A DNA stretch of 64,000 bases from Escherichia phage W70. The notes beneath the pieces were generated by a model. The model searched no databases. It saw only the letters and a program-made list of their open reading frames with translations, and had not been told where the DNA came from. A program made the translations under genes and the position numbers. The stretch lies in the sequence record OP778610. One strand, written 5' to 3'. Below, piece by piece: positions 1 through 64,000 of this stretch. Positions within the stretch are counted from its first letter, which is position 1, and the number at the start of each line of letters is the position of its first letter.

Positions 1-343
1 ATTGGAAAATTTTTTATATCCACAAAAATATAGGGCTTGTCAAGGTCTTTGATAAGAAATTTTCAGGAGGTGAGAATTATTCTCATTTGCAGAATAACGG
101 GCAGGGGTGGTGATTGCTTCGTGAAACCGTCCTCATCACCATGAATATATAATAGCACCGTTTTTGATTAGAAAGCAACAACATTTTAAAAATATTTTTC
201 GGTAAATTTTGGCCGAGCCACCGGCGATCCACCTTACAACCTGGCGGCGATGCCTGGTATGTTAGCCCCGCCTTTACGCCGTGGGGATGGCGATTGTTTT
301 CCTATGTAAGCATTATGGCCCCCTGGCGGGGCCGTTGTCAAGA

Positions 344-610
344 TTATTTTTTGTTTTCTTGCCAGGCCAGGACACCTAACCAAAAAATAGGATAACCGCG
401 TTTATCTTTTGGTATGTTGCTTTCCCCGCCACCGCCTTGCATCCATTCTACGCCACTGTTAAACATTTCAAGCTGATAAAGGTCGGTTATCTTTGTATCC
501 TTAAGGTTAAGGATTGTTTCAACCTTTAAGCCTGTTGCACTCGCCACTTGGTGGACCGTTCCACCTTGCCATTTTAAAGCGTGCATGAGGTGTAGTGTAG
601 TAGTTGTCAT
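344..610 (-). CDS. hypothetical protein (88 aa)
   Basis: Open frame on minus strand with weak RBS; no recognisable motif. Confidence 0.3.
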   Translation of the reverse strand: MTTTTLHLMHALKWQGGTVHQVASATGLKVETILNLKDTKITDLYQLEMFNSGVEWMQGGGGESNIPKDKRGYPIFWLGVLAWQENKK

Positions 611-722
611 GTTGTGTTGCCCTTTCTTTTGTTGTGCGCCCTGGTTGTCGCGGTAAAAAGACTATAAATGATCTTCCTTTATATAGCAAGGAAAAAGAAA
701 TTAAAAAAGATTAAAAATAATG

Positions 723-751
723 TTGACGTAGTGAATCTGGTAGCGTAGTAT
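723..751 (+). promoter_or_regulatory. sigma70-like promoter (TTGACG-17bp-TAGTAT)
   Basis: -35/-10 hexamers with 17-bp spacer upstream of ORF 809. Confidence 0.4.
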
Positions 752-808
752 TCATCTCATCGAACGGCGACATGCCAACAAGTAAACAAATAAAAGGGCA
801 ACAACAAA

Positions 809-994
809 ATGAATAAAAGAATTACAAACGTAAATCCTGGCGAACGTTTCCAACATGAGGGGCATTTGCACACTGTAGTAAGCAACAAAGAGCATACTGT
901 AAGAGTAAATAGAAATATCTTGCAACTTCGCGATCGTTTTGGTATCGTACAGACTTACACTTTCGAAGCAAATAAAACAGTTAAAACTTTCTGA
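809..994 (+). CDS. hypothetical small early protein (61 aa)
   Basis: ORF downstream of promoter; no recognisable motif. Confidence 0.45.
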   Translation: MNKRITNVNPGERFQHEGHLHTVVSNKEHTVRVNRNILQLRDRFGIVQTYTFEANKTVKTF

Positions 995-1005
995 GGATTT
1001 TTAAA

Positions 1006-1341
1006 ATGGCACTAGTCACTAAGTATTTCATTGAAGGCCAGCAAGCGGCGCAACAAGGTTACAGCCGTGTTACTCGTTACAAGAAAGAAGAAAACAAGAT
1101 TGAATTTTTCAAGGGTTACGATAGTGTAAACCGTGATGCAATGGTCCTACGCTTCGAATCCGATCCAGTGGGCAAGCCTGTTACCTCTTACCAGGCATCA
1201 CCGCAGATTGTTTATGTTGGTACTGTTAAAGAATGTAACGACAAGTTAATCACTTTGAAGCAGGCCGATCGTGCGGGTTACTTTGTTGTTTACACTGCTG
1301 ACGGTAAGCCTTACCAGTACGAAAGCAAATATTTTAAATAA
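1006..1341 (+). CDS. hypothetical protein (111 aa)
   Basis: ORF with GAGGA RBS 12 nt after previous stop. Confidence 0.5.
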   Translation: MALVTKYFIEGQQAAQQGYSRVTRYKKEENKIEFFKGYDSVNRDAMVLRFESDPVGKPVTSYQASPQIVYVGTVKECNDKLITLKQADRAGYFVVYTADGKPYQYESKYFK

Positions 1342-1347
1342 AAAGTA

Positions 1348-1405
1348 TTGACAGAAAGAAAGAAGTAAATTAAATTATACCACGTAACGCCGCAATCGTG
1401 CGGCA
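1348..1405 (+). promoter_or_regulatory. promoter (TTGACA) plus 5-prime stem-loop cassette
   Basis: TTGACA at 1348, AT-rich -10, hairpin CGCCGCAATCGTGCGGC before ORF 1423. Confidence 0.4.
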
Positions 1406-1422
1406 ATAAAAACTGATAGGAA

Positions 1423-1644
1423 TTGAACAAAATGGCTAAAATCATCATTAAAAAATCCCGTGTATCTTCTGTTGCTCGCGTCGAAATGGTAAACACTATG
1501 CCAGGTTACCGGACTCGCGAGGAAGCCCGAAGCGTTGCAAAACAGATTAAAGCCCGTGGCTTAACTGTAAGTGCACCGACCAAAACACAAGAAGGATGGA
1601 AGGTATCTATTAAATCCGGTACACTGTCGATCAATAAACACTAA
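1423..1644 (+). CDS. hypothetical basic protein (73 aa)
   Basis: ORF after promoter/hairpin cassette. Confidence 0.5.
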   Translation: MNKMAKIIIKKSRVSSVARVEMVNTMPGYRTREEARSVAKQIKARGLTVSAPTKTQEGWKVSIKSGTLSINKH

Positions 1645-1707
1645 TAGCCAAAACATTAACGGGGCAACTTTGCCCCTCACTAAATAACATTATCCAGGAG
1701 TATTAAC

Positions 1708-1866
1708 ATGACTAGCCAAAACACTAACATTGAAAAAATCAACATTACTAAAGAGCGTAAAGCATGGAATGAAACATTAAATCTGAAAGGTAAGAAGCTG
1801 AATAAAACTAAACGCGATCGCAGTACAAAGCGGGCCTTTTGTGAATTTACAGCGGATCAAGAATGA
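1708..1866 (+). CDS. hypothetical small basic protein (52 aa)
   Basis: ATG at 1708 after CAGGAG RBS; stop overlaps next ATG (ATGA); below the 60-aa ORF track cutoff. Confidence 0.4.
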   Translation: MTSQNTNIEKINITKERKAWNETLNLKGKKLNKTKRDRSTKRAFCEFTADQE

Positions 1867-2162
1867 TGATTAAAGTTATTGCACTTACTGCCTTATTGTG
1901 TATACCATTTTTGGCGCACGGTACTAAGTTTTACGGTGCTAACTTGATAGATTGTAAAGCTCATATGCTGGACCATGAAACAGGCAACAAATTTGTTAAG
2001 CCTTTCCAGATCAATCCGGCGGTGTTTACTGACGGTGTTTTATATCAGGAAGGTAAAGCCAGTACGCTGATAATCCATTACGATCCAGCGACAAAGAAAG
2101 GTAGTTTATCAATCCAGGTTGAAGGCGCGGAAGAGTTTTCAGGTAAAATAATCTGCAATTAA
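1863..2162 (+). CDS. hypothetical exported protein (99 aa)
   Basis: N-terminal hydrophobic signal-like segment MMIKVIALTALLCIPFLAHG. Confidence 0.5.
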   Translation: MMIKVIALTALLCIPFLAHGTKFYGANLIDCKAHMLDHETGNKFVKPFQINPAVFTDGVLYQEGKASTLIIHYDPATKKGSLSIQVEGAEEFSGKIICN

Positions 2163-2170
2163 TATGTTAA

Positions 2171-2199
2171 GGCCCGCCATTGTGCGGGCCTTTCTTTTA
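2171..2199 (+). terminator. rho-independent terminator
   Basis: GGCCCGC-loop-GCGGGCC hairpin followed by T-tract. Confidence 0.6.
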
Positions 2200-2222
2200 T
2201 GAAAATAATTTTGAAAATGTTG

Positions 2223-2291
2223 TTGACAGCACCGATTAAAAGCGTATGATGTATTACATCAGGACGGGGAACCAAACAAGTAACTCCCCGT
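2223..2291 (+). promoter_or_regulatory. promoter (TTGACA..TATGAT) plus stem-loop
   Basis: Hexamers with 16-bp spacer then hairpin ACGGGGA..TCCCCGT. Confidence 0.4.
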
Positions 2292-2340
2292 TAAGTAGTC
2301 CAGGAGTAAGACATACGAAAACCTCCCCTGATAAAATAGT

Positions 2341-2399
2341 TTGACAATAGTTTTTAGTACTGTATAATACATTACATCAAGGGGAGAATAGTTCTCCCC
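2341..2399 (+). promoter_or_regulatory. promoter (TTGACA-17-TATAAT) plus stem-loop cassette
   Basis: Consensus hexamers; hairpin GGGGAGAATAGTTCTCCCC; RBS then ATG 2420. Confidence 0.55.
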
Positions 2400-2419
2400 A
2401 CATCAAAGGAATCAAAACA

Positions 2420-2647
2420 ATGGCTATCGTAATCACTCGCGTATCTGGTACAGTTGGCAATGCGGCAGTAGTAGCGGTTATCACTAATAAGAAAGGTGCG
2501 GAACTACATTTTGCAATGTATAACTGGTCAGTTGATGAGTTTGGTCAGTACGCTAGTGTAGAATACATTGAAACCTATCAAGTGCCGTCGATTAGTTTAA
2601 CTGATTTGGGCGTTGAGCGTATCCTTTGCCTGGATGAATTAAATTAA
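2420..2647 (+). CDS. hypothetical protein (75 aa)
   Basis: ORF with AAGGAAT RBS after cassette. Confidence 0.5.
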   Translation: MAIVITRVSGTVGNAAVVAVITNKKGAELHFAMYNWSVDEFGQYASVEYIETYQVPSISLTDLGVERILCLDELN

Positions 2648-2655
2648 AAAAGTAC

Positions 2656-2716
2656 TTGCAAAGTAAAACGAATAACGTATAATACATTACATCAAGGGGA
2701 GAAATGATTCTCCCCA
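2656..2716 (+). promoter_or_regulatory. promoter (TTGCAA..TATAAT) plus stem-loop cassette
   Basis: Near-identical 27-mer GTATAATACATTACATCAAGGGGAGAA shared with cassette at 2362. Confidence 0.5.
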
Positions 2717-2732
2717 CTAAGAGGAAACTAAG

Positions 2733-2873
2733 ATGAAAACTTGCCAGTGTGGTAAAAAGTCTATTGCTGGTCTGCGTCGCGGTGTTGCTTTATGCCAGTA
2801 TCATTACAATAGTCAAGTATGGGGTAAAACGTGGGCTGACCAGGTTGAAGCAGCAAAGAAAGCAAAAAAGTAA
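2733..2873 (+). CDS. hypothetical Cys-rich small protein (46 aa)
   Basis: ATG after GAGGAAA RBS; CxC..C pattern; below ORF track cutoff. Confidence 0.4.
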   Translation: MKTCQCGKKSIAGLRRGVALCQYHYNSQVWGKTWADQVEAAKKAKK

Positions 2874-2930
2874 TTGACAGCAGGAAGAAAAAGAGTAAAC
2901 TGTATTACGTAGGGCGGCAATAGCGCCGCC
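2874..2930 (+). promoter_or_regulatory. promoter (TTGACA) plus stem-loop GGCGGCAATAGCGCCGCC
   Basis: Cassette similar to the one at 6724. Confidence 0.45.
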
Positions 2931-2951
2931 ACATCAAAGAGAGAAATCAAA

Positions 2952-3170
2952 ATGGCTAATATCCGCACACTGTTAAAAAATGCAAAAGAAGTTTTATTTT
3001 CTGACGATGAATATTTTAATCGCAATATCAAAGGCGTTCGGAACATTAAGGATATAAAGGAATTATTTGGAATCAAAGGTAACGTATATCGTAAAGGATT
3101 GCACGGTAATAATTTTGAATATAAGTTGGCTGATAGTGATTATAATTTTACACTGACCATCATTAGTTGA
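2952..3170 (+). CDS. hypothetical protein (72 aa)
   Basis: ORF with GAGAGA RBS after cassette. Confidence 0.5.
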   Translation: MANIRTLLKNAKEVLFSDDEYFNRNIKGVRNIKDIKELFGIKGNVYRKGLHGNNFEYKLADSDYNFTLTIIS

Positions 3171-3189
3171 AAGTTTTAATCTAGCGCTA

Positions 3190-3218
3190 TTGACTTAAGC
3201 CGATAGTGCTGGCATAAT
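3190..3218 (+). promoter_or_regulatory. sigma70-like promoter (TTGACT-17-CATAAT)
   Basis: Hexamers; cassette paralogous to promoter at 3483. Confidence 0.45.
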
Positions 3219-3250
3219 AACTTTTATCAAGAACATCAAAGGAAAGTAAA

Positions 3251-3463
3251 ATGGCTATCATTACTAAAATCAAAGTAAACAAAACACTGGTTAAGCTGGA
3301 AGAAGTGAAAGCAGGTTATAAAGTATCTTGGTGTGGCATGTATCGGATGTTCACAGATATAGACGATGCAATCAATTACTACACTAACACGATTAAAAAC
3401 TTTGTTCGTGCTGATGTGATTATTGCAGTGGAAGCACATAAAGCATCGAAAGAAAGTAAGTAA
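3251..3463 (+). CDS. hypothetical protein (70 aa)
   Basis: ORF with AAGGAAA RBS. Confidence 0.5.
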   Translation: MAIITKIKVNKTLVKLEEVKAGYKVSWCGMYRMFTDIDDAINYYTNTIKNFVRADVIIAVEAHKASKESK

Positions 3464-3482
3464 AATTATTACCACAGTACTA

Positions 3483-3511
3483 TTGACAACTACTGATAGT
3501 ACTGACATAAT
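3483..3511 (+). promoter_or_regulatory. sigma70-like promoter (TTGACA-17-CATAAT)
   Basis: Hexamers; shares CTGATAGTACTG..CATAATAACTTTTAT with promoter at 3190. Confidence 0.45.
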
Positions 3512-3556
3512 AACTTTTATTAAGTACTACAAATCAAACAAAGAGAGAATACAATC

Positions 3557-3796
3557 ATGGCTAACAACAAAACTTTTAACGGTCACAAAAACAAAACTCA
3601 TTGGAATGTTTCCTTGTGGATTAATAACGATGCATCACTGTATCGACTGGCTAATGATTTCATCGTCGCTAACACTAATCGTAACGATGCGGCCCGTCAT
3701 ATGATGTTATTTTTAGAACAAACCGGACAACATAAAACACCGGACGGATTCAAGTATAGTACTACTGCAATCCGTGCCGCGATGGTTGGGATGTAA
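3557..3796 (+). CDS. hypothetical protein (79 aa)
   Basis: ORF with GAGAGAA RBS. Confidence 0.5.
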   Translation: MANNKTFNGHKNKTHWNVSLWINNDASLYRLANDFIVANTNRNDAARHMMLFLEQTGQHKTPDGFKYSTTAIRAAMVGM

Positions 3797-3853
3797 TATT
3801 CAGTACTGAATCAATGGCGGGGAATAGTTCCCGCCTTTACTGAGGATTATCTA

Positions 3854-4138
3854 ATGAGCAAAGTAATTAATAGTAAAGTACTGAGTAAAACATTAACACT
3901 CACTGAGTGCACCAATGGCTTTTGGCTATACGATTCTACCCGTGGCATGAATATAGCTATGCAAGCGAAATCAGAGGAGGCTGCATTTGTTGAAGCCCTG
4001 GGATACTATCAGAGACGTCTACAGGAAGTAGAAAACAATTACACCAGCCTTAAAGCGAAAGTAGACCATTTCATCGGGCAAGTGGTAGAAGATGATGAGG
4101 ATGGTCACTATTGCGAACGCTGCGGATCTTACAGCTAA
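3854..4138 (+). CDS. hypothetical protein (94 aa), C-terminal CxxC
   Basis: ORF with GAGGA RBS, preceded by hairpin GGCGGGGAATAGTTCCCGCC. Confidence 0.5.
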   Translation: MSKVINSKVLSKTLTLTECTNGFWLYDSTRGMNIAMQAKSEEAAFVEALGYYQRRLQEVENNYTSLKAKVDHFIGQVVEDDEDGHYCERCGSYS

Positions 4139-4146
4139 AAAAGTAG

Positions 4147-4203
4147 TTGACACAAAGAAACAAAACAAGTAAATTAATCACATCAGGCGGGGAATGGACC
4201 CGC
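4147..4203 (+). promoter_or_regulatory. promoter (TTGACA-17-TAAATT) plus stem-loop cassette
   Basis: About 90% identical to cassette at 6264. Confidence 0.5.
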
Positions 4204-4225
4204 TAAAAGAGAAGAGAGAAATCAA

Positions 4226-4558
4226 ATGAGCTTTTTATCTATCGTACAGACTAACTTTGAAAATGATTTCATTGCTCAAGCTATCAACATCGACAAAGGT
4301 ATCCCAAATATCAATTTTGGTTACAATAGCGGTGGTTATGAAAGATACCAGTATTTTGTAACTGACGATGGAAGTGTTTTAGGTATCAATACAGTGATGG
4401 CTAATATCCAAAACATTAATTTCAATGATCCCGATGAGCGCTCATTTTATATCGTCGGTATCCAGGTAAACTATGAAGATGATACGTTAACCGATGATTA
4501 CACAGGTGAAGTATTAGAAAGTGTTTACGGTGATGAATCAGAAGAAGAAGAAGAATAA
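4226..4558 (+). CDS. hypothetical acidic protein (110 aa)
   Basis: ORF with GAGAGA RBS; C-terminal SEEEEE. Confidence 0.5.
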   Translation: MSFLSIVQTNFENDFIAQAINIDKGIPNINFGYNSGGYERYQYFVTDDGSVLGINTVMANIQNINFNDPDERSFYIVGIQVNYEDDTLTDDYTGEVLESVYGDESEEEEE

Positions 4559-4573
4559 GATTAGAAAAAGTAG

Positions 4574-4633
4574 TTGACGGAAAGAGTATAAAGAAGTAAG
4601 ATAATTAACGAATAGGGGGAAACATCTTCCCCC
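4574..4633 (+). promoter_or_regulatory. promoter (TTGACG-17-TAAGAT) plus stem-loop GGGGGAAACATCTTCCCCC
   Basis: Hexamers and hairpin before ORF 4658. Confidence 0.45.
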
Positions 4634-4657
4634 ATAAACAAAAAGAGAGATTGAAAA

Positions 4658-4840
4658 ATGACAGAACTGATTGCAACTACAAAGATCGAAGGCGTTAACG
4701 ATGTTACTTTGTCCTATGATCCTTCTACTCTGGTTTATGTTGTGAAATATGGCAGAATGATCGCAGAACTTGATTGCATTGATGAGGCTTTCGAAAAATA
4801 TTTCGAACTTATCAATATTGCTTATGATGACTACCGTTAA
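4658..4840 (+). CDS. hypothetical protein (60 aa)
   Basis: ORF with GAGAGA RBS. Confidence 0.45.
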   Translation: MTELIATTKIEGVNDVTLSYDPSTLVYVVKYGRMIAELDCIDEAFEKYFELINIAYDDYR

Positions 4841-4870
4841 TATACAACGTAAAAATAGAAAGGTGATAAA

Positions 4871-5080
4871 ATGATCAATGAAAAAACAATCAATGATGTT
4901 CGCGAGGAAGTTTTAGCCGTTGCTGTAGAATCGGGTGCACGTCAGGCATTTTGGAAAGCTACTGATCTTTACCCCGAGCAAGCCGAAAATATTCTTAATC
5001 AGGTCAGCGTTAAACTTGAACAAATAGGCAAACTGAAAACAAGTGAGCGCCTCGACCAAATCATTAAAGAAAGTTTTTGA
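4871..5080 (+). CDS. hypothetical protein (69 aa)
   Basis: ORF with AAAGGTGA RBS. Confidence 0.45.
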   Translation: MINEKTINDVREEVLAVAVESGARQAFWKATDLYPEQAENILNQVSVKLEQIGKLKTSERLDQIIKESF

Positions 5081-5144
5081 TTGACTTTTAACATTGCCCC
5101 TATTAGTATTCAGGGGCAAGATTAAAAGAAACAAGGACACAAAG

Positions 5145-5456
5145 ATGAACGATATTGTTAGCATTATAGGTTTACTGGGCGTAGGCTACGTCGCCACATC
5201 AATTACAATGAGTTACTTCAATAAAAGGCGTGATAAAATGTTTTGTTACTTTGAATACCGTTACCGTGGTAAGGTTGGATCATCCCGTGACTATGGTCCG
5301 ATGTTAGAGATTGATGCGGTTGGCGCTATGCAGTATCGCCAGTCACTAGGGGCTGAAATAATTTTTGAAGTGTACCGCAGTACAGAAGAAGAGATCCACG
5401 ACATTATTGACGAGCGTCAATATTACCACGAACAACAAACTAAACGCAGGGCTTAA
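5145..5456 (+). CDS. hypothetical membrane protein (103 aa)
   Basis: Start moved to internal ATG with AAGGA RBS; N-terminal TM helix. Confidence 0.45.
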   Translation: MNDIVSIIGLLGVGYVATSITMSYFNKRRDKMFCYFEYRYRGKVGSSRDYGPMLEIDAVGAMQYRQSLGAEIIFEVYRSTEEEIHDIIDERQYYHEQQTKRRA

Positions 5457-5459
5457 CAT

Positions 5460-5597
5460 ATGACTAATACAAACCGACAAAAAATCATCAAAACTAAAAA
5501 ACTTGATTTCAATACTTATCAAGAATGCAAGAAGAAAGTAAAAGATAAGCGAGAGAACAAGCGGCACGAATGGATAAGCAATACAATCGATCTTTAA
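5460..5597 (+). CDS. hypothetical small basic protein (45 aa)
   Basis: ATG 3 nt after previous stop; followed by terminator; below ORF track cutoff. Confidence 0.35.
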   Translation: MTNTNRQKIIKTKKLDFNTYQECKKKVKDKRENKRHEWISNTIDL

Positions 5598-5606
5598 TAT
5601 CAACCT

Positions 5607-5630
5607 AAGCCCACTATGTGGGCTTTTCTT
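5607..5630 (+). terminator. rho-independent terminator
   Basis: AAGCCCAC-loop-GTGGGCTT hairpin plus T-tract. Confidence 0.6.
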
Positions 5631-5643
5631 ATGGAGAACAGAC

Positions 5644-5871
5644 ATGATTAATATTCTTTCACTTACAGAAGTGATCCGCTTCCTCAAAAACAACGCCCTG
5701 GGAACGTCTATAACGTATCTAATCCCGCAAGGTAAGGATTATGCCAGCGTTACACGTTCAATCACTGCTACGGCTTCCAGAGAAGAAATAAAGGTCAGCG
5801 TAAGCCAATTGTTGATTGTTGATCCGTCATCTTGCGAGACTATCCAGGCAGTAAAGATAATTAGAAAATAA
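5644..5871 (+). CDS. hypothetical protein (75 aa)
   Basis: ORF with GGAGAA RBS. Confidence 0.4.
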   Translation: MINILSLTEVIRFLKNNALGTSITYLIPQGKDYASVTRSITATASREEIKVSVSQLLIVDPSSCETIQAVKIIRK

Positions 5872-5956
5872 TTTAAAAAACTTCTTGCATCCATTATTGA
5901 GAAGATGTACATTAGTTTCATCAAGACGAGATGATGACAATCAAAAGGTGATTACT

Positions 5957-6250
5957 ATGTTATACGAAGTTTTTGCGGGATTTTGTTTTTATGGTGCTGC
6001 CGCCGTTCGCCAATGTGATGATTATGTAGTTGAGTCATTCGATGATCCTTTGGCGTGTGAGATTGTTACTACGGCGTATGAGCAAGATCGCCGTTGGATT
6101 AATCCGGCCTGTATCGCATCGCCTGAGGTTGAACCTATGCCGGAAGGTGAGGAATTAACAGAGGAAGACTTGCAAGAAGTAAAAGAAGTTATGAGCTACA
6201 TGATTGATAATCTGGACGCTGAAAACTTACAACGGGCTTTGCAAAAATAA
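5957..6250 (+). CDS. hypothetical acidic protein (97 aa)
   Basis: Start moved to ATG with AAGGTG RBS. Confidence 0.45.
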   Translation: MLYEVFAGFCFYGAAAVRQCDDYVVESFDDPLACEIVTTAYEQDRRWINPACIASPEVEPMPEGEELTEEDLQEVKEVMSYMIDNLDAENLQRALQK

Positions 6251-6263
6251 TTTGAAAAAGTAG

Positions 6264-6320
6264 TTGACTCAAAGAAGCAAAACAAGTAAATTATTCACAT
6301 CAGGCGGGGAATGGCCCCGC
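6264..6320 (+). promoter_or_regulatory. promoter (TTGACT-17-TAAATT) plus stem-loop cassette
   Basis: Paralogue of cassette at 4147. Confidence 0.5.
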
Positions 6321-6336
6321 TAAACAAAAAGAGATT

Positions 6337-6717
6337 ATGAAAATGGCTAAAAATACTAACGTTTGTGATTACGCTAACCTGGTTACTCTGAATGCAGATT
6401 CTAAAATTAAACTAAGCGAGGTTGAAGCTATTCATATTCTGGCCCGTCGTTGGTTCCAACAATCATACGGCAATACTTATTTCTCTTTAAGTGTAGACGT
6501 GGAGATCGCTGGTAAATTGGTTCAAGTGGTTAGCGTGCCGTTCCAATATGGTTATGGTGATCATTTCGATACCGTGGCACTAGAAGAATTTAGCAAGGTT
6601 ATCAACATGGAAGGCAAGGAGTTTTCACGCGGTAGCTATCTATCCCGTTTTTGCCGTGACAACAATATCCCTGTTTATTCGAACGCCGTTGATGTTAAAC
6701 GCAAAAAAGATATGTAA
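6337..6717 (+). CDS. hypothetical protein (126 aa)
   Basis: ORF with AAGAGA RBS after cassette. Confidence 0.5.
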   Translation: MKMAKNTNVCDYANLVTLNADSKIKLSEVEAIHILARRWFQQSYGNTYFSLSVDVEIAGKLVQVVSVPFQYGYGDHFDTVALEEFSKVINMEGKEFSRGSYLSRFCRDNNIPVYSNAVDVKRKKDM

Positions 6718-6723
6718 TTATTA

Positions 6724-6782
6724 TTGACAGTACAAAGAAAACGAGTAAACTGTATTACATAGAAAGCGGGAACACTTCCCGC
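6724..6782 (+). promoter_or_regulatory. promoter (TTGACA..TAAACT) plus stem-loop GCGGGAACACTTCCCGC
   Basis: Paralogue of cassette at 2874. Confidence 0.45.
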
Positions 6783-6804
6783 TTATATTCTAGGAGTAAG
6801 AGAA

Positions 6805-7158
6805 ATGATCGAACAAATCAAAACTACGACGGCTAATGTAACGGGAACGGTAGCACACTTTACTAGTGATGAATCGCGGGGCGTTCCCTATTGTGCTGTA
6901 CATGTAAACACTGAGGGTAACTACTGGTTTACGGTTTACGGATCATATTCATTTGGACGGCCAGGGCATCAAAAAATTCTGGATAAAGTACAACCAACGG
7001 GTAAAAATATTACCGCTGAGATGTTTAATAAATCACTTGCAAAGTTAAAAGCACTGAAAGATTTTGGCTTTAAAGATCTAGTTATCAAACGTGATGAAAA
7101 ATTCCGCTTCCGTAATGATCTGGCAAATCGCTACTATGAAATCTATGAAGCACTTTAA
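6805..7158 (+). CDS. hypothetical protein (117 aa)
   Basis: ORF with AGGAG RBS. Confidence 0.5.
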   Translation: MIEQIKTTTANVTGTVAHFTSDESRGVPYCAVHVNTEGNYWFTVYGSYSFGRPGHQKILDKVQPTGKNITAEMFNKSLAKLKALKDFGFKDLVIKRDEKFRFRNDLANRYYEIYEAL

Positions 7159-7164
7159 TAAAAA

Positions 7165-7186
7165 GGGCCGCAATAGCGGCCTTTTC
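7165..7186 (+). terminator. rho-independent terminator
   Basis: GGGCCGCAATAGCGGCC hairpin plus TTTTC. Confidence 0.55.
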
Positions 7187-7268
7187 TATTGACACCTGCT
7201 AACCATTCCTTTAATATGCATCTTGTAGGGCAAGCAATAACGCAAGCCCACAAATAGGACAAACTATT

Positions 7269-7466
7269 ATGACCATCGCTAATGAACTGATCGCCGTATT
7301 GAATGAAGCCAAATCTAATGAAATCGATGTACAGATCAAGGAATTACCCAATGGCCTGATAGGTTGCACTTGCACCTGTATCGGAAGTGACTACACAGAG
7401 GTAAGCTCTCTAGAATCTCTCATTCGTCACTTGAAATCAATAGTTGAAGATTGGAGAATCATCTAA
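7269..7466 (+). CDS. hypothetical protein (65 aa)
   Basis: ORF; last gene of plus-strand early block. Confidence 0.45.
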   Translation: MTIANELIAVLNEAKSNEIDVQIKELPNGLIGCTCTCIGSDYTEVSSLESLIRHLKSIVEDWRII

Positions 7467-7603
7467 TAAACCAGGGGCCGCAATAGTGGCCCTTGTCATG
7501 TCCATCGGTGCGACTCTCCCAACCCTATTAATCCCTTCCCCATTTGGATCATCATAACTTACCTCATCTAATCATTAATCTAATCCCCTTTGGAATCTCT
7601 CCC

Positions 7604-8011
7604 CCACAAATCTAAACTAATCTGATAGCTTACCATAACATAATCCACAAAGAAAGAACTATTTTGCCCACAAAGAAAGGCAGTTTTAAAGAGATACCAT
7701 TGCCAGAGTATGGAGGTGGCGCGACCGTAGGGAGCGACACTATAAAACGAGTATACCCCTCCTACCGCTATGCGGTCATCGGTGATAACCGATATCGTTA
7801 CACGCTATCTGTTCTCTTCGTTTCCTCGTTTTATAGTGTCTATATGTAGTAATCTTTTATTCTTTGTCAATACATTATCGAAGATAATATTGAATTATTT
7901 AATGCTTTGTTATTCATATAAAGTGAATAGCTAGTCAATAGGAAGGCCGTTAGTGTGACCACACAAAGAGGCTATGCACCACAAAGAGAGGCCGTACTTG
8001 CCCACAAAAGG
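7604..8011. repeat. array of six CCACAAAG(A/G)(A/G) direct repeats (DnaA-box-like)
   Basis: Copies near 7604, 7645, 7668, 7959, 7978, 8001; TAATCCACA at 7642. Confidence 0.6.
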
Positions 8012-8117
8012 AGCAAACAAGCAAGGCGGTACGCCAGTTTGCTAATGAGCGTAGCTCTTTTGCTAGACAAAACTCTCTTCTCTCTTCTTTCCCAAAATAA
8101 ATTTTTTCTTGCTTTTA

Positions 8118-8285
8118 TTGCCAGAGTATGGCGGGGCGCTCAGGCTATTGATGGCCCTGATGGAGTCGCTCCTGCACAGTTGGGATAGTTCATCGTTGGA
8201 TAGTCACAAGTTGGTATTATTCTTCCCACTAGTTGGAACAGGCCAGAACTGGCGGGGCTTGGAGTCGCTCCACTTGTTGGACGGA
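8118..8285. repeat. duplicated TTGCCAGAGTATGG segment plus five GTTGG-type repeats
   Basis: TTGCCAGAGTATGG at 7700 and 8118; GGAGTCGCTCC twice; GTTGG every 15-20 bp. Confidence 0.55.
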
Positions 8286-8631
8286 AGAAGGGCGCTTGCA
8301 GTGCGTATAAGTTGTATTATGTTAAATGCAGATCGAAATCGGTATTCTAAACCAGATTCAGAAGTCAATAGAAATCTTTAACTTTATTGTTGGGGCAGCA
8401 CAACATTTTTCTTGACAAGTCGAATCAAAGATGTATTGTGGATTGAAAATAAATGAAGATAATGCTTGACTTCTTGGATATTTTGAAAACATCGGACCCC
8501 CTCCCCCTCCCCCACGGTCGCCGTGCCTGGCAGCAGTATCGATACGCTAGGATATTTTAGCCCCTACTGGACAAGACACCCCCCCGTCAGTTATAATGGG
8601 GGTATACCTATAGAAAAGTAAGGAGGTTGTA

Positions 8632-17642: not shown

Positions 17643-18102
17643 CCAACCCTGGTTTCAGTTTTGGAAGATCTCTTATAAACTCAGGATAGAGGACATTAAC
17701 GAAGTCAATCTCATCATCTGTGGGTTTTTGAATATCTTCGAAATACTCGTCAAGATTGAATATCTGCCAATCCTTACACCCTGCCTTTCGGACACCCATG
17801 AAGATTTCATTGTTACAGGTAGCCATCCAGGAGATCCTAGATCCTTTACCATTCGCATTCGGCAATGTTGAAACACAGAAGCGTGGTACTTCCTGAACCT
17901 TAAAACCCTCGTCATAGTATCCACGACCACGTTGAAATTTAAACTTGGTCTTTCCCACTCTTTGACTAATCTTCATATCTCGGCGAAAGCTGTGGTCCCC
18001 CGTATAGATCAGTTGACGAAGACACTGAGTATATCTGATCTTTTTCCAATTCCAATCTCGAATGAGTATTTCATAGACTTCCTTAAATGCTTCATACGCC
18101 AT
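17599..18102 (-). CDS. hypothetical protein (167 aa), PTDDEI..LYPE motif family
   Basis: ORF; C-terminal KPTDDEIDFVNVLYPEF. Confidence 0.5.
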   Translation of the reverse strand: MAYEAFKEVYEILIRDWNWKKIRYTQCLRQLIYTGDHSFRRDMKISQRVGKTKFKFQRGRGYYDEGFKVQEVPRFCVSTLPNANGKGSRISWMATCNNEIFMGVRKAGCKDWQIFNLDEYFEDIQKPTDDEIDFVNVLYPEFIRDLPKLKPGLDEIHKELRWRFGGY

Positions 18103-18331
18103 CGGAGGATTCCTTATCTAGAGCACCAACAATCTCGAACTTTGCTACGCCTAAAACAACCACATGACCCAAGGATTGTACACCTGTCCACGGAGTACCA
18201 TTCCTCTTAGGTCGCTTACCAGTTACATCGCAGAAATCATTCCGCATTTCTGTTGCATCAAACAACTCGCCTTTCGGAAAAACATCTTTGAAGTCAGCGA
18301 TCACGTTAAGACATTTCAGTTTCATATTCAA
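18092..18331 (-). CDS. hypothetical protein (79 aa)
   Basis: ORF. Confidence 0.45.
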   Translation of the reverse strand: MNMKLKCLNVIADFKDVFPKGELFDATEMRNDFCDVTGKRPKRNGTPWTGVQSLGHVVVLGVAKFEIVGALDKESSDGV

Positions 18332-18668
18332 ACACTCCTCTCTCTAATCTTTGTTTGGCAAGTAACTCCCTTTGTGCTCTAAGTGGCATCCTGAAAAATA
18401 TCACAACATTCTCCAAATCCGCTGCCCGTTTTTTAAGCCCTTTGGTGAATTTACCTTCCCGCTTAATTGCATCATATATACCCCTGTACTCCTCTTCAAT
18501 GGAGTTGTCTTCAAATATCTGGTTGGATACCATACTATCAATCTCCATACCGAGAGCTTCAAAGCTATACCAGTCTACATGTTCTTCTGTAACAGGACCT
18601 CTTTCTTTGTACACTTGTCCAGTTATTTCATTAACTACGATCGTTGTCATTGGAGTATCTCCTTGCAT
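18306..18668 (-). CDS. hypothetical protein (120 aa), FFRMP family
   Basis: ORF; C-terminal FFRMPLRAQRELL shared with next gene. Confidence 0.45.
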   Translation of the reverse strand: MQGDTPMTTIVVNEITGQVYKERGPVTEEHVDWYSFEALGMEIDSMVSNQIFEDNSIEEEYRGIYDAIKREGKFTKGLKKRAADLENVVIFFRMPLRAQRELLAKQRLERGVFEYETEMS

Positions 18669-18975
18669 TATACGGCATCCTGAAAAAGTTTAAAAGGTTG
18701 TAGATAGCAGCAACCCTCTCTCTTACCTTTTCGTCAGAGAAACAATCAGGACCTTCGCTGCAAAGTTTAAAATCTATATCTTCCCACTCAGCGACCACAG
18801 ATTCGTCTTCGAAAACTCCCTTTTCAAACATCATTCGAATCTCCATCTCCATACCCTTGAAGATTGTAAAAGTAACATCTTCAGGATCAAGGTATGATAC
18901 ATTGTCTATAAAGAGGCCCCTTTCGGGATAAATGACCATATGCAAAATAATCCTCCTGTGTCCAATATAATCCAC
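18631..18975 (-). CDS. hypothetical protein (114 aa), FFRMP family
   Basis: ORF; C-terminal FFRMPYNARRY. Confidence 0.45.
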   Translation of the reverse strand: MDYIGHRRIILHMVIYPERGLFIDNVSYLDPEDVTFTIFKGMEMEIRMMFEKGVFEDESVVAEWEDIDFKLCSEGPDCFSDEKVRERVAAIYNLLNFFRMPYNARRYSNDNDRS

Positions 18976-19063
18976 CCAGAAGCGATTTTGACGAGGTTTT
19001 CTTAAGATAATGATAAATCACCTTACCTCGTCGTAGACCTCGTTAGAATCGTTCTGAGAGCGT

Positions 19064-19318
19064 TTAAGCCATACCGAGCAAATTCATCTCTTTTAACAGG
19101 CCTTCCAAGGTAGCATTAAACAACACTGGCTTACCTTCCTCCAGCTTATTGAAGAAGATTTCATGAGTCTCATTGTCTATCTTCGCCATCTCTTTTACCA
19201 CTTCTTCTGACAAAAAGATATCGCTACCTCTTAACCCAGGGAACATTAAGAGGATTGCCGTTTTTGAATCAGTTGCCCAACCCTTTCCACCATCCAGACT
19301 GAATACCTTGATCATCAT
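19064..19318 (-). CDS. hypothetical protein
   Basis: Start trimmed to ATG with GGAG RBS. Confidence 0.4.
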   Translation of the reverse strand: MMIKVFSLDGGKGWATDSKTAILLMFPGLRGSDIFLSEEVVKEMAKIDNETHEIFFNKLEEGKPVLFNATLEGLLKEMNLLGMA

Positions 19319-19319
19319 T

Positions 19320-19616
19320 TTACTCCAAATTAGCCAGTGCAGTTCGGACTTCAAGAAGAGTTGCCTCTCTTGACTCATTTCTTTCCGAGAAATCACGAAT
19401 TATCATCTTGTACTTCATTTCTTCTTCAGTACGGAGAATCTTCTGTTCGATCAACTTGTAAACTTTGTCCGCTCTTTCTGGAAACAACGCTGCAAAGAGA
19501 TTCCAGTCTTCCAATCGACCTTCGTAAGACTCTCCAGAGGTAAAGTACCGATCTCTTTCGATGCTGTCAACAAAATAATAACCGAATTCACCATAACGCC
19601 AAGTTTCATTTTTCAT
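19320..19616 (-). CDS. hypothetical protein (98 aa), YFTS..EDWN family
   Basis: ORF; paralogous to 19778..20017. Confidence 0.5.
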   Translation of the reverse strand: MKNETWRYGEFGYYFVDSIERDRYFTSGESYEGRLEDWNLFAALFPERADKVYKLIEQKILRTEEEMKYKMIIRDFSERNESREATLLEVRTALANLE

Positions 19617-19774
19617 TTGATGTACCGCGCCGCAGCAGTGCCGATAAGGAATCCAGCAGGAACTGCGACGATGATAGCTTCAACCATTTTCAGGTCCGCT
19701 GCAACACAAGCTGCACCAACAACAACAGAACCAGCCCAGATAGCAATTACACGTTTCAAAAATTTAGTATTCAT
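19613..19774 (-). CDS. hypothetical small membrane protein (53 aa)
   Basis: AGGAGA RBS; two hydrophobic segments; ATGA overlap with next gene; below ORF track cutoff. Confidence 0.4.
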   Translation of the reverse strand: MNTKFLKRVIAIWAGSVVVGAACVAADLKMVEAIIVAVPAGFLIGTAAARYIK

Positions 19775-19777
19775 TCG

Positions 19778-20017
19778 TTAGTCTCCTGATTTTGTTAAGT
19801 TTTCTTTTATTTTTACGTATTCAATTAAAGAGTTTGCAAGTTCACCATCGATTTTCTCACAAACCATTAGTATCTCTCTTACCTTTTCGGGATGAACAGA
19901 CTCATAAAAGTTCCAATCCTCTGTTCTTCCTTCTGGAGTTTTAGAAGTGAAGTATTCTTCTCTGTCTTGCTCCGGTAAGAGATAATATACAAGATTCAGC
20001 CTTTTATCGTCAAGCAC
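19778..20017 (-). CDS. hypothetical protein (79 aa), YFTS..EDWN family
   Basis: ORF; paralogous to 19320..19616. Confidence 0.5.
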   Translation of the reverse strand: MLDDKRLNLVYYLLPEQDREEYFTSKTPEGRTEDWNFYESVHPEKVREILMVCEKIDGELANSLIEYVKIKENLTKSGD

Positions 20018-20026
20018 TTTATCACC

Positions 20027-20401
20027 TTATTCGTAAAAAAGTTTATCCGCTTGCTCATTCAACCAACCCTGGCGAAAAGCCCCCTTGAGTACCTCTGCCC
20101 ACTTCGGATTTGCTGCCTCTAAGAGAAGAATTTCTTCTTTCTCTATGTTCATAGGATCAGCAAAGAAATCCAAAATCTGTTCATTAAATATACCCTCTAT
20201 CAAGATCCCTTTATATTTCAACGTCAAACGTTTTGTCATAAAACCTTGAGATAACAAAGCCTCCTCCACATCGAGTTTCGTAGTTGGAGGGTTTGGAAAA
20301 GGAAAGCCCGTCATAGGTGTTGGCGATGCACCTGTCTTCACAAAGGTATTCCCTCCAGTATTATTGAAGAAACCTTTCGCATTTTTATCATAAAGCGACA
20401 T
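20027..20401 (-). CDS. hypothetical protein (124 aa)
   Basis: ORF. Confidence 0.5.
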   Translation of the reverse strand: MSLYDKNAKGFFNNTGGNTFVKTGASPTPMTGFPFPNPPTTKLDVEEALLSQGFMTKRLTLKYKGILIEGIFNEQILDFFADPMNIEKEEILLLEAANPKWAEVLKGAFRQGWLNEQADKLFYE

Positions 20402-20404
20402 ATT

Positions 20405-20842
20405 TCATACCCCCTCTTGAATTTTTATCTCTGCCTCGTCCAAAGCTTCACCCATTGCAAGGATATACCTTGAAATTTCAGGAAACAACGCTTCAAACAT
20501 CTCTATCTCTTCTTCAAGTATATCCGTTGGATCGAGGAAATACTCTTCAAGGACTATCCGCTTTGTCCCACTCTTGTTGCCATAAGTAACAAAAACGAAA
20601 CGATCAGGTTTGCCAATAGAATCTTTGGAGGTTCTCCATTGGAAAAGATGCCTGTTTGAACTTATGTTTATCCTTTTGTCAGCCTTGTCCAGCGGGATTC
20701 TAAAACTTACGGATGTTGACATTCCTTCGGATTGAGTCCATTTTTCACTCTTCTTAAAAATATTGTTCCGGTATCTGTTTTTACCTAAGGCATTAAAAGT
20801 CCACTGCCTGCTCAATCTCTCGATTATCTCTTTAGTTTTCAA
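20405..20842 (-). CDS. hypothetical protein (145 aa), PTD..EE..F.ALFPE motif
   Basis: ORF; C-terminal DPTDILEEEIEMFEALFPE. Confidence 0.5.
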   Translation of the reverse strand: MKTKEIIERLSRQWTFNALGKNRYRNNIFKKSEKWTQSEGMSTSVSFRIPLDKADKRINISSNRHLFQWRTSKDSIGKPDRFVFVTYGNKSGTKRIVLEEYFLDPTDILEEEIEMFEALFPEISRYILAMGEALDEAEIKIQEGV

Positions 20843-21360
20843 AACGGTATGTCCTCGTCAACAATAAATTTTATAGCATTCTTTACAGCCGCTTTATTCA
20901 GATGTTGAACACGCTGGAAGAACATTAGGTTCAAGTCAAGAAGAATATCATCATCTCCGTACAACGCCGTGAAAAGATCAAGCTCTTCATCTGTCGGATG
21001 CGTGGGATTCTCAAATAAGCCCTCAAACACCACCTGGGCCTCATTTCTTTTAGCCAGCGTGGTTGAGTCTCGATAGATATTTAATACCGTGTGTACATCA
21101 TCTACGCTTAGGATTTTGACACATTCCAGATCTCCTGTGTCACCATCGAGATAAAGAGTGATCGCAGGAGTTGACCAATTTGATTCACTTATTGCATAAA
21201 CGTAGATGCTTTTGCGATTACCAACTGCAATAGACTCTTCAATTTTCTTTTCTGCCGCCTTAAAGAAAGGTTGGTGTTTGATCCAATGCTCCCAACCAAT
21301 CCAACGAGCACCCTTACCATACGCATTCAGCACATGATTCTCAATGTTACGTTTACTCAT
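20839..21360 (-). CDS. hypothetical protein (173 aa), PTDEEL motif
   Basis: ORF; HPTDEELDLFTALY. Confidence 0.5.
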   Translation of the reverse strand: MSKRNIENHVLNAYGKGARWIGWEHWIKHQPFFKAAEKKIEESIAVGNRKSIYVYAISESNWSTPAITLYLDGDTGDLECVKILSVDDVHTVLNIYRDSTTLAKRNEAQVVFEGLFENPTHPTDEELDLFTALYGDDDILLDLNLMFFQRVQHLNKAAVKNAIKFIVDEDIPF

Positions 21361-21369
21361 TTAAAACCC

Positions 21370-21410
21370 CCATAAAAGAAAAGCCAGCCACCTTTCGGTG
21401 ACTGGCCTAG
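21370..21410 (-). terminator. rho-independent terminator (minus strand)
   Basis: GCCAGTCACC-loop-GGTGGCTGGC hairpin plus T-run. Confidence 0.55.
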
Positions 21411-21412
21411 AG

Positions 21413-21880
21413 TTAGCTACTAATCACCACGAATGCAGTAACTATAGCATACAGAAATCCAATTGCAACAAAAATTATCATAATGGGGTCAGAGGTTACT
21501 CGCTTAAGTTTTCCTAAGAAAGTTGATCGGTATTTGTGTTCCTTCTCCATTTTGTTTATCAAAATGATGAAAGAGTTGATATGAATATCTTCAGCACTCT
21601 CTGCAAAAGGTGTGTACTTGAACGTACCTTCTGTATTTGCAACAAAGCTGCGATGATACTTTTTACCGTCATAACTTTCTATAAGAAGACCATCCTTTGT
21701 CACCCGATAACTGACTGAACGGAACTTGTCATAAAAAACGTATGCCCTGAATCCATCTTGATCGGGAACAGCCTTTCTGACGTAGCCGTCAAAAAACTCC
21801 AATCTCTTTCCAGAATTCAGTTCCAAGTTGTCAGCTAACATAGGGAGTTGACTTACGTATGTAAAGTACATAATGATCAT
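21413..21880 (-). CDS. hypothetical tail-anchored membrane protein (155 aa)
   Basis: C-terminal TM helix PIMIIFVAIGFLYAIVTAFVVISS. Confidence 0.5.
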   Translation of the reverse strand: MIIMYFTYVSQLPMLADNLELNSGKRLEFFDGYVRKAVPDQDGFRAYVFYDKFRSVSYRVTKDGLLIESYDGKKYHRSFVANTEGTFKYTPFAESAEDIHINSFIILINKMEKEHKYRSTFLGKLKRVTSDPIMIIFVAIGFLYAIVTAFVVISS

Positions 21881-22072
21881 CCTTCCACTAAGCTGAAATC
21901 ATTTTATCATATTATGAAAAAATACAACAGCGAAGATCGGTCATGAACACTATGTTGTTAATTTTTACAACAGGACTCCAAAAAAGTATTTAAATCACTT
22001 AAATCGATTTTAATACATAGAAAATACCTATGGACCAGATCTGACCCATAGGCTATACCTTAATGTGAAATT

Positions 22073-22651
22073 TTATTCATTTCCCCGATATTTTTGAATT
22101 GCGATCGAAGTCCTTGGTTCAGCCAGTCCAGTTCCATATGCATACCATTTGCCAGTGAGTGTTTTTCGAGCACCGTAGGACCCAATCTCCATGTCGTCAC
22201 AATAAACATCGTAACCGATCGGGGTCTTAACTAAAAAGAGTACATTACGAGGAATCCCTAAGAGGGTAAACATCGATATGGCATCTTTTGCGATCTCGTG
22301 AGAAATCTTCTCTGCATTCTTTTTACTGGTTGCACTTCTAAACAGTTCCATCTTTAAGAAGATATTGAAATGAATATCATCAAGAACCATCTCATCACGG
22401 AAGCATGGGGTCACAGCCATCCAACTGCCATCTTCCAACTTCCCTTCTTTGTCGAGTTGGAGGAATGATTGCTCTGCGGAAGCCACTGCATATTTCCCGT
22501 TCTGGACAATTCGAAGATCAGTAACATCTTCGGGGCATGTATGGTCCATAGCATCATCATCCACATAGCTTGGGACAACCTTATCATTGAAACCTTTACA
22601 TTTCCACCAACTGTGGGCATCAATAAACAATGTGAAGTCGATGTTTGACAT
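22073..22651 (-). CDS. hypothetical protein (192 aa)
   Basis: Start at ATG after AAGCGAGG RBS. Confidence 0.5.
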   Translation of the reverse strand: MSNIDFTLFIDAHSWWKCKGFNDKVVPSYVDDDAMDHTCPEDVTDLRIVQNGKYAVASAEQSFLQLDKEGKLEDGSWMAVTPCFRDEMVLDDIHFNIFLKMELFRSATSKKNAEKISHEIAKDAISMFTLLGIPRNVLFLVKTPIGYDVYCDDMEIGSYGARKTLTGKWYAYGTGLAEPRTSIAIQKYRGNE

Positions 22652-22652
22652 T

Positions 22653-23156
22653 TTAGCCTCGCTTACCATTCTGGAATGCACGTTTAGTAATTTTTGACAT
22701 AACCATCAGGTCTTCTATTGAAGTGCTTGGATGATACTTATTCAGGTAGGCTTCCATAGCACCGACCAGATCAGAAAGCTCTACCAACTCCATGATCTTA
22801 CATTTTTGTTTAGCTGCATCCTTGAGTTCATCAAGTTCTTCTTGAATCTTAGTGATCTCTCCAAGCTCTCCGCGAGGGAAAGTATCCAGATGATAACCAG
22901 GTTTTTGTTCTTCAATACCCTCATGTCCGACAACACGAAATTTTCCGGCAGCGAAACGCCAAACACCTTCAAAATACACAATGTAATGTTCCGACTCTAC
23001 AATGAAGATAGTGTCGAAATTTTTAAATTTAAAAAATCCTTCGACAAGATTATCTTCTGTACTGAAACTTCCTAAGAAGTTGAGTTCTTGCTCCGTATGA
23101 AATTCCATAACCATATTTTCGTTCTGGAGTTTCGTCAGCAATTTTAAAATTTTCAT
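22653..23156 (-). CDS. putative MazG-like NTP pyrophosphohydrolase (T4 gp56-like size)
   Basis: GAGGAG RBS; C-terminal ELGEITKIQEELDELKD..ELVELSDLVGA resembles MazG EExxE/D motifs. Confidence 0.4.
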   Translation of the reverse strand: MKILKLLTKLQNENMVMEFHTEQELNFLGSFSTEDNLVEGFFKFKNFDTIFIVESEHYIVYFEGVWRFAAGKFRVVGHEGIEEQKPGYHLDTFPRGELGEITKIQEELDELKDAAKQKCKIMELVELSDLVGAMEAYLNKYHPSTSIEDLMVMSKITKRAFQNGKRG

Positions 23157-23167
23157 TTTCTCTCCTC

Positions 23168-23656
23168 TTATGGGCAACACCGTGGAGATCTTCCACAGAA
23201 GAATTGCCAATTGGTTTCTGAGTCTTTGTAATTTACAAACCCTATCCTTCCGCACCCTTGTCCACTACAAACAGCCTCACGAGGATGATAGTCTATACTA
23301 CAAGAGTGTGGATGGTCAAATGCTTCTCGTATTTCAACACATAGTCGGCTTAACCAGGCGAACATTTTTGGCATAGAAGCCTCAAGAAGTTTAAGTTCGT
23401 CGATCGTAGGTTTGTCTTTCTCAAGGAAGAAGTCATCTATCTCGGAAAACAAAATAACGTTTTGAACTATCCCGTCAGTTACCTTGTAAGAGAACTCCTC
23501 AGTAAGCCTCACGGTAACTTCCTCTATCAGTTCTTTTTCATTATCTTGATCTTTTGCCAGTCTTTCCTCAATCCATCGGATAATGAAGAATCTTTCTCTC
23601 TGAACATCCATGTTCAAAGTGTTGATTATTTTTTCATAGATTAGGTTTCCTTCCAT
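23168..23656 (-). CDS. hypothetical Cys-rich protein (162 aa)
   Basis: ORF; KPTIDELKLLEASMP motif; C-terminal Cys cluster. Confidence 0.45.
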   Translation of the reverse strand: MEGNLIYEKIINTLNMDVQRERFFIIRWIEERLAKDQDNEKELIEEVTVRLTEEFSYKVTDGIVQNVILFSEIDDFFLEKDKPTIDELKLLEASMPKMFAWLSRLCVEIREAFDHPHSCSIDYHPREAVCSGQGCGRIGFVNYKDSETNWQFFCGRSPRCCP

Positions 23657-24768
23657 ACCTTGTCTTGTGCCTCCAGGATAAGTTTTTCAACAATCTTCAG
23701 ATCTGTTTTCTTTGGTAAGCTCGATTGCTTATAAAGAACATCTGTGATCATTTTATCTTTTTCTTCAGCCCAGTCAACAATTTCTTCATAGCGGTATTCA
23801 CCATTTCGGATTGCGAGGAGTTCTTCAGCGTCTGGTCGATTCACTAAAACTTTACCTTCTGTGAGGATTTCTTCACCCATCCGAAGAAGCCGGACCAAAT
23901 GCATAGCATGTTTAGTGTCGTAACCGAACTTCTCTTCCAGTTCATGACGCTTCTCGTTACGATTCTTAACCCATTCCCAATAGTTGTGGTGTTTCTCCTT
24001 GGCCCATTTATGATCGTCAGCACAATACTTAACAATCATCAGTGTCTTACCTCTTTTAACTTCATCTGGGATTTCTTCATAGTCCAGCTTACGGATAGAA
24101 CCATCTTTGTTAAACATAGGTTCAACATTTTCACGACGATCCTCTACAACGCCGTAAATGTTACTGCCGTAATGAACCAAAGTACAGAAGCCTTCCATGT
24201 TTTTAAATTTACGAACAAAGTCTTCGTACTTCAACTCACCTTCTCCGAGATAGCTCTGCACCAGACGGAAATAGTCAAATTGAGTTGGTGGCTCTTTTGG
24301 TTGCGGATTATTAATGTGTTTGTTGTGACCCTTGATCCGCTTTAACTGAGACATTGCATAACCACTGAAGCGAAATGCAACTTCACGAGACAGTAAGGAG
24401 TAGAAATGTTCTTTCATCTCTTTCCAAGCTTCGTGCTCGTACAATGTGGCTTTCGGATCAGTAAAACCCAGTTCAATGATATTTGGGTTCATCTTCGAAA
24501 ACAGTTGAAGGAAAGTTCCCAATTCGTAGATCTTAGCATCCTCTTCACCAGGGATGTTTAATTCAGTAACCTCTTTGAATGGGGTACGAACCACATTTGG
24601 GGTTGCAACAAAAACCCCACGGATATCAATATCACTACCTTCGTTATTCGTACCATACGCATGAGATCCTGCCAGACTCAACATCAGTACCTTCGCCACG
24701 TCTGGATGATTTTCCATCTTCTCTACGATACTTTTTACCTTTCCAGCACTCACAACTGAATTTTCCAT
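23641..24768 (-). CDS. Pol-beta superfamily nucleotidyltransferase (375 aa)
   Basis: GS-x11-DIDI motif (LSLAGSHAYGTNNEGSDIDIRGVF). Confidence 0.6.
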   Translation of the reverse strand: MENSVVSAGKVKSIVEKMENHPDVAKVLMLSLAGSHAYGTNNEGSDIDIRGVFVATPNVVRTPFKEVTELNIPGEEDAKIYELGTFLQLFSKMNPNIIELGFTDPKATLYEHEAWKEMKEHFYSLLSREVAFRFSGYAMSQLKRIKGHNKHINNPQPKEPPTQFDYFRLVQSYLGEGELKYEDFVRKFKNMEGFCTLVHYGSNIYGVVEDRRENVEPMFNKDGSIRKLDYEEIPDEVKRGKTLMIVKYCADDHKWAKEKHHNYWEWVKNRNEKRHELEEKFGYDTKHAMHLVRLLRMGEEILTEGKVLVNRPDAEELLAIRNGEYRYEEIVDWAEEKDKMITDVLYKQSSLPKKTDLKIVEKLILEAQDKVWKET

Positions 24769-24858
24769 TTATCCTCCAATCATGTAAGTCACACAAGCCA
24801 ACCCAGTTGGCCTGTTTAATCTTTATAAAGTTTACGCAGCTTGTGCAGTCTTTTTTAT

Positions 24859-25254
24859 TTATAGGCATTTCACACCATAAATGATCATCAATACAACAAG
24901 TGTCAGTGTATAGATCAAACTCCCATAAAGTCCATGACTGGTGATTTTAAGCTTTTTCTTAAAGCACATCATTGTACTATAAATTACACCAGTCCAGTGA
25001 ATCACTAAAATCGCGGTGGCAATATCTGAAACATTACCCGCCCAAAGCATCAGAGAGTATGAGAGGTACATTGCAAAACCTGATAGCAGGAATGTAAACA
25101 AATAACCAATTACACTTTTCTTTTTCTGATATACGATTTTATTTTTCATGGTATCGATGTTCAGATTGTAATAGGCAACTGCCACTATCTGGATAATCAG
25201 CCCCAAGATAAAGAAAGAGATCAGTGTAACGTATTCAAAAATTGGTGCAGTCAT
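24859..25254 (-). CDS. hypothetical integral membrane protein (4 predicted TM)
   Basis: Four hydrophobic helices. Confidence 0.5.
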   Translation of the reverse strand: MTAPIFEYVTLISFFILGLIIQIVAVAYYNLNIDTMKNKIVYQKKKSVIGYLFTFLLSGFAMYLSYSLMLWAGNVSDIATAILVIHWTGVIYSTMMCFKKKLKITSHGLYGSLIYTLTLVVLMIIYGVKCL

Positions 25255-25652
25255 TATAATTTCTCCTCAATAATTTCAGAAATGAGATTCGAGATCTCGA
25301 AAGTTTCTAACTCTTCGACGTGTGACAAGCGCTGGAGGCGCTCGATAACAAAGTCTTTCTTCACAAATACATCCGACAAATGCTCAATGTCCTGCTTACC
25401 ACGCATTCCGCTAACCAACTGCTTGTATCGGATGAGTTCAATATACTCCTCTTTAGACATTACTGTCAAGCGTTCATCTGCACAAATATGCAAAAATACT
25501 TGCTTGCTGTCCCAGTCAAATCCTCTGTACACTGCCTCTACTTCACGGCGTGGTGTCCCGCCCAGTGTTACATGACCAACCTCAACAGGGATAGATACCT
25601 GATCATCAGGTCGGCACTGCTGCAACTCCTCAATCAATTCAGAAACTTTCAT
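25254..25652 (-). CDS. hypothetical protein (132 aa)
   Basis: ORF. Confidence 0.5.
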   Translation of the reverse strand: MKVSELIEELQQCRPDDQVSIPVEVGHVTLGGTPRREVEAVYRGFDWDSKQVFLHICADERLTVMSKEEYIELIRYKQLVSGMRGKQDIEHLSDVFVKKDFVIERLQRLSHVEELETFEISNLISEIIEEKL

Positions 25653-25654
25653 AG

Positions 25655-26110
25655 TTACCCCTGCTTAAGCTTGAAAGATTTAAATGCTTCGATAAAGTCC
25701 ATTTCTTTTTGCGTATACTTATGATCGATTGTATCAGCGAAAAGAGGGCAACGACCATCAACCAACTTCACATCCCACAGATGTTGAGGGAGAATAAATG
25801 CAATGGCTGTAAGTGCACCATTCAAAGAATCATTCTCCTCGCAGAAAAATGCGTAAGGAATCTTCTCTATGTTTGGAGCTAAAAATCCTTCTGCAAAATT
25901 AAGCATCTTAGATTGATAGCCTCCGTTCAACAAGATCATTGTTTGGTCTTTGCTTTGCCACTGATCTACAAGGTTGTATCTGTCATCATATCGATCGGCA
26001 TAGGCAAAGCCATAATGACCTACAAGGTTTGCTGCTGCATGTGCTGCTTGGATACCTGCTTGGATTCCCATCATATAGCTGTTTACCAATACGTACATCC
26101 GAGTTTTCAA
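25655..26110 (-). CDS. hypothetical protein, possible Pth2-like peptidyl-tRNA hydrolase fold
   Basis: N-terminal MYVLVN..MGIQAGIQAAHAAANL resembles the Pth2 MGKGKxAAQxxHA region (recalled, weak). Confidence 0.35.
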   Translation of the reverse strand: MKTRMYVLVNSYMMGIQAGIQAAHAAANLVGHYGFAYADRYDDRYNLVDQWQSKDQTMILLNGGYQSKMLNFAEGFLAPNIEKIPYAFFCEENDSLNGALTAIAFILPQHLWDVKLVDGRCPLFADTIDHKYTQKEMDFIEAFKSFKLKQG

Positions 26111-26427
26111 TTCTTACCTCCGAAAATTCTTTTTGCAAATTTTTCATTACCTAACGTCATGTTGTAGAAAACTATAATTGAATAGACAATCCACGCAAGG
26201 ACATAAAATAAAATCAAGAAAGGCCAGCCCACAAACCAAAACACTGTCATTATTAACCAGCCCGTCATAAGGAGTTTATAATTAACATTCCCGTGATTTA
26301 AAGGGTCAAGTAAGTTACTGTTCTCTGGCAGGGTGATACGAAACCCACCTTGACGAAGCTTGATCAAAAAGAACCAAGCAGCAGAACTTATAATGCAACA
26401 TAAAATATATATCAGTAATCCTGTCAT
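26107..26427 (-). CDS. small membrane protein, tandem paralogue A (106 aa)
   Basis: Shares FLIKLRQ.GF.I..P and three TM helices with the next gene. Confidence 0.5.
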   Translation of the reverse strand: MTGLLIYILCCIISSAAWFFLIKLRQGGFRITLPENSNLLDPLNHGNVNYKLLMTGWLIMTVFWFVGWPFLILFYVLAWIVYSIIVFYNMTLGNEKFAKRIFGGKN

Positions 26428-26753
26428 TTTTTAACTCCGAAGATCTTAGATAGTAATTTATCATTCCCGATAGTTACACCACAAAAACTTTTTACTCCGT
26501 ATACTAGATACGACCCGATTGTAACACAGATAATGATCGGATAAACAAGATACCAAAAGAATGTTGCAAGTATCCACCCTGCCATCACCATACGTAAATT
26601 TACATTTTCGTTATTCAGTGGCTCCAGGATATAAATATCCTCACAATCTTTTGGGAAGGGGATGTTGAACCCCTTCTGCCGTAATTTGATCAGTAAGAAC
26701 CAAAGTGGGCAACTAATAAGACAACCTATTAAATAACCTTCAACCATTTTCAC
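26424..26753 (-). CDS. small membrane protein, tandem paralogue B (109 aa)
   Basis: Paralogue of 26107..26427. Confidence 0.5.
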   Translation of the reverse strand: MKMVEGYLIGCLISCPLWFLLIKLRQKGFNIPFPKDCEDIYILEPLNNENVNLRMVMAGWILATFFWYLVYPIIICVTIGSYLVYGVKSFCGVTIGNDKLLSKIFGVKK

Positions 26754-27990
26754 TCTCCTTCAACTTGTCAAGATATTGTGTAACGTATCTTACTTTTACA
26801 TTTCGGATTCTGCTCTTGATCTCATCTGGACGTCCCGCGAATTTTTCAGAAATCTCTTTACTTTCTTTTGAGATTGCAACACTGTTCTGAATAATCCCCG
26901 CCAGTGCTGAGAATAATACCAGTGGTTGACTGTAGTTGTCAAACATTTTTTCAGGTCCACGCCCACGAGCATCACAGATGCAAGCGTCAATAAATTCAGA
27001 GAGGAATGCTTGGTCCTTTTCACCACGTAAGGCTACTAACAAGTCATAAACTTTCTTTGGCTTCATTTCTTTGATACGGTGAAGTCGTGTATGATGCTCA
27101 GTTACAGCTAAAGCCAACTTCTTCCAATTATTGGGGACACCAAAGCGATCACAAACTTGTTCAGTTAACTTGATACCATGTTCTTCGTGACCGTGCAGTT
27201 TACCCGTTAGCCAATAAATACATTTACCTAAGTCGTGACAAAGGACTGCCCACTTCACAGCCTCACTTGCACGAGTCGCCTGGGCATAATCCATGCAAAG
27301 TAAAGTGTGAACAAATGCATCACCTTCAGGATGGTGCTCCTTGGGTTGAACAACATCGTATAAATCCACAAGCTCAGGAAATTCTCCCAGTTGAGTCAAC
27401 ATACGGATCATTACCGAAGGTTTATTCATTTCTGACTGATCACTGAAGCATTTCTTAATCTCTGCAAATTTACGCTCTTTTGGCAATGCACTTAAATCCA
27501 CACTCCGACACATTAGCCAAGTGTCAGGATCAATTGTAAACTCACCGCCGTATCTGGCATGTAATCTGGCTAGTCGGTACACACGTAAAGGGTCTTCGAT
27601 AAATGCTTTAGTGGATACACAACGTAACCGACGAAGTTCAATATCCATTGCACCATTACAAGGGTCGATAATTTCGCCCGTGGAAATATCCTTGGCGATC
27701 GCATTAATGGTTAAATCTCTTCGCATCAGGTCTTGTTCAATTGTAACGTCTGGAGAGAACACAACTTCGAAATCGTGATAACCAGGGCCTGTTGATCTTT
27801 CCGTTCGAGCAAGAGCATACTCTTCTTTAGTGTTCGGTTCAAGGTACACAGGGAAAGCTGCACCAACCTTAGTAAATCCCTTCTCAATCATTTCTTCATG
27901 GGTCGCTCCAACTACAACGTAGTCACGATCCTTGCTTTCAACACTCATTAGTTCATCGCGAACTGCACCACCTACCAAGTAAACTTTCAT
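26740..27990 (-). CDS. cca: CCA tRNA nucleotidyltransferase with HD domain
   Basis: MKVYLVGGAVRD..DRDYVVVG head motif; HDLGK HD motif; close to recalled E. coli Cca. Confidence 0.9.
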   Translation of the reverse strand: MKVYLVGGAVRDELMSVESKDRDYVVVGATHEEMIEKGFTKVGAAFPVYLEPNTKEEYALARTERSTGPGYHDFEVVFSPDVTIEQDLMRRDLTINAIAKDISTGEIIDPCNGAMDIELRRLRCVSTKAFIEDPLRVYRLARLHARYGGEFTIDPDTWLMCRSVDLSALPKERKFAEIKKCFSDQSEMNKPSVMIRMLTQLGEFPELVDLYDVVQPKEHHPEGDAFVHTLLCMDYAQATRASEAVKWAVLCHDLGKCIYWLTGKLHGHEEHGIKLTEQVCDRFGVPNNWKKLALAVTEHHTRLHRIKEMKPKKVYDLLVALRGEKDQAFLSEFIDACICDARGRGPEKMFDNYSQPLVLFSALAGIIQNSVAISKESKEISEKFAGRPDEIKSRIRNVKVRYVTQYLDKLKESENG

Positions 27991-28028
27991 TCCTTCTTCT
28001 CCCATTCTTTCCAATTCTGCATGTCCGC

Positions 28029-28193
28029 TCATAGCCATCCCCTTTCTTTATACCCTTTTGTAAATCCTGATTCCCAATCTTGAAATTGCTCCGGCATGGT
28101 GTTTGGATTATACGGGTTGTTTCTCTTGAACATCCCAAACTTGAATCCAGCGGCTCGGCCCTTCTCGTATGCTGAACTGCTTTTTCTTGTCAT
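28029..28193 (-). CDS. hypothetical small basic protein (54 aa)
   Basis: Start at ATG after AAGAGGAGAA RBS. Confidence 0.4.
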   Translation of the reverse strand: MTRKSSSAYEKGRAAGFKFGMFKRNNPYNPNTMPEQFQDWESGFTKGYKERGWL

Positions 28194-28519
28194 ACTCTTT
28201 CTCCTCTTAAATTTAAAGACCAATCTTTTATTTCTTCTTTCCAGTTCGTATTTCTCTTAATGTCTTGCTTTTGACCGCGAAGATAGTTAATGATCTCAAG
28301 CGGGTCTTGCTTAACAAAAGAAATATTGTCGATCGGGCACTCAACTAACTTAAGCATCCTTTCAAAACGATTATACTCATCTTCTGATTTCGGTGCAACA
28401 GGAATAACATCATAATCTTCAAGATTGTCGAGAGTTTCAAGGGTAACCCTCATCTCGTAGCCTTCTAATCTCTTTGTCTTGATACCAAACACTCTTCGAA
28501 AGTAAATGTAATATTTCAT
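28190..28519 (-). CDS. hypothetical protein (109 aa)
   Basis: ORF. Confidence 0.5.
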   Translation of the reverse strand: MKYYIYFRRVFGIKTKRLEGYEMRVTLETLDNLEDYDVIPVAPKSEDEYNRFERMLKLVECPIDNISFVKQDPLEIINYLRGQKQDIKRNTNWKEEIKDWSLNLRGERV

Positions 28520-28572
28520 TATGTTCTCCTACTTAATGATCATCATTATACACATCCCTGAATTCAAGTCAA

Positions 28573-28600
28573 CAAAAAAGGCCACCCGAAGGTGACCTTT
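28573..28600 (-). terminator. rho-independent terminator (minus strand)
   Basis: GGTCACC-loop-GGTGGCC hairpin plus T-run. Confidence 0.55.
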
Positions 28601-28604
28601 AAAT

Positions 28605-29114
28605 TTAAGGGTGAATCCAGTAAAAAGGTTTTGTTAAACCAAGTTTACCTTTCGGGTCCCAAATGAAGTAGGCATACGCCGCACCATCTGTTTTCCCATC
28701 CTCAGTAAAAGAGGGTCGCTTGGATAGAGTAACCAAGTGATCAACAGGATATTCCTTCCAGAACTCCACACGTTTGGTACTCTCAAGGAAACCTAAACGA
28801 AGCAGCATTATCACCACATCAGCATCCTTGTGAGCCTTCTCTACAAACTCTTGAGCTAAATTATAAGGTGGGTTAGTTAACACACAATCTACCTTATTGT
28901 ATTTAGTTGCAAGATAATCAACACCTTCTTGAATCTCTCCCCAAGCTGAACCAATTGGCATTTCATTATAAAAACGTCCAGAGGCTCTGCAAGGTTCCAG
29001 ATAAGTCCAATCCTGACGGATTGGAACTAAATTCAAGAAAGCATCTACTGCCCATTTCGGAGTTTCATAGCGATCATTTTCACGGCGCTCTGCTTTAGGT
29101 TTCAATGCTGCCAC
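28605..29114 (-). CDS. putative phage Dam-type DNA N6-adenine methyltransferase (169 aa)
   Basis: NPPY catalytic motif (CVLTNPPYN); small size. Confidence 0.5.
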   Translation of the reverse strand: MAALKPKAERRENDRYETPKWAVDAFLNLVPIRQDWTYLEPCRASGRFYNEMPIGSAWGEIQEGVDYLATKYNKVDCVLTNPPYNLAQEFVEKAHKDADVVIMLLRLGFLESTKRVEFWKEYPVDHLVTLSKRPSFTEDGKTDGAAYAYFIWDPKGKLGLTKPFYWIHP

Positions 29115-29116
29115 TC

Positions 29117-29962
29117 TTATTTGCCCCCTTCTTTCGCCGCAGTGATGATCTGTTCAATTAACTCATCACGATAATAAACGTACTGTTCAACACCGAAACA
29201 TTCCGCAATCTCGTCTAGTTCGTCGAGGTTGTACTCGTCAAAGTCTCGTGGGTTAAGAGTAAAGATGTTGAATTTTTTGGCGTAGCCTTCGTCGAGGACG
29301 ATTTCAAATTCTCCCTCTCCGATTTCCTTCGCATCATCAACATCACTCGATTCGATTGACCCTTCAACCTTAATCCCCCCTGTATTTTGTTGATCGGCTT
29401 CCATTTGCTTTTTAATTGCTTCATCTTCAGCGGTCAAACGGGCTTGCATCTGAGAGGAAGTGAAGTAAATTTCGCCAGCACGATCAAACAGTTCAACGAG
29501 TTCATCTTCTGTCATAACACCCTTGTACAGATCGTAGTATTTCTCTTTGAACAGGTCTTTGTAGAAATCGCTACGTTTAAATACCAGTGCTGAATCACCA
29601 CCCATACTCATCTGAACGTTGTGGAACATGTAATGAGAACCTGGACGACAAATTCGAACATGACCAGACAAGAAGATCATTGTTGCAGCACTTGCCACTT
29701 CACCAATACCGTGTGTTACAACAGTCGCCTTTGTTTCAGAGATCGCTGTCATGTACATATCTGCGATATCACAATAACCACCACAAGAAGTAATGTACAG
29801 ATTTACAATATCACCTTCAGGTGCTGAACGAATCAGGTCAACAGCCTCGATATGTGCTTCAGGTGAATTGTGCAGATCCGTAACATAAATACGCCAATCG
29901 TTAGAAGTTACTGGAGACACCCAAATGTTTTTTGCCGGACCATTCATTACGATTTCTTCCAT
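29117..29962 (-). CDS. ClpP/S14-like serine protease
   Basis: YITSCGGY..THGIGEVASAATMIF..HNVQ resembles the ClpP core. Confidence 0.55.
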   Translation of the reverse strand: MEEIVMNGPAKNIWVSPVTSNDWRIYVTDLHNSPEAHIEAVDLIRSAPEGDIVNLYITSCGGYCDIADMYMTAISETKATVVTHGIGEVASAATMIFLSGHVRICRPGSHYMFHNVQMSMGGDSALVFKRSDFYKDLFKEKYYDLYKGVMTEDELVELFDRAGEIYFTSSQMQARLTAEDEAIKKQMEADQQNTGGIKVEGSIESSDVDDAKEIGEGEFEIVLDEGYAKKFNIFTLNPRDFDEYNLDELDEIAECFGVEQYVYYRDELIEQIITAAKEGGK

Positions 29963-29974
29963 ATTAATTCCCCC

Positions 29975-30445
29975 TTAGCTAATTAAAGTACGGATGCGGG
30001 TAGCGTTTTGCAGAACCCAGTCTACTACGACAGAATGATCAGAGTCAACAATTACTTCATGATGACGTTTGAACATATCAAGAATCTTTGCTGCTTCGGC
30101 AGTATAAAGTGCCGCACGATCTAAAAAGATAATCTGCTCTTTAAGTTCTTCTGTAATCGGACATAACTTACTTGGGACCTTGATGGCTGACAAATGTTCT
30201 ACCAACTCTTTTCGAGTAGAGAACATAATATCAACTTCCTGATCGATACTAAGAGAGCCTAAGAATAAGCGAGAAAACCATCCACGATACTCATCGTTGT
30301 TTTTACGCAAAGTCTTAATTCCAAATATTAACTCTTCGAACAGGGCTGTTGCAATTTCTTCAATACGATCAGGAACAATAGCCCCACAATTTTTCAATTC
30401 CATCAGTTTACGATGATCAACTGTTGCGTACATACCCTTATCCAT
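29975..30445 (-). CDS. hypothetical protein (156 aa)
   Basis: ORF. Confidence 0.5.
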   Translation of the reverse strand: MDKGMYATVDHRKLMELKNCGAIVPDRIEEIATALFEELIFGIKTLRKNNDEYRGWFSRLFLGSLSIDQEVDIMFSTRKELVEHLSAIKVPSKLCPITEELKEQIIFLDRAALYTAEAAKILDMFKRHHEVIVDSDHSVVVDWVLQNATRIRTLIS

Positions 30446-30453
30446 ATCACCCC

Positions 30454-30771
30454 TTAAATTCCGATTAAATATTTAAACTTCCCGTCGTTCTCTGCGATCT
30501 TGTGGATTACATAGAACCAATTTTCAATTCCGTCTTCATCTTCCTCTTTCACACGATCACCAGTTTTTAACTCAACCTCGGAAACGTACTCCTTACTTTC
30601 AAGGAAATACTTCCACTGAACCATGTCTTTAAAATTACAGATTAGTTTATTTTTGCCATCTGTCGTCCAAAGGTCCTGATTGACCCACATACCAACAACG
30701 AAATTCTTTTCTTTCTTAGGACGACCAAGTGCATAAGTGTTGTTTAACATCTTTGCTTTATCTAAGACCAC
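30454..30771 (-). CDS. hypothetical protein (105 aa)
   Basis: ORF. Confidence 0.5.
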   Translation of the reverse strand: MVLDKAKMLNNTYALGRPKKEKNFVVGMWVNQDLWTTDGKNKLICNFKDMVQWKYFLESKEYVSEVELKTGDRVKEEDEDGIENWFYVIHKIAENDGKFKYLIGI

Positions 30772-31375
30772 GTTTTGACTCCAAGTTAACTAAGAAACTC
30801 TCAAGCACTGCGATGTTGTCTTCTTTCCAAAGATTAAGTGTTCTTACACCATTCTTCTTTGCCAGATTGACTGCTGTTGCAGTGCCGCCTTTAGGATTAC
30901 CCGTCTTTGTTTCCTTTGCGTAGTATATCACAAATTTACTTTGCATCAAGTAGGCATTTGAAAGATTTTTACCAAAAATTTGGTGTACGTTTCTTTCGTG
31001 TAATTTCCTTGCCCCTTGACTCAACTTGTCCCATCCACCATGAACTTCCTTTATCCATTCCCATCGCATTTCTGTATGTTCTGGAAATTCTTTATCAATC
31101 GTGTTCAGGGAGATATTATACAGATCTTTAAGTCCTTGTCCACCTTTAAAGTTGTCCCAAGGAACATATATCTCTGCAAGTTTGCTCGGTGATTGAGTCA
31201 TATTGCAATCTTCATGAAACTTCTGCATACCTCTTTGGAAAGCTGCATCTGCACCATCTGCACCGCCAGATCGTAATGTATATCCGACCCTTGCTAATCT
31301 CCAACCCGCATCTTCCATAATTTTTAATACTTCTTCAGGGGCCTCCCTTGAACCTATTCCTGTATAAGCTGGCAC
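30758..31375 (-). CDS. DprA/Smf-like (SLOG) Rossmann-fold protein
   Basis: GIGSREAP..LRSGGADGADAAFQRG; start set at GTG after AAGGAGG RBS to avoid overlap with nrdG. Confidence 0.45.
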   Translation of the reverse strand: MPAYTGIGSREAPEEVLKIMEDAGWRLARVGYTLRSGGADGADAAFQRGMQKFHEDCNMTQSPSKLAEIYVPWDNFKGGQGLKDLYNISLNTIDKEFPEHTEMRWEWIKEVHGGWDKLSQGARKLHERNVHQIFGKNLSNAYLMQSKFVIYYAKETKTGNPKGGTATAVNLAKKNGVRTLNLWKEDNIAVLESFLVNLESKRGLR

Positions 31376-31376
31376 T

Positions 31377-31859
31377 TTAACCTCCTTCATCTTCAGTTGA
31401 CCAGTACCCATTAACTTTTTTCCAAAGTCTTTGGTTATCTGATCCCCTGAATCTTTTAGTTGTAGGTTTGTTTTCATCATACTTGCCATCCATGATTAAG
31501 TCAACGTATTTCTTTATTTCCTCATCTAAGTCTTGAAAAAGATACCCTGTCCACACCATGATATCTTTACTCTCACCAAAGCACGACTTTACTTCCTTGA
31601 TAATTCTTTTTACAACATCAATATTCTCAGGGTCAAGAGGTTCTCCACCCATAATTGACAATCCACTGATAAAATTTCGAGAAAGATCTTTTTTCAAACT
31701 CTCCATATCTTCATCTGTGAATTCTTTCCCATACCTGTATGACCAAGCCTTTTGGTTAAAACAACCCTTACACTTATGACTGCATCCACTAACCCAGAGA
31801 GAGGTTCTTACCCCCTCTCCATTGATGAAGTCTGTTCTTTCATATCCGCAAATGTTCAA
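31377..31859 (-). CDS. nrdG: anaerobic ribonucleotide reductase activating protein (radical SAM)
   Basis: CSHKCKGC cluster; 4-nt overlap with nrdD. Confidence 0.85.
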   Translation of the reverse strand: MNICGYERTDFINGEGVRTSLWVSGCSHKCKGCFNQKAWSYRYGKEFTDEDMESLKKDLSRNFISGLSIMGGEPLDPENIDVVKRIIKEVKSCFGESKDIMVWTGYLFQDLDEEIKKYVDLIMDGKYDENKPTTKRFRGSDNQRLWKKVNGYWSTEDEGG

Positions 31860-33934
31860 ACGTGTTTTTCCCTTTGTAAGACCTCCTGCATCTTACCTTT
31901 GTTATAAGGTCTTGCATTTGGTGCAGATAAATAACCAGAAACCCTTCGGATTACTGAAATTGTTCCCTCTTCTTTGTTACCGCAACAAGGGCATTCAAAA
32001 CCTTTAGCCGTTGCATCGAACTCCCCGCTAAAGTTACATTTAAAGCACTGGTCTACAGGTTGATTAACACCGAAGTAAGGTATGGTTTTATAACCGTAAT
32101 CGATCAACGTTTCAAGTGCCTTCATATTATTTTTCAAGTTTGGCGTTTCAACATAACCAATATTACCGCCTGAACTTATTGTTGCGAAACCGGATTCATA
32201 CTTCCACTTAGCGAAAGGATCTGAATGTTCCCAAACAGGTGCATGAAAAGAGTTTGTAAGATAGTCTCGCTTAATGGCTTCTGGATATTTTTCCTTAAGC
32301 TTGGTGGCGAAACGATAACATAAACTCTCAGCGGGTGTTCCGTAGAGGCTAAAGGAAATACGTGAACGCTCTTTAAATTCATCACATTTGATTTTCATGT
32401 GATTGAGGATCATTACCGCTAAAGCCTTATGCTTTTGCCCCACCATAATATCAACTGCTTCCGATAAGCCTACATATCCAATACTGATCGATGCGTACCC
32501 GTCATAGAATAACTTACTAATCTTTTCATCAGCACCCAATCTTGCTAAAGCACCCTCCATAAACAGGGTTGGGTTTTGAGATGCTTTCACATTCTTGAGT
32601 CTATTGACACGAACCATATGCGATTCATATGCGTTTTCCATGTGCTGGTCAAGAAGTGCATAAAAATTACCACCTTTGGCTTTATACTCTGCCGCAATCA
32701 ATGGGAGGTTGATCGACACAACACCAAGGTTGAACCTTCCATCATACTTCTCTCCATGTTCTGTCGTAAATTTGGAAAGGAAGCTCCTACAACCCATACT
32801 TGTAACTTTCCCATCTGAAGATCCAGTAACCTCTTTATTTAATGGCACAGAGATGAAGTCAGGATAGATCCTTTCAACACAGCACTGCATTGCTATTTGT
32901 TTAAGGTCATAATTAACATCACCAGGTTTCAGGTTTACACCATCTTGCAAAAAGAAGACAACCTTCGGAAAAACTGGAGTTACCTTATCCTTGCCAAGCC
33001 CCTCAGTATGGACCTTTAGATAGTTTTTGGTAATCATCCTACCAAACTCTGAAGTTTCAAGACCCATACTGATCGTAATGAAAGGCGATTGACCGTTAAC
33101 ACTCATTAAAGTATTAACCTGATAAACCAGAGTCTGCATTGCATCATACACATCTCGGTCTGTCATTTCCATTGCTAAAGATTCATTAGGTTTTCCGATC
33201 TTTTCTAAAAACTCGATATTCTTTTTGTGACTCATCTCAACATATGTTTTCAAACCCTCATCGATATGAGCACATGTTTGTCCTCCGTATTGACTGGATG
33301 CTACAGCCTGAATGATTTGAGTCAGAACTGTTGTTGCAACACCAATCGACTTAGGTTTTTCGATCTTCGCATTTCCAATCTTAAAACCATTTTCAAGCAT
33401 GTCCCGATAGTTAACAAGACAACAGTTAGTTAATGGACTAACCAAATAATCCAAGTCGTGAATGTGACCATAACCTTCATTGTGCCAAGCAGCGAGGTCT
33501 TTTGGCAAGATCTGATTAATACTGACATGCTTGCTTAAAATACCTGCCAGCAAGTCCCGATGAGTATTTACCAAATTGCTAGGTTTGTTTGCATTCTCAC
33601 GAGTAAATTCTTCAGCCGTTTGATCCAAAAATCCGCTAATATCTGAATAAAGTTTACCTTTGCCTTCACGAACTGAATCCCGATCATGACGGTATTCAAT
33701 ATAGCATCTGGCAACATCTTGAAGATTTTTCTGACTCATTAAGGTATTCTCAACAACCTTATGAATCTCTTCTACAGATATACGATCTTTATCTTCAATC
33801 TGACTAACGACTTCAGTAATGAGTTTATCAACATCGGCTTTAGTGCCTGCGGATAAAAGAGCGCCCCGAAGGGCTGCTCCGATCTTATCCGTGCACAAGG
33901 TTTCTTCACGCCCGTCACGTTTTGCAATAATCAA
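31856..33934 (-). CDS. nrdD: anaerobic ribonucleoside-triphosphate reductase
   Basis: Glycyl-radical motif RRVSGYLS; C-terminal CxxC..CxxC; 692 aa uninterrupted. Confidence 0.9.
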   Translation of the reverse strand: MIIAKRDGREETLCTDKIGAALRGALLSAGTKADVDKLITEVVSQIEDKDRISVEEIHKVVENTLMSQKNLQDVARCYIEYRHDRDSVREGKGKLYSDISGFLDQTAEEFTRENANKPSNLVNTHRDLLAGILSKHVSINQILPKDLAAWHNEGYGHIHDLDYLVSPLTNCCLVNYRDMLENGFKIGNAKIEKPKSIGVATTVLTQIIQAVASSQYGGQTCAHIDEGLKTYVEMSHKKNIEFLEKIGKPNESLAMEMTDRDVYDAMQTLVYQVNTLMSVNGQSPFITISMGLETSEFGRMITKNYLKVHTEGLGKDKVTPVFPKVVFFLQDGVNLKPGDVNYDLKQIAMQCCVERIYPDFISVPLNKEVTGSSDGKVTSMGCRSFLSKFTTEHGEKYDGRFNLGVVSINLPLIAAEYKAKGGNFYALLDQHMENAYESHMVRVNRLKNVKASQNPTLFMEGALARLGADEKISKLFYDGYASISIGYVGLSEAVDIMVGQKHKALAVMILNHMKIKCDEFKERSRISFSLYGTPAESLCYRFATKLKEKYPEAIKRDYLTNSFHAPVWEHSDPFAKWKYESGFATISSGGNIGYVETPNLKNNMKALETLIDYGYKTIPYFGVNQPVDQCFKCNFSGEFDATAKGFECPCCGNKEEGTISVIRRVSGYLSAPNARPYNKGKMQEVLQREKHV

Positions 33935-33936
33935 CC

Positions 33937-34683
33937 TTAATTACCTCCTTTAAGATCCTTTTCACGAGCCTTGACAACTGCCTTACAGAATGGACTACGA
34001 ACGATTTCTTCACTAGTCGCTTCAACATAATCGGCAAAGTCGTAAAGTTCATGACGATCAATGAATTCGATTGCCCATTCTAATCCAGTTTCACGATTAC
34101 GCATATCGTTCTGTGTGATATCGCCTAAGCAGAACAGCTTAGAACTTTCACCTTTACGAGTCATGATCGTGTAAGCCGTATCTTCATCTGTGTTCTGAAA
34201 CTCATCGACAATAACAACCGCATTATCGAAAGAACGCCCACGGATATATTCCAGAGGAACAAATTCAATGTTACCACAACCCAACTGAGTTTCAAAGAAA
34301 CCGTGACCGTAGCGTTGCTGAATAACCTGAATAAGTGCCTGAAGGAAAGGCTCGAATTTCTCACGGATAGTCCCAGGTAGTAACCCGAGGCTGTTCCCCA
34401 TTCCCAATGTTGGTCGAGTAAGGACGATCTTTTCAATCTTACCTTGCTTCAGCCAATCAATAACGGTACTCATAATGACAAATGTCTTACCTGTACCCGC
34501 CGGAGCGTTAACGAAAACAACTTCCTTCTCGTTAACCAGAGATAACAATTCCTTTTGGAATCGGTTCTTTGGAGTAATAGGTTTTTTCAACTCTTCATAG
34601 GCTTTAGGTGTTACCTGACGGCCTTTTGAACGCTTCTCTTCACGACGATCCTGACGAGATTTACGATTAGTATGACGTTGCAT
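33937..34683 (-). CDS. phoH: PhoH-like ATPase
   Basis: Walker A GTGKTF; Walker B VIVDEFQN. Confidence 0.85.
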   Translation of the reverse strand: MQRHTNRKSRQDRREEKRSKGRQVTPKAYEELKKPITPKNRFQKELLSLVNEKEVVFVNAPAGTGKTFVIMSTVIDWLKQGKIEKIVLTRPTLGMGNSLGLLPGTIREKFEPFLQALIQVIQQRYGHGFFETQLGCGNIEFVPLEYIRGRSFDNAVVIVDEFQNTDEDTAYTIMTRKGESSKLFCLGDITQNDMRNRETGLEWAIEFIDRHELYDFADYVEATSEEIVRSPFCKAVVKAREKDLKGGN

Positions 34684-34698
34684 AGAGTACCTCGCTTC

Positions 34699-35082
34699 TT
34701 AAGGGTAGAGTTTATGAGGGAGTTGGAAATGAGGACCATCTTTAAATGAAGTCCAATCACCGCCCCACTCAATCGGGATGTTTAATTCTTTTGCTGCATC
34801 CTTAACAGCTTCTGCCATCGGGTAATAATATTTCCAGTCCCAAGTAACCGATCCGTTAACCAAAGGCCACAAATCTACAGCATGTCCGGTCAGATGACGA
34901 CTATTCATCGTTTTACTCTTACCTTCTGCAACATACTTACGTTGGGTTTCTATTGTACGTAGACCTTCACCAACAGTAAAGTCAATCGTACTCTTTTTGA
35001 TTGCCAGTTTCACAACTTCAACCAAGTCGGGATGAACGCCCTTAAGACGTTCAATACTCCGTTTACCTAATACAAATCCCAT
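34699..35082 (-). CDS. endolysin, L-alanyl-D-glutamate peptidase (M15 family)
   Basis: SRHLTGHAVDL zinc motif; size and layout as recalled for T5 Lys. Confidence 0.8.
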   Translation of the reverse strand: MGFVLGKRSIERLKGVHPDLVEVVKLAIKKSTIDFTVGEGLRTIETQRKYVAEGKSKTMNSRHLTGHAVDLWPLVNGSVTWDWKYYYPMAEAVKDAAKELNIPIEWGGDWTSFKDGPHFQLPHKLYP

Positions 35083-35090
35083 TAAGTCTC

Positions 35091-35501
35091 CTAGTGAGTA
35101 ACTTCAGTTTTTACATACCCCAAGATCAAATCATCTTGGATCTCTTTCATCGCCACAGACATTTTCAACTGAACTTCAGCGATAGCTTCTGAATATTCAA
35201 TTTCGTCTACAAAGCGTTGAAGATGTTCAGTGGATAACGAATCCATATTTTCCACGATCGCATTCTGCATTACCTTTTCGTAATTTTCAGAAGTCATCGC
35301 TTCAACGATCTTCTGTTGATTTCGGACCTTAATGATATCTTCTTCTGTCTTATCTTCAATACCTTTCAGGAAGTCCAGCGTCATCACTGCCACTTCAAGG
35401 TTTGCGTCAATTGCCTTACCAACAACGTACTTTGCAATTTTATGAAGCAGACGCTCACGATCAGTCAGTTCTTTTTCAATTTTATCAACGGTATTAGTCA
35501 T
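35091..35501 (-). CDS. hypothetical protein (136 aa)
   Basis: ORF. Confidence 0.5.
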   Translation of the reverse strand: MTNTVDKIEKELTDRERLLHKIAKYVVGKAIDANLEVAVMTLDFLKGIEDKTEEDIIKVRNQQKIVEAMTSENYEKVMQNAIVENMDSLSTEHLQRFVDEIEYSEAIAEVQLKMSVAMKEIQDDLILGYVKTEVTH

Positions 35502-35794
35502 TACAGATCTCCCAGGTCATCGTTATTGAAGTCAAGTTCTACTTTGCTCGGCAAATTCTTTGCTACCAGTTCAGTGTAGCCACCAACGTACTCACTGTCA
35601 ATAAAAATCTGAGGAACTGTACGTGGAACATAACCAACAGCATCGCTTACCTTTTTAACCATCTCTTGCAGATTGCCAGAGTTTGCACCCACGTCAATAT
35701 ACTCATACTCATAACCTTTCTGATCAAGGAGGGTTTTTGCATTGTCACAGAATGGGCAGTTTACTTTACCAAAAATCACATTACTCATTATCAA
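35501..35794 (-). CDS. nrdC: glutaredoxin (T4 NrdC-like)
   Basis: CPFCDNAKTLL active site; TVPQIF and GG motifs. Confidence 0.85.
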   Translation of the reverse strand: MIMSNVIFGKVNCPFCDNAKTLLDQKGYEYEYIDVGANSGNLQEMVKKVSDAVGYVPRTVPQIFIDSEYVGGYTELVAKNLPSKVELDFNNDDLGDL

Positions 35795-35825
35795 TCTCCT
35801 TTATCCAGAAAACAAAACTATTTAA

Positions 35826-36017
35826 TCACACTTCTTTGAACGTTGCAAGCACTGTTGATTCAATTTCGTAATAATTTTCACGAACTTTGATATCTTCATT
35901 CAATGCCCAAGGTACACCAAGGTCAGTGCTTACATATTGGAGATCATCTGATCCATCATAAACAGAATTCTGTTCAAACACAAAACCTTCCACTGCAAAA
36001 GTACAAATAAGTTTTTT
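35826..36017 (-). CDS. hypothetical protein (about 63 aa)
   Basis: Possible GTG start after GGAG; uncertain. Confidence 0.3.
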   Translation of the reverse strand, partial: KKLICTFAVEGFVFEQNSVYDGSDDLQYVSTDLGVPWALNEDIKVRENYYEIESTVLATFKEV

Positions 36018-36060
36018 CACTTTTAGAATCTCCAGGTTAAGGGCCTTTCGGCCCAGCTTA

Positions 36061-37158
36061 TTAAAGTTCGAAATCGAAGTCAGATGCACTTACTGAAGAG
36101 TCAACCTGACCAGACAGATATTGACCATTTTCTAGTTCCTGTGGAGTCACCTGGACGTTTTTAGTATTCAGGTGGCTATTGATCCAAGGGATCGGATTCT
36201 TCAGTGGCTTACTGATGAAACTATCTAAACCAACTGCTCGCATACGTTGGTCAGCCATATAATCTACGTATTGCCACAGGATCTCTTTATTCAGTCCAAC
36301 CATCGAACCATCTTTGAACAGGTATTCTGCCCAATCACGTTCTTGCTGTCGTGCCTGTAAGAACAACTCACGGGCTTCATCTTTACAATCTTCTGCAACT
36401 CGTGCAATAAGGTCACCTTCACGACCACTCTGCATTTCGTTCAGAATATACTGAGTACCCGACAAATGCAAGGCTTCATCACGAGCGATCAGTTCAATAA
36501 TGTTGGTGTTACCAGTCATGATACTACGCTCACCAAATGCAAACGAACATGCAAAGCTCACATAGAAACGGATTGCTTCCAGAGCATTAATGCTGTGCAT
36601 ACACAGATACAGTGCTCGTGCATGTGCATAACGATCAACTGACAAGTTCAAAGCGTAACGACTGTTCAACTGGAATAAATCGTCATACAGCCTCGTAACC
36701 GCATCTGCACGTTCCAGAATTTCTGGAGTTTTCATGATCTCATCAAGAATTGCAGAAGGATCACTAAATACATTTCGAATAATGTGTGTATATGAACGGC
36801 TGTGGATTGTTTCACTGAAACCCCAAGTCTCAATCCAAGTTTCCAAAGCTGGATCAGAAACAATTGGAAGTAATACTGCATTCGGGCCACGCCCTTGAAC
36901 TGAATCAAGCAATGTTTGATACTTAAGGTTACTAATGAAAATATGTTTTTCATGATCAGGTAATCCCATAAAGTCAATTCGGTCGCGGGTCACATCGATC
37001 TCTTCCGGCCGCCAGAAGAATGCCAACTGCTTTTCTGTCAGCTTTTCAAATTTGTTGTGTTTTTGCTTGTCGTAACGAGAAACGTTAACAGACTCGCCAA
37101 AGAACATCGGTTGTTCCATAAAATCAAACTGGTTTTTGTTAAAAGTTGTGTAACTCAC
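36061..37158 (-). CDS. nrdB: ribonucleotide reductase class Ia beta subunit
   Basis: Strong similarity to recalled E. coli NrdB ([26 protein letters not shown]). Confidence 0.95.
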
Positions 37159-37213
37159 TTATTATCTCCTCTTCGCTAATCTGAAAACCATTATACCTAA
37201 ACTTACCAGGAAA

Positions 37214-37555
37214 TCAATAGTTATTTCTTAAAATTTCAATCCCATACCGCTTAAAGACTTCCTTTGCTGCCATAAACTTTTGTGCTGCACTTGGATTTGA
37301 AGTGTGAACAAACAGAACAGCAGGATACAGGATCGGTTTGCCAAACACAAGTTTTTCTTCTAACATTTCTAAGCAACGGTAACCTTCTTTTGAATCTTCA
37401 CCAAGATCATTGTCGAAATGCCATTCTGTTACCCGACGATACATTTTATTAGGGTCCTCAAGGAACTCTATAAACTGGTCAGAATTTTTAAACCAGATGG
37501 CATCATCATGCCCGTAATCTTTCGGATCTCTCAAATCATCAAGCCAAATCTTCAT
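37214..37555 (-). CDS. hypothetical protein (113 aa) between nrdA and nrdB
   Basis: ORF. Confidence 0.5.
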   Translation of the reverse strand: MKIWLDDLRDPKDYGHDDAIWFKNSDQFIEFLEDPNKMYRRVTEWHFDNDLGEDSKEGYRCLEMLEEKLVFGKPILYPAVLFVHTSNPSAAQKFMAAKEVFKRYGIEILRNNY

Positions 37556-37611
37556 CCTTTCCTCCTGTCTCGTTTATGTGATTTATTATACGGATTACTT
37601 TACCAAAGTCA

Positions 37612-37637
37612 ATAAAAAACCGCCCCAAAGGGCGGTT
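37612..37637 (-). terminator. rho-independent terminator (minus strand)
   Basis: ACCGCCC-CAAA-GGGCGGT hairpin plus T-run. Confidence 0.65.
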
Positions 37638-37641
37638 AATT

Positions 37642-37830
37642 TCAATTGTACTTGTTGAGAATCTTAAACATATCTTTTGCAATATATTTATTGTCTCGAC
37701 AACCAGCAAGGTTGTTACGAAGTGCAGCCATATAGATCTCTGTACCACAACCTGGGTATTTCGTTCCGAATCTTTTTGCCTGCCGTTTAAATGTCCAACG
37801 ATCAATAAAGAACCACGAGATAAACTTCAT
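37642..37830 (-). CDS. hypothetical protein (62 aa)
   Basis: Start at ATG after GAGGAGG RBS. Confidence 0.45.
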   Translation of the reverse strand: MKFISWFFIDRWTFKRQAKRFGTKYPGCGTEIYMAALRNNLAGCRDNKYIAKDMFKILNKYN

Positions 37831-37870
37831 ATTCCTCCTCAGAACCACCCCAAAGGGTGGCTATTCATTG

Positions 37871-40129
37871 TCACAATTTGCAAGCACCTGATTCGCAACC
37901 ATCATCCTCTTCATCTTCACCATCGCGAGTTTCTTGATAGTAAACAGTTTTCAAGCCAATCTTGTAAGCATACATCAGGTCACGCAGTACAATCTTAATT
38001 GGCAGTTTGCCACCTGGATAATCCCAAGGTTTGTAGAAGGTATTGGTCGAGATCGACTGGTCAATAAACTTCTGGATGATAGCCATCAGGTTAAGATAAG
38101 CTGTCGGTCCGTTCATATCCCATTTGTACTCGTACACCACACCTTCCTCACCAACACCAGGAACCAGCGTCGGAAGCATACCCGCAGGTGACTTCTTAAA
38201 CGTCACCGGACCACGAGGAGGTTCAATCCCGTTGGTAGAGTTGGTGATCTGGCTTGATGTTTCACAAGGCATCATTGTGGACAACGTTGAGTTACGTAAT
38301 CCGTGCAATGCGATATCCAGACGCAAACTTTCCCAATCTTGTTGCAATTCTGCGGTATGCAACTGATCAACTTCTTTCTTGTAGCGATCGATAGGTAAGA
38401 TGCCACGAGAATAAGATGTTTGATCGTACCACTCACAAGAACCACGCTCTTTTGCCAACTGAACAGAAGCTTTCAGCAGGTAGAACTGGAATGCTTCCGC
38501 GAGTTTATGAACTTCATTGGCAGCTTCTGGCGAACTATATTTGAGTCCACGTTTAGCTAAGTAATACGCCAAGTTAGTCCAGCCAATACCCAAAGTACGA
38601 CGCAGTAACGTTTTCTCTGCTGCAAGAACAGGGTAGTTCTGATAATCAAGCAGGTTATCAAGAGCACGTACCGTGATCATAACAGGTTCTTCTAAATCTT
38701 CAAGCTTCTCGATCTTTCCGAGGTTGATTGCTGATAAAGTACACAGTGCAACTTCACCAGAATCTTTCGGGTCCTTAATGTTATTGATCGGGGCCGTAGG
38801 TAATGCAATTTCCATACACAGATTAGACTGCTTAATCGGAGCCACATCAGGAAGGAACGGACTGTTGCTATTGCAGTGGTCAACGTTCTGAATATAAATA
38901 CGACCTGTCTGGCTACGTTCTTGAGCTAAACGAGTGAAAGCATCCGTCGCTTCAAGCTCTTTGCGAGGAATGGAAGGGTCTGCTTCCAATTTCTCATACA
39001 GTTCTGCAAATGCTTCTTGATCCGAGAAGAAGTGTTTATACAGATCGCCGTTTGCTACGTTTGGATGGAAGAAACTGATCTTGCCACCTTTCTGTAAACG
39101 AGTATAGAAGAACTTGTTGATCTGAACACCATAGTCAACATGTCGTGCACGGGTGCTTTCAGTACCACGGTTGTTCTTCATTACGATCAGATTTTCAAAG
39201 TCCCAGTGCCAAATCGGGTAGAAGTAGTTAGCTGAAGCTTTACGCAGACCACCTTGAGATGCCCAACCTAAAGATTCTTGATACATTCGAACAATGCCGA
39301 CCGTACCTGCATGTTTAACTTCCCCGCCGCGAATAGGAGCGTCCTGTCCACGAATAGCACCAAAGTTCAAACCGATACCTGCTCGCTGTGCTGCATACTT
39401 ACCTTGTGCTTCAACTGCGGCAAAGATCTGGTTAATATCATCACCAGATTCAATCAGTACACAAGAACTGAATTGGCGAGTCGGAGTTCGTACACCACCC
39501 ATAATCGGAGTAGGCAGAGAAACCTTCATGGTAGAAACCATATTGTACAGATCAATCACTTTTTGTAGACGCTTCTTAGGATCTTCTTTACTCATCAAGC
39601 ACATTGCGATCAGCATCAGTGCTGTCTGAGGAGATTCAAAGATTTCACCTGTTACACGATCCTTGACCAGATATTTATCTTCGTACTGACGCATAGCTGC
39701 GTAAGTGTAATCAAAATCACGGTCATGATCGATAACTGTATCTAAAAATTCAATCTCTTCTTTCGTGTAATCTGAAATCAGATGTTCATCGTATTTACCG
39801 CGAGCCACAGTCATAAGAATGTGAGCGTACAGTGGACGAGGTTCAAAACCACCATAAGCCTGCTTACGCAGTTTAAACAGAAGCAGACGTGCTGCTGGAT
39901 ACTGATAGTTTGGACTTTCTACACTAATTAGGTCCGCTGCGGACTTGATCAGGGTATCGTGGATCGCGTCTGTTTCTACACCATCATACATCTGAATCTG
40001 AGATTTCATCAGGATATCAGAAGGACTTACATCATTAACCCCTTCACAAGACCAAACTACAACACGGTTGATTTTCTCAGCTTCGAATTTCTCTACAGAA
40101 CCATTACGCTTACGAACAGTAATACCCAA
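37871..40129 (-). CDS. nrdA: ribonucleotide reductase class Ia alpha subunit
   Basis: 752 aa; ATP-cone and catalytic motifs; close to recalled E. coli NrdA. Confidence 0.95.
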   Translation of the reverse strand: MGITVRKRNGSVEKFEAEKINRVVVWSCEGVNDVSPSDILMKSQIQMYDGVETDAIHDTLIKSAADLISVESPNYQYPAARLLLFKLRKQAYGGFEPRPLYAHILMTVARGKYDEHLISDYTKEEIEFLDTVIDHDRDFDYTYAAMRQYEDKYLVKDRVTGEIFESPQTALMLIAMCLMSKEDPKKRLQKVIDLYNMVSTMKVSLPTPIMGGVRTPTRQFSSCVLIESGDDINQIFAAVEAQGKYAAQRAGIGLNFGAIRGQDAPIRGGEVKHAGTVGIVRMYQESLGWASQGGLRKASANYFYPIWHWDFENLIVMKNNRGTESTRARHVDYGVQINKFFYTRLQKGGKISFFHPNVANGDLYKHFFSDQEAFAELYEKLEADPSIPRKELEATDAFTRLAQERSQTGRIYIQNVDHCNSNSPFLPDVAPIKQSNLCMEIALPTAPINNIKDPKDSGEVALCTLSAINLGKIEKLEDLEEPVMITVRALDNLLDYQNYPVLAAEKTLLRRTLGIGWTNLAYYLAKRGLKYSSPEAANEVHKLAEAFQFYLLKASVQLAKERGSCEWYDQTSYSRGILPIDRYKKEVDQLHTAELQQDWESLRLDIALHGLRNSTLSTMMPCETSSQITNSTNGIEPPRGPVTFKKSPAGMLPTLVPGVGEEGVVYEYKWDMNGPTAYLNLMAIIQKFIDQSISTNTFYKPWDYPGGKLPIKIVLRDLMYAYKIGLKTVYYQETRDGEDEEDDGCESGACKL

Positions 40130-40140
40130 TTTATTTCTCC

Positions 40141-40389
40141 TTATTTAGTTTCAGTTTTAGTTGCAGACTTGTTGATCAGGGTATCATATTTATCGACATT
40201 TTCAAGTGTCGGTTCACCTAATCGAACAGTTAATCCAGAATATTGATCGTGGTAAGTGTCGTCATAACCAAACGAGTCATCAACCAGATCATTAAACTGC
40301 AACCAACCTAAGTATTCATGCTTGCTTGCAAAACCACGCTGGAACCATTTAGTTTGTTCAACCGGAACTGTTAATTTAGATTTACCCAT
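40141..40389 (-). CDS. hypothetical protein (82 aa)
   Basis: ORF. Confidence 0.5.
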   Translation of the reverse strand: MGKSKLTVPVEQTKWFQRGFASKHEYLGWLQFNDLVDDSFGYDDTYHDQYSGLTVRLGEPTLENVDKYDTLINKSATKTETK

Positions 40390-40403
40390 AATATCTCTCC
40401 TTA

Positions 40404-40877
40404 TTATTTAATCAGTGTTTCAGAAAACTCAGGAAGATCCATAACGATTGTTTCGGAACGATCTTCTTTTCGTGTGTACTTACGGGTATTCACCTTTTCA
40501 ACAACCGGAATATCAAAATCTAAAGAGTTAACAAAAGCTGTTGCTTTTGAACTTCTAACATCCAGAATGTCCATCTTTTCATAGATATCTACCAGCGGGA
40601 ATTCTGATTTGTCACGTAGACGTCCAGAAAACACTGTTGTTTCACGGCAAAGGTACGGCTTGTCGATACAACGCACATTCACTCGGTTAATTCGGTCAAT
40701 CTGGCAAGGTTTATATTCACCAGTCTCTTCATTCAGAATTGAAACTTGGAAACCGATCAGGTGAAGGACTTTACGAAGAGTTTTGTCATCCTTCGGGTCG
40801 AAGTTCATGATTTTTGCACATTCCAAAATGAAATCCAGAGTTACTGCACCGTATTTAACTTCTTTCTTAAAACCCAT
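40404..40877 (-). CDS. hypothetical protein (157 aa)
   Basis: Start at ATG after GAGGAG RBS. Confidence 0.5.
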   Translation of the reverse strand: MGFKKEVKYGAVTLDFILECAKIMNFDPKDDKTLRKVLHLIGFQVSILNEETGEYKPCQIDRINRVNVRCIDKPYLCRETTVFSGRLRDKSEFPLVDIYEKMDILDVRSSKATAFVNSLDFDIPVVEKVNTRKYTRKEDRSETIVMDLPEFSETLIK

Positions 40878-40964
40878 TTTAATCTCCTCGTACAACATTT
40901 TAAAAGTGGGGCAACATGCCCCAGCGCCGATAATGATATAAAATTAACTAACCAATGTCAATAA

Positions 40965-41987
40965 TTATTTTGCAACATGTCCAGGAATTAACTGACGATG
41001 TTGAACAAACCCTTTCAGGTTACCACTCCAGAAGTTACCGTCGCGATCTACGTGAGTAATGCCTTCTTCCCAAGATTCTGGACACCACGGCACGTTCACC
41101 ATGCTCTGCCCTTCTTCAACATCCTCACACGTTTCCTGGATCTCCTTCGCCTGATGCTCGAATGGAGAAGCGTGAACCTTTTTACCCGATACAAGCTTGG
41201 CATAAATATCCAGAGCCTTATCTTTCGTATTGTTAAGACGACGATAACTTACCTGCCCACAACAAGAGGAAGAGATAGACAAAGCTTCTTCTTCAGACAG
41301 CATAATATGATTACCATCTTCATCCTGTACACAATACCCTGCGAAAATATGTCCATCGCCCAAAGGTCCAGAGTCGAAGCAATGATCTACGTAAGGAGTA
41401 TGCCACACCCCAGGCTGTAACCATTCTGGAGTAGAAGCTTTATAAGCTTCGTGCATTTTCTTAGCCAATACTTCGATCGTTGGATCTGCATCTGCATCAA
41501 CACGTAGCCAGAAGAAGTTTTCAAATTCCGTTGCTGTAACGATAGTCTTCATCATCTGGAACGGTTCGATCAATCGGTTAGCAATCTGCTTATGGAACCC
41601 TGCCGTCTCGAAACGTTCTGCCCATTCACAGGCATTTTCCGCAGCCTTGGCCCAAGCTTCTCGTCCGGTACAGTACAGTTCATGACACACGCCACTTGTA
41701 TCTTCCACCCAATCATACCATACTTTACCATCATGTTCTGTTCCTTTATCCTGCATACCAGGTTGGTTAGCACCAAATCGAACAGGCATTGCCATATTTT
41801 CACGGATCAGTTTAACCATTGTCTTGATCGGCACTGCACGAGAAGACATTGCATTTCGGCTAAACAGTCGGTGCGTCATAAGTTCTGAGTGAATGAATCG
41901 AGGATAGGTCAATTCAAACGTGGTGATACGAGCTTTACTACGGTAGCCAACAGAATCTGCAATAATACGGGCTTCAATCATGGACAT
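40965..41987 (-). CDS. ThyX-like (flavin-dependent thymidylate synthase family) protein, atypical
   Basis: N-terminal FELTYPRFIHSELMTHR-x7-SSR aligns with ThyX RHR-x7-SxR region; TPFEH-like HASPFEH lies near the C-terminus. Confidence 0.5.
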   Translation of the reverse strand: MSMIEARIIADSVGYRSKARITTFELTYPRFIHSELMTHRLFSRNAMSSRAVPIKTMVKLIRENMAMPVRFGANQPGMQDKGTEHDGKVWYDWVEDTSGVCHELYCTGREAWAKAAENACEWAERFETAGFHKQIANRLIEPFQMMKTIVTATEFENFFWLRVDADADPTIEVLAKKMHEAYKASTPEWLQPGVWHTPYVDHCFDSGPLGDGHIFAGYCVQDEDGNHIMLSEEEALSISSSCCGQVSYRRLNNTKDKALDIYAKLVSGKKVHASPFEHQAKEIQETCEDVEEGQSMVNVPWCPESWEEGITHVDRDGNFWSGNLKGFVQHRQLIPGHVAK

Positions 41988-42003
41988 TCAAATCTCCTCT
42001 CTA

Positions 42004-42210
42004 TTAATTTAAATCTTCAACAAATTGTGGCAAGTAATCTTCAATTGGGCGACTCAAATCATTTTCTCTTACAATTTCCAAGTTAGCAAGTCTTTTCTTT
42101 GCCAAGTAAGAAATAAATTCCTTAGTATCTACCCTGTGCCCTTCTAGTGCCAACTTACCGTCAATATAAACACCTTCCCAATCTTCACCTTCGAAAAATA
42201 CTATTTTCAT
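42004..42210 (-). CDS. hypothetical protein (68 aa)
   Basis: ORF. Confidence 0.45.
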   Translation of the reverse strand: MKIVFFEGEDWEGVYIDGKLALEGHRVDTKEFISYLAKKRLANLEIVRENDLSRPIEDYLPQFVEDLN

Positions 42211-42392
42211 TTTATTTTCCTGATTTTGTAATCAACACGAACATCATACATAACGTGAAGATACATGTCAAACATTTCTTTGCACATATCGCTTTTTACT
42301 TTGAAGGAAGCCAAAAGGCTTCCATTTTCTTTAGAAAGGATCTCTACATAATCCCCTTCCCTAACTACCCACCTTCCTTTACCACATCTCAA
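42207..42392 (-). CDS. hypothetical protein (61 aa)
   Basis: ORF. Confidence 0.4.
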   Translation of the reverse strand: MRCGKGRWVVREGDYVEILSKENGSLLASFKVKSDMCKEMFDMYLHVMYDVRVDYKIRKIK

Positions 42393-42994
42393 GATTCTCT
42401 CTCCAAAATAAATTCAGCAATCGATGCCCAATCGCTAGTTACCAAGTCGTAACATCCGATCTCTTCTTCATCTTGACTGAAGGGTGTATCATACTTGATT
42501 TTTACTACCTTGTCACTAAATTGATTCAAAAATTTATTACGATCATCAATGATGTAATCACCCGAAACTCCAGCCTTGTACTTTGTAGCATAAAATCCAC
42601 ACCCGTCTGTTCCATTTTCAAGGTCCAGGTTAGGGAAGTGTCTCTTCAAGAAACGAACCTTACTGCTAAAATGACCTTTCTTGCAATAAGAAACAAACCG
42701 AATAGGGAATCCTGCGGCATGTAACTTGTTGATTGCATCTACCGCCCCCGCAATAGGGAACATCTTATCATACAAGAAAGGATCTTCCCAATAATCATAA
42801 GGAGGGATAGCCTTCTTACAGCGATCAGGGAAGTACCGAGAAAGATTGTAATCAAAATACCCATTCTCGCTAATGTCCTTGTCCATAAGGTCAGAATCAG
42901 CCTCCATATTATAGATGCTTTCCATCCAGTGCAACCAAGGCCATCCAGAATCAACGATAGTTAAGTCAACATCCACAATGATCGCTTTTTTCAT
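42389..42994 (-). CDS. HAD-superfamily phosphatase, possible 5-prime deoxynucleotidase
   Basis: Motif I IVDVDLTIVDS; motif IV GDYIIDD. Confidence 0.5.
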   Translation of the reverse strand: MKKAIIVDVDLTIVDSGWPWLHWMESIYNMEADSDLMDKDISENGYFDYNLSRYFPDRCKKAIPPYDYWEDPFLYDKMFPIAGAVDAINKLHAAGFPIRFVSYCKKGHFSSKVRFLKRHFPNLDLENGTDGCGFYATKYKAGVSGDYIIDDRNKFLNQFSDKVVKIKYDTPFSQDEEEIGCYDLVTSDWASIAEFILERES

Positions 42995-43633
42995 TTACTC
43001 TTTCCCCTCTGAGAGTTTGATAATTAATTTTGCAGTTTCAGTTAGCTTACCATTAACGTTTTCAACGTCGAAATCTCTAGGTCGTGCACTTTCAGGGAAA
43101 TTCTCAGAGTAAATATAATTACGAGAATCACCTTCAAAAGTTAATTTATTACCTGTTCGTGGATCAGTACGATGTAAACGGATCAGGGTGTAATCACCAT
43201 TTACCGCTTTAACTACCGGAACACTTTCATGAATAAATCCACCATCAGAGCTAATAAATGTACAAGTATAACCATCCATTTCCATACTTTTCGCAATATC
43301 TTTAACACGCTTGGCAAGAGCAACACCGAAGTATTCTTCCCCGAAGAGAGGCTTCGCAACATTCTCCGAGATGTGGATCAGCCAGTTACGTGGGGACACT
43401 TGTTTACCTGCAACATTAAAATATGGTTGAGGTACTTCTTTATAATCACGGTGGTAAAGTGCATCCCACAGTTCACGATTAATACCTGCAATACGAATAG
43501 CTAGATCGATAAGGGAACCTTTAAACTCCACATGAATACCCACGTTGTTGCCTACGGTAACTAACTGAGCGATCTCACCAGCAAGAGCATCTTTACCAGA
43601 AAAAGCAGGACCATTCAAATTGATAAATTTCAT
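42995..43633 (-). CDS. deoxynucleoside monophosphate kinase (T4 gp1-like)
   Basis: P-loop MKFINLNGPAFSGKD matches recalled T4 gp1 N-terminus MKLIFLSGVKRSGKD. Confidence 0.7.
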   Translation of the reverse strand: MKFINLNGPAFSGKDALAGEIAQLVTVGNNVGIHVEFKGSLIDLAIRIAGINRELWDALYHRDYKEVPQPYFNVAGKQVSPRNWLIHISENVAKPLFGEEYFGVALAKRVKDIAKSMEMDGYTCTFISSDGGFIHESVPVVKAVNGDYTLIRLHRTDPRTGNKLTFEGDSRNYIYSENFPESARPRDFDVENVNGKLTETAKLIIKLSEGKE

Positions 43634-43656
43634 ATTAATCTCCTCTCAGTTTCACA

Positions 43657-43682
43657 ATAAAAAACCGCCCCGAAGGGCGGTT
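43657..43682 (-). terminator. rho-independent terminator (minus strand)
   Basis: ACCGCCCCGAAGGGCGGT hairpin plus T-run. Confidence 0.65.
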
Positions 43683-43691
43683 AAATCAAAA

Positions 43692-44786
43692 TTACAGAAT
43701 GTTTGCCAGCGTTTTCTTCATCGCTGCCTTCTCGCGAACATTCTGACGATCTCGTGCACAAGAACCACATTCTTGACAACGATAAATCTTGAACTTAGAC
43801 AAGAACGTTACTGCTGACTTACCTTCCTCAATAACCAGGTCGTCACTACCACAACGAACACAACGCATTGCCGTCTGATCTTTGTGGAACAATGCAATGT
43901 TCGGATGTTTACGCATGAAAGGTCGTACAGTCAGATACAGTTCTTCCAGCGTTGGAATATCACCAATGTTATATTCTTCCATCTCTTCAAATGCGGTTGG
44001 GTCACCTTCAACACAACGTCGCCACAGACTGAAACCTTCGTGCGACAGCTTACGACTATCAAGTTCAAAATAGTTACATGCTGCTTCAAGTGCATTTGAA
44101 GGAAGAGAGAAAGCTTCTTTCAGTGCAGCCAATGTATCGATCGTAATGTAAGGACTTGGTGGTTGCATACCGTAGTATGCGAAACGCTGATTTGCCCAAC
44201 CACGGTCAAAGCGAGCATTATGTGCGATGAAGATATCACATTCATCCAGAACTTTCCACAGGTCTTCGATCAACTTACGATCTGACTGGTGATCTCGTGC
44301 AAACTCTTCTGGATAATCCGTCAGCTTACGGCTGAAGATCGACGGGTTGTGCAACCACTTACCAGCGAATGTCAGCATGTACGGTTCCATAATTACCTGC
44401 TTCGGTGCAATGAACTGTTTAAATCGTCCAAACGAATATGCAACAGAAGGAGATGTTTCAACGTCACCAAGGAAAACTTTAGCACCTGGGTTCTGCTCTT
44501 TGATCTTTTCAATGAAATCTTTTTGAATCTTAGCAACAGGTTCACCACTCGACTCTTTCTGCTGCATATATTCCGCATAGTTTTCGTAATCTTCATAGGC
44601 CGGAGTAATTTCAAGGAGTTCCTTAACACTTGAAACATCATTCTTTTCAATTTCACGACGGATCATATTACGAACCGTGGATTCCTGAGACTCTTTACCC
44701 AATTGGCGAGCTACTTCACGCTGAGACAGACCGTGTTTCATCAGTTGCAGAACTTGTTCAACAGTAAAAGTTACTTTATTAGTCAC
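43692..44786 (-). CDS. DEDDh 3-prime-5-prime exonuclease with N-terminal HTH and C-terminal zinc ribbon
   Basis: Exo I GDVETS; Exo II HNARFD; HTH LSQREVARQLG; CxxC..CxxC. Confidence 0.6.
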   Translation of the reverse strand: MTNKVTFTVEQVLQLMKHGLSQREVARQLGKESQESTVRNMIRREIEKNDVSSVKELLEITPAYEDYENYAEYMQQKESSGEPVAKIQKDFIEKIKEQNPGAKVFLGDVETSPSVAYSFGRFKQFIAPKQVIMEPYMLTFAGKWLHNPSIFSRKLTDYPEEFARDHQSDRKLIEDLWKVLDECDIFIAHNARFDRGWANQRFAYYGMQPPSPYITIDTLAALKEAFSLPSNALEAACNYFELDSRKLSHEGFSLWRRCVEGDPTAFEEMEEYNIGDIPTLEELYLTVRPFMRKHPNIALFHKDQTAMRCVRCGSDDLVIEEGKSAVTFLSKFKIYRCQECGSCARDRQNVREKAAMKKTLANIL

Positions 44787-44796
44787 TAAAAACTCC

Positions 44797-45042
44797 TTAT
44801 TTAAAAAATTCGATTACATCGGCAACAGCAAAGTCACGGATATCTTGTTTATCTACATCATACGCTTTCATAAACCACTGTTCGCCACGATGATAGGGCG
44901 ATTCACCATACCACATCACTGGCGTTCCAGTTACAGTACGATAACCACACTCACCTTTCCAATTGCGATAATAAAACCGCAGGGTTGGTAAACCGTAGGT
45001 GTTATGGTCAACTTCTTGACTCATACAAATAACCCTCCTCAA
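44797..45042 (-). CDS. hypothetical protein (81 aa)
   Basis: ORF. Confidence 0.45.
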   Translation of the reverse strand: MRRVICMSQEVDHNTYGLPTLRFYYRNWKGECGYRTVTGTPVMWYGESPYHRGEQWFMKAYDVDKQDIRDFAVADVIEFFK

Positions 45043-45586
45043 GTTTATCGATAAACGCTTTTACATAAAGAGTTATCATCTCTCCTTTATCCAAGCTCTC
45101 ATCGATAACTACATTGTATCTCAATAAAGCGTTCGTTGCAATTGTTTCTTTCTTTAATCTCTTCAAATATTTTTTCAGGTCAGCAACAATCTCACCATGA
45201 AATTTCCTTGAAGAGTAATCCCTTTCGAGATAGTCAGCCATTCTACGCAGAACTTCACTCATTGTCAAGTCTGTTTTATCTTCCATATGTTTAGACCAAA
45301 GTTTTTGTACACCACCTTCGAAAAGGTTAAGAGTGCTTCCAATAACGCCCCTTACCTTTCCGTCGAAGTGGTCATGGTCCAAACAAGGCTTCTCCATAAC
45401 TTCACCCAGTATAGCACAAACTCCTTGTTGGTCAAGCAATATTTCATCACGATATTTTGCTATTTCTTTTGACCCACTTACCCAAAGATCCTTATTTAGT
45501 TTCACACGGATAGGTGTAGTCGCCTTATCCTTTGCTGTGAATAGAGGCTTCTTTGACCGCCGCTTCCTCACTCTCGGTACTCGCAT
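45008..45586 (-). CDS. recombination endonuclease VII (T4 gp49-like)
   Basis: CAILGE..CLDHDH..GKVRGVI matches endo VII zinc/HNH core. Confidence 0.75.
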   Translation of the reverse strand: MRVPRVRKRRSKKPLFTAKDKATTPIRVKLNKDLWVSGSKEIAKYRDEILLDQQGVCAILGEVMEKPCLDHDHFDGKVRGVIGSTLNLFEGGVQKLWSKHMEDKTDLTMSEVLRRMADYLERDYSSRKFHGEIVADLKKYLKRLKKETIATNALLRYNVVIDESLDKGEMITLYVKAFIDKLEEGYLYESRS

Positions 45587-46193
45587 GTACTCCCTCCAAG
45601 GCTAAAGCCATTAATAACTCACCATGTGTTGGTTCAAGAGGGTTTTCAAAATACTCTTCCATTCCGAAACGATAAAGTGACATTGGGAAGTTTATACTAC
45701 TAAACAAGCTGTTGTCAACATTATTTTTAAATTCCGGTGGAACGTTCGTATCAAATTCCCTAAAGAATTCAGATCGACTAGAGTTTATAAAAACCCTTAG
45801 AGCATTATCAAAAATTGGATTACCTTTTTGCTTAGTCAGATAAAGCAATTCTTTTAGCGAAGCCTTATCAGAAACAGACTTAAAAGAATATCCACTGATG
45901 ATGATCTCGTCAAAACACATACCCCTGACTTTTTGCCAGAAAGACCACTGTGCAGAACTGATCGTCTGAATGTGCATGTTCAGCTTAGATCGTTCATTAA
46001 ACAGGTTTATATCGTAACCACTACGATCTTTCTGATAAGAACCAAACCCCAAGCTATTTGCAGTGTGCTTCAGTTTAGCAATGAAATCCCCCCTTTCGAG
46101 GGTATTCCAACAGATCACTAATTTCTTACTCTGGTAAAACTCTTCAGATTCATAGCGTTCAATAACCGTTTCGTTCAAGGTAGCATCTCCCAA
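45525..46193 (-). CDS. hypothetical protein (222 aa)
   Basis: ORF. Confidence 0.5.
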   Translation of the reverse strand: MGDATLNETVIERYESEEFYQSKKLVICWNTLERGDFIAKLKHTANSLGFGSYQKDRSGYDINLFNERSKLNMHIQTISSAQWSFWQKVRGMCFDEIIISGYSFKSVSDKASLKELLYLTKQKGNPIFDNALRVFINSSRSEFFREFDTNVPPEFKNNVDNSLFSSINFPMSLYRFGMEEYFENPLEPTHGELLMALALEGVHASTESEEAAVKEASIHSKG

Positions 46194-46737
46194 TTAAGTA
46201 GGCATCTGCAAGATCTGTAGACCCGCCGTTCTTACCCGTCTTTGAATATCCAGCTAAAAACCCAGGTTCCATCAACTCGCAAACCTTCATCATTTGATCT
46301 TTATCCATTTTAATTTTTTCCATCTTCGTACCTTTTGCATTCATCACTTCTTGTTCTTCACCAGGTAACTTACCTCGTGCCCAAGATTTAACGGATGTTG
46401 GTGCAATTGTGTGTATGTTGTCCATACTATACCCATCTCGAAGCAGTGTCAACTGAATACAGAAAAATAATCCTGCAAGATCCCTTGTCGCATTACCAGC
46501 AGAGCCGAAACTCAAAGACTCCAATACGATCTTCTCAACCTTAAAAGATTCACAAATATCTGCAATGTGTCTAGAGATGTATGCCATCTGCTCGACAGGG
46601 TTGTCAAATCGAATCTGCCAGTCCTTGGCATTTGCAGATCCAGTGGTTTTTAATACCTCTTTAAAGATCGGTTCATTACCGTCAAAAACTACACATGCAC
46701 AAGAAGCCATACTCTGATCGATGGATAAAATTTTCAC
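46159..46737 (-). CDS. RuvC-like Holliday junction resolvase
   Basis: MKILSIDQS N-terminus; C-terminal DLADAYLIG acidic motif. Confidence 0.6.
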   Translation of the reverse strand: MKILSIDQSMASCACVVFDGNEPIFKEVLKTTGSANAKDWQIRFDNPVEQMAYISRHIADICESFKVEKIVLESLSFGSAGNATRDLAGLFFCIQLTLLRDGYSMDNIHTIAPTSVKSWARGKLPGEEQEVMNAKGTKMEKIKMDKDQMMKVCELMEPGFLAGYSKTGKNGGSTDLADAYLIGRCYLERNGY

Positions 46738-47045
46738 GCTGATTCCCCTTCTTCGGTATTATCAAGATAATGATACTGGTCGATTAAGAACACATAGTTC
46801 TTTACTTCTCCGTCCATGTAAACCATAAAAGTTACATATTTCTCATCATAGAACGGATCACCAACAACATAGATCTGGCAGATAGAATCAACACGTTTGT
46901 CAAACCACTGGATTCGCCAAGGCTCCTCAAGCATAGTCCAAGGTTCTTCAATCTTGTAGACCTGGCGCTTTGCGCCAGGAACGAGTGCTGCACGAATTTC
47001 GTCAGCGATCATAACATCATCAAAACTCTCAGAAAAACCCGACAT
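46734..47045 (-). CDS. hypothetical protein (103 aa)
   Basis: ORF. Confidence 0.5.
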   Translation of the reverse strand: MSGFSESFDDVMIADEIRAALVPGAKRQVYKIEEPWTMLEEPWRIQWFDKRVDSICQIYVVGDPFYDEKYVTFMVYMDGEVKNYVFLIDQYHYLDNTEEGESA

Positions 47046-48154
47046 TAAATACCTACCCGTTTTAAAGTTGAGGCTAATGTTGTCTTATCATTTTCTGTAC
47101 GCTTCATATAAACACACTGGAAAATGACAGAAGCCCACTGACCCGCCGAAAACTTACGATGATTACCTAAATGATCTGTGTATTCAACACCATCAGGAAA
47201 CCACTTCTTATATTGATCAATAATAGCCAACCACATACTCTTCTCGTCTGCACAAGGGGAGATGACCTGGAAAGCCGATGTTTCACCAAAGCGAAGACCC
47301 TCGAAGGTTTGATATGGTTTAACGTTATCCGCTGCATCACCAAATAGCATTTGGTAACCGAAGAATTTCTTACCCCAACCTTTTACCTTACCAGACTCCA
47401 TCCAGATCTCACCCATAGAATCATCGATCAACCAAAGTTCAGGATGTTTCCATGTACGCTCTGTTGAGTCACGCATTGTGTTAAACAACAAAGAAGGAAC
47501 CTGAACCTGATCCTTATCGAATGATGCCACAATATGACTAAACTTTCCAGTCTTCCGATAATTTAAATATCCTTTATATCCAAGGATCGATAAATAATCA
47601 TCTGCCTCAATACCATCCACAATGATCGCACCATACTTCTGCTGAACATATCGACGAGTCTCCCCAAGCAACAGAGGACGTAAAGTATCTTCACGGTTAC
47701 CCTTATAGATCTCAGGGGTCGGGAGTGCAAGACGGAAGTTACCACTCCCACCTAAAACACCAAGCCCGTTTGCTGATCCTACGTGTTCAAGAATAGCATT
47801 GATCTTAATCTTCAATAAGTGAAGACAGTTCTCCACTGGTTCTGGAGTTTGCTTTTCAATGATCTCGAAATCATCACGGGTCCACGGAGTAAATTCTTTT
47901 CCGCGAGCAACCGCTTTTGCTTCCATATTAATGTTTTGGTCTTTTAACCATCCACCAACAACATTCTTTTGGCGACCCCAGAATTCTGTTCGATTTTTAA
48001 ACTCTTTCTCTCGGCCTGTTTCTTTGTGCCGAGCAATGATCGTTCGCTTCTCTGCACCTGCCGCAGCCACGTATGCTGTCTGGTCCAGATCCAATGCCAC
48101 GACAACATTATCTTCGACAATACCTGACCAATCTTTAATTACCGGATAACCCAT
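47045..48154 (-). CDS. 5-prime-3-prime exonuclease / flap endonuclease (RNase H-like)
   Basis: VVALDLDQTAY, GIEADDYL and FGDAADNV motifs typical of FEN/T4 RNase H. Confidence 0.65.
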   Translation of the reverse strand: MGYPVIKDWSGIVEDNVVVALDLDQTAYVAAAGAEKRTIIARHKETGREKEFKNRTEFWGRQKNVVGGWLKDQNINMEAKAVARGKEFTPWTRDDFEIIEKQTPEPVENCLHLLKIKINAILEHVGSANGLGVLGGSGNFRLALPTPEIYKGNREDTLRPLLLGETRRYVQQKYGAIIVDGIEADDYLSILGYKGYLNYRKTGKFSHIVASFDKDQVQVPSLLFNTMRDSTERTWKHPELWLIDDSMGEIWMESGKVKGWGKKFFGYQMLFGDAADNVKPYQTFEGLRFGETSAFQVISPCADEKSMWLAIIDQYKKWFPDGVEYTDHLGNHRKFSAGQWASVIFQCVYMKRTENDKTTLASTLKRVGI

Positions 48155-48168
48155 GAAATCTCCCCTTA

Positions 48169-48687
48169 TTAAAATGCTTCGCCGTAATCTTCGTCTTCTT
48201 TAACTTCTTTTACTGGTCGCTTAAATTTGAAATCTTGACCCATGTATTCATACAGATAATCAATATTCAAAGACCATTCTTGCTTACTTCTTTGTCGCCA
48301 TAAACTAAATTCTTCTTTCAAATAATCAATCGCCTGATCACGAGTGATGTTGTTAACCTTCATGAATTGACGAATTGCCCTTTCAAGGTGTCCATTCTTT
48401 TGTGCTAACCCAGGATGCATGAATTCATGACAAGGTGGGCAAAGACACATAAGGCCGACAAGTTTAACCTCTCCATTTTCAAAAGTCCACTCTTCATGAC
48501 ATTCTACCGCATGTTTTCTTCCATTACCTCCCTGACCGTTACATATCTGACAATGCCAGTTGTGCTCTGCATAACTTTTCTTGCGGATCTTATCCCATTG
48601 GGACTGAGTAAGATATGAACGTAAATTGTTATTCCATGCTGTCTGTGGGATTATGCAAATTTTATGTTTTATATCTACCATTTTCAT
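48169..48687 (-). CDS. HNH-type zinc-finger nuclease-like protein
   Basis: HCQICNG..ECHEEW..CPPCHEFMH. Confidence 0.5.
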   Translation of the reverse strand: MKMVDIKHKICIIPQTAWNNNLRSYLTQSQWDKIRKKSYAEHNWHCQICNGQGGNGRKHAVECHEEWTFENGEVKLVGLMCLCPPCHEFMHPGLAQKNGHLERAIRQFMKVNNITRDQAIDYLKEEFSLWRQRSKQEWSLNIDYLYEYMGQDFKFKRPVKEVKEDEDYGEAF

Positions 48688-49193
48688 TTTCCTCTAAAGT
48701 TGCCTTCCAGTTCAGGGTATTTTTCATTTTTTAGATCGAGGTAAGCTTGTTTTGCTTCCTCTTCTGTTTTGCAATACTTCACGTACTCTCGACCACCCCT
48801 GTTAAGTCTTGCTTGCCAGCAATTACTCTTTTTATGCCAACGATAACCTTTACTCAGTGACCTGTTTACGTTGTTTGCAGATCTATCGACTTCTCGCAGA
48901 TTCCAACCTGCATTATTTTGTCTATTCCCGTCTATGTGATCAATATCTCCAAGAGGCCAATACCCATTAAGAATGAAAAACACAACTCTATGCGCCCTAT
49001 AAGTTTTGTCATTAAGATTCCCGTAAAAATAATTACGATCTCCTTTCTTACATGTTGTGAAGGCGGGATCTCCTATCTCAGACCTTATTCTCTTTATCTT
49101 CCAACGAAGACCTGTATAACTTGACTCATCAACCCCCAGCGATAACTTTATATTTTCAAGTTCCTCCTCGGTTGGGACTCTAACTTTTGTCAT
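48684..49193 (-). CDS. HNH homing endonuclease (HNH_3/AP2-type)
   Basis: YTGLRWK; DHIDGNRQNNAGWNLREVDRSAN. Confidence 0.8.
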   Translation of the reverse strand: MTKVRVPTEEELENIKLSLGVDESSYTGLRWKIKRIRSEIGDPAFTTCKKGDRNYFYGNLNDKTYRAHRVVFFILNGYWPLGDIDHIDGNRQNNAGWNLREVDRSANNVNRSLSKGYRWHKKSNCWQARLNRGGREYVKYCKTEEEAKQAYLDLKNEKYPELEGNFRGK

Positions 49194-49745
49194 TTAATAT
49201 GCCTCACATTTACCAATCATATTCATAGCTTCAGAAACATCGATAATCATATCGGTTGCTTCGTCCCAAGCTTTCCCCAAGAGATTCTCACCATACCAGA
49301 AACTTTCATCATCTACCATAGGGTGATTCTCATCCATACCGATCCCCCATATACGATCTCTCGGAGAAGCCTCTACAAACTTTAAACCCTTTTTACGGTA
49401 ACCTACCGCAAGTTCACGGAGATTACCATTATCACACATACGACTATACACTAAACGGGTTACAATGTTAAATTTATTTTCATCCCAAACTGCCTGATCA
49501 AAATCCTTAACTTTACGACCTAGCCTTTTAGCACCTTGTGGAGTTACAGATTTAAGGATTCTTTCCGCTGAAGCTTTGTCACCGAAAAGCATAGCCTTTT
49601 CATACATCATGTAATGCTCACCTGTGTGGAAATAAACCCCTTTCATCTTCTGGTCGAAGTTTGAAAACGGAGAGATCTCCTGGTAATGATTACTAAAAAC
49701 ATCACGAAAAGAATAAAAGAACACATGTTTATCAGTGACTCGCAT
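49194..49745 (-). CDS. NADAR/YbiA-like (DUF1768) domain protein
   Basis: FFYSF..FSNH..P, KFVEASPRDRIWGIG; start at ATG after AGGAG RBS. Confidence 0.55.
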   Translation of the reverse strand: MRVTDKHVFFYSFRDVFSNHYQEISPFSNFDQKMKGVYFHTGEHYMMYEKAMLFGDKASAERILKSVTPQGAKRLGRKVKDFDQAVWDENKFNIVTRLVYSRMCDNGNLRELAVGYRKKGLKFVEASPRDRIWGIGMDENHPMVDDESFWYGENLLGKAWDEATDMIIDVSEAMNMIGKCEAY

Positions 49746-49881
49746 AAAAACTCCTATAGATCTAATGCAGATATTGAAATCAAGAATAGCACTACCGAAA
49801 GTAATCCGTCCGGCGTACTGAAAAATCCAATCCAGCACGCTCTTGTGAACAGGTAGAATGCCAGTATTAAAACGATAACCC

Positions 49882-50118
49882 CTAAGAATGTTTCGATTTT
49901 TCTAACTCCCGAGCCATAATCTTCGTAATGTCAGCAAACGCAACATAAGCATGTTTGTAACAACCTACATCAACATTGAGAGACTTGATCTCCTCTTCTA
50001 ATGAATTTATTACATGAAGTGTTTGACGAATAAGATCAACATCCTTAGTCGTTACATTGGGCGAAGCTGTCATCAACTTAAGCCTTTCTTTAATCGTTTC
50101 GATATCTTGATTATACAT
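49882..50118 (-). CDS. hypothetical protein (78 aa)
   Basis: ORF. Confidence 0.45.
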   Translation of the reverse strand: MYNQDIETIKERLKLMTASPNVTTKDVDLIRQTLHVINSLEEEIKSLNVDVGCYKHAYVAFADITKIMARELEKSKHS

Positions 50119-50443
50119 TCACAATCTCCAGTAAAGATCCAGGAATTGAAACAGAACAGTTTTCTGCCATCGGGAATTTAGCAATCCAATCTGAAAGGCT
50201 GCAATAGGCAGACCAATCAAAGTCTTCGTCGAAAACGACAATATTATTAAATTCCACACCATCAAGATTAACAATCTTTTTAATAATCAGGTCTTCGATC
50301 TGACTTGCCTTAAAAAGACCACAGATTTTGGATGGCAAGTTAAGTCCCCACCGTTCACGAAATTCAGAATCTTCAAACTTGAAGAAACCAACTGCCTTTG
50401 CCAAGTCTGCTGCACGGACCTCTAAAATAACCAATTTACTCAT
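50111..50443 (-). CDS. hypothetical protein (110 aa)
   Basis: ORF. Confidence 0.5.
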   Translation of the reverse strand: MSKLVILEVRAADLAKAVGFFKFEDSEFRERWGLNLPSKICGLFKASQIEDLIIKKIVNLDGVEFNNIVVFDEDFDWSAYCSLSDWIAKFPMAENCSVSIPGSLLEIVNV

Positions 50444-50656
50444 TTAATTTTCTCCTCGATCTGTGTAGTGCTGTATAATCTCATTTAAACATTTACCTGT
50501 CAACGAAAATTTCTTAGCTACGTAGCATTCGAGAATATGCTCTTTCAAGTCTTCAGAGTCAGTGTATCCCATCTTCACAATGAAGTTGCGAATCTTAGCC
50601 TTATCTTTATCATTTAAAGAATTAAAATAATCACTTTTAGAATTAATTATCCTCAT
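50444..50656 (-). CDS. hypothetical protein (70 aa)
   Basis: Start at ATG after AGGA RBS. Confidence 0.4.
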   Translation of the reverse strand: MRIINSKSDYFNSLNDKDKAKIRNFIVKMGYTDSEDLKEHILECYVAKKFSLTGKCLNEIIQHYTDRGEN

Positions 50657-50915
50657 TTTCAAGTTTCCTGATCTGATAGTAAAGAGAGTCAATGATCTCT
50701 TCGTTGGCCTTAATGTACATATCCCGTAAGAAAGGTTTCAACCCATCACGCAAAATATTTCCATCACAAGCATCGTTCAGGTATGGATGACCTAGAGCCT
50801 CCCAGGCAGGTTGATTGGTATAAGTGCCCCAGCCTTCATTCATCATCTGGTTAAGATACTCGATTTGTTTTATCTTAAGCTGCAAAGCTTCAATAGTAAG
50901 CTGTTTAATGTTCAT
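50643..50915 (-). CDS. hypothetical protein (90 aa)
   Basis: ORF. Confidence 0.45.
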   Translation of the reverse strand: MNIKQLTIEALQLKIKQIEYLNQMMNEGWGTYTNQPAWEALGHPYLNDACDGNILRDGLKPFLRDMYIKANEEIIDSLYYQIRKLENEDN

Positions 50916-51379
50916 CAGTAAAGGTCCTCCGAGTAAAGTTCTTTCTCACTTCCACCACGTTCGATACGTACCTGTCCGGCATAAGTTGCAATAACCATTG
51001 CTTCTTCACGAGTCCAGTAATTTGAATATTGATCAATAAAGCCTTGATCATCACCACAAACTTGTTGTGAAACTAATTGGGGACCAACCACATCAAGCAC
51101 TTCAGCCATATCTTTAGAGTAATGACGAGCACCAGGAATGACTATAGTTCCACCATCCTTCAATTTAAACCGATTAGCAGCACATACAATAGTACGTTGA
51201 ACTTTTTGATCATTATTCCAATGACATGTTTGCCAACAGATCTCAGGAATATCGTCCATCATATCTTCGAAAGAGTAATCAGCATTTCCGTATGACTGTA
51301 GTTTTTCAAACAAACTCTCTGGAGTTTCACGAGACAAAGCTTTATCCAATAATTCCAGACGTTCTTTAAAAGTTTTCAA
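50915..51379 (-). CDS. hypothetical protein (154 aa)
   Basis: ORF. Confidence 0.5.
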
Positions 51380-51383
51380 TTGA

Positions 51384-51572
51384 TCACCCCTCTGTAGTAG
51401 AATCTTGCTTGGTCATTTCACGAAGAATAAGTGCTCCAACATTTTCAAGAAGTGTTACGAGAGAGTCAACTTCAGGTAACTTAATACTCTTAGATTCTTT
51501 ACTCATCCCATCACGAACTGACGAAATTTGCATAAACACGGCGATCATTTCTTTTGTAAGCTTAATATTCAT
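51384..51572 (-). CDS. hypothetical protein (62 aa)
   Basis: ORF. Confidence 0.4.
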
Positions 51573-51647
51573 TTTATCCTCTTTAGTTAGTAGATGAATC
51601 GTTGATCATGGTTGTGGCCCAAGTTGAACAATCTGAAGTAATTTATA

Positions 51648-51869
51648 TCAATTTCTCTTGATGTGTTTACTAGGACAGGCTCCCGCACCGTCTTTATATA
51701 CCACAGCAGACGATCGACCGTTGCTATAAACGCATACAGTTTGGCTACCGTCGCGGTATGAATCTTCTAAGTCTAACGTCTGACTGGCGTGAGCCTCAGG
51801 GAAGTTTAGTACACTCGTAATTAGGCAACCAAGTGCAAAACCCATAATCAGTGCTCTATTTTTGCGCAT
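51648..51869 (-). CDS. hypothetical secreted small protein (73 aa)
   Basis: Signal peptide MRKNRALIMGFALGCLITSVLNFPEAHA; Cys residues. Confidence 0.5.
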   Translation of the reverse strand: MRKNRALIMGFALGCLITSVLNFPEAHASQTLDLEDSYRDGSQTVCVYSNGRSSAVVYKDGAGACPSKHIKRN

Positions 51870-51940
51870 TATTTCATATCCTCTTCGTTGGTTGATATAA
51901 GGATTATACAGGATTGGTGGCAGGTGTCAATAGATAGATA

Positions 51941-51965
51941 AAGAAAAACCGCCCCGAAGGGCGGC
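51941..51965 (-). terminator. rho-independent terminator (bidirectional hairpin)
   Basis: CCGCCCCGAAGGGCGG hairpin flanked by A and T runs. Confidence 0.65.
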
Positions 51966-51975
51966 TTAAAAATTT

Positions 51976-52218
51976 TTACCAATTTGCGTAACCATCTTGT
52001 TCATCAGTGTCACGATCTACGATTCGTGGCTTTGGAGTTAGATCCATATGAGCAAGAGGCGTACCTTCTGGAATATCATTCAGTGAATATTCAACATTTA
52101 CCAGTTGACCTGTAAGCTCATCCATCTTTTGGGAGATATACGCTGCAACTGATCGACCTTCCAGAGTAGCCAGGTATTTCAGTTTTTCGTAAGTCGCGTC
52201 ATTAAAATTGATATTCAT
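51976..52218 (-). CDS. hypothetical protein (80 aa)
   Basis: ORF. Confidence 0.5.
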   Translation of the reverse strand: MNINFNDATYEKLKYLATLEGRSVAAYISQKMDELTGQLVNVEYSLNDIPEGTPLAHMDLTPKPRIVDRDTDEQDGYANW

Positions 52219-52280
52219 ATTTGTATCTCCTTTTTGTATTTTTCATTATAAGGGCCACACTAACGTGGCCCGATCGTTAC

Positions 52281-52502
52281 TTAAGCTACCAGTTCTAAAT
52301 CTTCAGCTTCTGCGTAGAAACCATCAACGATAACACCATCCTGACGTGTGAATGCAACAATAACATCTCCCCAATCTTCATCGACGAATTCAACAACGCC
52401 AATATCTCCAAATCGAACACCAGACAAACTGTAGCGGTCTTCATAATTACCTAACGGACTGAACTTAACTGTCTGACCTGGATTAACTTCTTTGATATTC
52501 AC
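52281..52502 (-). CDS. hypothetical protein (73 aa)
   Basis: ORF. Confidence 0.5.
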   Translation of the reverse strand: MNIKEVNPGQTVKFSPLGNYEDRYSLSGVRFGDIGVVEFVDEDWGDVIVAFTRQDGVIVDGFYAEAEDLELVA

Positions 52503-52544
52503 AGAATTTCTCCTTATACAACTTTAAGATATTAGCTTTCTATA

Positions 52545-52859
52545 TTATTCACCAAAAGCAACTTCACGACCCATCAGGATATCAAGCTCATTCAGTTGCT
52601 CAATCTGACTTTCAAGCGCTGCACGTTTCTTCTCTGCTGCATCTTGCTTATCGTATTCACCGTTGATCAGGGTACGCAGGAATTTAGGGTCGATGTTCAG
52701 GTCTTCTTTAGTGATCGCCAGTATGCTTTTCAGATCTTCAGCGGCATCTTTCTGACGACGAACAGCTTCAACACCTTCCTGAACAATGTTAGCCAGACGC
52801 TTACGAACTTCCAGGTCAGAAGGCAGGGTAGTGATCAGATCAGTTTTAGATTTAGCCAT
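52545..52859 (-). CDS. hypothetical protein (104 aa)
   Basis: Start at ATG after AGGAGAA RBS. Confidence 0.5.
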   Translation of the reverse strand: MAKSKTDLITTLPSDLEVRKRLANIVQEGVEAVRRQKDAAEDLKSILAITKEDLNIDPKFLRTLINGEYDKQDAAEKKRAALESQIEQLNELDILMGREVAFGE

Positions 52860-52875
52860 TTTTTTATTTCTCCTA

Positions 52876-53376
52876 TTATTTCCAATAAAATTTACCATTA
52901 AGATGAGGGTAGAGTTCAAGTTTCTTTTTCTCGTACCACTCCCTCGCTTCTTTTTCACTTAAGGTGTTTTTAGTATACACCCTAACTCCGCACTTTACAA
53001 CACTTCTCCAACAATTTTTCTCTGTACACCAAAAATAACCACGAGCTATTTTATTAGCACCGTTATCCAAATGATCAACCTCTCGGAGATTATCAGGATT
53101 GTTGTTACTTTTATCTCTGTCTATATGGTCTATTATACCACTAGGCCAATAGCCTCTGTCAAGAAAAAATACAACTCGGTGACAAAGATACGGCTTATTC
53201 AAAAATCTACCAGAGAAATACCCACTCTTTGTTACTGTGGTCATTGCTGGGTCACCAACCAAAGCCCTTGGCCCAGGTGATAACTTCCAACGAAGAAAAC
53301 TTATACTTGTGTCATCTACGAAAAGATAATCATTGATTGCATAAAGTTCCTTATCACTTGGGATGTATATTTTCAT
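52876..53376 (-). CDS. HNH homing endonuclease (HNH_3/AP2-type)
   Basis: SFLRWK; DHIDRDKSNNNPDNLREVDHLDN. Confidence 0.8.
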   Translation of the reverse strand: MKIYIPSDKELYAINDYLFVDDTSISFLRWKLSPGPRALVGDPAMTTVTKSGYFSGRFLNKPYLCHRVVFFLDRGYWPSGIIDHIDRDKSNNNPDNLREVDHLDNGANKIARGYFWCTEKNCWRSVVKCGVRVYTKNTLSEKEAREWYEKKKLELYPHLNGKFYWK

Positions 53377-53436
53377 AAAATAACACCTCTATCTTTGCTT
53401 CGATGGGGTAAATAATACCCCATTCAATATCTTCTG

Positions 53437-53781
53437 TCAAGCAGGATTTTTAAGTTCTTTAAAAACAACCTGAAAGACTGGAATTTCATCACTGATCTCT
53501 GACACAAGCAGAGCTACAGTTTCACAAGGTAAAGTACACGTTGCAAATGTTTCATAACCCGTATGGATCTTCAAGGTTAAATTACCTTTTAGTCCAATTT
53601 GGAACTGACGGACAAAAGGACTTAATGCACTGACATAGATCTCATGATAACCGTTTGGACGACGAGCATATTTTTTACCACTCGCAAGACCTGTAATAAC
53701 TAAACCATCAAAAGAAATTTTAGTCTGAGAACCATCATACACAGGTAAGCCAGGTTTTTCAACATCTTTTTCTTGATTCAT
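53437..53781 (-). CDS. hypothetical protein (114 aa)
   Basis: ORF. Confidence 0.5.
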   Translation of the reverse strand: MNQEKDVEKPGLPVYDGSQTKISFDGLVITGLASGKKYARRPNGYHEIYVSALSPFVRQFQIGLKGNLTLKIHTGYETFATCTLPCETVALLVSEISDEIPVFQVVFKELKNPA

Positions 53782-53789
53782 AATTCCCC

Positions 53790-53966
53790 CTATCGTACAA
53801 ACATTTTACCCTGGTCACAATAACCGTTTTTAATTCCTCGTGGAGCAGACAAACATTTTACTGCAATCTCTCCACACTTGCAAGGAGCATTTTCACGTTC
53901 TGCAATCTTTCGATTCTGATCGAAAACTTCACCACATTTTTCACATTTGTAAGAATACAACGGCAT
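53790..53966 (-). CDS. FmdB-like zinc-ribbon protein (58 aa)
   Basis: MPLYSYKCEKCGEVF..CKCGE; below ORF track cutoff. Confidence 0.45.
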   Translation of the reverse strand: MPLYSYKCEKCGEVFDQNRKIAERENAPCKCGEIAVKCLSAPRGIKNGYCDQGKMFVR

Positions 53967-53969
53967 TAA

Positions 53970-54707
53970 TTACATACCCTCCAGGTTTGCTTCAAAATAA
54001 GTGATTGGCTTCATGATCTTGCCATTCTTATCTTTAAATACTACACGATCCATACCATCACCACCTTTTACGATGCTTCCCTTTACACCTTGATAACGGT
54101 TACGGTTACGCAGTTCAATCTGTTCAGCTTCCAAACGCAACATGGCATCAATATCAAAATCAGCTTCTGCAAAAAAGTAATACGTCTTGTAGAAACATTC
54201 CGTAAATTCTTTCACGGTTGGGATCTTGGAATCATTTGAATCCAAAACCTCATTTAAAGCACGACGAGCATTAAAGTTGGAGTTCTGCATGATTGCAACA
54301 ACCGCCATAACGATCCCGTTTGTATTGTCACTCTCGATAAATTGATCAAGAGTTCGATAAAGCGAAGTCAGATTATACGTACCAACATTGTCAGCAGGAC
54401 AGATGTTTTCAGAACCACCTTTCAGGAAGTTGTAATATGATCCAACTACAAACAGGTCGCAAAGTGCATCTATGATTTCCTTACGATTCTTTTTAGTTAA
54501 ACCAAGATCATAAAGTTCATTGTACTCTTCCATAACAAGAGTTTTTTGGAATTTTGAAACATCTTCAGAGAAGTCATGAAAACCACGAGCAACAAAATTC
54601 CAATTTTTTACTCGCTCTGCTGCTTCCCGAAAGAAGCTATTGCCCTTAACATCAATCATCTCGGAAATAAAGGTTTTTTGATCAGTACTCAATTCTTTGT
54701 ATTTCAA
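53970..54707 (-). CDS. hypothetical protein (245 aa)
   Basis: ORF. Confidence 0.5.
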   Translation of the reverse strand: MKYKELSTDQKTFISEMIDVKGNSFFREAAERVKNWNFVARGFHDFSEDVSKFQKTLVMEEYNELYDLGLTKKNRKEIIDALCDLFVVGSYYNFLKGGSENICPADNVGTYNLTSLYRTLDQFIESDNTNGIVMAVVAIMQNSNFNARRALNEVLDSNDSKIPTVKEFTECFYKTYYFFAEADFDIDAMLRLEAEQIELRNRNRYQGVKGSIVKGGDGMDRVVFKDKNGKIMKPITYFEANLEGM

Positions 54708-54760
54708 TTTAATCTCCTTTCGTTTAACTTGGGGCCATTATACATGACCCCTTATCATTG

Positions 54761-55222
54761 TCAACAGTCTTTATAAGTTTCTAGTGCAACTTTACGTGCT
54801 TCATCCTTTTCAATCTCAAACTTAGATCGCTTGTCCTTTCTTGAAGCCTTGTTACGGCGTTTAATGATCCGACGGCAAGCATGATAAAGGCGTGTACCTT
54901 CGTAATCATTCATCCAGAACAGATCGCCATTTACAAAAAGGCTGTCGGAGAAAATACCACAAACCTTTTCAATGTAAGTAACCTTACCTGTGACCGTATC
55001 AACAATTGTATAATCAACATACCAAAGATCATCATTGTCTTCACAAGGGTCTTCATGACCTTCAGGAACAAAAACTCCAGAATGTATCTCAAACCGAGGA
55101 GATCCTTTACGAATCAACTTCAAGATCTTACCTGCTGGCTTACGAGTCATCAGCACAGGAGCGCCCAAAATTAAAGAAAGGTAAAGCGCAATCCCCACAA
55201 CAGCGATAATTAAAGCTTCCAC
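54761..55222 (-). CDS. hypothetical membrane-anchored protein (153 aa)
   Basis: N-terminal TM helix then Cys-containing domain. Confidence 0.5.
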   Translation of the reverse strand: MEALIIAVVGIALYLSLILGAPVLMTRKPAGKILKLIRKGSPRFEIHSGVFVPEGHEDPCEDNDDLWYVDYTIVDTVTGKVTYIEKVCGIFSDSLFVNGDLFWMNDYEGTRLYHACRRIIKRRNKASRKDKRSKFEIEKDEARKVALETYKDC

Positions 55223-55224
55223 TA

Positions 55225-56592
55225 TTAAACCTCCTCTGCAATTTTACGAAGAAGATCCAGAAGAGAGTTCGATGCTTCGATCACTTCTTCCAGGCTGTTG
55301 GCTACGCTCTTATCAAAGCGAAGTTCAACAAACTTATAATTTAAACGAGGCAAAAACAGAGATTTCAGATCTTTGTTCTCTGCATCAGTAATGTCATTAG
55401 CCTTGATCGTAATAATCTGCCCAATGAAATACTCACTCGGTTTTTTACGAAGAGCATCAGTAAGTCCAGACCCTGCACCAACTTCAAGAAGTCCATCACG
55501 AGTACGGCAGATCAGAGATCCAATAAGCCCAGGCTTCTTTTTGTGAGGCGTTGTCGCCACAACTTCAAGATCAACATCGAACTCATTTTTAAGTTTGATC
55601 CCTTTCTTAGTTTTGTTATCTCCCCAAGGCATATTCGCTTCTTTAAGAACCGTACCCTCTTTCTTCTGCAAACGCATTTCGATAAAGTGGTCAATAGCCT
55701 CTTTAAGACTGCCAATCTGACGACCACGGATCATCTGGAAATGAGAAGACTCATCAACATAGTTGACAATATTTTCAACCTGCTTACGACGGTCTTTATA
55801 TTTTTTCTTGGATTTACGTGCGATATACTCGTCCATAGAAACAACATCCCAAACAACCAAACGTACCAGATTAGGATCAATGTTTTCAGGATCTTGGTTA
55901 AGATATCCGTTACCGATCTCTCGTGGTTGAACCCCGTGCGGGTATGACAGGTCAATAACTAAACCTTCCCCGTGCATAACAAAAGGACCATCAGAATTGG
56001 CTTTTTCTTTCAGGTTTTGCTCAAGTGAAGGAATACACCGGAAATTAAGCTCTTTCCCTGATCGTGAACGATAAATGATCTGCTCAGGCCAAACCATAAT
56101 GTCTGCATAAAGTCCGTCCATCTTCTCGTCGGAGAAAGCACCCTCGTAGTTGAAATTACGAAGGAGATCCTCTTTGAAAAGGGTGTAGCTCTGGTAAGGA
56201 GGCTCTGTAACCAGATCCTTCCAAACCTTGTTGGTCAGAGTTGTCTGGATACCACACTCAAGATCGCGGTTAATGATCTTCAGCAGTGTTTCTGGTTCTT
56301 CGCACAGTTGAACAGCATTCGTGAGAACATCACGGGCTTCATGCCCAGTATACATACGACTTGCAACATCGTTGACGATAAGATCAATACTCTCTTGCAG
56401 ATTCCGATTCCCTTGGTGGAAAGTTGCAGGATCAACCTTAAAACTGCGAACAAAGAAGTTTAACTCTTTGCTGTATGCAACCCGAAATACTTCACGCAGG
56501 CCATCATTGTCCGCATGGCTACGTAAGATCGCTTCTTTTTCTTTTGTTGATCCGGTTGCTGCCAGTTGTTCGATAATCTTAGTTACGCTCAT
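55225..56592 (-). CDS. ATP-dependent DNA ligase (T4 gp30-like)
   Basis: KxDG motif EKMDGLYADI; N-terminus GSTKEKEAIL and RDLECG match recalled T4 ligase. Confidence 0.9.
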   Translation of the reverse strand: MSVTKIIEQLAATGSTKEKEAILRSHADNDGLREVFRVAYSKELNFFVRSFKVDPATFHQGNRNLQESIDLIVNDVASRMYTGHEARDVLTNAVQLCEEPETLLKIINRDLECGIQTTLTNKVWKDLVTEPPYQSYTLFKEDLLRNFNYEGAFSDEKMDGLYADIMVWPEQIIYRSRSGKELNFRCIPSLEQNLKEKANSDGPFVMHGEGLVIDLSYPHGVQPREIGNGYLNQDPENIDPNLVRLVVWDVVSMDEYIARKSKKKYKDRRKQVENIVNYVDESSHFQMIRGRQIGSLKEAIDHFIEMRLQKKEGTVLKEANMPWGDNKTKKGIKLKNEFDVDLEVVATTPHKKKPGLIGSLICRTRDGLLEVGAGSGLTDALRKKPSEYFIGQIITIKANDITDAENKDLKSLFLPRLNYKFVELRFDKSVANSLEEVIEASNSLLDLLRKIAEEV

Positions 56593-56601
56593 AGTTTCTC
56601 C

Positions 56602-56937
56602 TTAGTTTGCTTTGATTTCTAATGTGTATTTTGCCAGACCAAGATTAATCTTGTCAAGATCTTCTATTGATTTTTTAACCTCTTCAAAGACCTCTTTGGT
56701 TACATTCTTGCCATTAACAATATACTGTATCTCAGGGCTTCCCTCCTCCACAACTTCGAAATCATAGTCCTTAAAAAATACGATCACTCCGGCTGCACCA
56801 TTCTCGTCACTACCAGATAGCATGATTCCCTCTTCATTAGCAACTTCAAAAATTCGATCTTTGAAATCATATACCTTACCAACAACAAACTTAAGAGAGT
56901 TAAATTTAGTCTTGTAGCCTTTAAATCGGTATTTCAT
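56602..56937 (-). CDS. hypothetical protein (111 aa)
   Basis: ORF. Confidence 0.5.
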   Translation of the reverse strand: MKYRFKGYKTKFNSLKFVVGKVYDFKDRIFEVANEEGIMLSGSDENGAAGVIVFFKDYDFEVVEEGSPEIQYIVNGKNVTKEVFEEVKKSIEDLDKINLGLAKYTLEIKAN

Positions 56938-57155
56938 TTAGTCTCCTTTAGTTTTCCACAAAGAGCACCTTCAACATAATCAGGATTCTCTTTAAAGAAC
57001 TGATCATTCTTTTTAATGAAACCACCAATGTTCCGACGGAGAAATGCGAATGCTTTGATCCCTCGATACCAAGCATCAAAGCTTGATTTCTTCAGTTCCC
57101 CACCCATATAGACATTGGTGAAATAAAACGGATGAGTCTTCTTACTTATCCTCAT
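56934..57155 (-). CDS. hypothetical protein (73 aa)
   Basis: ORF. Confidence 0.45.
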   Translation of the reverse strand: MRISKKTHPFYFTNVYMGGELKKSSFDAWYRGIKAFAFLRRNIGGFIKKNDQFFKENPDYVEGALCGKLKETK

Positions 57156-57164
57156 TGTTTCCTC

Positions 57165-57518
57165 CTAAACAGAGAAAAGAACCTCTTCTTTCTCCACATG
57201 AAACTCAAAACCGTCCACAAGATTAGATTCTCGATCCTTACTTTCATGATAACTACACGTCCAACGGTAAACACCAGGACCAGAATCTGAATCAGGTGGA
57301 AGACCAATATACTCCGCTTCAGGACCCTCGTCAAGCAATGCAGGATGAATATTTGGTGCTTTAAGGACGGTTACCCGTCCACTGTAATCAACAGCCACAA
57401 TCCAAACACTTCCATTCGGAGATTCGAAAACTTCCTCTTTTGGATCTTCTTTGATAAGAGCTTTGTTTGGCTTTTTCAAGCAGGTTGCCAATCCAGAATC
57501 AATCCACTGGTTTGACAT
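57165..57518 (-). CDS. hypothetical protein
   Basis: Start uncertain; longest form overlaps the upstream gene. Confidence 0.35.
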   Translation of the reverse strand: MSNQWIDSGLATCLKKPNKALIKEDPKEEVFESPNGSVWIVAVDYSGRVTVLKAPNIHPALLDEGPEAEYIGLPPDSDSGPGVYRWTCSYHESKDRESNLVDGFEFHVEKEEVLFSV

Positions 57519-57537
57519 TCCTGCATTAAGCCATGTT

Positions 57538-57906
57538 TCAGACAGACTTTTTCTTTTTGACGGCACGTTTCTTCTCCTTAACCTGTTCAACAGGTTTTCT
57601 CTTAGGCTTAGGTTTTGGTTTGTACGGTTCCTCAGGCTTCTGGTAAAGCCCAAGAACAACTCTTTCTATTGCACTCATAGGTACGGTTGTCATCTTCCGT
57701 CTCTTAGCGTCAGGAAGCTGCAATTCCCAAATACCCAACCAATAAGACAGATCGTCGATACGATCCTGTACCCAAGGGTCCGGCTTCGGAATAGTTAGTA
57801 GTCTACTTAACTCTTCATTACATGTCAACAAACATTCTTCAAGTTTTTCAACTGGCGTATTAAAAACAAAGGCAGTCTTGTCAAAAGGCTTCTTCTCTGT
57901 CGTCAT
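57538..57906 (-). CDS. hypothetical protein with Lys/Pro-rich C-terminus (122 aa)
   Basis: KPKPKPKRKP tract. Confidence 0.5.
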   Translation of the reverse strand: MTTEKKPFDKTAFVFNTPVEKLEECLLTCNEELSRLLTIPKPDPWVQDRIDDLSYWLGIWELQLPDAKRRKMTTVPMSAIERVVLGLYQKPEEPYKPKPKPKRKPVEQVKEKKRAVKKKKSV

Positions 57907-57910
57907 AGCA

Positions 57911-58102
57911 TCACTCTTCAGTATCGTAAGTGTTATTCTTGATTGCTTCCAGTAATACGTCCAAAGGAACAGTGAATGACTCTACAGTGTCCATCCCACC
58001 AACCTTATAGCCGTGAACAATCTCACCACCTTCACGATTGCATACCAGAAGAGAATACCCACCAGCAATGTTCTCACTGATCTCGATATCAACAACTTTC
58101 AT
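57911..58102 (-). CDS. hypothetical protein (63 aa)
   Basis: ORF. Confidence 0.45.
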   Translation of the reverse strand: MKVVDIEISENIAGGYSLLVCNREGGEIVHGYKVGGMDTVESFTVPLDVLLEAIKNNTYDTEE

Positions 58103-58331
58103 CTTTAGTCTCCTTCTTGTTCTCTACCCAACCATAAGCCTTCATACACCCCTGGTAATTAGGCCACCTTTTATTTACAACGTTCTCAAGCCACTCAAGA
58201 TCCGTACTTACATGAATGTATTCACTATACAGTTCATCAAGAGTGTCAACAAGGTCAGGGCGATCTTTCAAATACTCTCGAACATCACTGATCCTTTTTC
58301 CAAGCTTACAGTTATCACATTCACAAGTCAT
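58089..58331 (-). CDS. hypothetical protein (80 aa)
   Basis: ORF. Confidence 0.45.
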   Translation of the reverse strand: MTCECDNCKLGKRISDVREYLKDRPDLVDTLDELYSEYIHVSTDLEWLENVVNKRWPNYQGCMKAYGWVENKKETKDESC

Positions 58332-58627
58332 CCCATATGCTCCAAAACAAGAAGGTGCTTATAACGATGATTATGTGCATAGACCAATAGGGCCATATCC
58401 ATCCAAGCAACCTCGTCAGCGTCACCAATCACAGAGAGGCATAAGTTGTCACAGTTCTGTCTTACTTTCGCCACAGTGAGTTCTACACCCCTTCCTTCTA
58501 GGATTTCTTCAAGATATTCAAACTGGTCATTCAGTTCCATAGACCACAAGTAGAATCGTGGCTTCTCCTGTGCACGAAAGATGTTTTCCAACTGCTCGCT
58601 TAATTCATCACTAAAGATCAATTTCAT
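58328..58627 (-). CDS. hypothetical protein (99 aa)
   Basis: ORF. Confidence 0.5.
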   Translation of the reverse strand: MKLIFSDELSEQLENIFRAQEKPRFYLWSMELNDQFEYLEEILEGRGVELTVAKVRQNCDNLCLSVIGDADEVAWMDMALLVYAHNHRYKHLLVLEHMG

Positions 58628-58767
58628 GATTTACTTTTCCTCTCTCCAATACCTTTGTTAAGATACTTAACCAAACTGATACCAAATGCTATCATGATCA
58701 GAAACCACACTGTACCAAACTCAACAATGTTCAATCCAAACGCAACAACATCGTTACACTCTTTCAT
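58624..58767 (-). CDS. hypothetical small membrane protein (47 aa)
   Basis: GGAGA RBS; one TM helix; ATGA overlap downstream; below ORF track cutoff. Confidence 0.4.
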   Translation of the reverse strand: MKECNDVVAFGLNIVEFGTVWFLIMIAFGISLVKYLNKGIGERKSKS

Positions 58768-59048
58768 CAGATCATCTCCAAAGTTATTAGTACATTATCC
58801 AAATCTTCAGCCACAAGCTGTAAGTCAGGTTTCATACTATCTTCCACACGATGATAAATCAAGCCTTTTTCCACATAAGGATTCATTACCCCGTAATAGT
58901 TCCCCAAAATGGTGTACCAGTCACATTCGTAAACAGTCACAACACATACTTTCAGTCCAGCTTTTGCTGAATGCCAAGCTTCTCTCATAGCTTGAAGGTG
59001 ACTTAGTTCATTTTCTGATAACTTTTTACATTTATTATTCAAAATCAT
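58767..59048 (-). CDS. hypothetical protein (93 aa), first gene of minus-strand block
   Basis: ORF next to divergent control region. Confidence 0.5.
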   Translation of the reverse strand: MILNNKCKKLSENELSHLQAMREAWHSAKAGLKVCVVTVYECDWYTILGNYYGVMNPYVEKGLIYHRVEDSMKPDLQLVAEDLDNVLITLEMI

Positions 59049-59139
59049 TATAAAAATAACCTGTTGTTTGTTAAAGTAAGAGCACTATACCTATGTAAAA
59101 ACTCCATGTCAAGACTTTAAATTTAAAAAATTTAGTATA

Positions 59140-59375
59140 AAATCTATAAAAGATCCTTTAAGATCTATAGATCATACATAAAAAGATCTTATAAAAGATC
59201 TTGTTTTTATTGTTTTTAATAATAATTATGAATGTAATGAATAATTATTATATAATTTATGAATGTAATGAATAAATTATAAAGATAAAGGGTTTGGCGA
59301 GAGGCTTCGAGCCAGGGAAATCTAATATAGTATTGTATGCCTAAACGGGCATAAAGGGTTTGACATGTTGGGATA
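59140..59375. repeat. AT-rich control region with GATC cluster and direct repeats
   Basis: Five GATC in about 50 bp (59152-59200); 19-bp TTATGAATGTAATGAATAA twice; ATAAAGGGTTTG twice. Confidence 0.6.
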
Positions 59376-59415
59376 GTCATGTAAGATAGCGAATGTAAGG
59401 TTAAGAGGAGGGACT

Positions 59416-59802
59416 ATGTTTGAGATAAACACCTCTGTTGGGAAGAAAACTTTTGAAGACGATGCATTCGCCATGCTTCCTCTTCGTTGGGTTACTGAAA
59501 TGTCCGGCGAGGATTTAAAGAGGATGATACTTTTGAGGTGGAGATTTTCATTCTTTGCGGAGTTTGCTTCTCGACAGGGCGAATCAGTGGAAACGTGTTT
59601 CTATGAATCACAGGTGGCATTGTGTGAGTTGTTTCAAATGTCACCGACCAGTCAAGCTAAGGTAAGTGCATTCCTTAAGAAGATGGAGACTGGTGGTTAC
59701 ATCAGGATTTACAGAGATAAGGTGATAATCAACGGGAAGTCGAAACCACGTCATTACATTGTGGTTAACGACCCAATACTTAAAGAGAAGTACGGATATT
59801 GA
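59416..59802 (+). CDS. hypothetical protein (128 aa)
   Basis: ORF with AGAGGAGGG RBS. Confidence 0.55.
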   Translation: MFEINTSVGKKTFEDDAFAMLPLRWVTEMSGEDLKRMILLRWRFSFFAEFASRQGESVETCFYESQVALCELFQMSPTSQAKVSAFLKKMETGGYIRIYRDKVIINGKSKPRHYIVVNDPILKEKYGY

Positions 59803-59813
59803 CGGAGGTAATC

Positions 59814-60044
59814 GTGAATCAGGTTTCAGAATGCCGTTTAAACGCAATAGGAAGCTCTCTCACGAAAGAAACAGATGAAGTTATGTCTTTTCTTGACTGG
59901 AGTGCAATGAACGCTCAAATCGTTTCTGAGAGAGTTTATGCCGATATGGCATCTCAGTTTATGATACCCTGTAAGGAGATTCAGGTTGAATCTAAGCTTG
60001 AAGAAGAAATATCTGGACTTCTTCAATCGTTTGAGTTACATTGA
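59814..60044 (+). CDS. hypothetical protein (76 aa)
   Basis: GTG start after GGAGG RBS. Confidence 0.45.
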   Translation: MNQVSECRLNAIGSSLTKETDEVMSFLDWSAMNAQIVSERVYADMASQFMIPCKEIQVESKLEEEISGLLQSFELH

Positions 60045-60102
60045 CTATCATTGGTTATGCCAGTAAAATGGAGGTATACTTTTATTTAACTGGTTAACTA
60101 AT

Positions 60103-60351
60103 ATGAAAAACTTTAAACTTGCACTGGAATACGGTGCTGCTGGATACGTAACGGAAGAGTATATCGATATCTTTGACAGCTATGACGAAGCCTTTGATGA
60201 AGGTAACGACATTGCCTTTGAGAGTACAGGCTTTTCTCTGGAGTGCTGGAAAAAGATTGACTTTGGAAAAGGAAATCGAATATACTTCTTCTACCCCAAC
60301 GAGGGTGATTTAACTTCTCGTTATAAAATGACTTTTATGGAGGCAAAATGA
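60103..60351 (+). CDS. hypothetical acidic protein (82 aa)
   Basis: ORF. Confidence 0.4.
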   Translation: MKNFKLALEYGAAGYVTEEYIDIFDSYDEAFDEGNDIAFESTGFSLECWKKIDFGKGNRIYFFYPNEGDLTSRYKMTFMEAK

Positions 60352-60572
60352 AATTTAGCATTACACTGAACTTTACCGTAGACAAGTCCAATGAAACTCT
60401 TGCCAAAGAGATGAAAGAAGCTGCTGAACGTCAAGGTATTACAGTTGAAGAAATCTACAAGACATTCCCACAGCAATTCCTTCAGGGTTTTGTAGAACAG
60501 TTCCCTAATGACGATTCTGAGTTCCCTGGGTTAACTACAGAAGTTACTGTTTCGGAGATCACCAATGACTAA
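60348..60572 (+). CDS. hypothetical protein (74 aa), tandem paralogue
   Basis: Similar to 60565..60783 (EEI[YF] motif). Confidence 0.45.
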   Translation: MKFSITLNFTVDKSNETLAKEMKEAAERQGITVEEIYKTFPQQFLQGFVEQFPNDDSEFPGLTTEVTVSEITND

Positions 60573-60783
60573 ACAGGTTGTAGAACTCAAGGTCACTTAT
60601 GAAATTGACTACACTAACGAAGATATGGCAGAGATGTTAAAGGCTAAGATGGAAAAATCTGGCTTGAGCATCGAAGAAATTTTCGAAGCTGTAGAAAAAG
60701 AACTTATCGAAGGAACTCTCGAATCTATGGAGTTAGAGTGCAAAACTCTACCTGGTTTCAGTGTCGGCGTTGTTAAACTGTAA
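60565..60783 (+). CDS. hypothetical protein (72 aa), tandem paralogue
   Basis: Similar to 60348..60572. Confidence 0.45.
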   Translation: MTKQVVELKVTYEIDYTNEDMAEMLKAKMEKSGLSIEEIFEAVEKELIEGTLESMELECKTLPGFSVGVVKL

Positions 60784-60891
60784 TAGGGGTAAGATACATG
60801 ATTGGATACGGAGAAGGTTGATGAAAGATGAATTTGATGGTTTCGTAGGATTCGGGGAGGGAATCATTAACGAGGAGAATTGGGATGTGTG

Positions 60892-61062
60892 ATGAAAGAC
60901 CAGACCTTTGAATCTCTAAGTTTCGATGACCCTCGTAATCATGAAAAACAAAAAGGTTACATGTGTCAGTGTTTTGTTTGTGGTTACAAATTTTTAGGGC
61001 CTAAGCGATCAGTGATGTGCAATCTTTGCCTTATTGGTAAAAAGACTGTTGACAATAGCTGA
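60892..61062 (+). CDS. hypothetical Cys-rich small protein
   Basis: CxCxxC..CxxC pattern; start uncertain. Confidence 0.35.
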   Translation: MKDQTFESLSFDDPRNHEKQKGYMCQCFVCGYKFLGPKRSVMCNLCLIGKKTVDNS

Positions 61063-61315
61063 TTAAATATGTAAGATTATCTTGTCGCCTGAGAGATTAG
61101 TCATCTTAATGGCTGGGTGGATAAATATAAGTTGGAACCATTATACCACCGACGCGATTTACGCTTTTGGTTGACTGTGACTAAATGGGATGCCCAGTCC
61201 ATCCTTCTTTAAAACGGGGAGCCGTCGAAGATTGTCTGATTAGTGATTTACGGATCATTATAGTTTTAATACCACGACAATCTTTTACGGTGTACCCCTT
61301 GTAAGAGAATTTAGC

Positions 61316-61394
61316 GCGGGTGTATCTCAACGGTCTTCTAAACCGTCGTTAATCGAGTAATTGGAGTATGAAGGTTCGAGTCCTTCCTCCCGCG
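61316..61394 (+). ncRNA. tRNA-like element (noncanonical; possible pseudo-tRNA or stable RNA)
   Basis: Canonical T-arm GAAGG-TTCGAGT-CCTTC and 7-bp acceptor-like helix with one mismatch; anticodon-like hairpin with loop CTTCTAA (TCT); no clean D-arm. Confidence 0.4.
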
Positions 61395-61413
61395 CTAAGT
61401 TCTTTTGAATATA

Positions 61414-61485
61414 GGCCCTGTAGCTGGACGGTTCAAGCAAGCGACTCATAATCGCCAGACGGTGGTTCGATTCCACCCAGGGCCA
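61414..61485 (+). tRNA. tRNA with anticodon CAT (Met or Ile2)
   Basis: Acceptor GGCCCTG/CAGGGCC, T-arm GGTGG-TTCGATT-CCACC, loop CTCATAA, CCA encoded. Confidence 0.8.
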
Positions 61486-61621
61486 CCATACAAAGTCGGG
61501 TAGCTCCCGATAAGTCGTCGGACTGATGTTCCCTGACTATGAGTTCTCTCAACGATAACGACGTAGATCACAGCAGAAACGGCGCACCCTATTATATTTC
61601 TTAATACATTTCAATAAGTTC

Positions 61622-61650
61622 TTGACATAATCCTATTATACTGCTAATAT
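61622..61650 (+). promoter_or_regulatory. sigma70-like promoter (TTGACA-17-TAATAT)
   Basis: Hexamers upstream of ORF 61678. Confidence 0.5.
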
Positions 61651-61677
61651 AGATATATCGACTGAATTGAGGTGTTT

Positions 61678-62052
61678 ATGGCTAAAGCTGAAATCGTTAC
61701 TCGAAAACGCGGTCGGCCTACTACAGAGGAAAGCATTGCAATCAATACTGAGAGAGCAATTCTTCATGCTCGTTCCGAGTTTGCAAGACTTACTCCTCAA
61801 GCAATTAAAACTCTGGAAGGTCTACTGACTTCCGGTACAGAGAAAGTTAAAGAAACTACTGCGAAGTATATTCTTGAGCAAGCTGAAAAGGCAAACAATC
61901 TGTACACAATGGAAGATAATGAAGAGGATCTGGCAGGAGGAACTACTTCTGCAAATTCAGAAACTCATCAAGGCCCTTCTGATGCATTTAAAGATGCTAT
62001 CCCATTAACTACTCAGATTCGTGAGTATAAAATGGCAGAAGGTGAAGATTAA
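61678..62052 (+). CDS. hypothetical protein with AT-hook-like KRGRP motif
   Basis: ATG after GAGGTG RBS; RKRGRPTT. Confidence 0.5.
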   Translation: MAKAEIVTRKRGRPTTEESIAINTERAILHARSEFARLTPQAIKTLEGLLTSGTEKVKETTAKYILEQAEKANNLYTMEDNEEDLAGGTTSANSETHQGPSDAFKDAIPLTTQIREYKMAEGED

Positions 62053-62075
62053 GGCTCGCAAGGGCCTTTATTAAG
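62052..62075 (+). terminator. terminator-like hairpin with GCAA tetraloop
   Basis: AGGCTC-GCAA-GGGCCT followed by T-rich tract. Confidence 0.45.
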
Positions 62076-62297
62076 AAGTTTTCTTTAAGGTAGTTCTTAC
62101 TTTAGCAGAGTAAATCTTCGGCAAGTGGCGGTAACCACTTTACCGATACCTCATAGTCAGTGCTGCAAACACTGGCTACCTTAAAGAGAATTTAACTCGT
62201 CGAATAAGGAAGATGCTGATCTCAAAGTGAGGTCACTTACCGCAAGGGGTGTGCATAGACTCCCGCTTCCGAATAGACTATGTGGCGAGATGTATTT

Positions 62298-62376
62298 GGG
62301 GACGTGGCAGAGCGGTCGAATGCGCCTGACTGTAAATCAGGTATCCCACACGGTGGTTCGAATCCATCCGGCCCCA
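62298..62376 (+). tRNA. tRNA-Tyr (anticodon GTA)
   Basis: AC arm CCTGA-CTGTAAA-TCAGG; T-arm GGTGG-TTCGAAT-CCATC; acceptor with one A-G mismatch; CCA encoded. Confidence 0.7.
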
Positions 62377-62382
62377 CCAAAT

Positions 62383-62455
62383 TTTCCGTTAGGCTTACAG
62401 GATAAGATTCCCACAACATATCGTTGTGATACTGGTTCGAATCCAGTACGGAAAC
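62383..62455 (+). ncRNA. tRNA-like element (noncanonical anticodon arm)
   Basis: Perfect acceptor TTTCCGT/ACGGAAA and T-arm ACTGG-TTCGAAT-CCAGT; internal hairpin CACAAC-ATATC-GTTGTG. Confidence 0.45.
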
Positions 62456-62582
62456 CAAATTAAGCCGTGATGTGATGTAATCACTGACCTCTTTGAAGGA
62501 TCATGGCATTTTATACAAAAACCTGAATAATTTAGGTTTTAATTCCTGGGGTTCGTAGCCCTATTACTAAGAGGACTTAACT

Positions 62583-62792
62583 ATGTTTACTATTAAAATT
62601 ATTGATATCGATGGAAATGAGACTGGTGTTTCAACAAGGCACTATAGATGGTACTCAAAAATGAATATTTTTGATCTGGAGGGTGGTGAATCTGTTTCTG
62701 TACCACCAAAAAGTCGTGCTTATGTAATGAATGACAAAGGAATAACCATCGGTAGATACACAAATACAGCGGATCAACGCGTTCTTAATTAA
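62583..62792 (+). CDS. hypothetical protein (69 aa) inside tRNA cluster
   Basis: ORF with AAGAGGA RBS. Confidence 0.5.
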   Translation: MFTIKIIDIDGNETGVSTRHYRWYSKMNIFDLEGGESVSVPPKSRAYVMNDKGITIGRYTNTADQRVLN

Positions 62793-62793
62793 A

Positions 62794-62865
<72 letters not shown>

Positions 62866-62966
62866 CCAAACCTCTATCCATCTGACGCGTTTATGGGGTT
62901 GACCTGATCACTCTTCTCCTAATCTCGTGTGAAGACACCATGATTGTTGGGATGGATAAACTTCTT

Positions 62967-63038
62967 TTGGGGATTAGCCAAGCGGTAAGGCATCGGATTT
63001 TGATTCCGACATTCACTGGTTCGATTCCAGTATCCCCA
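62967..63038 (+). tRNA. tRNA-Gln (anticodon TTG)
   Basis: Acceptor TGGGGAT/ATCCCCA (U1-A72); AC arm TCGGA-TTTTGAT-TCCGA; T-arm ACTGG-TTCGATT-CCAGT. Confidence 0.9.
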
Positions 63039-63046
63039 GCCAATTA

Positions 63047-63121
<75 letters not shown>

Positions 63122-63174
63122 CCAATTTACCCTCATATAATAACAATAATATAATCTCCTCTCCTTCGCCTCAG

Positions 63175-63200
63175 CCTCCCTCATTTGGGAGGCTTTTTTA
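63175..63200 (+). terminator. rho-independent terminator
   Basis: CCTCCC-TCATTT-GGGAGG hairpin plus TTTTTT. Confidence 0.7.
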
Positions 63201-63241
63201 TTTGTGCTTTCGGTGATAAAATATCCAAAAGGAGGATTTAT

Positions 63242-63601
63242 ATGTTACCCGCTAAAAAATATTTCATTTACGCAATGATCGGCGTTGCGTTATTTACGTC
63301 TGGAAAACTGTATCTCGGACACGTCGAGTCTGTGGGATATGACAAAGGCTACGATGCTGCAAACACGGCTTGGATAAAGAAAGCTACTGAGTACAAAGGA
63401 AAGCTTGACTCTACATTGGAAGAGAATAAGAGGTTGAATGAAGAACTTTCTTATGCAAATGCAAAACGGATCATCGCTGAGGAAAAATTACGTGATGAAG
63501 TAGAGGCAATGAGAATCGACTATGCAAAATCTAAAAAGGGACAAGAAATATTTATGGATGATGAGATAGTTGATATCTATAACAAATCACTGGGGGAATA
63601 A
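63242..63601 (+). CDS. putative i-spanin (Rz-like)
   Basis: AAAGGAGGA RBS; N-terminal TM helix then coiled-coil-like charged domain. Confidence 0.55.
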   Translation: MLPAKKYFIYAMIGVALFTSGKLYLGHVESVGYDKGYDAANTAWIKKATEYKGKLDSTLEENKRLNEELSYANAKRIIAEEKLRDEVEAMRIDYAKSKKGQEIFMDDEIVDIYNKSLGE

Positions 63602-63900
63602 TGAAGAAGATTATCGCCGGAATTATCCTTTGTTTTGGTCTTGTTGGTTGTCAGAGTAAAGAAATTTGTGGGCCTACTGAAGAAGTTAAGATAGAAAAGC
63701 TGATCGAAAAGCCGGATCTTGAACTTATGAAGAAAGAAGGTCCTAAGCTGGTTATGGAAAAACGCTCTGCAAAGACAACTGTTGCTGACGTTCTTAGTCA
63801 TAACAATCTTCGTGCTGCAAGAATAGAAAGGCGTGCTGAAGGATTACAGACCTACGTTTGTAATATTTTTAAAGAAAATCCACCAGAGTTCTGCAAATAA
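63601..63900 (+). CDS. putative o-spanin lipoprotein (Rz1-like)
   Basis: Signal peptide with lipobox LVGC; ATGA overlap with upstream gene. Confidence 0.55.
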   Translation: MKKIIAGIILCFGLVGCQSKEICGPTEEVKIEKLIEKPDLELMKKEGPKLVMEKRSAKTTVADVLSHNNLRAARIERRAEGLQTYVCNIFKENPPEFCK

Positions 63901-64000
63901 TGTTGACAAGGTCAGTGCTTTTATGCATTGGCCTTTATTTTTTATCCTTTTTATGGTAATATACCTTTTATCGGTTCAAGTCAAGAACTAAAGGAGAATT

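Follow-up and report, generated by a model that had tools for sequence, protein, structure and literature searches.

What do the hairpins that accompany the promoters of a crowded run of small phage genes do, and how was such a region put together? This question is raised by positions 700-7500 of the window, the 64,000-nucleotide stretch of DNA analysed here, whose source is an rV5-like coliphage of the Vequintavirinae (92-94% identity to A7_1, A5-4, A73, and UPEC06). This array contains 21 small plus-strand genes with no assigned function. Eighteen of the 20 scanned ORFs match PHROG families of unknown function, and their identity to the relatives is 96-98% at codon positions 1-2 and 86-89% at third positions; these two observations indicate that the ORFs are real genes. 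No two of the array proteins are related to one another, and intergenic DNA makes up 25% of the array. Early expression is presumed from the promoter type alone. With moderate confidence, the array can be regarded as a variable small-gene region built from composite cassettes of the promoter-early stem-loop (PeSL) type.

Ten sigma-70-like sites (at least 10/12 consensus) were found on the plus strand of 601-7600, compared with 1.76 ± 1.44 expected from first-order Markov simulations. Their -35 boxes are at 1348, 2223, 2341, 2656, 2874, 3190, 3483, 4147, 6724, and 7189; weaker promoter-like sites are at 723, 4574, 5081, and 6264 on the same strand. The spacers of the array promoters are 16-17 bp long. 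Most of them carry the upstream, UP-like A-tract AAAAAGTAnTTGAC; it has 14 matches in the window, where 5.0 ± 2.0 would be expected, and the four exact ones all lie inside the array. A conserved pyrimidine-purine step (CA or CG) is located 7-8 nt past the -10 box and is taken as the predicted start site; its distance from the -10 box equals that of the mapped T7 A1 start. These features support reading the sites as putative strong promoters of the host type that precede the small genes. Near-consensus sigma-70 promoters of this kind would be readable by the host RNA polymerase without phage factors. The first array promoter, c723 (713-811; -35 TTGACG at 723, 17-bp spacer, -10 TAGTAT at 746, ATG at 809), has no stable hairpin: the 40-mer past its -10 box folds at just -4.0 kcal/mol.

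Behind ten of the promoters lies a hairpin whose 5' arm is rich in G and whose 3' arm is rich in C. In this main class, the stem of 6-9 bp begins 11-13 nt past the -10 box, with 4-5 nt between it and the predicted start step, which puts it at about +4 to +6 in the mRNA expected from that start, and is followed by an A-rich unstructured leader, a ribosome site, and the ATG (often ATGGCT). Nine are GC hairpins of -9 to -13 kcal/mol. In c1348 (1339-1434; repeat family D1), the A-tract, the -35 box at 1348, and the -10 box TAAATT at 1371 precede the hairpin at 1389-1404 and the ATG at 1432. The cassette c2341 (2336-2422) has a perfect promoter (TTGACA, 16-bp spacer, TATAAT; 12/12), a hairpin at 2381-2399, and an ATG at 2420; its paralogue c2656 (2647-2735; D10) has TTGCAA, a 16-bp spacer, TATAAT, a hairpin at 2696-2715, and an ATG at 2733. 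The same arrangement is seen in c2874 (2865-2954; D1 and D5; -35 at 2874, -10 TAAACT at 2896, hairpin 2913-2930, ATG 2952), c4147 (4138-4228; D4; -35 at 4147, -10 TAAATT at 4170, hairpin 4186-4204, ATG 4226), c4574 (4565-4660; D1; -35 TTGACG at 4574, -10 TAAGAT at 4597, hairpin 4615-4633, ATG 4658), c6264 (6255-6345; D4; -35 at 6264, -10 at 6287, hairpin 6303-6321, ATG 6343), and c6724 (6715-6807; D5; -35 at 6724, -10 TAAACT at 6746, hairpin 6764-6784, ATG 6805). The cassette c2223 (2214-2335; -35 at 2223, -10 at 2245, long-loop hairpin 2263-2292) has no gene: its conserved leader of about 45 nt lacks a start codon and leads directly into the promoter of c2341. In c7189 (-35 at 7189, -10 at 7212, ATG 7269), the hairpin at 7228-7249 is imperfect. 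The earlier note had counted at least ten genes with a promoter and a hairpin at 1340-6790. The cassettes are real, but the genes with the full unit number eight, since c2223 has no gene and c7189 lies beyond that range.

The association of promoter and hairpin is far from what the background gives. Promoter-anchored 40-mers folded at -10 kcal/mol or better in 11 of 16 cases, compared with 7.9% of background 40-mers. Of the 15 promoter-like sites in the array, 10 had the composite, compared with 1 of 51 elsewhere on both strands of the window (Fisher p = 1.4e-7); this single outside case, at 40898-40975 on the minus strand, precedes gene 40404-40898 of that strand. Among 94 distinct segments downstream of promoters in five phages, 56 folded at -9 kcal/mol or better, and in 33 of these 56 the first paired base was 11-13 nt past the -10 box; cassette counts are not independent, because many cassettes are paralogues or orthologues. 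Hairpins of the main class would thus be 5'-terminal in the mRNAs made from their own promoters.

Other hairpins are placed differently: two over a -35 box, one over a -10 box, two upstream of a promoter and with a T-tract, and two without a promoter. In c3190 (3174-3253; ATG 3251), an inverted repeat at about 3182-3211 covers the -35 box at 3190, and the -10 box CATAAT has an upstream TG. Its paralogue c3483 (3473-3559; D6; ATG 3557) has the repeat at 3475-3504 over the -35 box at 3483, and the stem changes between the two are compensatory. A downstream GC hairpin is absent from both. In c5081 (5081-5147; ATG 5145), the -10 box TAGTAT (5104-5109) lies within the loop of the hairpin at 5094-5119. 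The promoterless hairpin GGGGCAACTTTGCCCC (1661-1676), which has no U-tract, is between genes 1432-1644 and 1708-1866, and another (3816-3835) precedes gene 3854-4138. The counterpart of the latter in the jumbo phage 121Q has a promoter, and homology to 121Q begins within the stem. Canonical intrinsic terminators are located at 2169-2198 (9-bp stem, then TCTTTTAT), adjoining c2223 upstream, at 5607-5633 (8-bp stem, then TTCTTATG), preceding gene 5644-5871, and at 7162-7185, directly before c7189 (together 7162-7271). A sub-threshold Rfam match to Trp_leader lies over the stem of the first of these. A strong hairpin with a weak T-tail (7472-7495) lies behind the last array gene. A weak candidate, c5885 (5875-5959; A-tract, TTGCAT at 5885, 17-bp spacer, TACATT; 7/12; ATG 5957), has an AU-rich hairpin of 5-6 bp. 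All of these array features are on the plus strand.

The cassettes fall into paralogous pairs, as the earlier note had stated. All four pair scores (50-125) were above the best of 500 shuffled pairs (27). However, the proposed identity of about 90% over 60-75 bp holds for 4147/6264 only (91% over 80 bp), whose downstream proteins are unrelated. The values are 88% over 51 bp for 2341/2656, 79% over 56 bp for 3190/3483, and 87.5% over 40 bp for 2874/6724, in which the similarity is limited to the promoter and the hairpins differ. A role of the cassettes as recombination joints had been overlooked in that note. Six of seven rearrangement breakpoints relative to close relatives fall in cassettes (2269, 2336-2362, 3231-3240, 3463-3480, 3796, and 4137-4139); the exception, 7040-7052, is inside a coding sequence. 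Hybrid c3190/c3483 cassettes occur in A73 and UPEC06 exactly where gene 3251-3463 is absent. Furthermore, eight array genes recur in 121Q at 70-85% nucleotide identity and in a reshuffled order, and the homologous blocks end in cassettes. The c2341-type cassette occurs at 508 places across 52 phage records. Comparison shows that these 60-100 bp cassettes stay similar independently of the downstream genes, and that they mark the points of gene deletion, insertion, and exchange. This holds for close relatives as well as for exchange with the unrelated jumbo phages of Asteriusvirus.

The hairpins themselves seem to be maintained. In a covariation alignment, which was anchored on predicted loops and therefore favours the structure, paired cells amounted to 82%, compared with 43-60% with slid partners; both sides changed in six of nine stem pairs, and the score of 0.444 (0.19 in shuffles) was reached by none of 500. 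G-U changes keep the stems paired. Identity to the relatives is 93-97% in hairpins, compared with 86-89% at third codon positions; intergenic identity is 92-96%. The predicted RNA was more stable on the plus strand in 29 of 48 segments and on the minus strand in 17 (p = 0.03), and 26 of 28 hairpins have more G than C in their 5' half. Covariation, conservation, and the slight folding advantage of the plus strand support the conclusion that the hairpins are selected RNA-level structures.

These observations suggest the following model. Each gene would be driven by its own strong promoter, and the hairpin would be the first structure of that gene's mRNA. In transcripts that read through from the preceding gene, the same hairpin would be the last structure to follow that gene. 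This means that stem-loops would bracket every cistron. Such stem-loops might damp or pause read-through, block 3' exonucleases once the A/U-rich leader is cleaved, partly shield the mRNA 5' end, and hold the ribosome site in a constant local context, whatever the origin of the transcript. The probable role of the hairpin is RNA-level bracketing of each cistron; that it is a plain terminator or a simple 5' stabiliser is improbable. We hold the PeSL-type explanation as a whole, including this bracketing, to be somewhat better than an even bet.

The earlier note had raised 5' stabilisation, and the predicted 5'-terminal placement of the main class agrees with that idea. If the hairpins were only 5'-terminal stabilisers, as in ompA and papA, their role would be to block RppH and the RNase E 5' sensor. 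Secondary structure at the 5' end is well known as a stabiliser in E. coli (PMC3997798). The distance between hairpin and predicted start is short and constant, and in some relatives only 1-3 nt separate the helix from the predicted 5' end. In addition, c2223 and c7189 have a hairpin downstream although each already follows a canonical terminator. However, the predicted 5' ends retain 3-5 unpaired nt, and most of them 4-5, so that protection from both enzymes would be partial at best: 2-3 unpaired nt suffice for B. subtilis RppH (PMC3997798), a pAUCA-stem RNA served as a working substrate cut by RNase E, and in the same study a simple orthogonal stem-loop was a negligible obstacle to this enzyme (PMC11194081). 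Moreover, the c2341 orthologue in 121Q (position 7845) has no hairpin. Together with c723, which lacks a hairpin of this strength, these points make a pure stabiliser role doubtful. In c3190, c3483, and c5081, the hairpin comes before the start and is not part of the cassette's own mRNA, and the hairpins at 1661 and 3816 have no promoter. Since the positions vary in this way (over -35, over -10, upstream, promoterless), no single 5' UTR function covers them all, and we regard exclusive stabilisation as unlikely. A role as terminators or strong attenuators of the upstream gene, with the place in the next promoter unit being a matter of packing only, would account for hairpins that follow genes even without a promoter (1661, 3816, 7472) and for the lack of a stable hairpin at c723, which has no same-strand gene upstream. 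Such a role has been proposed, and in part demonstrated, for the PeSL stem-loops of RB49, one of which reduced the expression of a downstream lacZ to about the same degree as rrnB T1 did (PMC2839356). On the other hand, 8 of 10 promoter-proximal hairpins have just 0-2 U within 8 nt 3' of the stem, compared with 5-6 U at the terminators 2169 and 5607, and a terminator scan of the array plus strand flagged these two only. The genome has canonical hairpin-plus-T-run terminators where needed (2169, 5607, 7162, and the minus-strand repeat family D3), and a terminator does not need the tight 11-13 nt spacing to the -10 box. The view of the earlier note that most hairpins lack a U-tract and are unlikely to be terminators is thus upheld, in the sense that they are not canonical ones; the terminator reading is quite unlikely.

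Two further readings were weighed. The inverted repeats might be DNA operators at which a phage-encoded or host regulator shuts off the early promoters. They do lie at repressor sites, over -35 (c3190, c3483), over -10 (c5081), or at +5 to +25. However, neither arms nor loops have a sequence in common, with at least seven unrelated stems in the window, which makes the common regulator-binding site suggested earlier unlikely. Pairing is conserved rather than sequence, G-U pairs are tolerated, and the G-rich/C-rich asymmetry of the arms between strands points to RNA; we consider operators very improbable. The hairpins might also be functionless passengers of cassettes that spread by duplication and recombination. 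The cassettes are clearly paralogous and mobile, and the hairpin is absent from some orthologous cassettes. Compensatory changes and G-U transitions that maintain the stems, hairpin identity well above that of third codon positions, and unrelated stems at an equal position in many different promoters argue against this, and we give it hardly any credence. Overall, the observation of the earlier note is confirmed with corrected numbers, and its interpretation is partly supported.

The bracketing cassettes can be compared with several known systems. The lambda nut site (boxA plus boxB hairpin) also places a small hairpin just downstream of an early promoter; however, the boxA motif is absent, loops and stems vary in sequence, and there is one hairpin per gene, not per operon. 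Intrinsic terminators share the intergenic, coding-strand location, the GC-rich stem of 6-9 bp, and the short loop. They differ in that most array hairpins have no U-tract, lie downstream of the next promoter, and have a G-rich 5' arm, whereas in the true terminators 2169, 5607, and 7162 the 5' arm is mixed or C-rich and a T-run follows the stem. The ompA and papA stabilisers (Emory, Bouvet and Belasco 1992, cited in PMC3997798) resemble the array in the GC-rich 5'-proximal hairpin of a highly expressed mRNA and in the unstructured leader with the ribosome site that follows it. The predicted 5' single-stranded tail in the array, 3-5 nt, suffices for RppH and RNase E, and array hairpins also occur at places that cannot be 5' ends.

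The tandem early T7 promoters A1, A2, and A3 are likewise strong host-type promoters with A-tracts and an equal distance from -10 to the start, and cassettes of the relatives share the first eight transcribed nucleotides of A1, ATCGAGAG. The T7 A1-A2 leader aligns at 40 of 51 positions with gene-less cassette variants of UPEC06 and 121Q (scores 43 and 40; top shuffle scores 33 and 38), a short similarity that was not recovered by database-wide BLAST. In T7, three promoters precede one long RNase III-processed transcript, whereas the array has one promoter per small gene.

PeSL cassettes are described from RB49/phi1, T4/PST, and KVP40/nt-1 (Arbiol et al. 2010, PMC2839356; Comeau et al. 2014, PMC4122927); the descriptions found in the literature concern T4-like phages only. 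The carrier here belongs to the Vequintavirinae, not to the T4-like phages, and shares the cassettes with Asteriusvirus and Justusliebigvirus. The hairpin here is mainly at a fixed +4 to +6, whereas most RB49 stem-loops lie over the promoter hexamers or between them; since the array hairpin is downstream of the predicted start, it would be transcribed from its own promoter. The terminator activity of the RB49 stem-loop may not carry over, since the array hairpins lack U-tracts. For the array cassettes, promoter activity, termination, and mini-circles are putative. Extended homology to the RB49 PeSLs was not found; common to both are the UP/-35 string TAAAAAAGT(A/T)GTTGACA and short leader strings such as CATCAAGACGAGAT, the latter being present in c5885. 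The order of elements is that of a PeSL: an AT-rich tract, a near-consensus sigma-70 promoter, a stem-loop with a G-run and a C-run, a ribosome site, and the ATG of a small uncharacterised gene. Furthermore, the cassettes cluster in a variable region, all five described positions of the stem-loop relative to the promoter occur in the array, and the joints of indels between close relatives lie in cassettes. The predicted anatomy and behaviour of the array thus match those of PeSL cassettes.

The array at 700-7500 consists of 21 plus-strand ORFs encoding 45-124 aa. The nearest records to the window are those of the Vequintavirinae, rV5-like myoviruses of ~140 kb, and the region 1340-6790 shows 92-94% identity to Escherichia phages A7_1, A5-4, A73 and UPEC06. 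From ~9.3 kb to 59 kb the minus strand carries nearly every long ORF; beyond this region, at 61414-63124, lie tRNA genes for Met, Tyr, Gly, Gln and Pro (five in all). PHROG families of unknown function were matched by 18 of the 20 array ORFs scanned, and the remainder had no match; one secondary, weak match was to a family named DNA ligase. The identity of the array ORFs to three relatives was 86-89% at third codon positions and 96-98% at positions 1 and 2. The PHROG matches, together with this contrast between codon positions, indicate that the small ORFs are real genes.

The gene content of the array varies among close relatives, and its counterpart in A7_1 is ~15 kb long. A7_1 carries ~6.6 kb (~20 small genes) that is absent from the window, and the junction, inside coding sequence at 7040-7052, is an overlap of 13 bp. 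The gene at 6805-7158 is a fusion, with residues 1-76 matching phrog_9227 and residues 82-117 the C-terminal end of phrog_12277. Farther downstream, 7500-9250 contains no convincing ORFs. The segment 7040-8537 is 90% identical to A7_1, and the 710 bp of 8537-9247 correspond to only 370 bp in that phage. The genome map in the rV5 paper likewise has a "non-coding" box.

A consensus scan of the array found sigma-70 sites scoring at least 10/12 with the -35 hexamer at 1348, 2223, 2341, 2656, 2874, 3190, 3483, 4147, 6724 and 7189, and weaker sites at 723, 4574, 5081 and 6264. The TTGACA-like and TATAAT-like hexamers are separated by a spacer of 16-17 bp. The ten sites scoring at least 10/12 lie on one strand of 7 kb, for which Markov simulations gave 1.76 +/- 1.44, and the upstream string AAAAAGTAnTTGAC was matched 14 times, with 5.0 matches expected. 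Promoter function and early timing are suggested by this agreement with the consensus. The hexamer AGTACT was considered as an operator and dropped, because it is a piece of the promoter consensus of the 121Q type, AAAAAGTAC-TTGCAA and AGTACTG-TATAAT. The 1.8-kb block 2341-4138 contains it eight times; the other 56.5 kb contain it once, against an expectation of 17.8. In the jumbo phage 121Q it belongs to the promoter consensus, and 78 copies lie within 11.4 kb. For many other 6-bp palindromes, no copy was observed in 7501-64000, with ~8 expected. These counts suggest avoidance of restriction sites in the backbone and a 121Q-like origin of the block 2341-4138.

In ten cassettes (each named below by the position of its -35 hexamer, as in c2341), a GC-rich hairpin of -9 to -13 kcal/mol is predicted downstream of the -10 hexamer. 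When 40-mers were anchored on the promoters, 11 of 16 folded at -10 kcal/mol or below, compared with 7.9% of background 40-mers. The composite of promoter and hairpin was found at 10 of 15 promoter-like sites in the array versus 1 of 51 elsewhere (Fisher p = 1.4e-7). The earlier note had counted at least ten genes with the full arrangement within 1340-6790; this number is reduced to eight. It had also placed four paralogous pairs of cassettes at about 90% identity over 60-75 bp. All four pairs are indeed far above shuffled sequences, but the identities were somewhat overstated, the measured values being 91% over 80 bp for c4147/c6264, 88% over 51 bp for c2341/c2656, 87.5% over 40 bp for c2874/c6724 and 79% over 56 bp for c3190/c3483. 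The sole composite outside the array is at 40898-40975 on the minus strand, where TTGACA, a 17-bp spacer and TATCAT are followed by GGGGCATGTTGCCCC; it precedes the minus-strand gene 40404-40898.

Alignment of all distinct promoters of the window, A7_1, A73, UPEC06 and 121Q revealed a shared plan. An A-tract is followed by the -35 hexamer, a spacer of 16-17 bp, the -10 hexamer and 6-7 nt closing with a conserved CA or CG step; then come 4-5 nt, the hairpin and an A-rich leader of 15-25 nt with the ribosome site and ATG. The first paired base lies 11-13 nt past the -10 hexamer in 33 of 56 folded cases. The distance of the CA/CG step from the -10 hexamer equals that of the annotated start of T7 promoter A1, and several cassettes of the relatives start with ATCGAGAG, resembling T7 A1 RNA. 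On these two grounds we infer that transcription starts at the CA/CG step, which would leave 3-5 unpaired nt ahead of the stem.

The hairpin is not solely a 5' UTR element. Cassettes c3190 and c3483 have an inverted repeat over the -35 hexamer and no downstream hairpin, and their two copies differ by compensatory changes. In c5081, and likewise in one unrelated A7_1 cassette, the -10 hexamer is located in the hairpin loop. Canonical T-run terminators at 2169 and 7162 lie directly upstream of the promoters of c2223 and c7189, and hairpins without a promoter are found at 1661, 3816 and 7472. No stable hairpin was found by folding of c723, the first promoter of the array, and the 121Q orthologue of c2341 is also without one.

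The variation among the stems indicates that the hairpin is selected as a structure. One and the same hairpin position in the window cassettes is filled by at least seven unrelated stem sequences. When 21 distinct hairpins were aligned on their loops, 82% of cells were paired, compared with 43-60% for slid partners, and 6 of 9 pairs were changed on both sides. The covariation score of 0.444, versus 0.19 in shuffles, was matched by none of 500 shuffles; it refers to related sequences in an alignment anchored on predicted loops. Artificial constant flanks held the columns centred in this alignment, and unanchored MAFFT put the stems out of register. Differences among close hairpin variants are mostly G-U-compatible transitions. 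The plus strand gives the more stable RNA in 29 of 48 segments and the minus strand in 17 (p = 0.03), and G exceeds C in the 5' half of the hairpin in 26 of 28 cases. Furthermore, the identity of the hairpins to those of the relatives, 93-97%, is far over that of third codon positions.

A two-sided role at the RNA level is favoured for the hairpin: it would be the first structure in its own mRNA, and it would also be the final structure after the preceding cistron in read-through RNA. Canonical termination is unlikely. Most of the hairpins had been noted to lack a U-tract, and this proved correct: 8 of the 10 promoter-proximal hairpins have 0-2 U within the next 8 nt, so that strong termination would not be expected. 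A hairpin with an immediate U-tract, the criterion for an intrinsic terminator, is present only at 2169, 5607 and 7162, and proper hairpin-plus-T-run terminators occur elsewhere in the genome. The repeat family D3 (CAATAAAAAACCGCCCCGAAGGGCGGTTAA), located at 12177, 33851, 37610, 43655 and 51939, reads on the minus strand as canonical terminators of this kind for minus-strand genes. A common DNA operator in the hairpins is also unlikely, because no sequence is common to the hairpin arms. A nut site of the lambda type was rejected, there being no CGCTCTT-like boxA in 601-7600 and the loops varying among cassettes. Processing by RNase III, as in early T7 transcripts, was rejected on the length of the stems, which are only 6-10 bp; RNase III substrates contain an extended duplex of ~20 bp or more.

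The explanation that the hairpins act purely as 5' stabilisers is weakened by the predicted 5' tail. In stabilisers of the ompA type the stem is at the 5' end of the mRNA or 1-2 nt in, whereas here 3-5 unpaired nt would precede it. RppH favours single-stranded 5' ends, and the B. subtilis enzyme needs at least 2 unpaired nt and prefers at least 3 (PMC3997798). A pAUCA-stem RNA serves RNase E as a substrate, and the obstacle that a simple stem-loop posed to its scanning was negligible (PMC11194081). An Rfam scan of 1-9500 with E-values up to 1 gave no match reaching a gathering score; the sole match, a sub-threshold Trp_leader on the terminator at 2169, is ascribed to chance.

Cassette c2223 (2223-2335) has no gene of its own. 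Its transcribed part, predicted at ~2257-2335, is a leader of ~80 nt without a start codon, and this leader is 90-96% identical across 44 phage records in three groups: the Vequintavirinae clade of the window, the Asteriusvirus jumbo phages (2-4 copies each) and Justusliebigvirus. Among these records the promoter spacer and the downstream gene vary, and a promoter of the c2341 type always comes after the leader. The cassette is not a recent deletion scar, since it is kept in all 44. The 5' AUCAGG is predicted to pair with CCUGAU. No covariation was found in this leader, because its conservation is too high. The sequence may represent a small RNA or a regulatory leader. A variant of it (UPEC06, locus L003, 3905-3985; 121Q, locus L002, ~6785-6900) agrees at 40 of 51 positions with the leader between promoters A1 and A2 of T7 (positions 536-587; locus L007, 137-188; TAAGTAGAC..TAAGTCG..ACGAAAAAC). 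The pairwise scores were 43 and 40, and the top scores of 300 shuffles were 33 and 38; T7-like phages were not recovered by a database-wide BLAST search.

Tandem gene duplication as the origin of the likeness between cassettes was ruled out: no two of the array proteins are related, so the similarity does not come from duplication of the genes. Collinearity with three close relatives breaks at 2269 in the c2223 hairpin, at 2336-2362 from the -35 through the -10 hexamer of c2341, at 3231-3240 and 3463-3480 within c3190 and c3483, at 3796 in a stop codon, at 4137-4139 in the first bases of c4147, and at 7040-7052, the sole break inside coding sequence. Six of the seven breaks fall within intergenic DNA or at its edge, and intergenic DNA accounts for 25% of the array (binomial estimate ~0.001). 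In A73 and UPEC06 the gene 3251-3463 is missing and is replaced by a hybrid cassette with the left half of c3190 and the right half of c3483. Eight genes of the array (those at 2420, 2733, 2952, 3251, 3557, 3854, 4226 and 6805) have nucleotide matches of 70-85% in 121Q (Asteriusvirus, 348 kb), where their order differs and the blocks end at the -10 hexamer, in hairpins or at stop codons. The c2341-type cassette was found at 508 places in 52 records, mostly as 10-24 copies per jumbo phage genome; the c4147 type is almost restricted to the window's own clade. These comparisons show the cassettes to be conserved, repeated, independent of the gene that follows, and sites of rearrangement.

We consider it quite improbable that the start-proximal hairpins, together with the strongly conserved leader of the gene-less cassette (2257-2335), serve as dedicated RNA signals and not as generic structures, for example by tagging early phage transcripts so that an RNA-degrading factor of host or phage spares them or destroys them at a set time, or that the cassettes are themselves recombination elements, which would move single genes between unrelated coliphage families via excised intermediates.

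If the cassettes are of the type described as promoter-early stem-loops (PeSLs), this type would reach past T4-like phages to rV5-like, phi92-like and 121Q-like coliphages. The circulation of the same cassettes and small genes among these unrelated groups offers a concrete mechanism for mosaic early regions packed with genes of unknown function. With the cassettes as guides, annotators of therapeutic coliphages could locate early promoters, the starts of genes and probable sites of recombination. The units, with promoter, 5' hairpin and unstructured ribosome-site leader, may also be candidates for insulated expression parts.

The PeSLs are the closest known match, and four of their defining features are present here: an early sigma-70 promoter close to consensus, preceded by an AT-rich tract; an adjacent stable stem-loop with G-run and C-run arms, in any of five placements around the promoter; at the 3' end, a ribosome site and the start codon of a small gene whose function is unknown, with the units clustered in a variable region; and indel or replacement joints between close relatives within the cassettes. 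The five stem-loop positions and the poly-G then poly-C arms were described for the PeSLs of RB49 and phi1 (PMC2839356, PMC4122927). When cassettes were paired with those of RB49 (locus L006, reverse strand, 14400-24200), 49 of the 180 pairs scored as high as the 99th percentile of shuffles or higher, an effect of the UP/-35 string. No extended match to the RB49 PeSLs was found by BLAST; what they have in common with the window cassettes is the UP/-35 string and some short strings in the leader. This likeness at the promoter level may be convergence on a strong promoter. The 14-mer CATCAAGACGAGAT at 5917-5930, just past the -10 hexamer of the putative cassette c5885, is identical and in the same position in RB49 PeSL leaders, and ribosome-site strings like GGAGAATCAAACAATGGC are common to RB49 and the window. 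Our literature search turned up neither transcript-mapping data on Vequintavirinae and Asteriusvirus nor an account of composite cassettes in phages of the rV5 or 121Q type. In the rV5 paper, 33 promoters and 20 terminators are given as separate lists, and the CBB paper describes RpoD-like promoters with UP elements ahead of short early genes. The published PeSLs are from T4-like myoviruses, whereas the phage of the window belongs to the Vequintavirinae; the restriction to T4-like phages is a limit of the literature and not a mechanistic criterion. As judged from sequence, the finding is real and non-random, and it is not a new mechanism. What is new in relation to the PeSLs is the host phage groups, the dominant start-proximal position of the hairpin, and the sharing of cassettes together with their genes across unrelated coliphage families.

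Follow-up and report, generated by a model that had tools for sequence, protein, structure and literature searches.

What are the short direct repeats that crowd a few hundred base pairs (7604-8011) of the window, that is, of the whole 64,000-nt stretch of Escherichia phage W70 analysed here (record OP778610)? The preliminary description took them for an iteron array with DnaA-box-like words and offered a replication origin, a host-factor-binding site or a packaging or injection signal as its function. The question touches a wider one, since the recognition and cutting of concatemers in phages with short terminal repeats are little understood, T7 included. For the Vequintavirinae, the large rV5-like group that provides therapeutic candidates for enterobacteria, only repeat lengths had been reported before, and our search of the literature on origins and packaging signals in this subfamily found nothing beyond these lengths and a box marked ‘non-coding’ in rV5.

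The source phage of the window is a Septuagintavirus-like E. coli myophage of the Vequintavirinae. UPEC06, a 143-kb relative, served as the complete-genome reference for motif counts and genome ends, and conservation was read from an alignment of six phages (the relatives include A7_1, LTH01 and UPEC06) that are elsewhere 87-98% identical. Three distant metagenomic relatives, found by scanning for an element that flanks the hairpin described below, were compared qualitatively only.

Repeat words in the non-coding interval

The array occupies the 600 bp that separate the last rightward gene from what is probably a terminal repeat. Six copies of CCACAAAG(A/G)(A/G) had been proposed. Six copies are present, but as a looser family, CCACAAA/CACAAAG, all on the plus strand within 405 bp of non-coding DNA; the narrower consensus fits three of them only. 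Exact CCACAAAG stands at 7645, 7668 and 7979 (n = 3 in 7604-8011), and the other three copies depart from the consensus (CCACAAATCT at 7604, CCACACAAAGAGG at 7959 and CCACAAAAGG at 8002). Across the whole window exact CCACAAAG is found six times against 2.6 expected, a number reached by 5 of 100 shuffles. The proposed clustering is well founded: CCACAAA occurs five times in 7493-8065, where dinucleotide-preserving shuffles give a mean of 0.05 and none of 2000 reaches five, and only one of 2000 shuffles of this interval yields any 7-mer at five copies. The top 8-mer cluster of the window is CACAAAGA, with four copies in 405 bp, level with TTTCTTCA.

The words fall into subtypes, all on the plus strand: T1 (CACAAAGARR, at 7646, 7669, 7962 and 7980), T2 (TTGCCCACAAAR, at 7664-7675 and 7998-8009) and T3 (CCCACAAAT, at 7603-7611). 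Counted genome-wide they are site-specific, with all four top-strand copies of CACAAAGARR in the UPEC06 genome confined to the one homologous site. That the interval is non-coding was likewise borne out by the absence of codon-position bias in the substitutions of any ORF in 7470-8540; the ORFs annotated across it are inconsistent between the records of relatives. Small proteins (ORFs 7664-7849, 7770-7934, 7955-8188, 8109-8381 and three on the minus strand) were rejected on both of these grounds. The phiTE pseudo-ToxI locus was also set aside as an explanation of the non-coding region, the paper making no link to the site.

The array opens with the T3 copy (7603-7611, copy 1 of the preliminary description, with a mirror copy at 9507-9515), a site that varies among relatives and reads CCCAAAAAT in A7_1 and LTH01. 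Further on in the distal module, the T1 repeat CACAAAGAAA (7646-7655, plus strand) has TAATC directly on its 5’ side; CACAAAGAAAG at this copy is unchanged in the six phages, while the bases 5’ of it vary. The next copy begins 23 bp further on, at 7669, within a nearly invariant block, and forms the T1-like tail (CACAAAGAAA, 7669-7678) of the T2 repeat TTGCCCACAAAG (7664-7678, plus strand; family D1, a duplicated 30-nt unit with 77% identity). It is followed by the first of two exact copies of TTGCCAGAGTATGG (7700-7713, plus strand), which is invariant in the six phages and resembles the left boundary site TTGCTAGAC of the terminal repeat. The window holds two exact matches to TTGCCAGAGTATGG and one with two mismatches, three in total against 0.34 by chance. 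A larger unit, T1-T2-TTGCCAGAGTATGG-GC-rich stretch, is present twice, and the distal module as a whole lies within 240 bp that scarcely vary among the six phages. A promoter element made of TTGCCAGAGTATGG and the repeats was considered and rejected, as these elements lack sigma-70 spacing and are not scattered through the genome.

Just past a conserved stretch, GGAGGTGGCGCGACCGTAGGGAGC, stands a large hairpin or cruciform (7736-7840; I1) with perfect 16-bp arms, GACACTATAAAACGAG and CTCGTTTTATAGTGTC, and a 73-nt branched loop. Its folding gives z = -3.6 as DNA and -3.0 as RNA, and a structure with other arm sequences is found at the same position in CR3, KPP-1 and the metagenomic L078 and L080; Rfam covariance models run against 6500-10000 gave no match at E <= 1. 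An AT-rich, fast-evolving spacer (7841-7957; A+T 73.5%, and 79% in 7841-7935) leads from the hairpin to the proximal module, in which two T1 repeats 18 bp apart (7962-7989, plus strand; CACAAAGAGG at 7962 and CACAAAGAGA at 7980) are followed by the T2 repeat TTGCCCACAAAA (7998-8009, plus strand). Their distances to the left cut site proposed below are 94 and 76 bp for T1 and 57 bp for T2. The proximal T1 is present in one to three copies in relatives, at a spacing of 18-20 bp, and the proximal T2 is found in all six phages, in four of them as TTGCCCACAGAA. The proximal module lies in the most variable stretch of the region and its motif is nonetheless kept.

The two modules lie 334 bp apart, and copies within them are spaced by 18-23 bp in the window phage and by 20 bp in LTH01 and UPEC06. 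This phased spacing, the genome-wide specificity of the words and the position of two copies in a block that is near-invariant in six phages all agree with the earlier view of the array as a set of specific, putatively protein-binding repeats.

The probable terminal repeat, its boundaries and the mirror copies

The UPEC06 record starts and ends with an identical 462 bp, which corresponds at 98.5% identity to window positions 8066-8527; this non-coding segment is probably the direct terminal repeat of the source phage. The ends of the window phage are thus taken from UPEC06, whose record is labelled ‘partial genome’, and we infer that the two phages share them. Published terminal repeats of other genera are of similar size (459 bp in Gotham, 475 bp in Jab and 514 bp in KPP-1), that of KPP-1 being defined by PhageTerm with T7-type packaging. 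Circular permutation is reported for phiTE and PVP-SE1, also Vequintavirinae, so packaging may vary within the subfamily. Inside the repeat lie the second copy of TTGCCAGAGTATGG (8118), a cross-genus conserved element of 27 nt (8301-8327), a promoter-like site (8412-8439), two copies of GGAGTCGCTCC, a poly-C tract and five copies of xGTTGG (AGTTGG three times, CGTTGG and TGTTGG once each). It contains no T1 or T2 copy.

At the left boundary the sequence reads TTGCTA^GAC (8060-8068, plus strand), with the putative cut between 8065 and 8066; the first base of the UPEC06 record is the homologue of 8066, and TGCTA^GAC is also found at a PhageTerm-defined boundary of KPP-1. The right boundary site, GTGCC^TGGCA (8523-8532, plus strand; TGCCA^GGC on the bottom strand), would be cut between 8527 and 8528, and lies in the stretch best conserved with Certrevirus, the only one that is also kept there. 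Read into the repeat, all six boundaries compared (UPEC06/window, Gotham and KPP-1) fit TGYYA^RRC, a boundary motif common to three genera.

Beyond the repeat, words of the T2 and T3 types return on the opposite strand. T2 is present there once exactly (TTGTCCACAGAG, 9254-9265, minus strand) and once with one mismatch (TTGTCTACAGAG, 9275-9286, minus strand), and a degenerate mirror array (9334-9604, minus strand) adds five more TGTGG on the plus strand (9334, 9378, 9406, 9510 and 9600) and encloses the minus-strand copy of T3 (CCCACAAAT, 9507-9515). Six TGTGG fall within 9152-9650, a count reached by 4 of 2000 local shuffles, and this region is the TGTGG peak of the window and of the entire UPEC06 genome. 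In UPEC06, TTGYCCACARAR has three exact matches when both strands are counted, where about 0.14 would be expected; two copies are on the top strand left of the right-hand repeat and one is on the bottom strand right of the left-hand repeat, and the arrangement in the window matches. All six phages show the inversion, with CCACA to the left and TGTGG to the right of the repeat on the plus strand, and in the distant metagenomic relatives CCACAAA likewise stands to the left and arrays of TGTGG to the right. CCCACAAAT and the 12-bp TTGYCCACARAR are thus both inverted beyond the repeat, which gives the concatemer junction a rough dyad symmetry.

The symmetry is approximate. T2 and T3 on the left lie about 380-454 bp from the cut; in relatives the mirror T2 (zero to three copies, none in LTH01) lies 312-407 bp and the mirror T3 462-638 bp to the right of the repeat, and these right-hand distances vary, being displaced in the window by an HNH gene cassette. 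T1 is found on the left side only, and the proximal module is without a mirror partner. When every 6-mer was counted across the flanks of four genera, inward TTTGTG had the highest total, and it came second in a ranking by how many flanks a 6-mer occurs in. Generic inverted 11-mers shared between flanks occur at chance level; the same comparison showed that distances are symmetric in A73 and that Gotham has two symmetric pairs that match exactly. In IMG/VR, a scan with TCGCCRTGCCTGGCAGC and ATTGCCAGAGTATGG found only contigs of Certrevirus type and chance matches, and no further Septuagintavirus junctions.

Readings of the array

The repeats thus exist as site-specific, conserved and mirrored elements next to the boundary sites. 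We give nearly an even chance to the possibility that CCACAAAG-type words are where the machinery for recognising and cutting the concatemer junction binds. Judged from the sequence, protein would bind the repeats, and their function would be the recognition or processing of the junction. Of the options raised in the preliminary description, the arrangement favours packaging or terminus processing over an origin because the array lies 57-454 bp from the repeat boundary and has mirror partners beyond it.

It is unlikely, in our estimate, that the region is an origin near the genome end, with the CCACAAAG modules acting as iterons for DnaA or a phage initiator and flanking the hairpin and an AT-rich unwinding element. 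The layout itself is congenial to such a reading. The two modules, 334 bp apart, enclose the hairpin and a stretch of 74-79% A+T; the 18-23 bp spacing is iteron-like, and direct repeats about two helical turns apart beside AT-rich DNA are what DnaA clusters and iteron origins (oriC, lambda ori, plasmid iterons) also show; the CCACA core is shared with the 3’ half of the DnaA box; and four one-mismatch boxes are grouped on the bottom strand at 9257-9414. T7, moreover, has secondary origins near its ends. We count this in favour of an origin, together with the T7-like replisome that the rV5 paper describes for the phage group.

The words themselves do not behave as such an origin would have them. 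There is no match to TTWTNCACA in the region (7493-8065 holds three boxes with one mismatch), and over the whole window 173 matches with at most one mismatch were found against 183 expected, a scan without enrichment that rules out the DnaA box as the identity of the repeat. The word TAATCCACA, singled out earlier as close to the DnaA box, does lie one mismatch from it at 7641-7649, where it arises because TAATC precedes the T1 copy at 7646, but it is not conserved and is replaced by TAACACACA or AAACACACA in A7_1, LTH01 and UPEC06, three of the five relatives. The conserved core of the repeat is CACAAAGARAG, in which the TTAT half of the box is not kept, and T2 has a G in position 3 of the box and a pyrimidine (C or T) in position 4. 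Unlike at the known origins, no initiator-like gene adjoins the array: of the eight ORFs that flank it, six have matches among PHROGs of unknown function only and two have none, and the sole annotated neighbour, an HNH endonuclease, is absent from close relatives. Conservation in the region is lowest in the AT-rich spacer, which an origin would unwind; the GC skew here merely tracks the direction of transcription, as is also reported for rV5; and the mirror copies, at least 1.2 kb away across the repeat and hence at the opposite linear end, are left unexplained.

Both gene arms read outward, towards the terminal repeat, and the orientation of the mirror copies to the ends is thus confounded with their orientation to transcription. 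The words might accordingly be direction signals, either Rho-loading (rut) zones or sites for an RNA- or DNA-binding regulator, that halt read-through into the repeat and over the concatemer junction, a possibility we regard as improbable. A C-rich, G-poor tract of the rut type is indeed present on the transcribed strand downstream of the gene: the C/G ratio is 2.8 in 7493-7700, right after the last terminator hairpin, and 1.8 in 9152-9650 on the bottom strand, which is the transcribed one there. In both arms the mirror orientation matches the direction of transcription, and T7, which is transcribed one way only, has arrays that all share one orientation. Composition alone is inadequate to account for the repeats, because local shuffles that keep dinucleotides never reproduce them. 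Rut zones, furthermore, make few demands on sequence conservation, whereas the distal module does not vary; hairpins with T-runs already terminate both arms ahead of the arrays; and the proximal module (7962-8009) is separated from the C-rich tract by the hairpin and the AT-rich spacer.

A role in the infecting linear genome, in which the inward-facing sites would bind a protein for end protection, a pause in DNA entry or the pairing of ends for recombination between repeats, seems very unlikely. It would draw on the symmetry about the two physical ends, each with the same sites about 400 bp inside the repeat, and the injection signal suggested earlier suits DNA near an end in which repeats and inverted repeats abound. 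A possible model is the injection stop signal of T5, which is non-coding, near the end and rich in direct and inverted repeats, with DnaA-box-like words; it lies, though, within a repeat of about 10 kb that carries the pre-early genes and serves a two-step DNA transfer. The present region resembles it as non-coding, repeat-rich DNA near a genome end and differs from it in a repeat that is 462 bp long and gene-free, with the arrays outside. T1, in addition, is found at one end only. Chi-like protection against RecBCD entering at the end was rejected, as the orientation is the wrong one, judged from the established polarity of Chi.

Finally, it is highly improbable that the copies have no function of their own and are remnants of local duplication in a fast-evolving, recombination-prone terminal region, as the 30-nt D1 duplication, the doubled T1-T2-TTGCCAGAGTATGG-GC-rich unit and the variable copy number among relatives might suggest, given that six phages share an unchanged distal module, the motif is retained amid turnover of the surrounding sequence, and mirror copies stand across the repeat even in distant relatives with unalignable flanks.

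A proposal for the junction and its known counterparts

For junction recognition, the reading we prefer, we can sketch how the parts might work together. Read from left to right, the concatemer junction would run from the last rightward gene and its terminator through T3-T1-T2 (the distal group), TTGCCAGAGTATGG, the hairpin and the AT-rich spacer to T1-T1-T2 (the proximal group). From there it would continue with 57 bp, TTGCTA^GAC, the 462-bp repeat, GTGCC^TGGCA, the inverted T2 and T3 and the terminator of the leftward genes. A phage protein, for which the small terminase subunit or an accessory factor are the most plausible candidates, would bind the phased direct repeats left of the terminal repeat together with their inverted counterparts to its right. 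The resulting, roughly two-fold symmetric complex could then position a nuclease at the two boundary sites, a pair of inverted TGYYA^RRC copies, and cutting would yield unit genomes with the repeat at both ends.

A bolder form of the proposal, which we consider somewhat unlikely, makes the Vequintavirinae junction a dyad-symmetric ‘resolution site’ in at least three genera. Here a single phage protein would occupy the inverted TTGYCCACARAR and CCCACAAAT arrays that flank the repeat and synapse the two boundaries, the TGYYA^RRC sites would be nicked symmetrically on opposite strands, and the repeat would be duplicated through strand-displacement synthesis. Such an assembly would stand nearer to the synaptic complex of a recombinase or transposase than to the one-sided recognition of cos or pac.

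New for the subfamily are candidate cut sites placed to the base (TGYYA^RRC), repeats that are candidates for recognition, and a conserved hairpin, each of them open to mutation or cloning. They could be used in mapping packaging signals, in designing transducing or phagemid vectors and in orienting and annotating genomes correctly across the subfamily, and the misleading label of ‘DnaA box’ or ‘origin’ is removed from the region.

Several known systems share parts of this design. In Twort-like and SPO1-like phages, terminal repeats are reportedly bracketed by a short inverted boundary motif, an arrangement that Lobocka and colleagues are said to have described in 2012. That motif parallels TGYYA^RRC, but those repeats are several kb long and the likeness is in the boundary sites, not in the CCACAAAG arrays. 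The R1-R3 sites of lambda cosB and the pacL and pacR boxes of SPP1 are phased short sites near the cut that are bound by the small terminase subunit, and the SPP1 boxes lie on both sides of the cut. The present array is similar in having multiple phased sites within a few hundred base pairs of a cut, here a putative one. Those phages, on the other hand, have cohesive ends or package by headful, whereas here short direct terminal repeats and two cuts 462 bp apart are implied.

The nearest analogue of the repeats is the pair of CCTAAAG arrays (SRL and SRR) beside the terminal repeat of T7, the function of which is, to our knowledge, itself not established. The T7 genome (NC_001604) has eight CCTAAAG at 175-338, to the right of the left terminal repeat, and further CCTAAAG-like copies, two of them exact, within the 160 bp that precede the right repeat, on one strand throughout. 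Plasmid packaging in T7 is reported to depend on the concatemer junction. The two systems share no sequence homology. The T7 arrays are direct and have copies inside the repeat as well, whereas ours are inverted with T1 and T2 outside it, and T7 processing is coupled to the pausing of its own RNA polymerase at the junction. In both phages, nevertheless, short words of 7-10 bp stand in non-coding DNA on both sides of a short terminal repeat (160 bp in T7, a probable 462 bp here), and the T7 heptamer, like the words described here, is C-rich first and then reads AAAG.

Clustered repeats in a non-coding gap

The region around the array (7604-8011) matches, by sequence comparison, five E. coli myophages of the subfamily Vequintavirinae, with identities to the window of 98% for A73 and 87-91% for A7_1, A5-4, vB_EcoM-LTH01 and UPEC06; the genus Septuagintavirus includes A73, A7_1 and A5-4. 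The window also carries a five-tRNA cluster (Met, Tyr, Gly, Gln, Pro; 61414-63124), and an identical tRNA set has been reported for the related phage Jab. The array sits in a geneless gap of about 1.1 kb (7470-8630), flanked on the left by a run of small rightward genes, the last at 7269-7466 (+ strand), and then a hairpin (7475-7492), and on the right by leftward genes (- strand) from about 9693. The small ORFs upstream of the array are real genes, since they match PHROG families, every one of which is of unknown function. The gap DNA itself is non-coding, as the preliminary description had stated: among the six phages compared (W70 and these five relatives) its ORFs show no third-position excess in substitutions, and their annotation is inconsistent between the relatives’ records. 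An Rfam search of the array region returned no match.

Six copies of one repeat word had been described in the array. Exact CCACAAAG accounts for only three of these (7645, 7668, 7979), and its window-wide total of six is unremarkable by itself; the figure of six for the array holds for members of a looser family with three subtypes, all on the + strand, namely T1 (CACAAAGARR; 7646, 7669, 7962, 7980), T2 (TTGCCCACAAAR; 7664-7675, 7998-8009) and T3 (CCCACAAAT; 7603-7611). A 30-nt module of T1 plus T2 (family D1) is present twice, 334 bp apart. Such clustering greatly exceeds chance expectation: CCACAAA has 5 copies in 573 bp, where dinucleotide-preserving shuffles of the same stretch gave a mean of 0.05 and at least 5 copies in 0/2000, and only 1/2000 shuffles brought any 7-mer to 5 copies. 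No 8-mer in the window clusters more strongly than CACAAAGA, which has 4 copies in 405 bp and shares first place with TTTCTTCA. A separate word, ATCAAAG, forms a local cluster of its own among small early-type genes (2933-3340), with 5 copies in 405 bp. Genome-wide frequency, which the preliminary description had named as a possible refuting check, was counted on the assembled full 143-kb genome of UPEC06: top-strand CACAAAGARR is confined to the homologous site (4/4), and elsewhere the word appears only twice, both on the opposite strand.

The proposed identity of these words as DnaA boxes did not hold. With up to one mismatch, TTWTNCACA is not enriched in the whole window (173 observed vs 183 expected from shuffles), and the array contains no exact TTWTNCACA box. 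The best example put forward, TAATCCACA, becomes TAACACACA or AAACACACA in three relatives; CACAAAGAAAG, on its 3’ side, is invariant among relatives. T2 reads G at the third box position and C or T at the fourth, and so falls outside the DnaA consensus. The likeness to a DnaA box is therefore confined to the CCACA core.

A probable terminal repeat and its boundaries

One and the same 462-bp sequence stands at both ends of the UPEC06 record; it corresponds, at 98.5% identity, to window 8066-8527, which is therefore a probable terminal repeat of the window phage. For other genera of the subfamily, terminal repeats of 459 bp (Gotham, annotated in its record), 514 bp (KPP-1, based on coverage and PhageTerm and assigned to T7-type packaging) and 475 bp (Jab) have been reported. 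Read inward, with ^ marking the inferred cut, the boundaries are TTGCTA^GAC (8060-8068) and, for the opposite strand, TGCCA^GGC (8523-8532) in the window and UPEC06; TGCCA^GGC and TGTCA^GAC in Gotham (L010:2560-2575 and L007:450-468); and TGCTA^GAC and TGCTA^AAC in KPP-1 (L074:2010-2022 and 2524-2538). They share the consensus TGYYA^RRC, derived post hoc, with an identical cut position in 6/6 boundaries from three genera. Because all read this way inward, each phage carries a single cut-site motif in inverted orientation at its two boundaries, which to our knowledge is unreported. In CR3 both homologous positions, separated by 444 bp, read TGCCTGGCA. The right boundary lies in the sole part of the gap also conserved in Certrevirus (CR3, CR8, PBES 02, CR9, phiTE). 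An assembly artefact is an unlikely source of the UPEC06 repeat, given the published repeats of similar size, the common boundary motif and the conservation of the right boundary in Certrevirus. It should be kept in mind with regard to fixed ends that restriction and Bal31 analysis reportedly showed circular permutation in phiTE and PVP-SE1.

Within the repeat, GTGCGTATAAGTTGTATTATGTTAAAT (8301-8327) is near-identical in CR3, Gotham and KPP-1 (the last two records being reverse-oriented) and is a subfamily-wide element. GGAGTCGCTCC has two copies (8162, 8261) and xGTTGG has five (AGTTGG three times, CGTTGG, TGTTGG; 8178-8280); CR3 instead has about 7 copies of ATTCTCAT in the place equivalent to 8162-8280, so the terminal repeat holds a second, genus-specific repeat family. 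A C-tract, CCCCCTCCCCCTCCCCC (8494-8513; Certrevirus form CCCCTCCCC.CCCCC), lies just inside the right boundary. A73 has an extra 104 bp (L001 ~6730-6835, between window 8133/8134), made up of 49 unrelated bases and a 55-bp duplication, which coincides exactly with the wrap of that record’s gene numbering (A73_1 / A73_264) and is probably an assembly artefact of former contig ends near a physical terminus.

Directly past the right boundary starts a cassette (8528-9120) bracketed by the 10-bp direct repeat TGGCAGCAGT (8528-8537 and 9109-9118). Its 162-aa ORF (8632-9120, + strand) has an HNH_3 domain (E = 5.5e-13) and a match to PHROG ‘HNH endonuclease’, and is preceded by a strong promoter-like site of its own (8568-8597). 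This gene is absent from the five close relatives, the stretch being about 700 bp in the window vs about 283 bp in A73, and the phiTE HNH gene phiTE_097 occupies the equivalent spot with alignable upstream DNA. The ORF looks like a homing endonuclease targeting the conserved cut-site region.

Mirror partners and conserved structure

In the window and all five relatives, the + strand left of the terminal repeat contains CCACA-type words and no TGTGG; to the right the picture is reversed, with TGTGG-type words and hardly any CCACA. The right-hand TGTGG cluster is that word’s maximum in both the window and the entire UPEC06 genome (6 in 600 bp, next best 3). With both strands of UPEC06 combined, the 12-bp T2 word TTGYCCACARAR has 3 exact matches vs about 0.14 expected: two precede the right-hand repeat on the top strand, and one, on the bottom strand, lies to the right of the left-hand repeat. 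These three matches are also present in the window, together with a one-mismatch copy beside the mirror match and a mirror T3 copy (9507-9515, - strand). Distances to the cuts are roughly symmetric, at about 380-454 bp left of the left cut for T2 and T3 and, for their mirror copies in the relatives that carry them, 312-407 bp and 462-638 bp right of the right cut. The window’s own right-side copies are displaced outward by the inserted gene cassette. The right side has no mirror counterpart of T1 or of the proximal module (7962-8009), which lies 57-94 bp from the left cut.

In Gotham (L010/L007), two exact inverted 11-mers link the repeat flanks vs about 0.24 expected, near-symmetric about the cuts (TACCTGTAACA at 361/395 bp, TTTCCTACCAC at 918/981 bp), and one boundary directly adjoins an array of six GTTTACA(C) words. 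A dyad-symmetric junction may therefore be a general feature, built from words that differ between genera.

Among the six phages two blocks are strongly constrained, 7620-7860 (distal module) and the terminal repeat. Variation peaks in the intervening stretch, 7860-8060; there the T1 word is kept in 1-3 copies at 18-20 bp spacing while the surrounding sequence turns over. Across the repeat flanks of four genera, inward TTTGTG (the complement of CACAAA) ranks first of all 6-mers by total count and second by number of flanks containing it, and in two distant relatives from metagenomes the left side shows CCACAAA words and the right side dense arrays of TGTGG. A large hairpin (7736-7840; also CR3 L013:1810-1913, KPP-1 L074:2840-3043 and metagenomic L078:3902-4075) is without an Rfam match. 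The stretch preceding it, GGAGGTGGCGCGACCGTAGGGAGC (conserved as GGCGCG.CCGTAG..GCGAC), recurs in CR3, KPP-1 (whose record is oriented opposite to the window) and metagenomic contigs. The hairpin arms are perfectly complementary within each lineage and differ in sequence between lineages, which argues for selection on hairpin structure, as DNA or RNA.

Possible functions and comparison with T7

The array belongs, with other elements, to a complex non-coding control region around the terminal repeat, and in concatemers this region would be the junction between genome units. The junction would be roughly two-fold symmetric, with inverted cut sites flanked by inverted arrays. On the arrangement of the sites, we tentatively regard binding by the machinery that recognizes and cuts the junction as the most likely function of the repeats, since they lie near the cut, are phased, are specific to one place in the genome and are symmetric.

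A replication origin is an unlikely alternative: the layout of module, hairpin, AT-rich stretch and module would suit one, but the array lacks DnaA boxes and an adjacent initiator gene, its AT-rich part is poorly conserved, and the mirror copies sit at the opposite genome end. GC skew is uninformative on the origin, as it is in rV5. Similarly improbable are transcription-polar signals such as Rho loading zones. Composition fits (C/G 2.8 in 7493-7700), and mirror symmetry is confounded with transcription direction because both gene arms read outward; however, composition-preserving shuffles fail to reproduce the repeats and the distal module is invariant. We consider an end-specific role on the infecting genome less probable again, and that the repeats are functionless remnants of duplication the least plausible of these explanations.

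The Septuagintavirus and rV5 papers contain no description of termini, repeats or origin, the latter marking only a ‘non-coding’ box. The closest analogue that we checked is T7, where eight CCTAAAG copies follow just right of the left repeat, and CCTAAAG-like words, including two exact ones, precede the right repeat at close range; those arrays are direct, whereas those of the window phage are inverted. We know of no proof of function for the T7 arrays. T7 packaging is described as requiring the concatemer junction. Short repeats flanking a terminal repeat or terminase cut site are thus an element of a known kind, and the junction-recognition reading, if true, would add a useful and testable new example from a different phage subfamily and in an inverted arrangement.

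Follow-up and report, generated by a model that had tools for sequence, protein, structure and literature searches.

The CCA-adding enzyme of Escherichia coli (Cca) serves the tRNA acceptor end with two activities: its HD domain strips 2′,3′-cyclic phosphate or 3′-phosphate groups, and its nucleotidyltransferase head rebuilds C74-C75-A76. Class II CCA enzymes are characterized by the motifs GGxVRD...DxD (A), RRD (B), and EDxxR (D). Phage T4 restores conflict-damaged tRNAs in a different manner, by the kinase-phosphatase Pnkp and the ligase Rnl1, which act on the anticodon loop. Another relevant family is that of the RlaP nucleotidyltransferases (PF10127), whose name derives from their genomic association with RNA ligases. 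RlaP enzymes put one or two NMPs on RNA 3′-OH ends, an addition demonstrated with Pseudomonas enzymes only; they do not use DNA or protein as substrates, they prefer mimics of damaged tRNA, and their nucleotide specificity is low (PMC12776372).

In the sections of the jumbo-phage survey of Iyer et al. 2021 (PMC7824862) considered here, RlaP, the CCA enzyme, and PTH2 are each listed as phage RNA-repair or ribosome-rescue components. The three proteins are treated there separately, and those sections report no CCA-PTH2-RlaP gene neighborhood.

In Escherichia phage A73, a member of the Vequintavirinae, a CCA-adding enzyme, a Pth2-fold protein, and an RlaP-family nucleotidyltransferase are encoded close together in the window, that is, the whole stretch of 64,000 nucleotides that was analysed. 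The reading toward which we lean, by a modest degree, is that this enzymatic core maintains or repairs tRNA acceptor (3′) ends without a ligase. A preliminary description of this DNA had proposed a tRNA 3′-end repair or protection module and had considered it not described. For the components this cannot stand, as they are listed in PMC7824862 and the genes of the cluster already bear names in GenBank records; the linked CCA-Pth2-RlaP cluster itself appears to be undescribed, as far as the cited sections go.

Organization of the Gene Cluster

The whole region forms a single co-directional unit of about 12 genes on the minus strand, from about 28.57 to 22.03 kb, which is probably co-transcribed. 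Its predicted start (28545..28600) consists of a terminator-like hairpin (28600..28577, a 10-bp stem followed by a T-run) and, directly after it, a promoter-like site (28572..28545) with TTGACT, a 16-nt spacer, and TATAAT, matching the hexamer consensus at 11 of 12 positions; the number of such sites across the region (33) shows no excess over shuffled sequence (26 ± 6). The predicted end is a second terminator-like hairpin (22026..22053) with a 12-bp stem and a T-rich tail. Between these signals the genes overlap or abut. A single intergenic space of any size, 90 nt long (24769..24858), precedes the RlaP gene and contains a GGAGG ribosome-binding site before its start and a 10-bp hairpin whose fold z-score (−1.56) is not significant.

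The first gene of the unit encodes a protein of 109 amino acids (28190..28519), whose place upstream of the CCA gene is conserved among Certrevirus phages (matches in L005, L007, L011, and L012). It is followed by a small ORF (28029..28223; 54 amino acids in GenBank), whose stop overlaps the GenBank start of the CCA gene as ATGA. After the CCA gene come two small membrane proteins, paralog A (26424..26753, phrog_17692) and paralog B (26107..26427). The preliminary description had called them duplicated, and they are indeed paralogs (41% identity, E 2e-30) with hydrophobic segments in each. Next are the Pth2-fold gene, a 132-amino acid protein (25254..25652, phrog_12566) found between the Pth2-fold and RlaP genes also in Certrevirus phages and in phage ABPH49, and a hydrophobic membrane protein of 131 amino acids (24859..25254, phrog_12739) with four predicted transmembrane segments. 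The CCA/HD, membrane-pair, Pth2-like, multi-TM, and nucleotidyltransferase genes are all confirmed as minus-strand genes, and their positions agree exactly or nearly with those first given.

Downstream of the RlaP gene are a 162-amino acid protein with a Cys-rich C-terminus (23168..23656, phrog_12113) and a protein with a MazG/PRA-PH-like C-terminal domain (22653..23156), which matches Pfam PRA-PH weakly (E 0.05) and phrog_6408 with an E value of 1e-35. A relative of the latter carries a pyrophosphatase annotation in phage PcCB7V. The last gene (22073..22651) encodes a stand-alone protein that amounts to a minimal catalytic core of a class II aaRS and most resembles SerRS. Its fold is of class II, with motif 2 (fRxE) and motif 3 (GxGxGxxR); the 192 amino acids are core throughout, with no coiled-coil arm, tRNA-binding domain, or anticodon-binding domain, and the protein reaches no NCBIfam or Pfam family threshold. 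Genes of unrelated function, namely, Dam, a ClpP-like protease, PhoH, and ribonucleotide reductase, are also found among the neighbors.

The phage tRNA set to which the preliminary description referred does exist, but it lies about 33 kb from the cluster, outside the operon. ARAGORN identifies five tRNA genes on the plus strand (61414..63124; Met, Tyr, Gly, Gln, and Pro), beside which stands one aberrant tRNA-like sequence without CCA (plus strand, within 61316..63124). These tRNAs are possible substrates of the cluster enzymes. Since CCA is already encoded in all five standard genes, repair is favored over maturation.

The CCA-Adding Enzyme and the RlaP Nucleotidyltransferase

The product of the gene at 26740..27990 (minus strand) is a CCA-adding enzyme of class II and of the E. 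coli Cca type, with an HD phosphohydrolase domain at its C-terminus. Alternative starts lie at 28032, which is that of GenBank, and at 28038. The protein passes the Pfam thresholds of PolyA_pol (PF01743; E 3e-19, 70 bits, cut-off 23) and, in its C-terminal domain, of HD (PF01966; E 1e-8, 35.4 bits, cut-off 22); weak Cas3-HD cross-matches are consistent with an HD domain. Its match to NF008137 of NCBIfam, the "multifunctional CCA addition/repair protein" (E 5e-114), reaches 381 bits, short of the equivalog cut-off of 451, so that it is a homolog without equivalog certification. The two-domain layout is the same as in E. coli Cca, residues 17-423 align full-length to profile positions 1-404, and the motifs of the class are present as GGAVRD, DRD, RRDLTIN, and EDPLR. 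The A73 enzyme differs from E. coli Cca in that it belongs to a divergent phage lineage (phrog_2244, E 7e-132), and its activity is a prediction.

The nucleotidyltransferase (23641..24768, minus strand; 375 amino acids) had been regarded as an orphan, which it is not. Judged by its sequence, it is a clear member of the named and partly characterized RlaP family (PF10127; E 7e-19, 68.9 bits, cut-off 23) and matches phrog_388 (E 8e-79). Among the best 120 of its 5,115 homologs nearly all bear PF10127. The Pol-beta motif hG[GS]...DxD is present, and G34, S35, D46, and D48 are invariant in 27 sequences. With PfRlaP and PaRlaP of Pseudomonas and NrdC.11 of T4 it shares the GS...DxD motif and a PF10127 score far over the threshold, but its match to the Pfam model is confined to the N-terminal half (positions 9-140 of 249). 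Moreover, in place of RtcB/RtcA or Pnkp it has the CCA enzyme and the Pth2-fold protein as neighbors. When a selection of larger A73 ORFs was scanned against Pfam and PHROG, with ORFs under about 170 amino acids and ORFs outside the window covered in part, no RNA ligase, RtcB, or Pnkp was detected; the only ligase in this set is an ATP-dependent DNA ligase. The association that gave the family its name is therefore not seen among the scanned A73 ORFs.

The Pth2-Fold Protein

The gene at 25655..26110 (minus strand) encodes a protein of 151 amino acids, annotated as "hydrolase" in phrog_3668, from a large and almost exclusively viral family: among 185,579 genomes of cellular species it has two loci, compared with 61 in IMG/VR, and it occurs in 113 phage records. 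The protein is assigned the α/β fold of Pth2 and is predicted to hydrolyze esters on the tRNA 3′ end. The earlier statement that its N-terminus resembles the active-site region of Pth2 is not supported in that form. The Pfam gathering score of PTH2 (PF01981) is missed, with 16.4 bits against 23 (E 0.011); of the two proteins for which a profile search had been suggested, only the nucleotidyltransferase passed in Pfam. The family profile finds no match to PDB Pth2 chains, and the hhalign probability against Pth2 is just 21%. In addition, the position aligned to the invariant Lys of the Pth2 GKGK motif (Q17) is occupied by Gln in 163 of the 189 members, by His in 22, and by Ala in 3. This Lys, K18 of the Sso enzyme, is reportedly catalytic. 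The substitution implies that chemistry or substrate may differ from those of Pth2.

Four polar residues, Q21, H24, E91, and T101, are invariant in all 189 sequences of the family. The match of Q21 and H24 to the AAQxxHA helix of Pth2 is backed by hhalign; E91, a Glu in place of the Asp at D86 of Sso, and T101 are tentatively equated with the DAG...T strand-loop by a spacing argument. Compared with Pth2 (PF01981; 1wn2, 1xty, and 1q7s), the phage protein shows an identity of about 14%, is longer by about 40 residues at its C-terminus, and belongs to a family nearly restricted to viruses. Its second-best structural match is 2gax, a protein of unknown function.

Recurrence in Other Phages

The gene order recurs in other Vequintavirinae genera, at protein identities of 40-50%. 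In the unrelated Rheinheimera phage Barba19A (Barbavirus, 85 kb), the CCA, Pth2-fold, and RlaP genes follow one another directly in this order, the junctions being an overlap of 4 nt and a gap of 9 nt, in a 10-kb locus that contains no annotated ligase. The CCA and Pth2-fold genes abut in this order also in Vibrio phage TDDLMA, where an Rnl1-type ligase lies 3 kb from the pair, and in an uncultured group. Given the same order in other genera and the adjacency in unrelated phages, the clustering is more than chance.

The Pth2-fold loci were sorted into 47 groups at 70% identity, and neighbors were counted within 7 kb. A CCA gene is present in 10 groups, in eight of them immediately upstream, although Vequintavirinae account for five of the CCA-adjacent groups, so that these five are not independent; in phage records overall, just 487 of 50,697 contain a CCA gene. 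Thg1 (PF04446), a tRNA 5′-end repair polymerase whose target is again the acceptor end, occurs in eight groups, kinase/phosphoesterase-type proteins in seven, and RlaP in five. One or more of these enzymes is found in 23 of the 47 groups and none in the other 24. Some relatives carry an incomplete set, either CCA and RlaP without the Pth2-fold gene (L073-L075) or CCA and Pth2-fold without RlaP (L012), which indicates that the parts can work alone.

Proposed Function and Alternative Explanations

The core of the proposal of a tRNA 3′-end module is supported by the family assignments (CCA/HD, RlaP, and the Pth2 fold), the operon-like packing, and the recurrent adjacency of CCA and Pth2-fold genes, at times with RlaP; the epithets "orphan," "active-site region," and "not described" have to be given up as they were worded. 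The CCA sequence in every standard tRNA gene, together with a set of scanned A73 ORFs free of RNA ligases, makes a ligase-independent module for 3′-end repair and clearing the best reading. Several points weigh against it: the Pth2-fold protein is sub-threshold for PTH2 and varies at the Lys position, 24 of the 47 locus groups lack nearby tRNA-end enzymes, the parts occur separately in some relatives, promoter-like sites show no excess, the ligase scan covered a selection of the larger ORFs, and RlaP has so far been linked to ligase-dependent repair of the anticodon loop, not of the 3′ tail. The strategic purpose would be that of T4 Pnkp and Rnl1, but neither a kinase-phosphatase nor an RNA ligase was detected in the scanned ORFs, and the proposed target is the 3′ tail instead of the anticodon loop.

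A division of labor can be suggested from functions shown or cited for the families. The HD domain of the Cca-type enzyme would clear 2′,3′-cyclic or 3′-phosphate groups and its nucleotidyltransferase head would restore C74-C75-A76. RlaP may turn tRNAs cut back beyond CCA, such as molecules without the discriminator base, into substrates of CCA addition once more. The Pth2-fold protein would cleave an ester-linked group (peptidyl, N-acyl-aminoacyl, or aminoacyl) off the terminal ribose, and blocked or damaged tRNAs would so be released for repair and recharging.

A sharper form of this reading, not opposed to it, is that the module serves specifically to reverse attacks that immune systems or toxins direct at the tRNA tail. 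The attacks that come into question are CCA-tail cleavage of the Cas12a3 type, tail extension by MenT/AbiEii nucleotidyltransferases, 3′-pyrophosphorylation by toxSAS of the CapRel type, and acetylation of aminoacyl-tRNA by GNAT toxins. The near confinement of the Pth2-fold family to viruses agrees with such a role. So does the fact that a lost discriminator base cannot be replaced by the CCA enzyme alone, whereas RlaP adds one or two untemplated nucleotides to the 3′-OH, although its low specificity would make the restoration of that base inefficient. The authors of a study on tRNA-tail attack state that phage countermeasures are unknown and that viral tRNAs are unable to evade the attack (PMC12851939). 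However, no tail-targeting defense has been shown in the hosts of these phages, PADLOC and anti-defense searches gave no matches, and the idea is an inference entirely; it is regarded as unlikely in this specific form.

It is likewise rather doubtful that the enzymes are independent housekeeping functions, each raising translation capacity (CCA turnover, recycling of drop-off peptidyl-tRNA, and a general RNA 3′-end activity) with no joint pathway. Co-location would then arise only from the shared region and timing of auxiliary "translation" genes. Among relatives the parts come and go one without the other, in phage genome papers tRNA nucleotidyltransferase and peptidyl-tRNA hydrolase are grouped with the generic genes related to translation, and neighbors such as Dam and PhoH, the ClpP-like protease, and ribonucleotide reductase fit this picture. 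It does not readily accommodate the overlapping CCA, Pth2-fold, and RlaP genes of Barba19A, the abutting pairs of the Vibrio phage and the uncultured group, or the alternative partner Thg1, which likewise acts on the acceptor end.

A lower probability still is given to the view that tRNA is not the target of the Pth2-fold protein, its fold being reused for another ester or amide substrate or for noncatalytic binding. The variable Lys position, the lack of a significant sequence match to Pth2, the structural match to 2gax, and the 24 groups with no tRNA enzyme nearby are in its favor. Against it, the four strictly invariant polar residues appear to fall on invariant positions of Pth2, and the most frequent enzymatic neighbors are two different polymerases of the tRNA acceptor end, namely, Thg1 and the CCA enzyme. 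Least probable is classical anticodon-loop repair by RlaP with an unrecognised phage ligase or the host RtcB, to which CCA/Pth2-fold proximity would be incidental: although RlaP is named after RNA ligases and, in the parts of the literature considered, mirrors their distribution in jumbo phages, E. coli encodes RtcB (PMC12776372), and TDDLMA has its Rnl1-type ligase, the 3′-OH ends of RlaP products are incompatible with RtcB, the scanned A73 ORFs gave no RNA ligase, Pnkp, or RtcB, and in the Barba19A locus, where no ligase is annotated, just 9 nt separate the RlaP and Pth2-fold genes.

Under the preferred reading of ligase-independent 3′-end maintenance or repair, the probable effect of the cluster is that the acceptor ends of tRNAs remain usable while infection proceeds. 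If this is true, the phage would gain the ability to sustain translation while tRNA 3′ ends erode or come under attack.

Organization of the Gene Unit

The genes named in the preliminary description are all found on the minus strand of the window, which is identical (100%) to the terminal 64 kb of OP778609.1, the genome of Escherichia phage A73 (Vequintavirinae); a close relative has been placed in the genus Septuagintavirus. From 28519 down to 22073 the genes overlap or abut, and the sole real gap is one of 90 nt upstream of the RlaP nucleotidyltransferase gene. The folding of a hairpin in this gap is not significantly more stable than that of shuffled sequence (z −1.56). An ORF of 74 aa (24644..24868, minus strand) spans the gap and runs into the start of RlaP; with neither a family match nor a GenBank annotation, it is treated as spurious and is probably not a gene. 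Directly behind a terminator-like hairpin (28600..28577) lies a promoter-like site (28572..28545), TTGACT and TATAAT with 16 nt between them, and a second, 12-bp terminator-like hairpin lies after the last gene of the unit (22053..22026). All three are consensus matches only, and promoter-like sites overall are not enriched relative to shuffled sequence.

Beyond the genes first named, the unit includes proteins of 109, 132, and 162 aa and a MazG-like protein (22653..23156, minus strand), the latter being weakly matched (Pfam PRA-PH, E 0.05; phrog_6408). A second MazG-like, pyrophosphohydrolase-related protein of the window (53970..54707, minus strand) matches phrog_671/715. The two small proteins after the CCA gene are paralogs (41% identity, E 2e-30) with hydrophobic segments, and the protein at 24859..25254 (minus strand) is hydrophobic as well. 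Elsewhere in the window (12219..15717, minus strand) lies a tandem array of three paralogs, each 380-414 aa long and each with beta-propeller repeats of the RCC1-like type (PF25390, PF13540).

The CCA-Adding Enzyme and the Phage tRNAs

The protein ending at 26740 (416-432 aa), a class II CCA-adding enzyme that carries an HD domain, matches PF01743 (E 3e-19), PF01966 (E 1e-8), and phrog_2244 (E 7e-132), as well as the NCBIfam “multifunctional CCA addition/repair protein” (E 5e-114) with 381 bits, which is below the 451-bit equivalog cut-off. The translation shows the motifs GGAVRD, DRD, RRD, and EDPLR. Possible start codons lie at 27990, 28032, and 28038; with 28032, the start used by GenBank, the gene overlaps the upstream ORF's stop in an ATGA. 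In phage genome papers the CCA gene receives only a passing mention.

Five tRNA genes (Met, Tyr, Gly, Gln, and Pro; 61414..63124) are called by ARAGORN, and the rest of the A73 genome contains no further ones. Since all five encode CCA, the CCA enzyme would serve repair and not synthesis, as in E. coli, and a role in maturing the phage tRNAs is rejected for these five standard genes. Adjoining them is a sixth, aberrant tRNA-like sequence (61316..61394, plus strand), uncalled by ARAGORN, which scores 35.8 bits with Rfam, above the gathering score. It has a D-arm of about 4 nt, a long variable region, and the anticodon loop CUUCUAA and, unlike its five normal neighbors, does not encode CCA.

The RlaP Nucleotidyltransferase

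The nucleotidyltransferase at 23641..24768 (minus strand, 375 aa), earlier regarded as an orphan, belongs to Pfam PF10127 (RlaP), with 68.9 bits versus a cut-off of 23. It has 5,115 homologs, and PF10127 is found in nearly all of the best 120 of these. The invariant Pol-beta motif G-S...D-x-D is kept in the A73 protein. Searched against PDB chains as single sequence and as profile, the protein gave only a marginal match to MntA; the PfRlaP structure of a recent preprint was not recovered by this search of PDB chains. In that preprint (PMC12776372, December 2025), two Pseudomonas RlaP enzymes added 1 or 2 nucleotides to the 3′-OH of RNA with little NTP specificity, did not act on DNA or protein, and preferred mimics of cleaved tRNA. 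T4 NrdC.11 is also a member of the family (PMC12776372).

The Pth2-Fold Protein

The third protein of interest (25655..26110, minus strand; 151 aa) had been described as resembling Pth2 peptidyl-tRNA hydrolase in its N-terminus. Its match to Pfam PTH2 is sub-threshold (E 0.011; 16.4 bits versus a cut-off of 23), and neither the single sequence nor a 30-sequence profile found anything relevant among PDB chains; the link to Pth2 came from the fold search only. The AlphaFold2 model built from 30 homologs is confident (pLDDT 91.3, pTM 0.87).

Five verified Pth2 sequences, recovered from PDB alignments, were aligned and compared with the viral family by profile-profile comparison (hhalign). The resulting alignment, in which GIQAAHA is paired with AAQVAHA and a conserved Trp with Trp, has a probability of only 21% and was used solely for placing Q21, H24, and W51. 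By this placement, of the same 21% probability, Q21 and H24 occupy Pth2-invariant positions; together with E91 and T101, they are strictly invariant in 189 family members. From their spacing, E91 and T101 would be the counterparts of the Pth2-invariant Asp and Thr. The Pth2-invariant lysine of GKGK is K18 in the Sso enzyme, where it was reportedly described as catalytic by Fromant et al. in 2005, and the Pth2-invariant Asp is D86. This lysine position corresponds to Q17 in the A73 protein, and across the family it is occupied by Q (163/189), H (22/189), or A (3/189). Considering the conserved Q21, H24, E91, and T101 and the changed lysine position, sequence and model indicate that the protein is a relative of Pth2 fold whose pocket is conserved in part, and not a certified Pth2. 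Profile searches, which had been suggested for both proteins, place the nucleotidyltransferase well above its family cut-off and the Pth2-like protein below that of PTH2.

The family is large, with 2,506 representatives (E ≤ 1e-3) among 1.84 billion clusters, and almost wholly viral: phage records account for 113 occurrences and IMG/VR for 61 loci. A pattern-based scan of 185,579 cellular species genomes matched only two metagenome-assembled contigs (L152, L153). The name “peptidyl-tRNA hydrolase” is already given to the protein in one GenBank record, that of phage PcCB7V; the RefSeq name is “hydrolase”.

Gene Neighborhoods across Phages

Within Vequintavirinae, Certrevirus (CR9, PcCB7V), Seunavirus (PVP-SE1), and Acinetobacter phage ABPH49 share the order of CCA enzyme, membrane protein(s), Pth2-fold protein and, further on, RlaP, at protein identities of 40-65%. 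Taken alone, the Vequintavirinae gene order could reflect inherited synteny. Two cases outside the subfamily speak for more than that. In Rheinheimera phage Barba19A (Barbavirus, 85 kb), the genes for a tRNA nucleotidyltransferase, a Pth2-fold “hydrolase”, and a PF10127 nucleotidyltransferase are consecutive, overlapping by 4 nt at one junction and lying 9 nt apart at the other; in Vibrio phage TDDLMA (196 kb), the CCA gene abuts the Pth2-fold gene, with an Rnl1-type ligase 3 kb off.

To describe the neighbors more broadly, 66 Pth2-fold loci (L005-L071, with A73 and UPEC06 left out) were reduced to 47 groups at 70% identity and the neighboring proteins were clustered. ClpP-like protease aside, the commonest neighbor is the CCA enzyme, present in 10 groups, in 8 of which its gene directly precedes the Pth2-fold gene in the same orientation. 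As five of the CCA-adjacent groups belong to Vequintavirinae, the pair is present in about four or five independent lineages. For comparison, of 50,697 phage records, 487 contain CCA genes and 445 contain RlaP genes. Eight other groups, from uncultured phages in IMG/VR (L020, L022, L024, L027, L029, L037, L051, and L060), have a nearby gene, often within less than 200 bp, for Thg1, the tRNA-His guanylyltransferase/3′-5′ polymerase family (PF04446) that repairs tRNA 5′ ends. PhoH is often near such Pth2-fold/Thg1 loci. Kinase/phosphoesterase-type proteins are neighbors in 7 of the 47 groups and RlaP in 5, and 23 groups have at least one of CCA, Thg1, kinase/phosphoesterase, and RlaP. The parts of the unit are separable, and the module gains and loses members: among Vequintavirinae-like IMG/VR contigs, L073-L075 carry CCA, RlaP, and an aaRS-like gene without the Pth2-fold gene, and L012 carries CCA, Pth2-fold, and aaRS-like genes without RlaP.

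A Possible Tail-Rebuilding Pathway

The functions of the single families are drawn from direct or cited evidence; that the CCA/HD, RlaP, and Pth2-fold proteins act jointly is what we infer. A tRNA trimmed past CCA is beyond repair by the CCA enzyme alone. In the proposed sequence, the Pth2-fold protein would clear the terminal ribose of a peptidyl or acyl-aminoacyl group bound as an ester, returning blocked tRNAs to the pool; the HD domain of the CCA enzyme would heal phosphorylated 3′ ends; RlaP would supply 1 or 2 nucleotides where trimming had passed beyond CCA, replacing the discriminator nucleotide; and the nucleotidyltransferase head of the CCA enzyme would rebuild CCA and complete the tail. 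The pathway would work without a ligase, because the lesion is at the tRNA end and not inside a loop. Upkeep of tRNA 3′ ends by these enzymes without a ligase is the preferred reading, slightly more likely than not. It is rather unlikely that the three form the complete pathway and that phages deploy it as the counter-measure to immune nucleases and toxins attacking the universal NCCA end (Cas12a3-type tail cleavage and similar), and the link of the unit to host defence is hypothetical.

The CCA, Pth2-fold, and RlaP enzymes may instead act independently as general translation helpers; their separability agrees with this, and their recurrent proximity in different lineages speaks against it. 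RlaP may also work with host RtcB or an unrecognised ligase, and the family owes its name to its association with RNA ligases. RNA ligase, RtcB, and Pnkp were all absent from the selection of A73 ORFs scanned with Pfam and PHROGs, where the sole ligase is an ATP-dependent DNA ligase (55225..56592). The Pth2-fold protein may act on something other than tRNA, as would agree with its changed lysine position and with the half of the Pth2-fold loci that have no tRNA enzymes nearby; Q21 and H24 and the frequent CCA and Thg1 neighbors agree with a tRNA substrate. A defence, toxin-antitoxin, or MNT-HEPN reading was dropped, since PADLOC matched the unit proteins to no defence or anti-defence family except for HD/Cas3-HD cross-matches.

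The preliminary description had proposed a tRNA 3′-end repair or protection module. Its observation is confirmed and its interpretation partly supported: its general idea matches the pathway proposed here, the families of the parts and the cross-lineage neighborhoods speak for such a module, and the parts were not all as claimed, the nucleotidyltransferase being no orphan and the Pth2 match sub-threshold.

Biological Significance

tRNA-targeting immunity is a rapidly expanding field, in which phages are known to respond with replacement tRNAs and by mending the anticodon loop with ligases. According to a 2026 study of Cas12a3 (PMC12851939), viral tRNAs offer no escape from cleavage of the universal CCA tail, and the counter-measures of phages are unknown. 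The parts of the present unit are known or recognisable, and the kind of system, phage RNA repair, is already known. RlaP, the CCA-adding enzyme, and PTH2 have been listed among jumbo-phage genes for RNA repair and ribosome rescue (Iyer et al. 2021; PMC7824862). In that catalogue the three proteins are handled separately and RlaP is tied to ligases, whereas in A73 they are clustered, with no RNA ligase among the scanned ORFs. A limited literature search found no description of the CCA-Pth2-fold-RlaP neighborhood and none of RlaP acting independently of a ligase.

If the parts act independently, the finding comes down to an improved annotation of the auxiliary translation genes of Vequintavirinae. 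The tail-rebuilding hypothesis is specific, backed by cross-lineage comparative genomics, and directly testable against the newly discovered tail-targeting immunity. A conserved phage cluster of a CCA repair enzyme, an RNA 3′-end extender, and a virus-specific Pth2-fold protein offers a concrete, cloneable candidate for a counter-measure. If the hypothesis is true, RlaP would gain a role without a ligase, and a function would be assigned to the Pth2-fold family, whose more than 2,500 sequence clusters currently have no passing Pfam model.

What the first reader, a model, noticed from the sequence alone, without database searches (positions are those of the whole stretch)
23641..25254. Pol-beta-type nucleotidyltransferase next to a 4-TM membrane protein
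ORF 23641..24768 carries the GS-x11-DIDI signature (AGSHAYGTNNEGSDIDIRGVF) of the Pol-beta nucleotidyltransferase superfamily. That superfamily includes CD-NTases, minimal nucleotidyltransferases, class I CCA enzymes and KNTases. The gene is preceded by a 90-bp gap and a multi-TM protein (24859..25254). A nucleotidyltransferase paired with a membrane protein could be a signalling or exclusion pair rather than a tRNA enzyme.
Basis: partly seen in the sequence, partly recalled or inferred. Interest (0 to 1): 0.6.

Follow-up and report, generated by a model that had tools for sequence, protein, structure and literature searches.

The report
Phage RlaP-type RNA-repair nucleotidyltransferase
The gene is a phage copy of the known RlaP family of RNA 3'-end nucleotidyltransferases, sitting in a tRNA-maintenance gene cluster, and its membrane-protein neighbour is a lineage-specific bystander rather than a signalling partner.

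Summary
The window is the last 64 kb of Escherichia phage A73 (Vequintavirinae). ORF 23641..24768 (minus strand, 375 aa) is real and carries the Pol-beta motif, with spacing GS-x10-DxD rather than x11.

It belongs to Pfam PF10127 (RlaP, RNA-ligase-associated Pol-beta) and is a distant homologue of T4 NrdC.11. Two bacterial RlaP enzymes were recently shown to add one or two nucleotides to RNA 3'-OH ends, preferring nicked tRNA.

The 4-TM neighbour is confined to the closest relatives: 5 of 80 related viral loci, and about 10 family representatives among 1.84 billion proteins. The NTase has more than 5000 homologues. It gives no match to defence-system models and no CD-NTase-like fold. Its similarity to HalB, the NTase of the Hailong NTase-plus-channel system, is only generic.

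The partners that recur are a CCA-adding enzyme and a PTH2-fold putative peptidyl-tRNA hydrolase, found in five different gene arrangements. I found no RNA ligase in A73, although sister genera carry an Rnl2-like one.

The "90-bp gap" holds a conserved, unannotated 74-aa Cys-rich ORF that overlaps both neighbours.

Verdict: an ordinary new member of a known family. The signalling-pair idea is not supported.

The parts
23641..24768 (-). RlaP-family (PF10127) Pol-beta nucleotidyltransferase, 375 aa. N-terminal NTase domain with G34-S35, D46, D48 and D77; a beta-rich central insert at about residues 155-250; a C-terminal helical domain at 250-374.
   Evidence: Pfam RlaP E=6.9e-19 and phrog_388 E=8e-79 over the full length. 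5112 homologues; the 120 listed are PF10127 or carry no Pfam domain. Invariant residues. AF2 model pLDDT 89.5. hhalign to T4 NrdC.11: probability 97.3%, E=2.5e-11.
24644..24868 (-). Unannotated conserved small ORF, 74 aa (MPINKKDCTSCVNFIKIKQANWVGLCDLHDWRING...). It overlaps the membrane gene by 10 nt and the NTase gene by 125 nt in a shifted frame. The CxxC...CxxH pattern suggests a possible zinc-ribbon miniprotein.
   Evidence: Intact in 11 of 14 relatives examined, with the stop at the same place. In the 28 non-overlapping codons, substitutions at codon positions 1/2/3 are 6/4/12 (A73 vs CR9) and 0/1/7 (CR9 vs CR3). Only 0.8% of synonymous recodings of NTase codons 1-45 keep this frame open. 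No Pfam hit and no called homologue.
24859..25254 (-). Small membrane protein, 131 aa, about 4 TM, with no soluble domain. Lineage-specific neighbour.
   Evidence: phrog_12739 'membrane protein'. Hydropathy. Present in only 30 phage records and 5 of 80 viral loci. 11 representatives at E<=1e-3 among 1.84 billion proteins, two of them partial matches within much longer proteins. No PDB, Pfam or PADLOC hit.
25254..25652 (-). Conserved protein of unknown function, 132 aa (phrog_12566). The best-conserved gene of the cluster within A73, Certrevirus and SSBI34.
   Evidence: 58-76% identity in relatives. Absent from Mydovirus BIS47 and the Vibrio phage.
25655..26110 (-). PTH2-fold protein, a putative peptidyl-tRNA hydrolase, 151 aa. 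It is the neighbour that recurs next to the NTase alongside the CCA-adding enzyme.
   Evidence: phrog_3668. AF2 pLDDT 92. The Foldseek PDB top 10 are all Pth2/Bit1, probability 1.00, target-normalised TM-score 0.65-0.74. Homologue next to the NTase in BIS47, Vibrio phage 496E54-1 and L078. Annotated 'peptidyl-tRNA hydrolase' in PcCB7V.
26107..26753 (-). Two paralogous small membrane proteins (26107..26427 and 26424..26753), both phrog_17692.
26740..28038 (-). Class II CCA-adding enzyme with an HD phosphohydrolase domain, of the E. coli Cca 'addition/repair' type.
   Evidence: Pfam PolyA_pol E=3e-19 plus HD E=1.4e-8. NCBIfam NF008137: 381 bits. phrog_2244.
23168..23656 (-). Protein of 162 aa with unknown function and a Cys-rich C-terminus (phrog_12113). 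Its start overlaps the NTase stop by 16 nt.
22653..23255 (-). Protein whose C-terminal 83 aa match phrog_6408, with a weak MazG/PRA-PH-like signal. The annotated start gives 167 aa.
   Evidence: PF01503, E=0.037, below the cut-off.
22073..22681 (-). Class II aminoacyl-tRNA-synthetase core-like fragment, 202 aa.
   Evidence: phrog_4806 E=4.8e-56. TIGR00414 serS E=1.6e-4, far below the cut-off. PF00152 E=0.044. Annotated 'putative seryl-tRNA synthetase' in UPEC06 and SSBI34.
28545..28600 (-). Predicted terminator hairpin (28600..28577) followed by a sigma-70-like promoter (TTGACT-16-TATAAT, 28572..28545). This is the putative start of the transcription unit.
   Evidence: a consensus scan only. 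The total number of promoter-like sites is not above chance.
22026..22053 (-). Predicted intrinsic terminator (12-bp stem) after the aaRS-like gene. This is the putative end of the unit.
   Evidence: a consensus scan only.

Best explanation
ORF 23641..24768 encodes an RlaP-family template-independent RNA nucleotidyltransferase. [quoted passage not shown]

In phage A73 it appears to be co-transcribed with three other genes: a CCA-adding enzyme carrying an HD phosphohydrolase domain, a PTH2-fold putative peptidyl-tRNA hydrolase, and a class II aaRS-like fragment. Together these form a phage tRNA maintenance or repair cluster that would counter host tRNA-targeting nucleases.

The 4-TM protein upstream is one of several small membrane ORFs scattered through this early-type region. 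It is a lineage-specific insertion, not a functional partner.

Shown here by computation: family membership, the catalytic motif, the fold class, the gene order and its conservation, and the lack of a detectable RNA ligase in A73.

Taken from the literature: the RlaP activity.

Inferred: tRNA as the in vivo substrate, cooperation with the CCA enzyme and the PTH2-like protein, and the counter-defence role.
For: - Family: Pfam RlaP 68.9 bits against a cut-off of 23, and phrog_388 over the full length. 5112 homologues; all 120 listed carry PF10127 or no Pfam domain. The T4 RlaP member NrdC.11 aligns over residues 26-337, probability 97.3%.
- Catalytic residues: G34, S35, D46, D48 and D77 are invariant.
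- Fold: NTase plus helical-domain class (KNTase, 3c18, MNT, HalB); not CD-NTase.
- Activity and the proposed repair role come from PMC12776372 and PMC7824862.
- Context: the CCA enzyme and the PTH2-fold protein accompany the NTase across Vequintavirinae and in unrelated phages, in five arrangements. These are CCA-PTH2-RlaP, CCA-RlaP with overlapping genes, RlaP-CCA, and two longer forms.
- All five ARAGORN-called tRNA genes in the window already encode CCA, so the CCA enzyme is for repair rather than maturation.
- The unit is bracketed by a predicted promoter and terminators.
- The membrane protein is not conserved with the NTase.
Against: - No RNA ligase, the family's name-giving partner, was found in the A73 genome. 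A sealing step for anticodon-loop breaks would therefore need a host enzyme, and E. coli RtcB needs a 3'-phosphate, which RlaP products lack.
- In 59 of 80 related viral loci the gene lies between gp32/UvsX-like and UvsW-like DNA recombination genes, with no tRNA enzyme nearby. The tRNA context is therefore not universal.
- The Pfam model matches only the N-terminal 130 residues. The phage clade carries an insert of about 90 residues of unknown role.
- No RlaP structure was available for direct superposition.
- The biochemistry comes from one preprint on bacterial enzymes that are only distantly related.
Confidence: 0.7

Rival explanations
1. The NTase and the 4-TM protein form a signalling or exclusion pair, as in Hailong (the HalB NTase makes oligo-dA that gates the HalA channel) or CBASS (a CD-NTase signal activates a membrane effector).
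For: - The two genes lie on the same strand in one apparent transcription unit and are linked by overlapping reading frames through the small ORF.
- The adjacency is kept in Septuagintavirus, Certrevirus and SSBI34.
Against: - Neither the protein nor its profile matches the HalB sequence at E<=1.
- Sequence places the NTase firmly in RlaP.
- CD-NTase Foldseek probability is at most 0.08, and there are no PADLOC hits.
- The membrane protein is 131 aa with loops of at most about 17 residues, so it lacks the cytoplasmic ligand-binding 'crown' described for HalA.
- The pairing is seen in 5 of 80 loci and is absent in Mydovirus, Seunavirus-like loci, the Vibrio phage, T4 and the environmental phages.
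- Several unrelated small membrane ORFs are scattered through the same cluster.
Confidence: 0.04
2. The protein is an RlaP-type RNA 3'-end transferase whose natural substrate is not tRNA. The substrate would be another RNA tied to DNA replication or recombination or to gene expression, for example primer or R-loop RNA ends, or tailing of mRNA or sRNA. The CCA/PTH2 neighbourhood in Vequintavirinae would then be only synteny.
For: - In 59 of 80 related loci the gene sits between gp32-like and RecA/UvsX-like genes upstream and a UvsW-like helicase downstream.
- A73 lacks an RNA ligase.
- The bacterial enzymes label rRNA-sized and other RNAs as well as tRNA, and accept dATP as donor.
Against: - CCA-RlaP adjacency recurs in different orders and in different phage lineages, with overlapping genes, which argues for function rather than inherited synteny.
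- The bacterial enzymes prefer the 5' half of a nicked tRNA and do not extend DNA.
- Phage gene order within replication modules is weak evidence of function.
Confidence: 0.15
3. The protein is a minimal-NTase (MNT)-type antitoxin or an antibiotic-type adenylyltransferase (KNTase-like) that modifies a protein or small molecule rather than RNA.
For: - The top Foldseek hits are KNTase/ANT(4') and MNT antitoxins.
- There is a weak NCBIfam MntA match.
Against: - The MntA score is 18.9 bits against a cut-off of 60 and covers only the GS...DxD motif.
- No HEPN toxin gene lies nearby.
- The bacterial RlaP enzymes did not label proteins.
- Family assignment by sequence is to PF10127.
Confidence: 0.03

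Closest known systems
RlaP (PF10127) of Pseudomonas fluorescens and P. aeruginosa, encoded in rtcB-rlaP-rtcA operons (PMC12776372)
   Same: - Same Pfam family.
- The same GS...DxD motif plus a third Asp.
- An N-terminal NTase domain followed by a C-terminal helical domain.
- A predicted RNA 3'-OH extending activity.
   Different: - Only the N-terminal 130 residues match the Pfam model.
- The phage protein is longer (375 aa against a 249-position profile), with a beta-rich insert at about residues 155-250.
- It is not next to RtcB, RtcA or any RNA ligase, and A73 has no detectable RNA ligase.
- Its neighbours are a CCA-adding enzyme and a PTH2-fold protein.
Phage T4 NrdC.11 (RlaP cluster 5 in PMC12776372)
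   Same: - Phage-encoded RlaP member of similar length (336 aa).
- Aligns from the motif to the C-terminal domain: hhalign probability 97.3%, 24% identity.
- Function untested in both.
   Different: - Very divergent: BLASTP detects only the N-terminal 110 residues.
- T4 carries Rnl1, Rnl2 and Pnk elsewhere in its genome and no CCA-adding enzyme (my own knowledge).
- In T4 the gene sits next to the homing endonuclease gene mobD.
Hailong HalB/HalA (NTase plus DNA-gated ion channel)
   Same: - A small Pol-beta NTase encoded next to a membrane protein.
   Different: - No sequence similarity.
- HalB is 217 aa and primes oligo-dA on its own tyrosine.
- HalA has a cytoplasmic crown that binds the oligonucleotide, whereas the A73 protein is a bare 4-TM bundle of 131 aa.
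- Hailong is a bacterial defence operon, not a lytic-phage early gene pair.
- The pairing here is not conserved.
Kanamycin nucleotidyltransferase ANT(4') and other NTase plus helical-domain proteins (3c18, LinB)
   Same: Best Foldseek matches (E about 1e-3, probability 0.99). The same two-domain layout: a Pol-beta NTase followed by a helical, HEPN-like domain.
   Different: - Query-normalised TM-score is only about 0.23-0.25 and identity about 15%.
- These enzymes have small-molecule substrates.
- No family-level sequence match.
Class II CCA-adding enzyme (E. coli Cca type)
   Same: A template-independent RNA 3'-end nucleotidyltransferase of the Pol-beta superfamily acting on tRNA ends. One is encoded 2 kb upstream in the same unit (26740..28038).
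   Different: The finding's protein has no PolyA_pol head domain or HD domain and is not a CCA enzyme. RlaP shows little NTP specificity and adds one or two nucleotides.
CBASS CD-NTases
   Same: The Pol-beta superfamily motif.
   Different: Foldseek probability at most 0.08 with rmsd above 24 Å. No PADLOC hit. No Cap effector or nucleotide-sensing domain nearby.

Membership tests
RlaP (Pfam PF10127) | Sequence match to the family model above the curated threshold | tested here: met
   68.9 bits against a cut-off of 23, E=6.9e-19, residues 15-145. All 120 listed of 5112 homologues carry PF10127 or no Pfam domain.
RlaP (Pfam PF10127) | Pol-beta catalytic signature: hG[GS], DxD and a third conserved Asp | tested here: met
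   G34-S35, D46, D48 and D77 are invariant in 26 homologues and aligned with the same residues in T4 NrdC.11. Assigning D77 as the third metal ligand is an inference.
RlaP (Pfam PF10127) | Two-domain architecture: N-terminal NTase, C-terminal helical domain, terminal helix packing back | tested here: inconclusive
   The AF2 model (pLDDT 89.5) has an NTase domain, then helices at 250-374. The C-terminal region matches phage proteins annotated as NTase or RlaP. The PfRlaP coordinates are not in the PDB copy, so no superposition was possible. An extra insert at about residues 155-250 is present.
RlaP (Pfam PF10127) | Genomic association with an RNA ligase (RtcB or a 5'-phosphate ligase) | tested here: not met
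   - No RNA ligase is adjacent.
- The A73 genome gives no match to the catalytic part of the Rnl2-like ligase of sister phages.
- No RNA-ligase Pfam or PHROG hit in the ORFs scanned.
- SSBI34, Seunavirus and Mydovirus relatives do encode an Rnl2-like ligase, but far from the RlaP gene.
- The association holds for 'some' family members only, so this does not exclude membership.
RlaP (Pfam PF10127) | Adds one or two NMPs to RNA 3'-OH; Mn2+-dependent | not testable with these tools
   Needs a biochemical assay. Known only for PfRlaP and PaRlaP.
Hailong (HalA/HalB) | HalB-type NTase | tested here: not met
Hailong (HalA/HalB) | HalA-type channel with a transmembrane domain plus a cytoplasmic oligonucleotide-binding crown | tested here: not met
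   The neighbour is 131 aa, with four hydrophobic segments and short loops and no soluble domain. No PDB sequence match at E<=10.
Hailong (HalA/HalB) | Conserved two-gene operon | tested here: not met
   A membrane-protein homologue lies next to the NTase in 5 of 80 viral loci. 30 versus 445 phage records.
CBASS CD-NTase | CD-NTase fold or profile match, with an associated effector | tested here: not met
   Foldseek probability 0.03-0.08 to CdnD and CdnE. No PADLOC family for the NTase or any neighbour.
MNT antitoxin (MntA, type VII TA) | Match to the MntA model, with an adjacent HEPN toxin | tested here: not met
   18.9 bits against a cut-off of 60, motif region only. No HEPN gene among the neighbours.
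Class II CCA-adding enzyme | PolyA_pol head domain | tested here: not met
   No PF01743 hit for the 375-aa protein. The domain is in the separate gene at 26740..28038.

The most novel reading that the evidence does not exclude
In Vequintavirinae that have lost the Rnl2-like ligase (A73/Septuagintavirus, Certrevirus), and in the phages with contiguous CCA-PTH2-RlaP genes, the three enzymes may form a ligase-independent repair line for the tRNA acceptor end.
1. The PTH2-like protein strips peptidyl or blocked aminoacyl groups.
2. The HD domain of the CCA enzyme heals cyclic-phosphate ends.
3. RlaP refills one or two nucleotides lost beyond the CCA, such as the discriminator base.
4. The CCA enzyme then rebuilds CCA.

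The conserved overlapping 74-aa Cys-rich ORF could tune NTase translation or act as its cofactor.
Probability: 0.2. Interest if true: 0.55.

Novelty: new member of a known kind. Interest (0 to 1): 0.3.

Why it matters
The gene is annotated 'hypothetical protein' in A73 and its closest relatives. Naming it RlaP, and naming its neighbour a PTH2-fold hydrolase, gives a coherent reading of a block of unannotated genes as a tRNA-repair cluster. That is relevant to how V5-like therapeutic phages may escape tRNA-cleaving host defences.

The recurrent RlaP/CCA-enzyme/PTH2 linkage, and retention of RlaP in genomes without an RNA ligase, yield a testable question about what RlaP enzymes do in phages.

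The finding as proposed, a new NTase-membrane signalling pair, does not hold. The value here is mainly in closing that lead and in flagging the overlapping small ORF.

Tried and rejected
- **Defence system or CD-NTase reading.** PADLOC gave no hits for the NTase, the membrane protein or five neighbours. CD-NTases appear only at Foldseek probability of at most 0.08.
- **Direct comparison with a solved RlaP structure.** Neither sequence search of the PDB (single sequence or profile) found one. The afdb50 library was unavailable.
- **RNA ligase in A73.**
  - The 455-aa ligase at 55225..56592 is a T4-type DNA ligase. It is unrelated to the SSBI34 'RNA ligase'.
  - The SSBI34 Rnl2-like protein matches A73 only over its first 50 residues, in A73_72.
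  - Pfam and PHROG scans of all window ORFs of at least 180 aa, and of the larger non-structural ORFs in the rest of the genome, found none.
  - Structural-module ORFs and ORFs under about 180 aa were not scanned.
- **A regulatory RNA or terminator in the 90-nt gap.** The 6-bp palindrome is not conserved in relatives and is not enriched in the window. The region folds no better than shuffles, z=0.04. There are no Rfam hits apart from tRNAs.
- **Homologues of the small ORF.** None in the protein database and no Pfam match.
- **Primary papers.** The Burroughs & Aravind 2016 paper and the Hailong primary paper are not held in the library. Their content is cited only through papers that quote them.
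Full report
**Where the window comes from.** The 6.1 kb around the finding is 100% identical to Escherichia phage A73 (OP778609.1, Vequintavirinae, 142,009 bp). The window is the last 64,000 bases of that record, so window position equals record position minus 78,009. A close relative is classified in the genus Septuagintavirus. The whole stretch from about 10 kb to 60 kb is transcribed on the minus strand.

**Check of the observation.**
- ORF 23641..24768 (minus strand) is real. It has 375 codons, an ATG start and GGAGG 5 nt upstream. It is annotated A73_230, 'hypothetical protein'.
- The quoted peptide AGSHAYGTNNEGSDIDIRGVF is present. The spacing is GS-x10-DID rather than x11.
- G34, S35, D46, D48 and a later Asp (D77) are invariant among 26 homologues of 47-71% identity.
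- The upstream ORF 24859..25254 encodes 131 residues with four hydrophobic stretches separated by Lys-rich loops, so about four TM helices is a fair reading.
- Ninety nucleotides separate the two annotated genes, but they are not empty (see "The 90-bp gap" below).

**What the nucleotidyltransferase is.**
- It matches Pfam PF10127 (RlaP, 'RNA repair pathway DNA polymerase beta family') at 68.9 bits against a cut-off of 23. It matches PHROG 388 'nucleotidyltransferase' over its full length, E=8e-79.
- A search of 5.8 billion proteins returned 5112 homologues. All but one of the 120 listed carry PF10127; the exception is a 236-aa fragment with no Pfam domain on record.
- The Pfam match covers only residues 15-145. 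However, the C-terminal 110 residues match phage proteins annotated as nucleotidyltransferase, 'NrdC-like' or 'RlaP RNA repair protein'.
- A profile of the family aligns with T4 NrdC.11 from the motif to residue 337 at 97.3% probability. NrdC.11 is named as the T4 member of RlaP in PMC12776372.
- An AlphaFold model built from 26 sequences (pLDDT 89.5) shows an N-terminal Pol-beta domain, a beta-rich insert at about residues 155-250 and a helical C-terminal domain.
- No RlaP structure is in the PDB copy.

**What the family does.** RlaP was named for its operonic association with RNA ligases and was predicted to restore nucleotides lost from broken RNA ends before ligation. A December 2025 preprint reports the following for two Pseudomonas RlaPs:
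- They add one or two NMPs to RNA 3'-OH ends.
- They do not extend DNA or label proteins.
- They prefer Mn2+.
- They favour the 5' half of a nicked tRNA.
- They can partly rescue aminoacylation of a tRNA that has lost an anticodon-loop nucleotide.

The activity of the A73 protein is inferred from this; nothing here tests it.

**Is the membrane protein a partner?**
- By tblastn, the NTase occurs in 445 phage records and the membrane protein in 30. All 30 are from the A73 group and Certrevirus, plus one unannotated 5.8-kb Enterobacter phage record.
- A diverged homologue is also found in SSBI34, and there too it lies just upstream of the NTase.
- Among 80 related loci from viral metagenomes, a homologue of the membrane protein accompanies the NTase in 5.
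- In Mydovirus BIS47 the upstream gene is a soluble 124-aa protein. In Vibrio phage 496E54-1 the upstream gene is the PTH2-like gene.
- An exhaustive HMMER search of 1.84 billion representatives found only 11 proteins at E<=1e-3. Two of these are partial matches within much longer proteins.
- The protein has no Pfam, PADLOC or PDB match.
- Three other small membrane ORFs lie in the same cluster: 26424..26753 and 26107..26427, which are paralogues, and 21413..21880.
- The known NTase-plus-membrane-protein system, Hailong, needs a channel with a cytoplasmic oligonucleotide-binding crown. A 131-residue four-helix protein has no room for one.

I conclude that the pairing is lineage-specific synteny.

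**What is conserved next to the gene.**
- Across Vequintavirinae the same block contains a class II CCA-adding enzyme with an HD domain (26740..28038) and a 151-aa protein (25655..26110, PHROG 3668 'hydrolase').
- The 151-aa protein's AlphaFold model (pLDDT 92) matches only Pth2/Bit1 peptidyl-tRNA hydrolases among solved structures: the top ten hits, all at probability 1.00. One Pectobacterium phage record already annotates the homologue as peptidyl-tRNA hydrolase.
- The NTase is linked to the CCA enzyme in five arrangements:
  - the long A73 form;
  - the Mydovirus form;
  - contiguous CCA-PTH2-RlaP, in Vibrio phage 496E54-1 and in L078;
  - CCA-RlaP with overlapping genes, in L018;
  - RlaP-CCA, in L079.
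- Downstream in A73 lie three more genes. One is a 162-aa Cys-rich protein whose start overlaps the NTase stop. The next has a weak MazG-like C-terminus. The last is a 202-aa class II aminoacyl-tRNA-synthetase core-like fragment.
- A terminator plus a near-consensus promoter at 28600..28545, and a terminator at 22053..22026, bracket the block. These are pattern matches only.
- The five tRNA genes that ARAGORN calls in the window all encode their CCA. This fits a repair role for the CCA enzyme rather than a maturation role.

**Points that do not fit neatly.**
- *No RNA ligase in A73.*
  - SSBI34, Seunavirus and Mydovirus relatives encode an Rnl2-like RNA ligase with motif KAHGTN. In SSBI34 a protein annotated as a phosphatase sits beside it.
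  - A73 keeps only a 128-aa remnant of the ligase's N-terminal region.
  - The 455-aa ligase in the window is a T4-type DNA ligase.
  - I found no other RNA ligase.
- *A different gene context elsewhere.* In 59 of the 80 viral loci (about 45% identity, environmental phages) the gene lies in a gp32 / UvsX-like / RlaP / UvsW-like helicase order, with no tRNA enzyme nearby. The RNA substrate in vivo, and the way any break is sealed, therefore remain open. This is why the mechanism is given 0.7 rather than more.

**The 90-bp gap.**
- ORF 24644..24868 (74 aa) begins inside the last codons of the membrane gene and reads 125 nt into the NTase gene in a shifted frame.
- It is intact in A73, UPEC06, A7_1, LTH01, CR9, CR3, KaOmega, PcCB7V, POP15 and two metagenomic contigs, with its stop at the same place.
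- It is frame-shifted in phiTE and SSBI34, and broken by stops in L012.
- In the 28 codons that overlap nothing, substitutions are concentrated at third positions: 6/4/12 for A73 against CR9, and 0/1/7 for CR9 against CR3.
- Along the rest of the A73 NTase gene this frame has a stop about every eight codons, and the longest open stretch is the one that belongs to this ORF. Only 0.8% of synonymous recodings of the first 45 NTase codons keep it open.
- It has a CxxC...CxxH pattern; the third Cys is Gly in PcCB7V. It has no Pfam match and no called homologue.
- I regard it as a probable unannotated overlapping gene of unknown function.
- The region shows no significant RNA structure.

**Verdict.**
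- *The observation.* It is essentially right, with two corrections: the motif spacing, and a gap that is occupied.
- *The interpretation.* It is right about the superfamily, and unsupported in proposing a signalling or exclusion pair instead of a tRNA-related enzyme.
- *What the gene is.* It is a new member of the RlaP family, which has been known since 2016 and was characterised biochemically in 2025.
- *What is modestly new.*
  - the recurrent RlaP/CCA-enzyme/PTH2 linkage;
  - retention of RlaP in phages without an RNA ligase;
  - the overlapping small ORF.

Noticed in passing
window 24644..24868 (-): Conserved unannotated 74-aa Cys-rich ORF filling the '90-bp gap'. It overlaps the membrane gene by 10 nt and the NTase gene by 125 nt. 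Substitutions are third-position biased, and the frame is open far longer than expected (0.8% of synonymous recodings). It is intact in 11 of 14 relatives.
   Followed up: yes
window 25655..26110 (-): The PHROG 'hydrolase' with no Pfam hit has a PTH2 (archaeal/eukaryotic-type peptidyl-tRNA hydrolase) fold. It travels with the CCA enzyme and RlaP in several phage lineages.
   Followed up: yes
window 22073..22681 (-): A 202-aa protein resembling only the catalytic core of a class II aminoacyl-tRNA synthetase (called SerRS- or HisRS-like in various annotations). It is too short to be a synthetase, and its function is unknown.
   Followed up: partly
A73 record 57113..57499 (L089 17314..17700) versus L087 19926..21834: SSBI34 and many other Vequintavirinae carry an Rnl2-like RNA ligase. 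In SSBI34 a protein annotated as a phosphatase, which by eye looks macro-domain-like, sits beside it. A73 retains only a 128-aa homologue of the ligase's N-terminal region, which suggests loss of the ligase in this lineage.
   Followed up: partly
L021-L086 (e.g. L022 2211..3302, L034 766..1725, L065 2022..3536): In 59 of 80 environmental phage loci the RlaP gene is embedded in the order gp32-like SSB / RecA-UvsX-like recombinase / RlaP / two unknown genes / UvsW-like helicase.
   Followed up: partly
window 12219..15717 (-): Three consecutive genes of about 380-400 aa encoding RCC1-repeat (beta-propeller) proteins.
   Followed up: no
window 61316..63124 (+): ARAGORN calls five tRNA genes (Met, Tyr, Gly, Gln, Pro), all with an encoded CCA. 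Rfam finds a sixth, weak tRNA-like match at 61316..61394 (35.8 bits) that ARAGORN does not call.
   Followed up: partly
window 26107..26753 (-) and 21413..21880 (-): Two tandem paralogous small membrane proteins (phrog_17692) lie between the CCA enzyme and the PTH2-like gene. A C-terminally anchored membrane protein (phrog_12909) lies just past the predicted terminator.
   Followed up: no
L010 (phiTE) about 6890..7015; L094 (KaOmega) 1157..1799: In phiTE a 1-nt difference puts the first half of the small ORF in frame with the NTase, giving a possible N-terminally extended NTase or a sequencing error. The KaOmega record annotates an earlier start for its NTase.
   Followed up: no
window 55225..56592 (-): T4-type ATP-dependent DNA ligase; the best PDB match is 6dt1. 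It is not homologous to the protein labelled 'RNA ligase' in SSBI34.
   Followed up: yes
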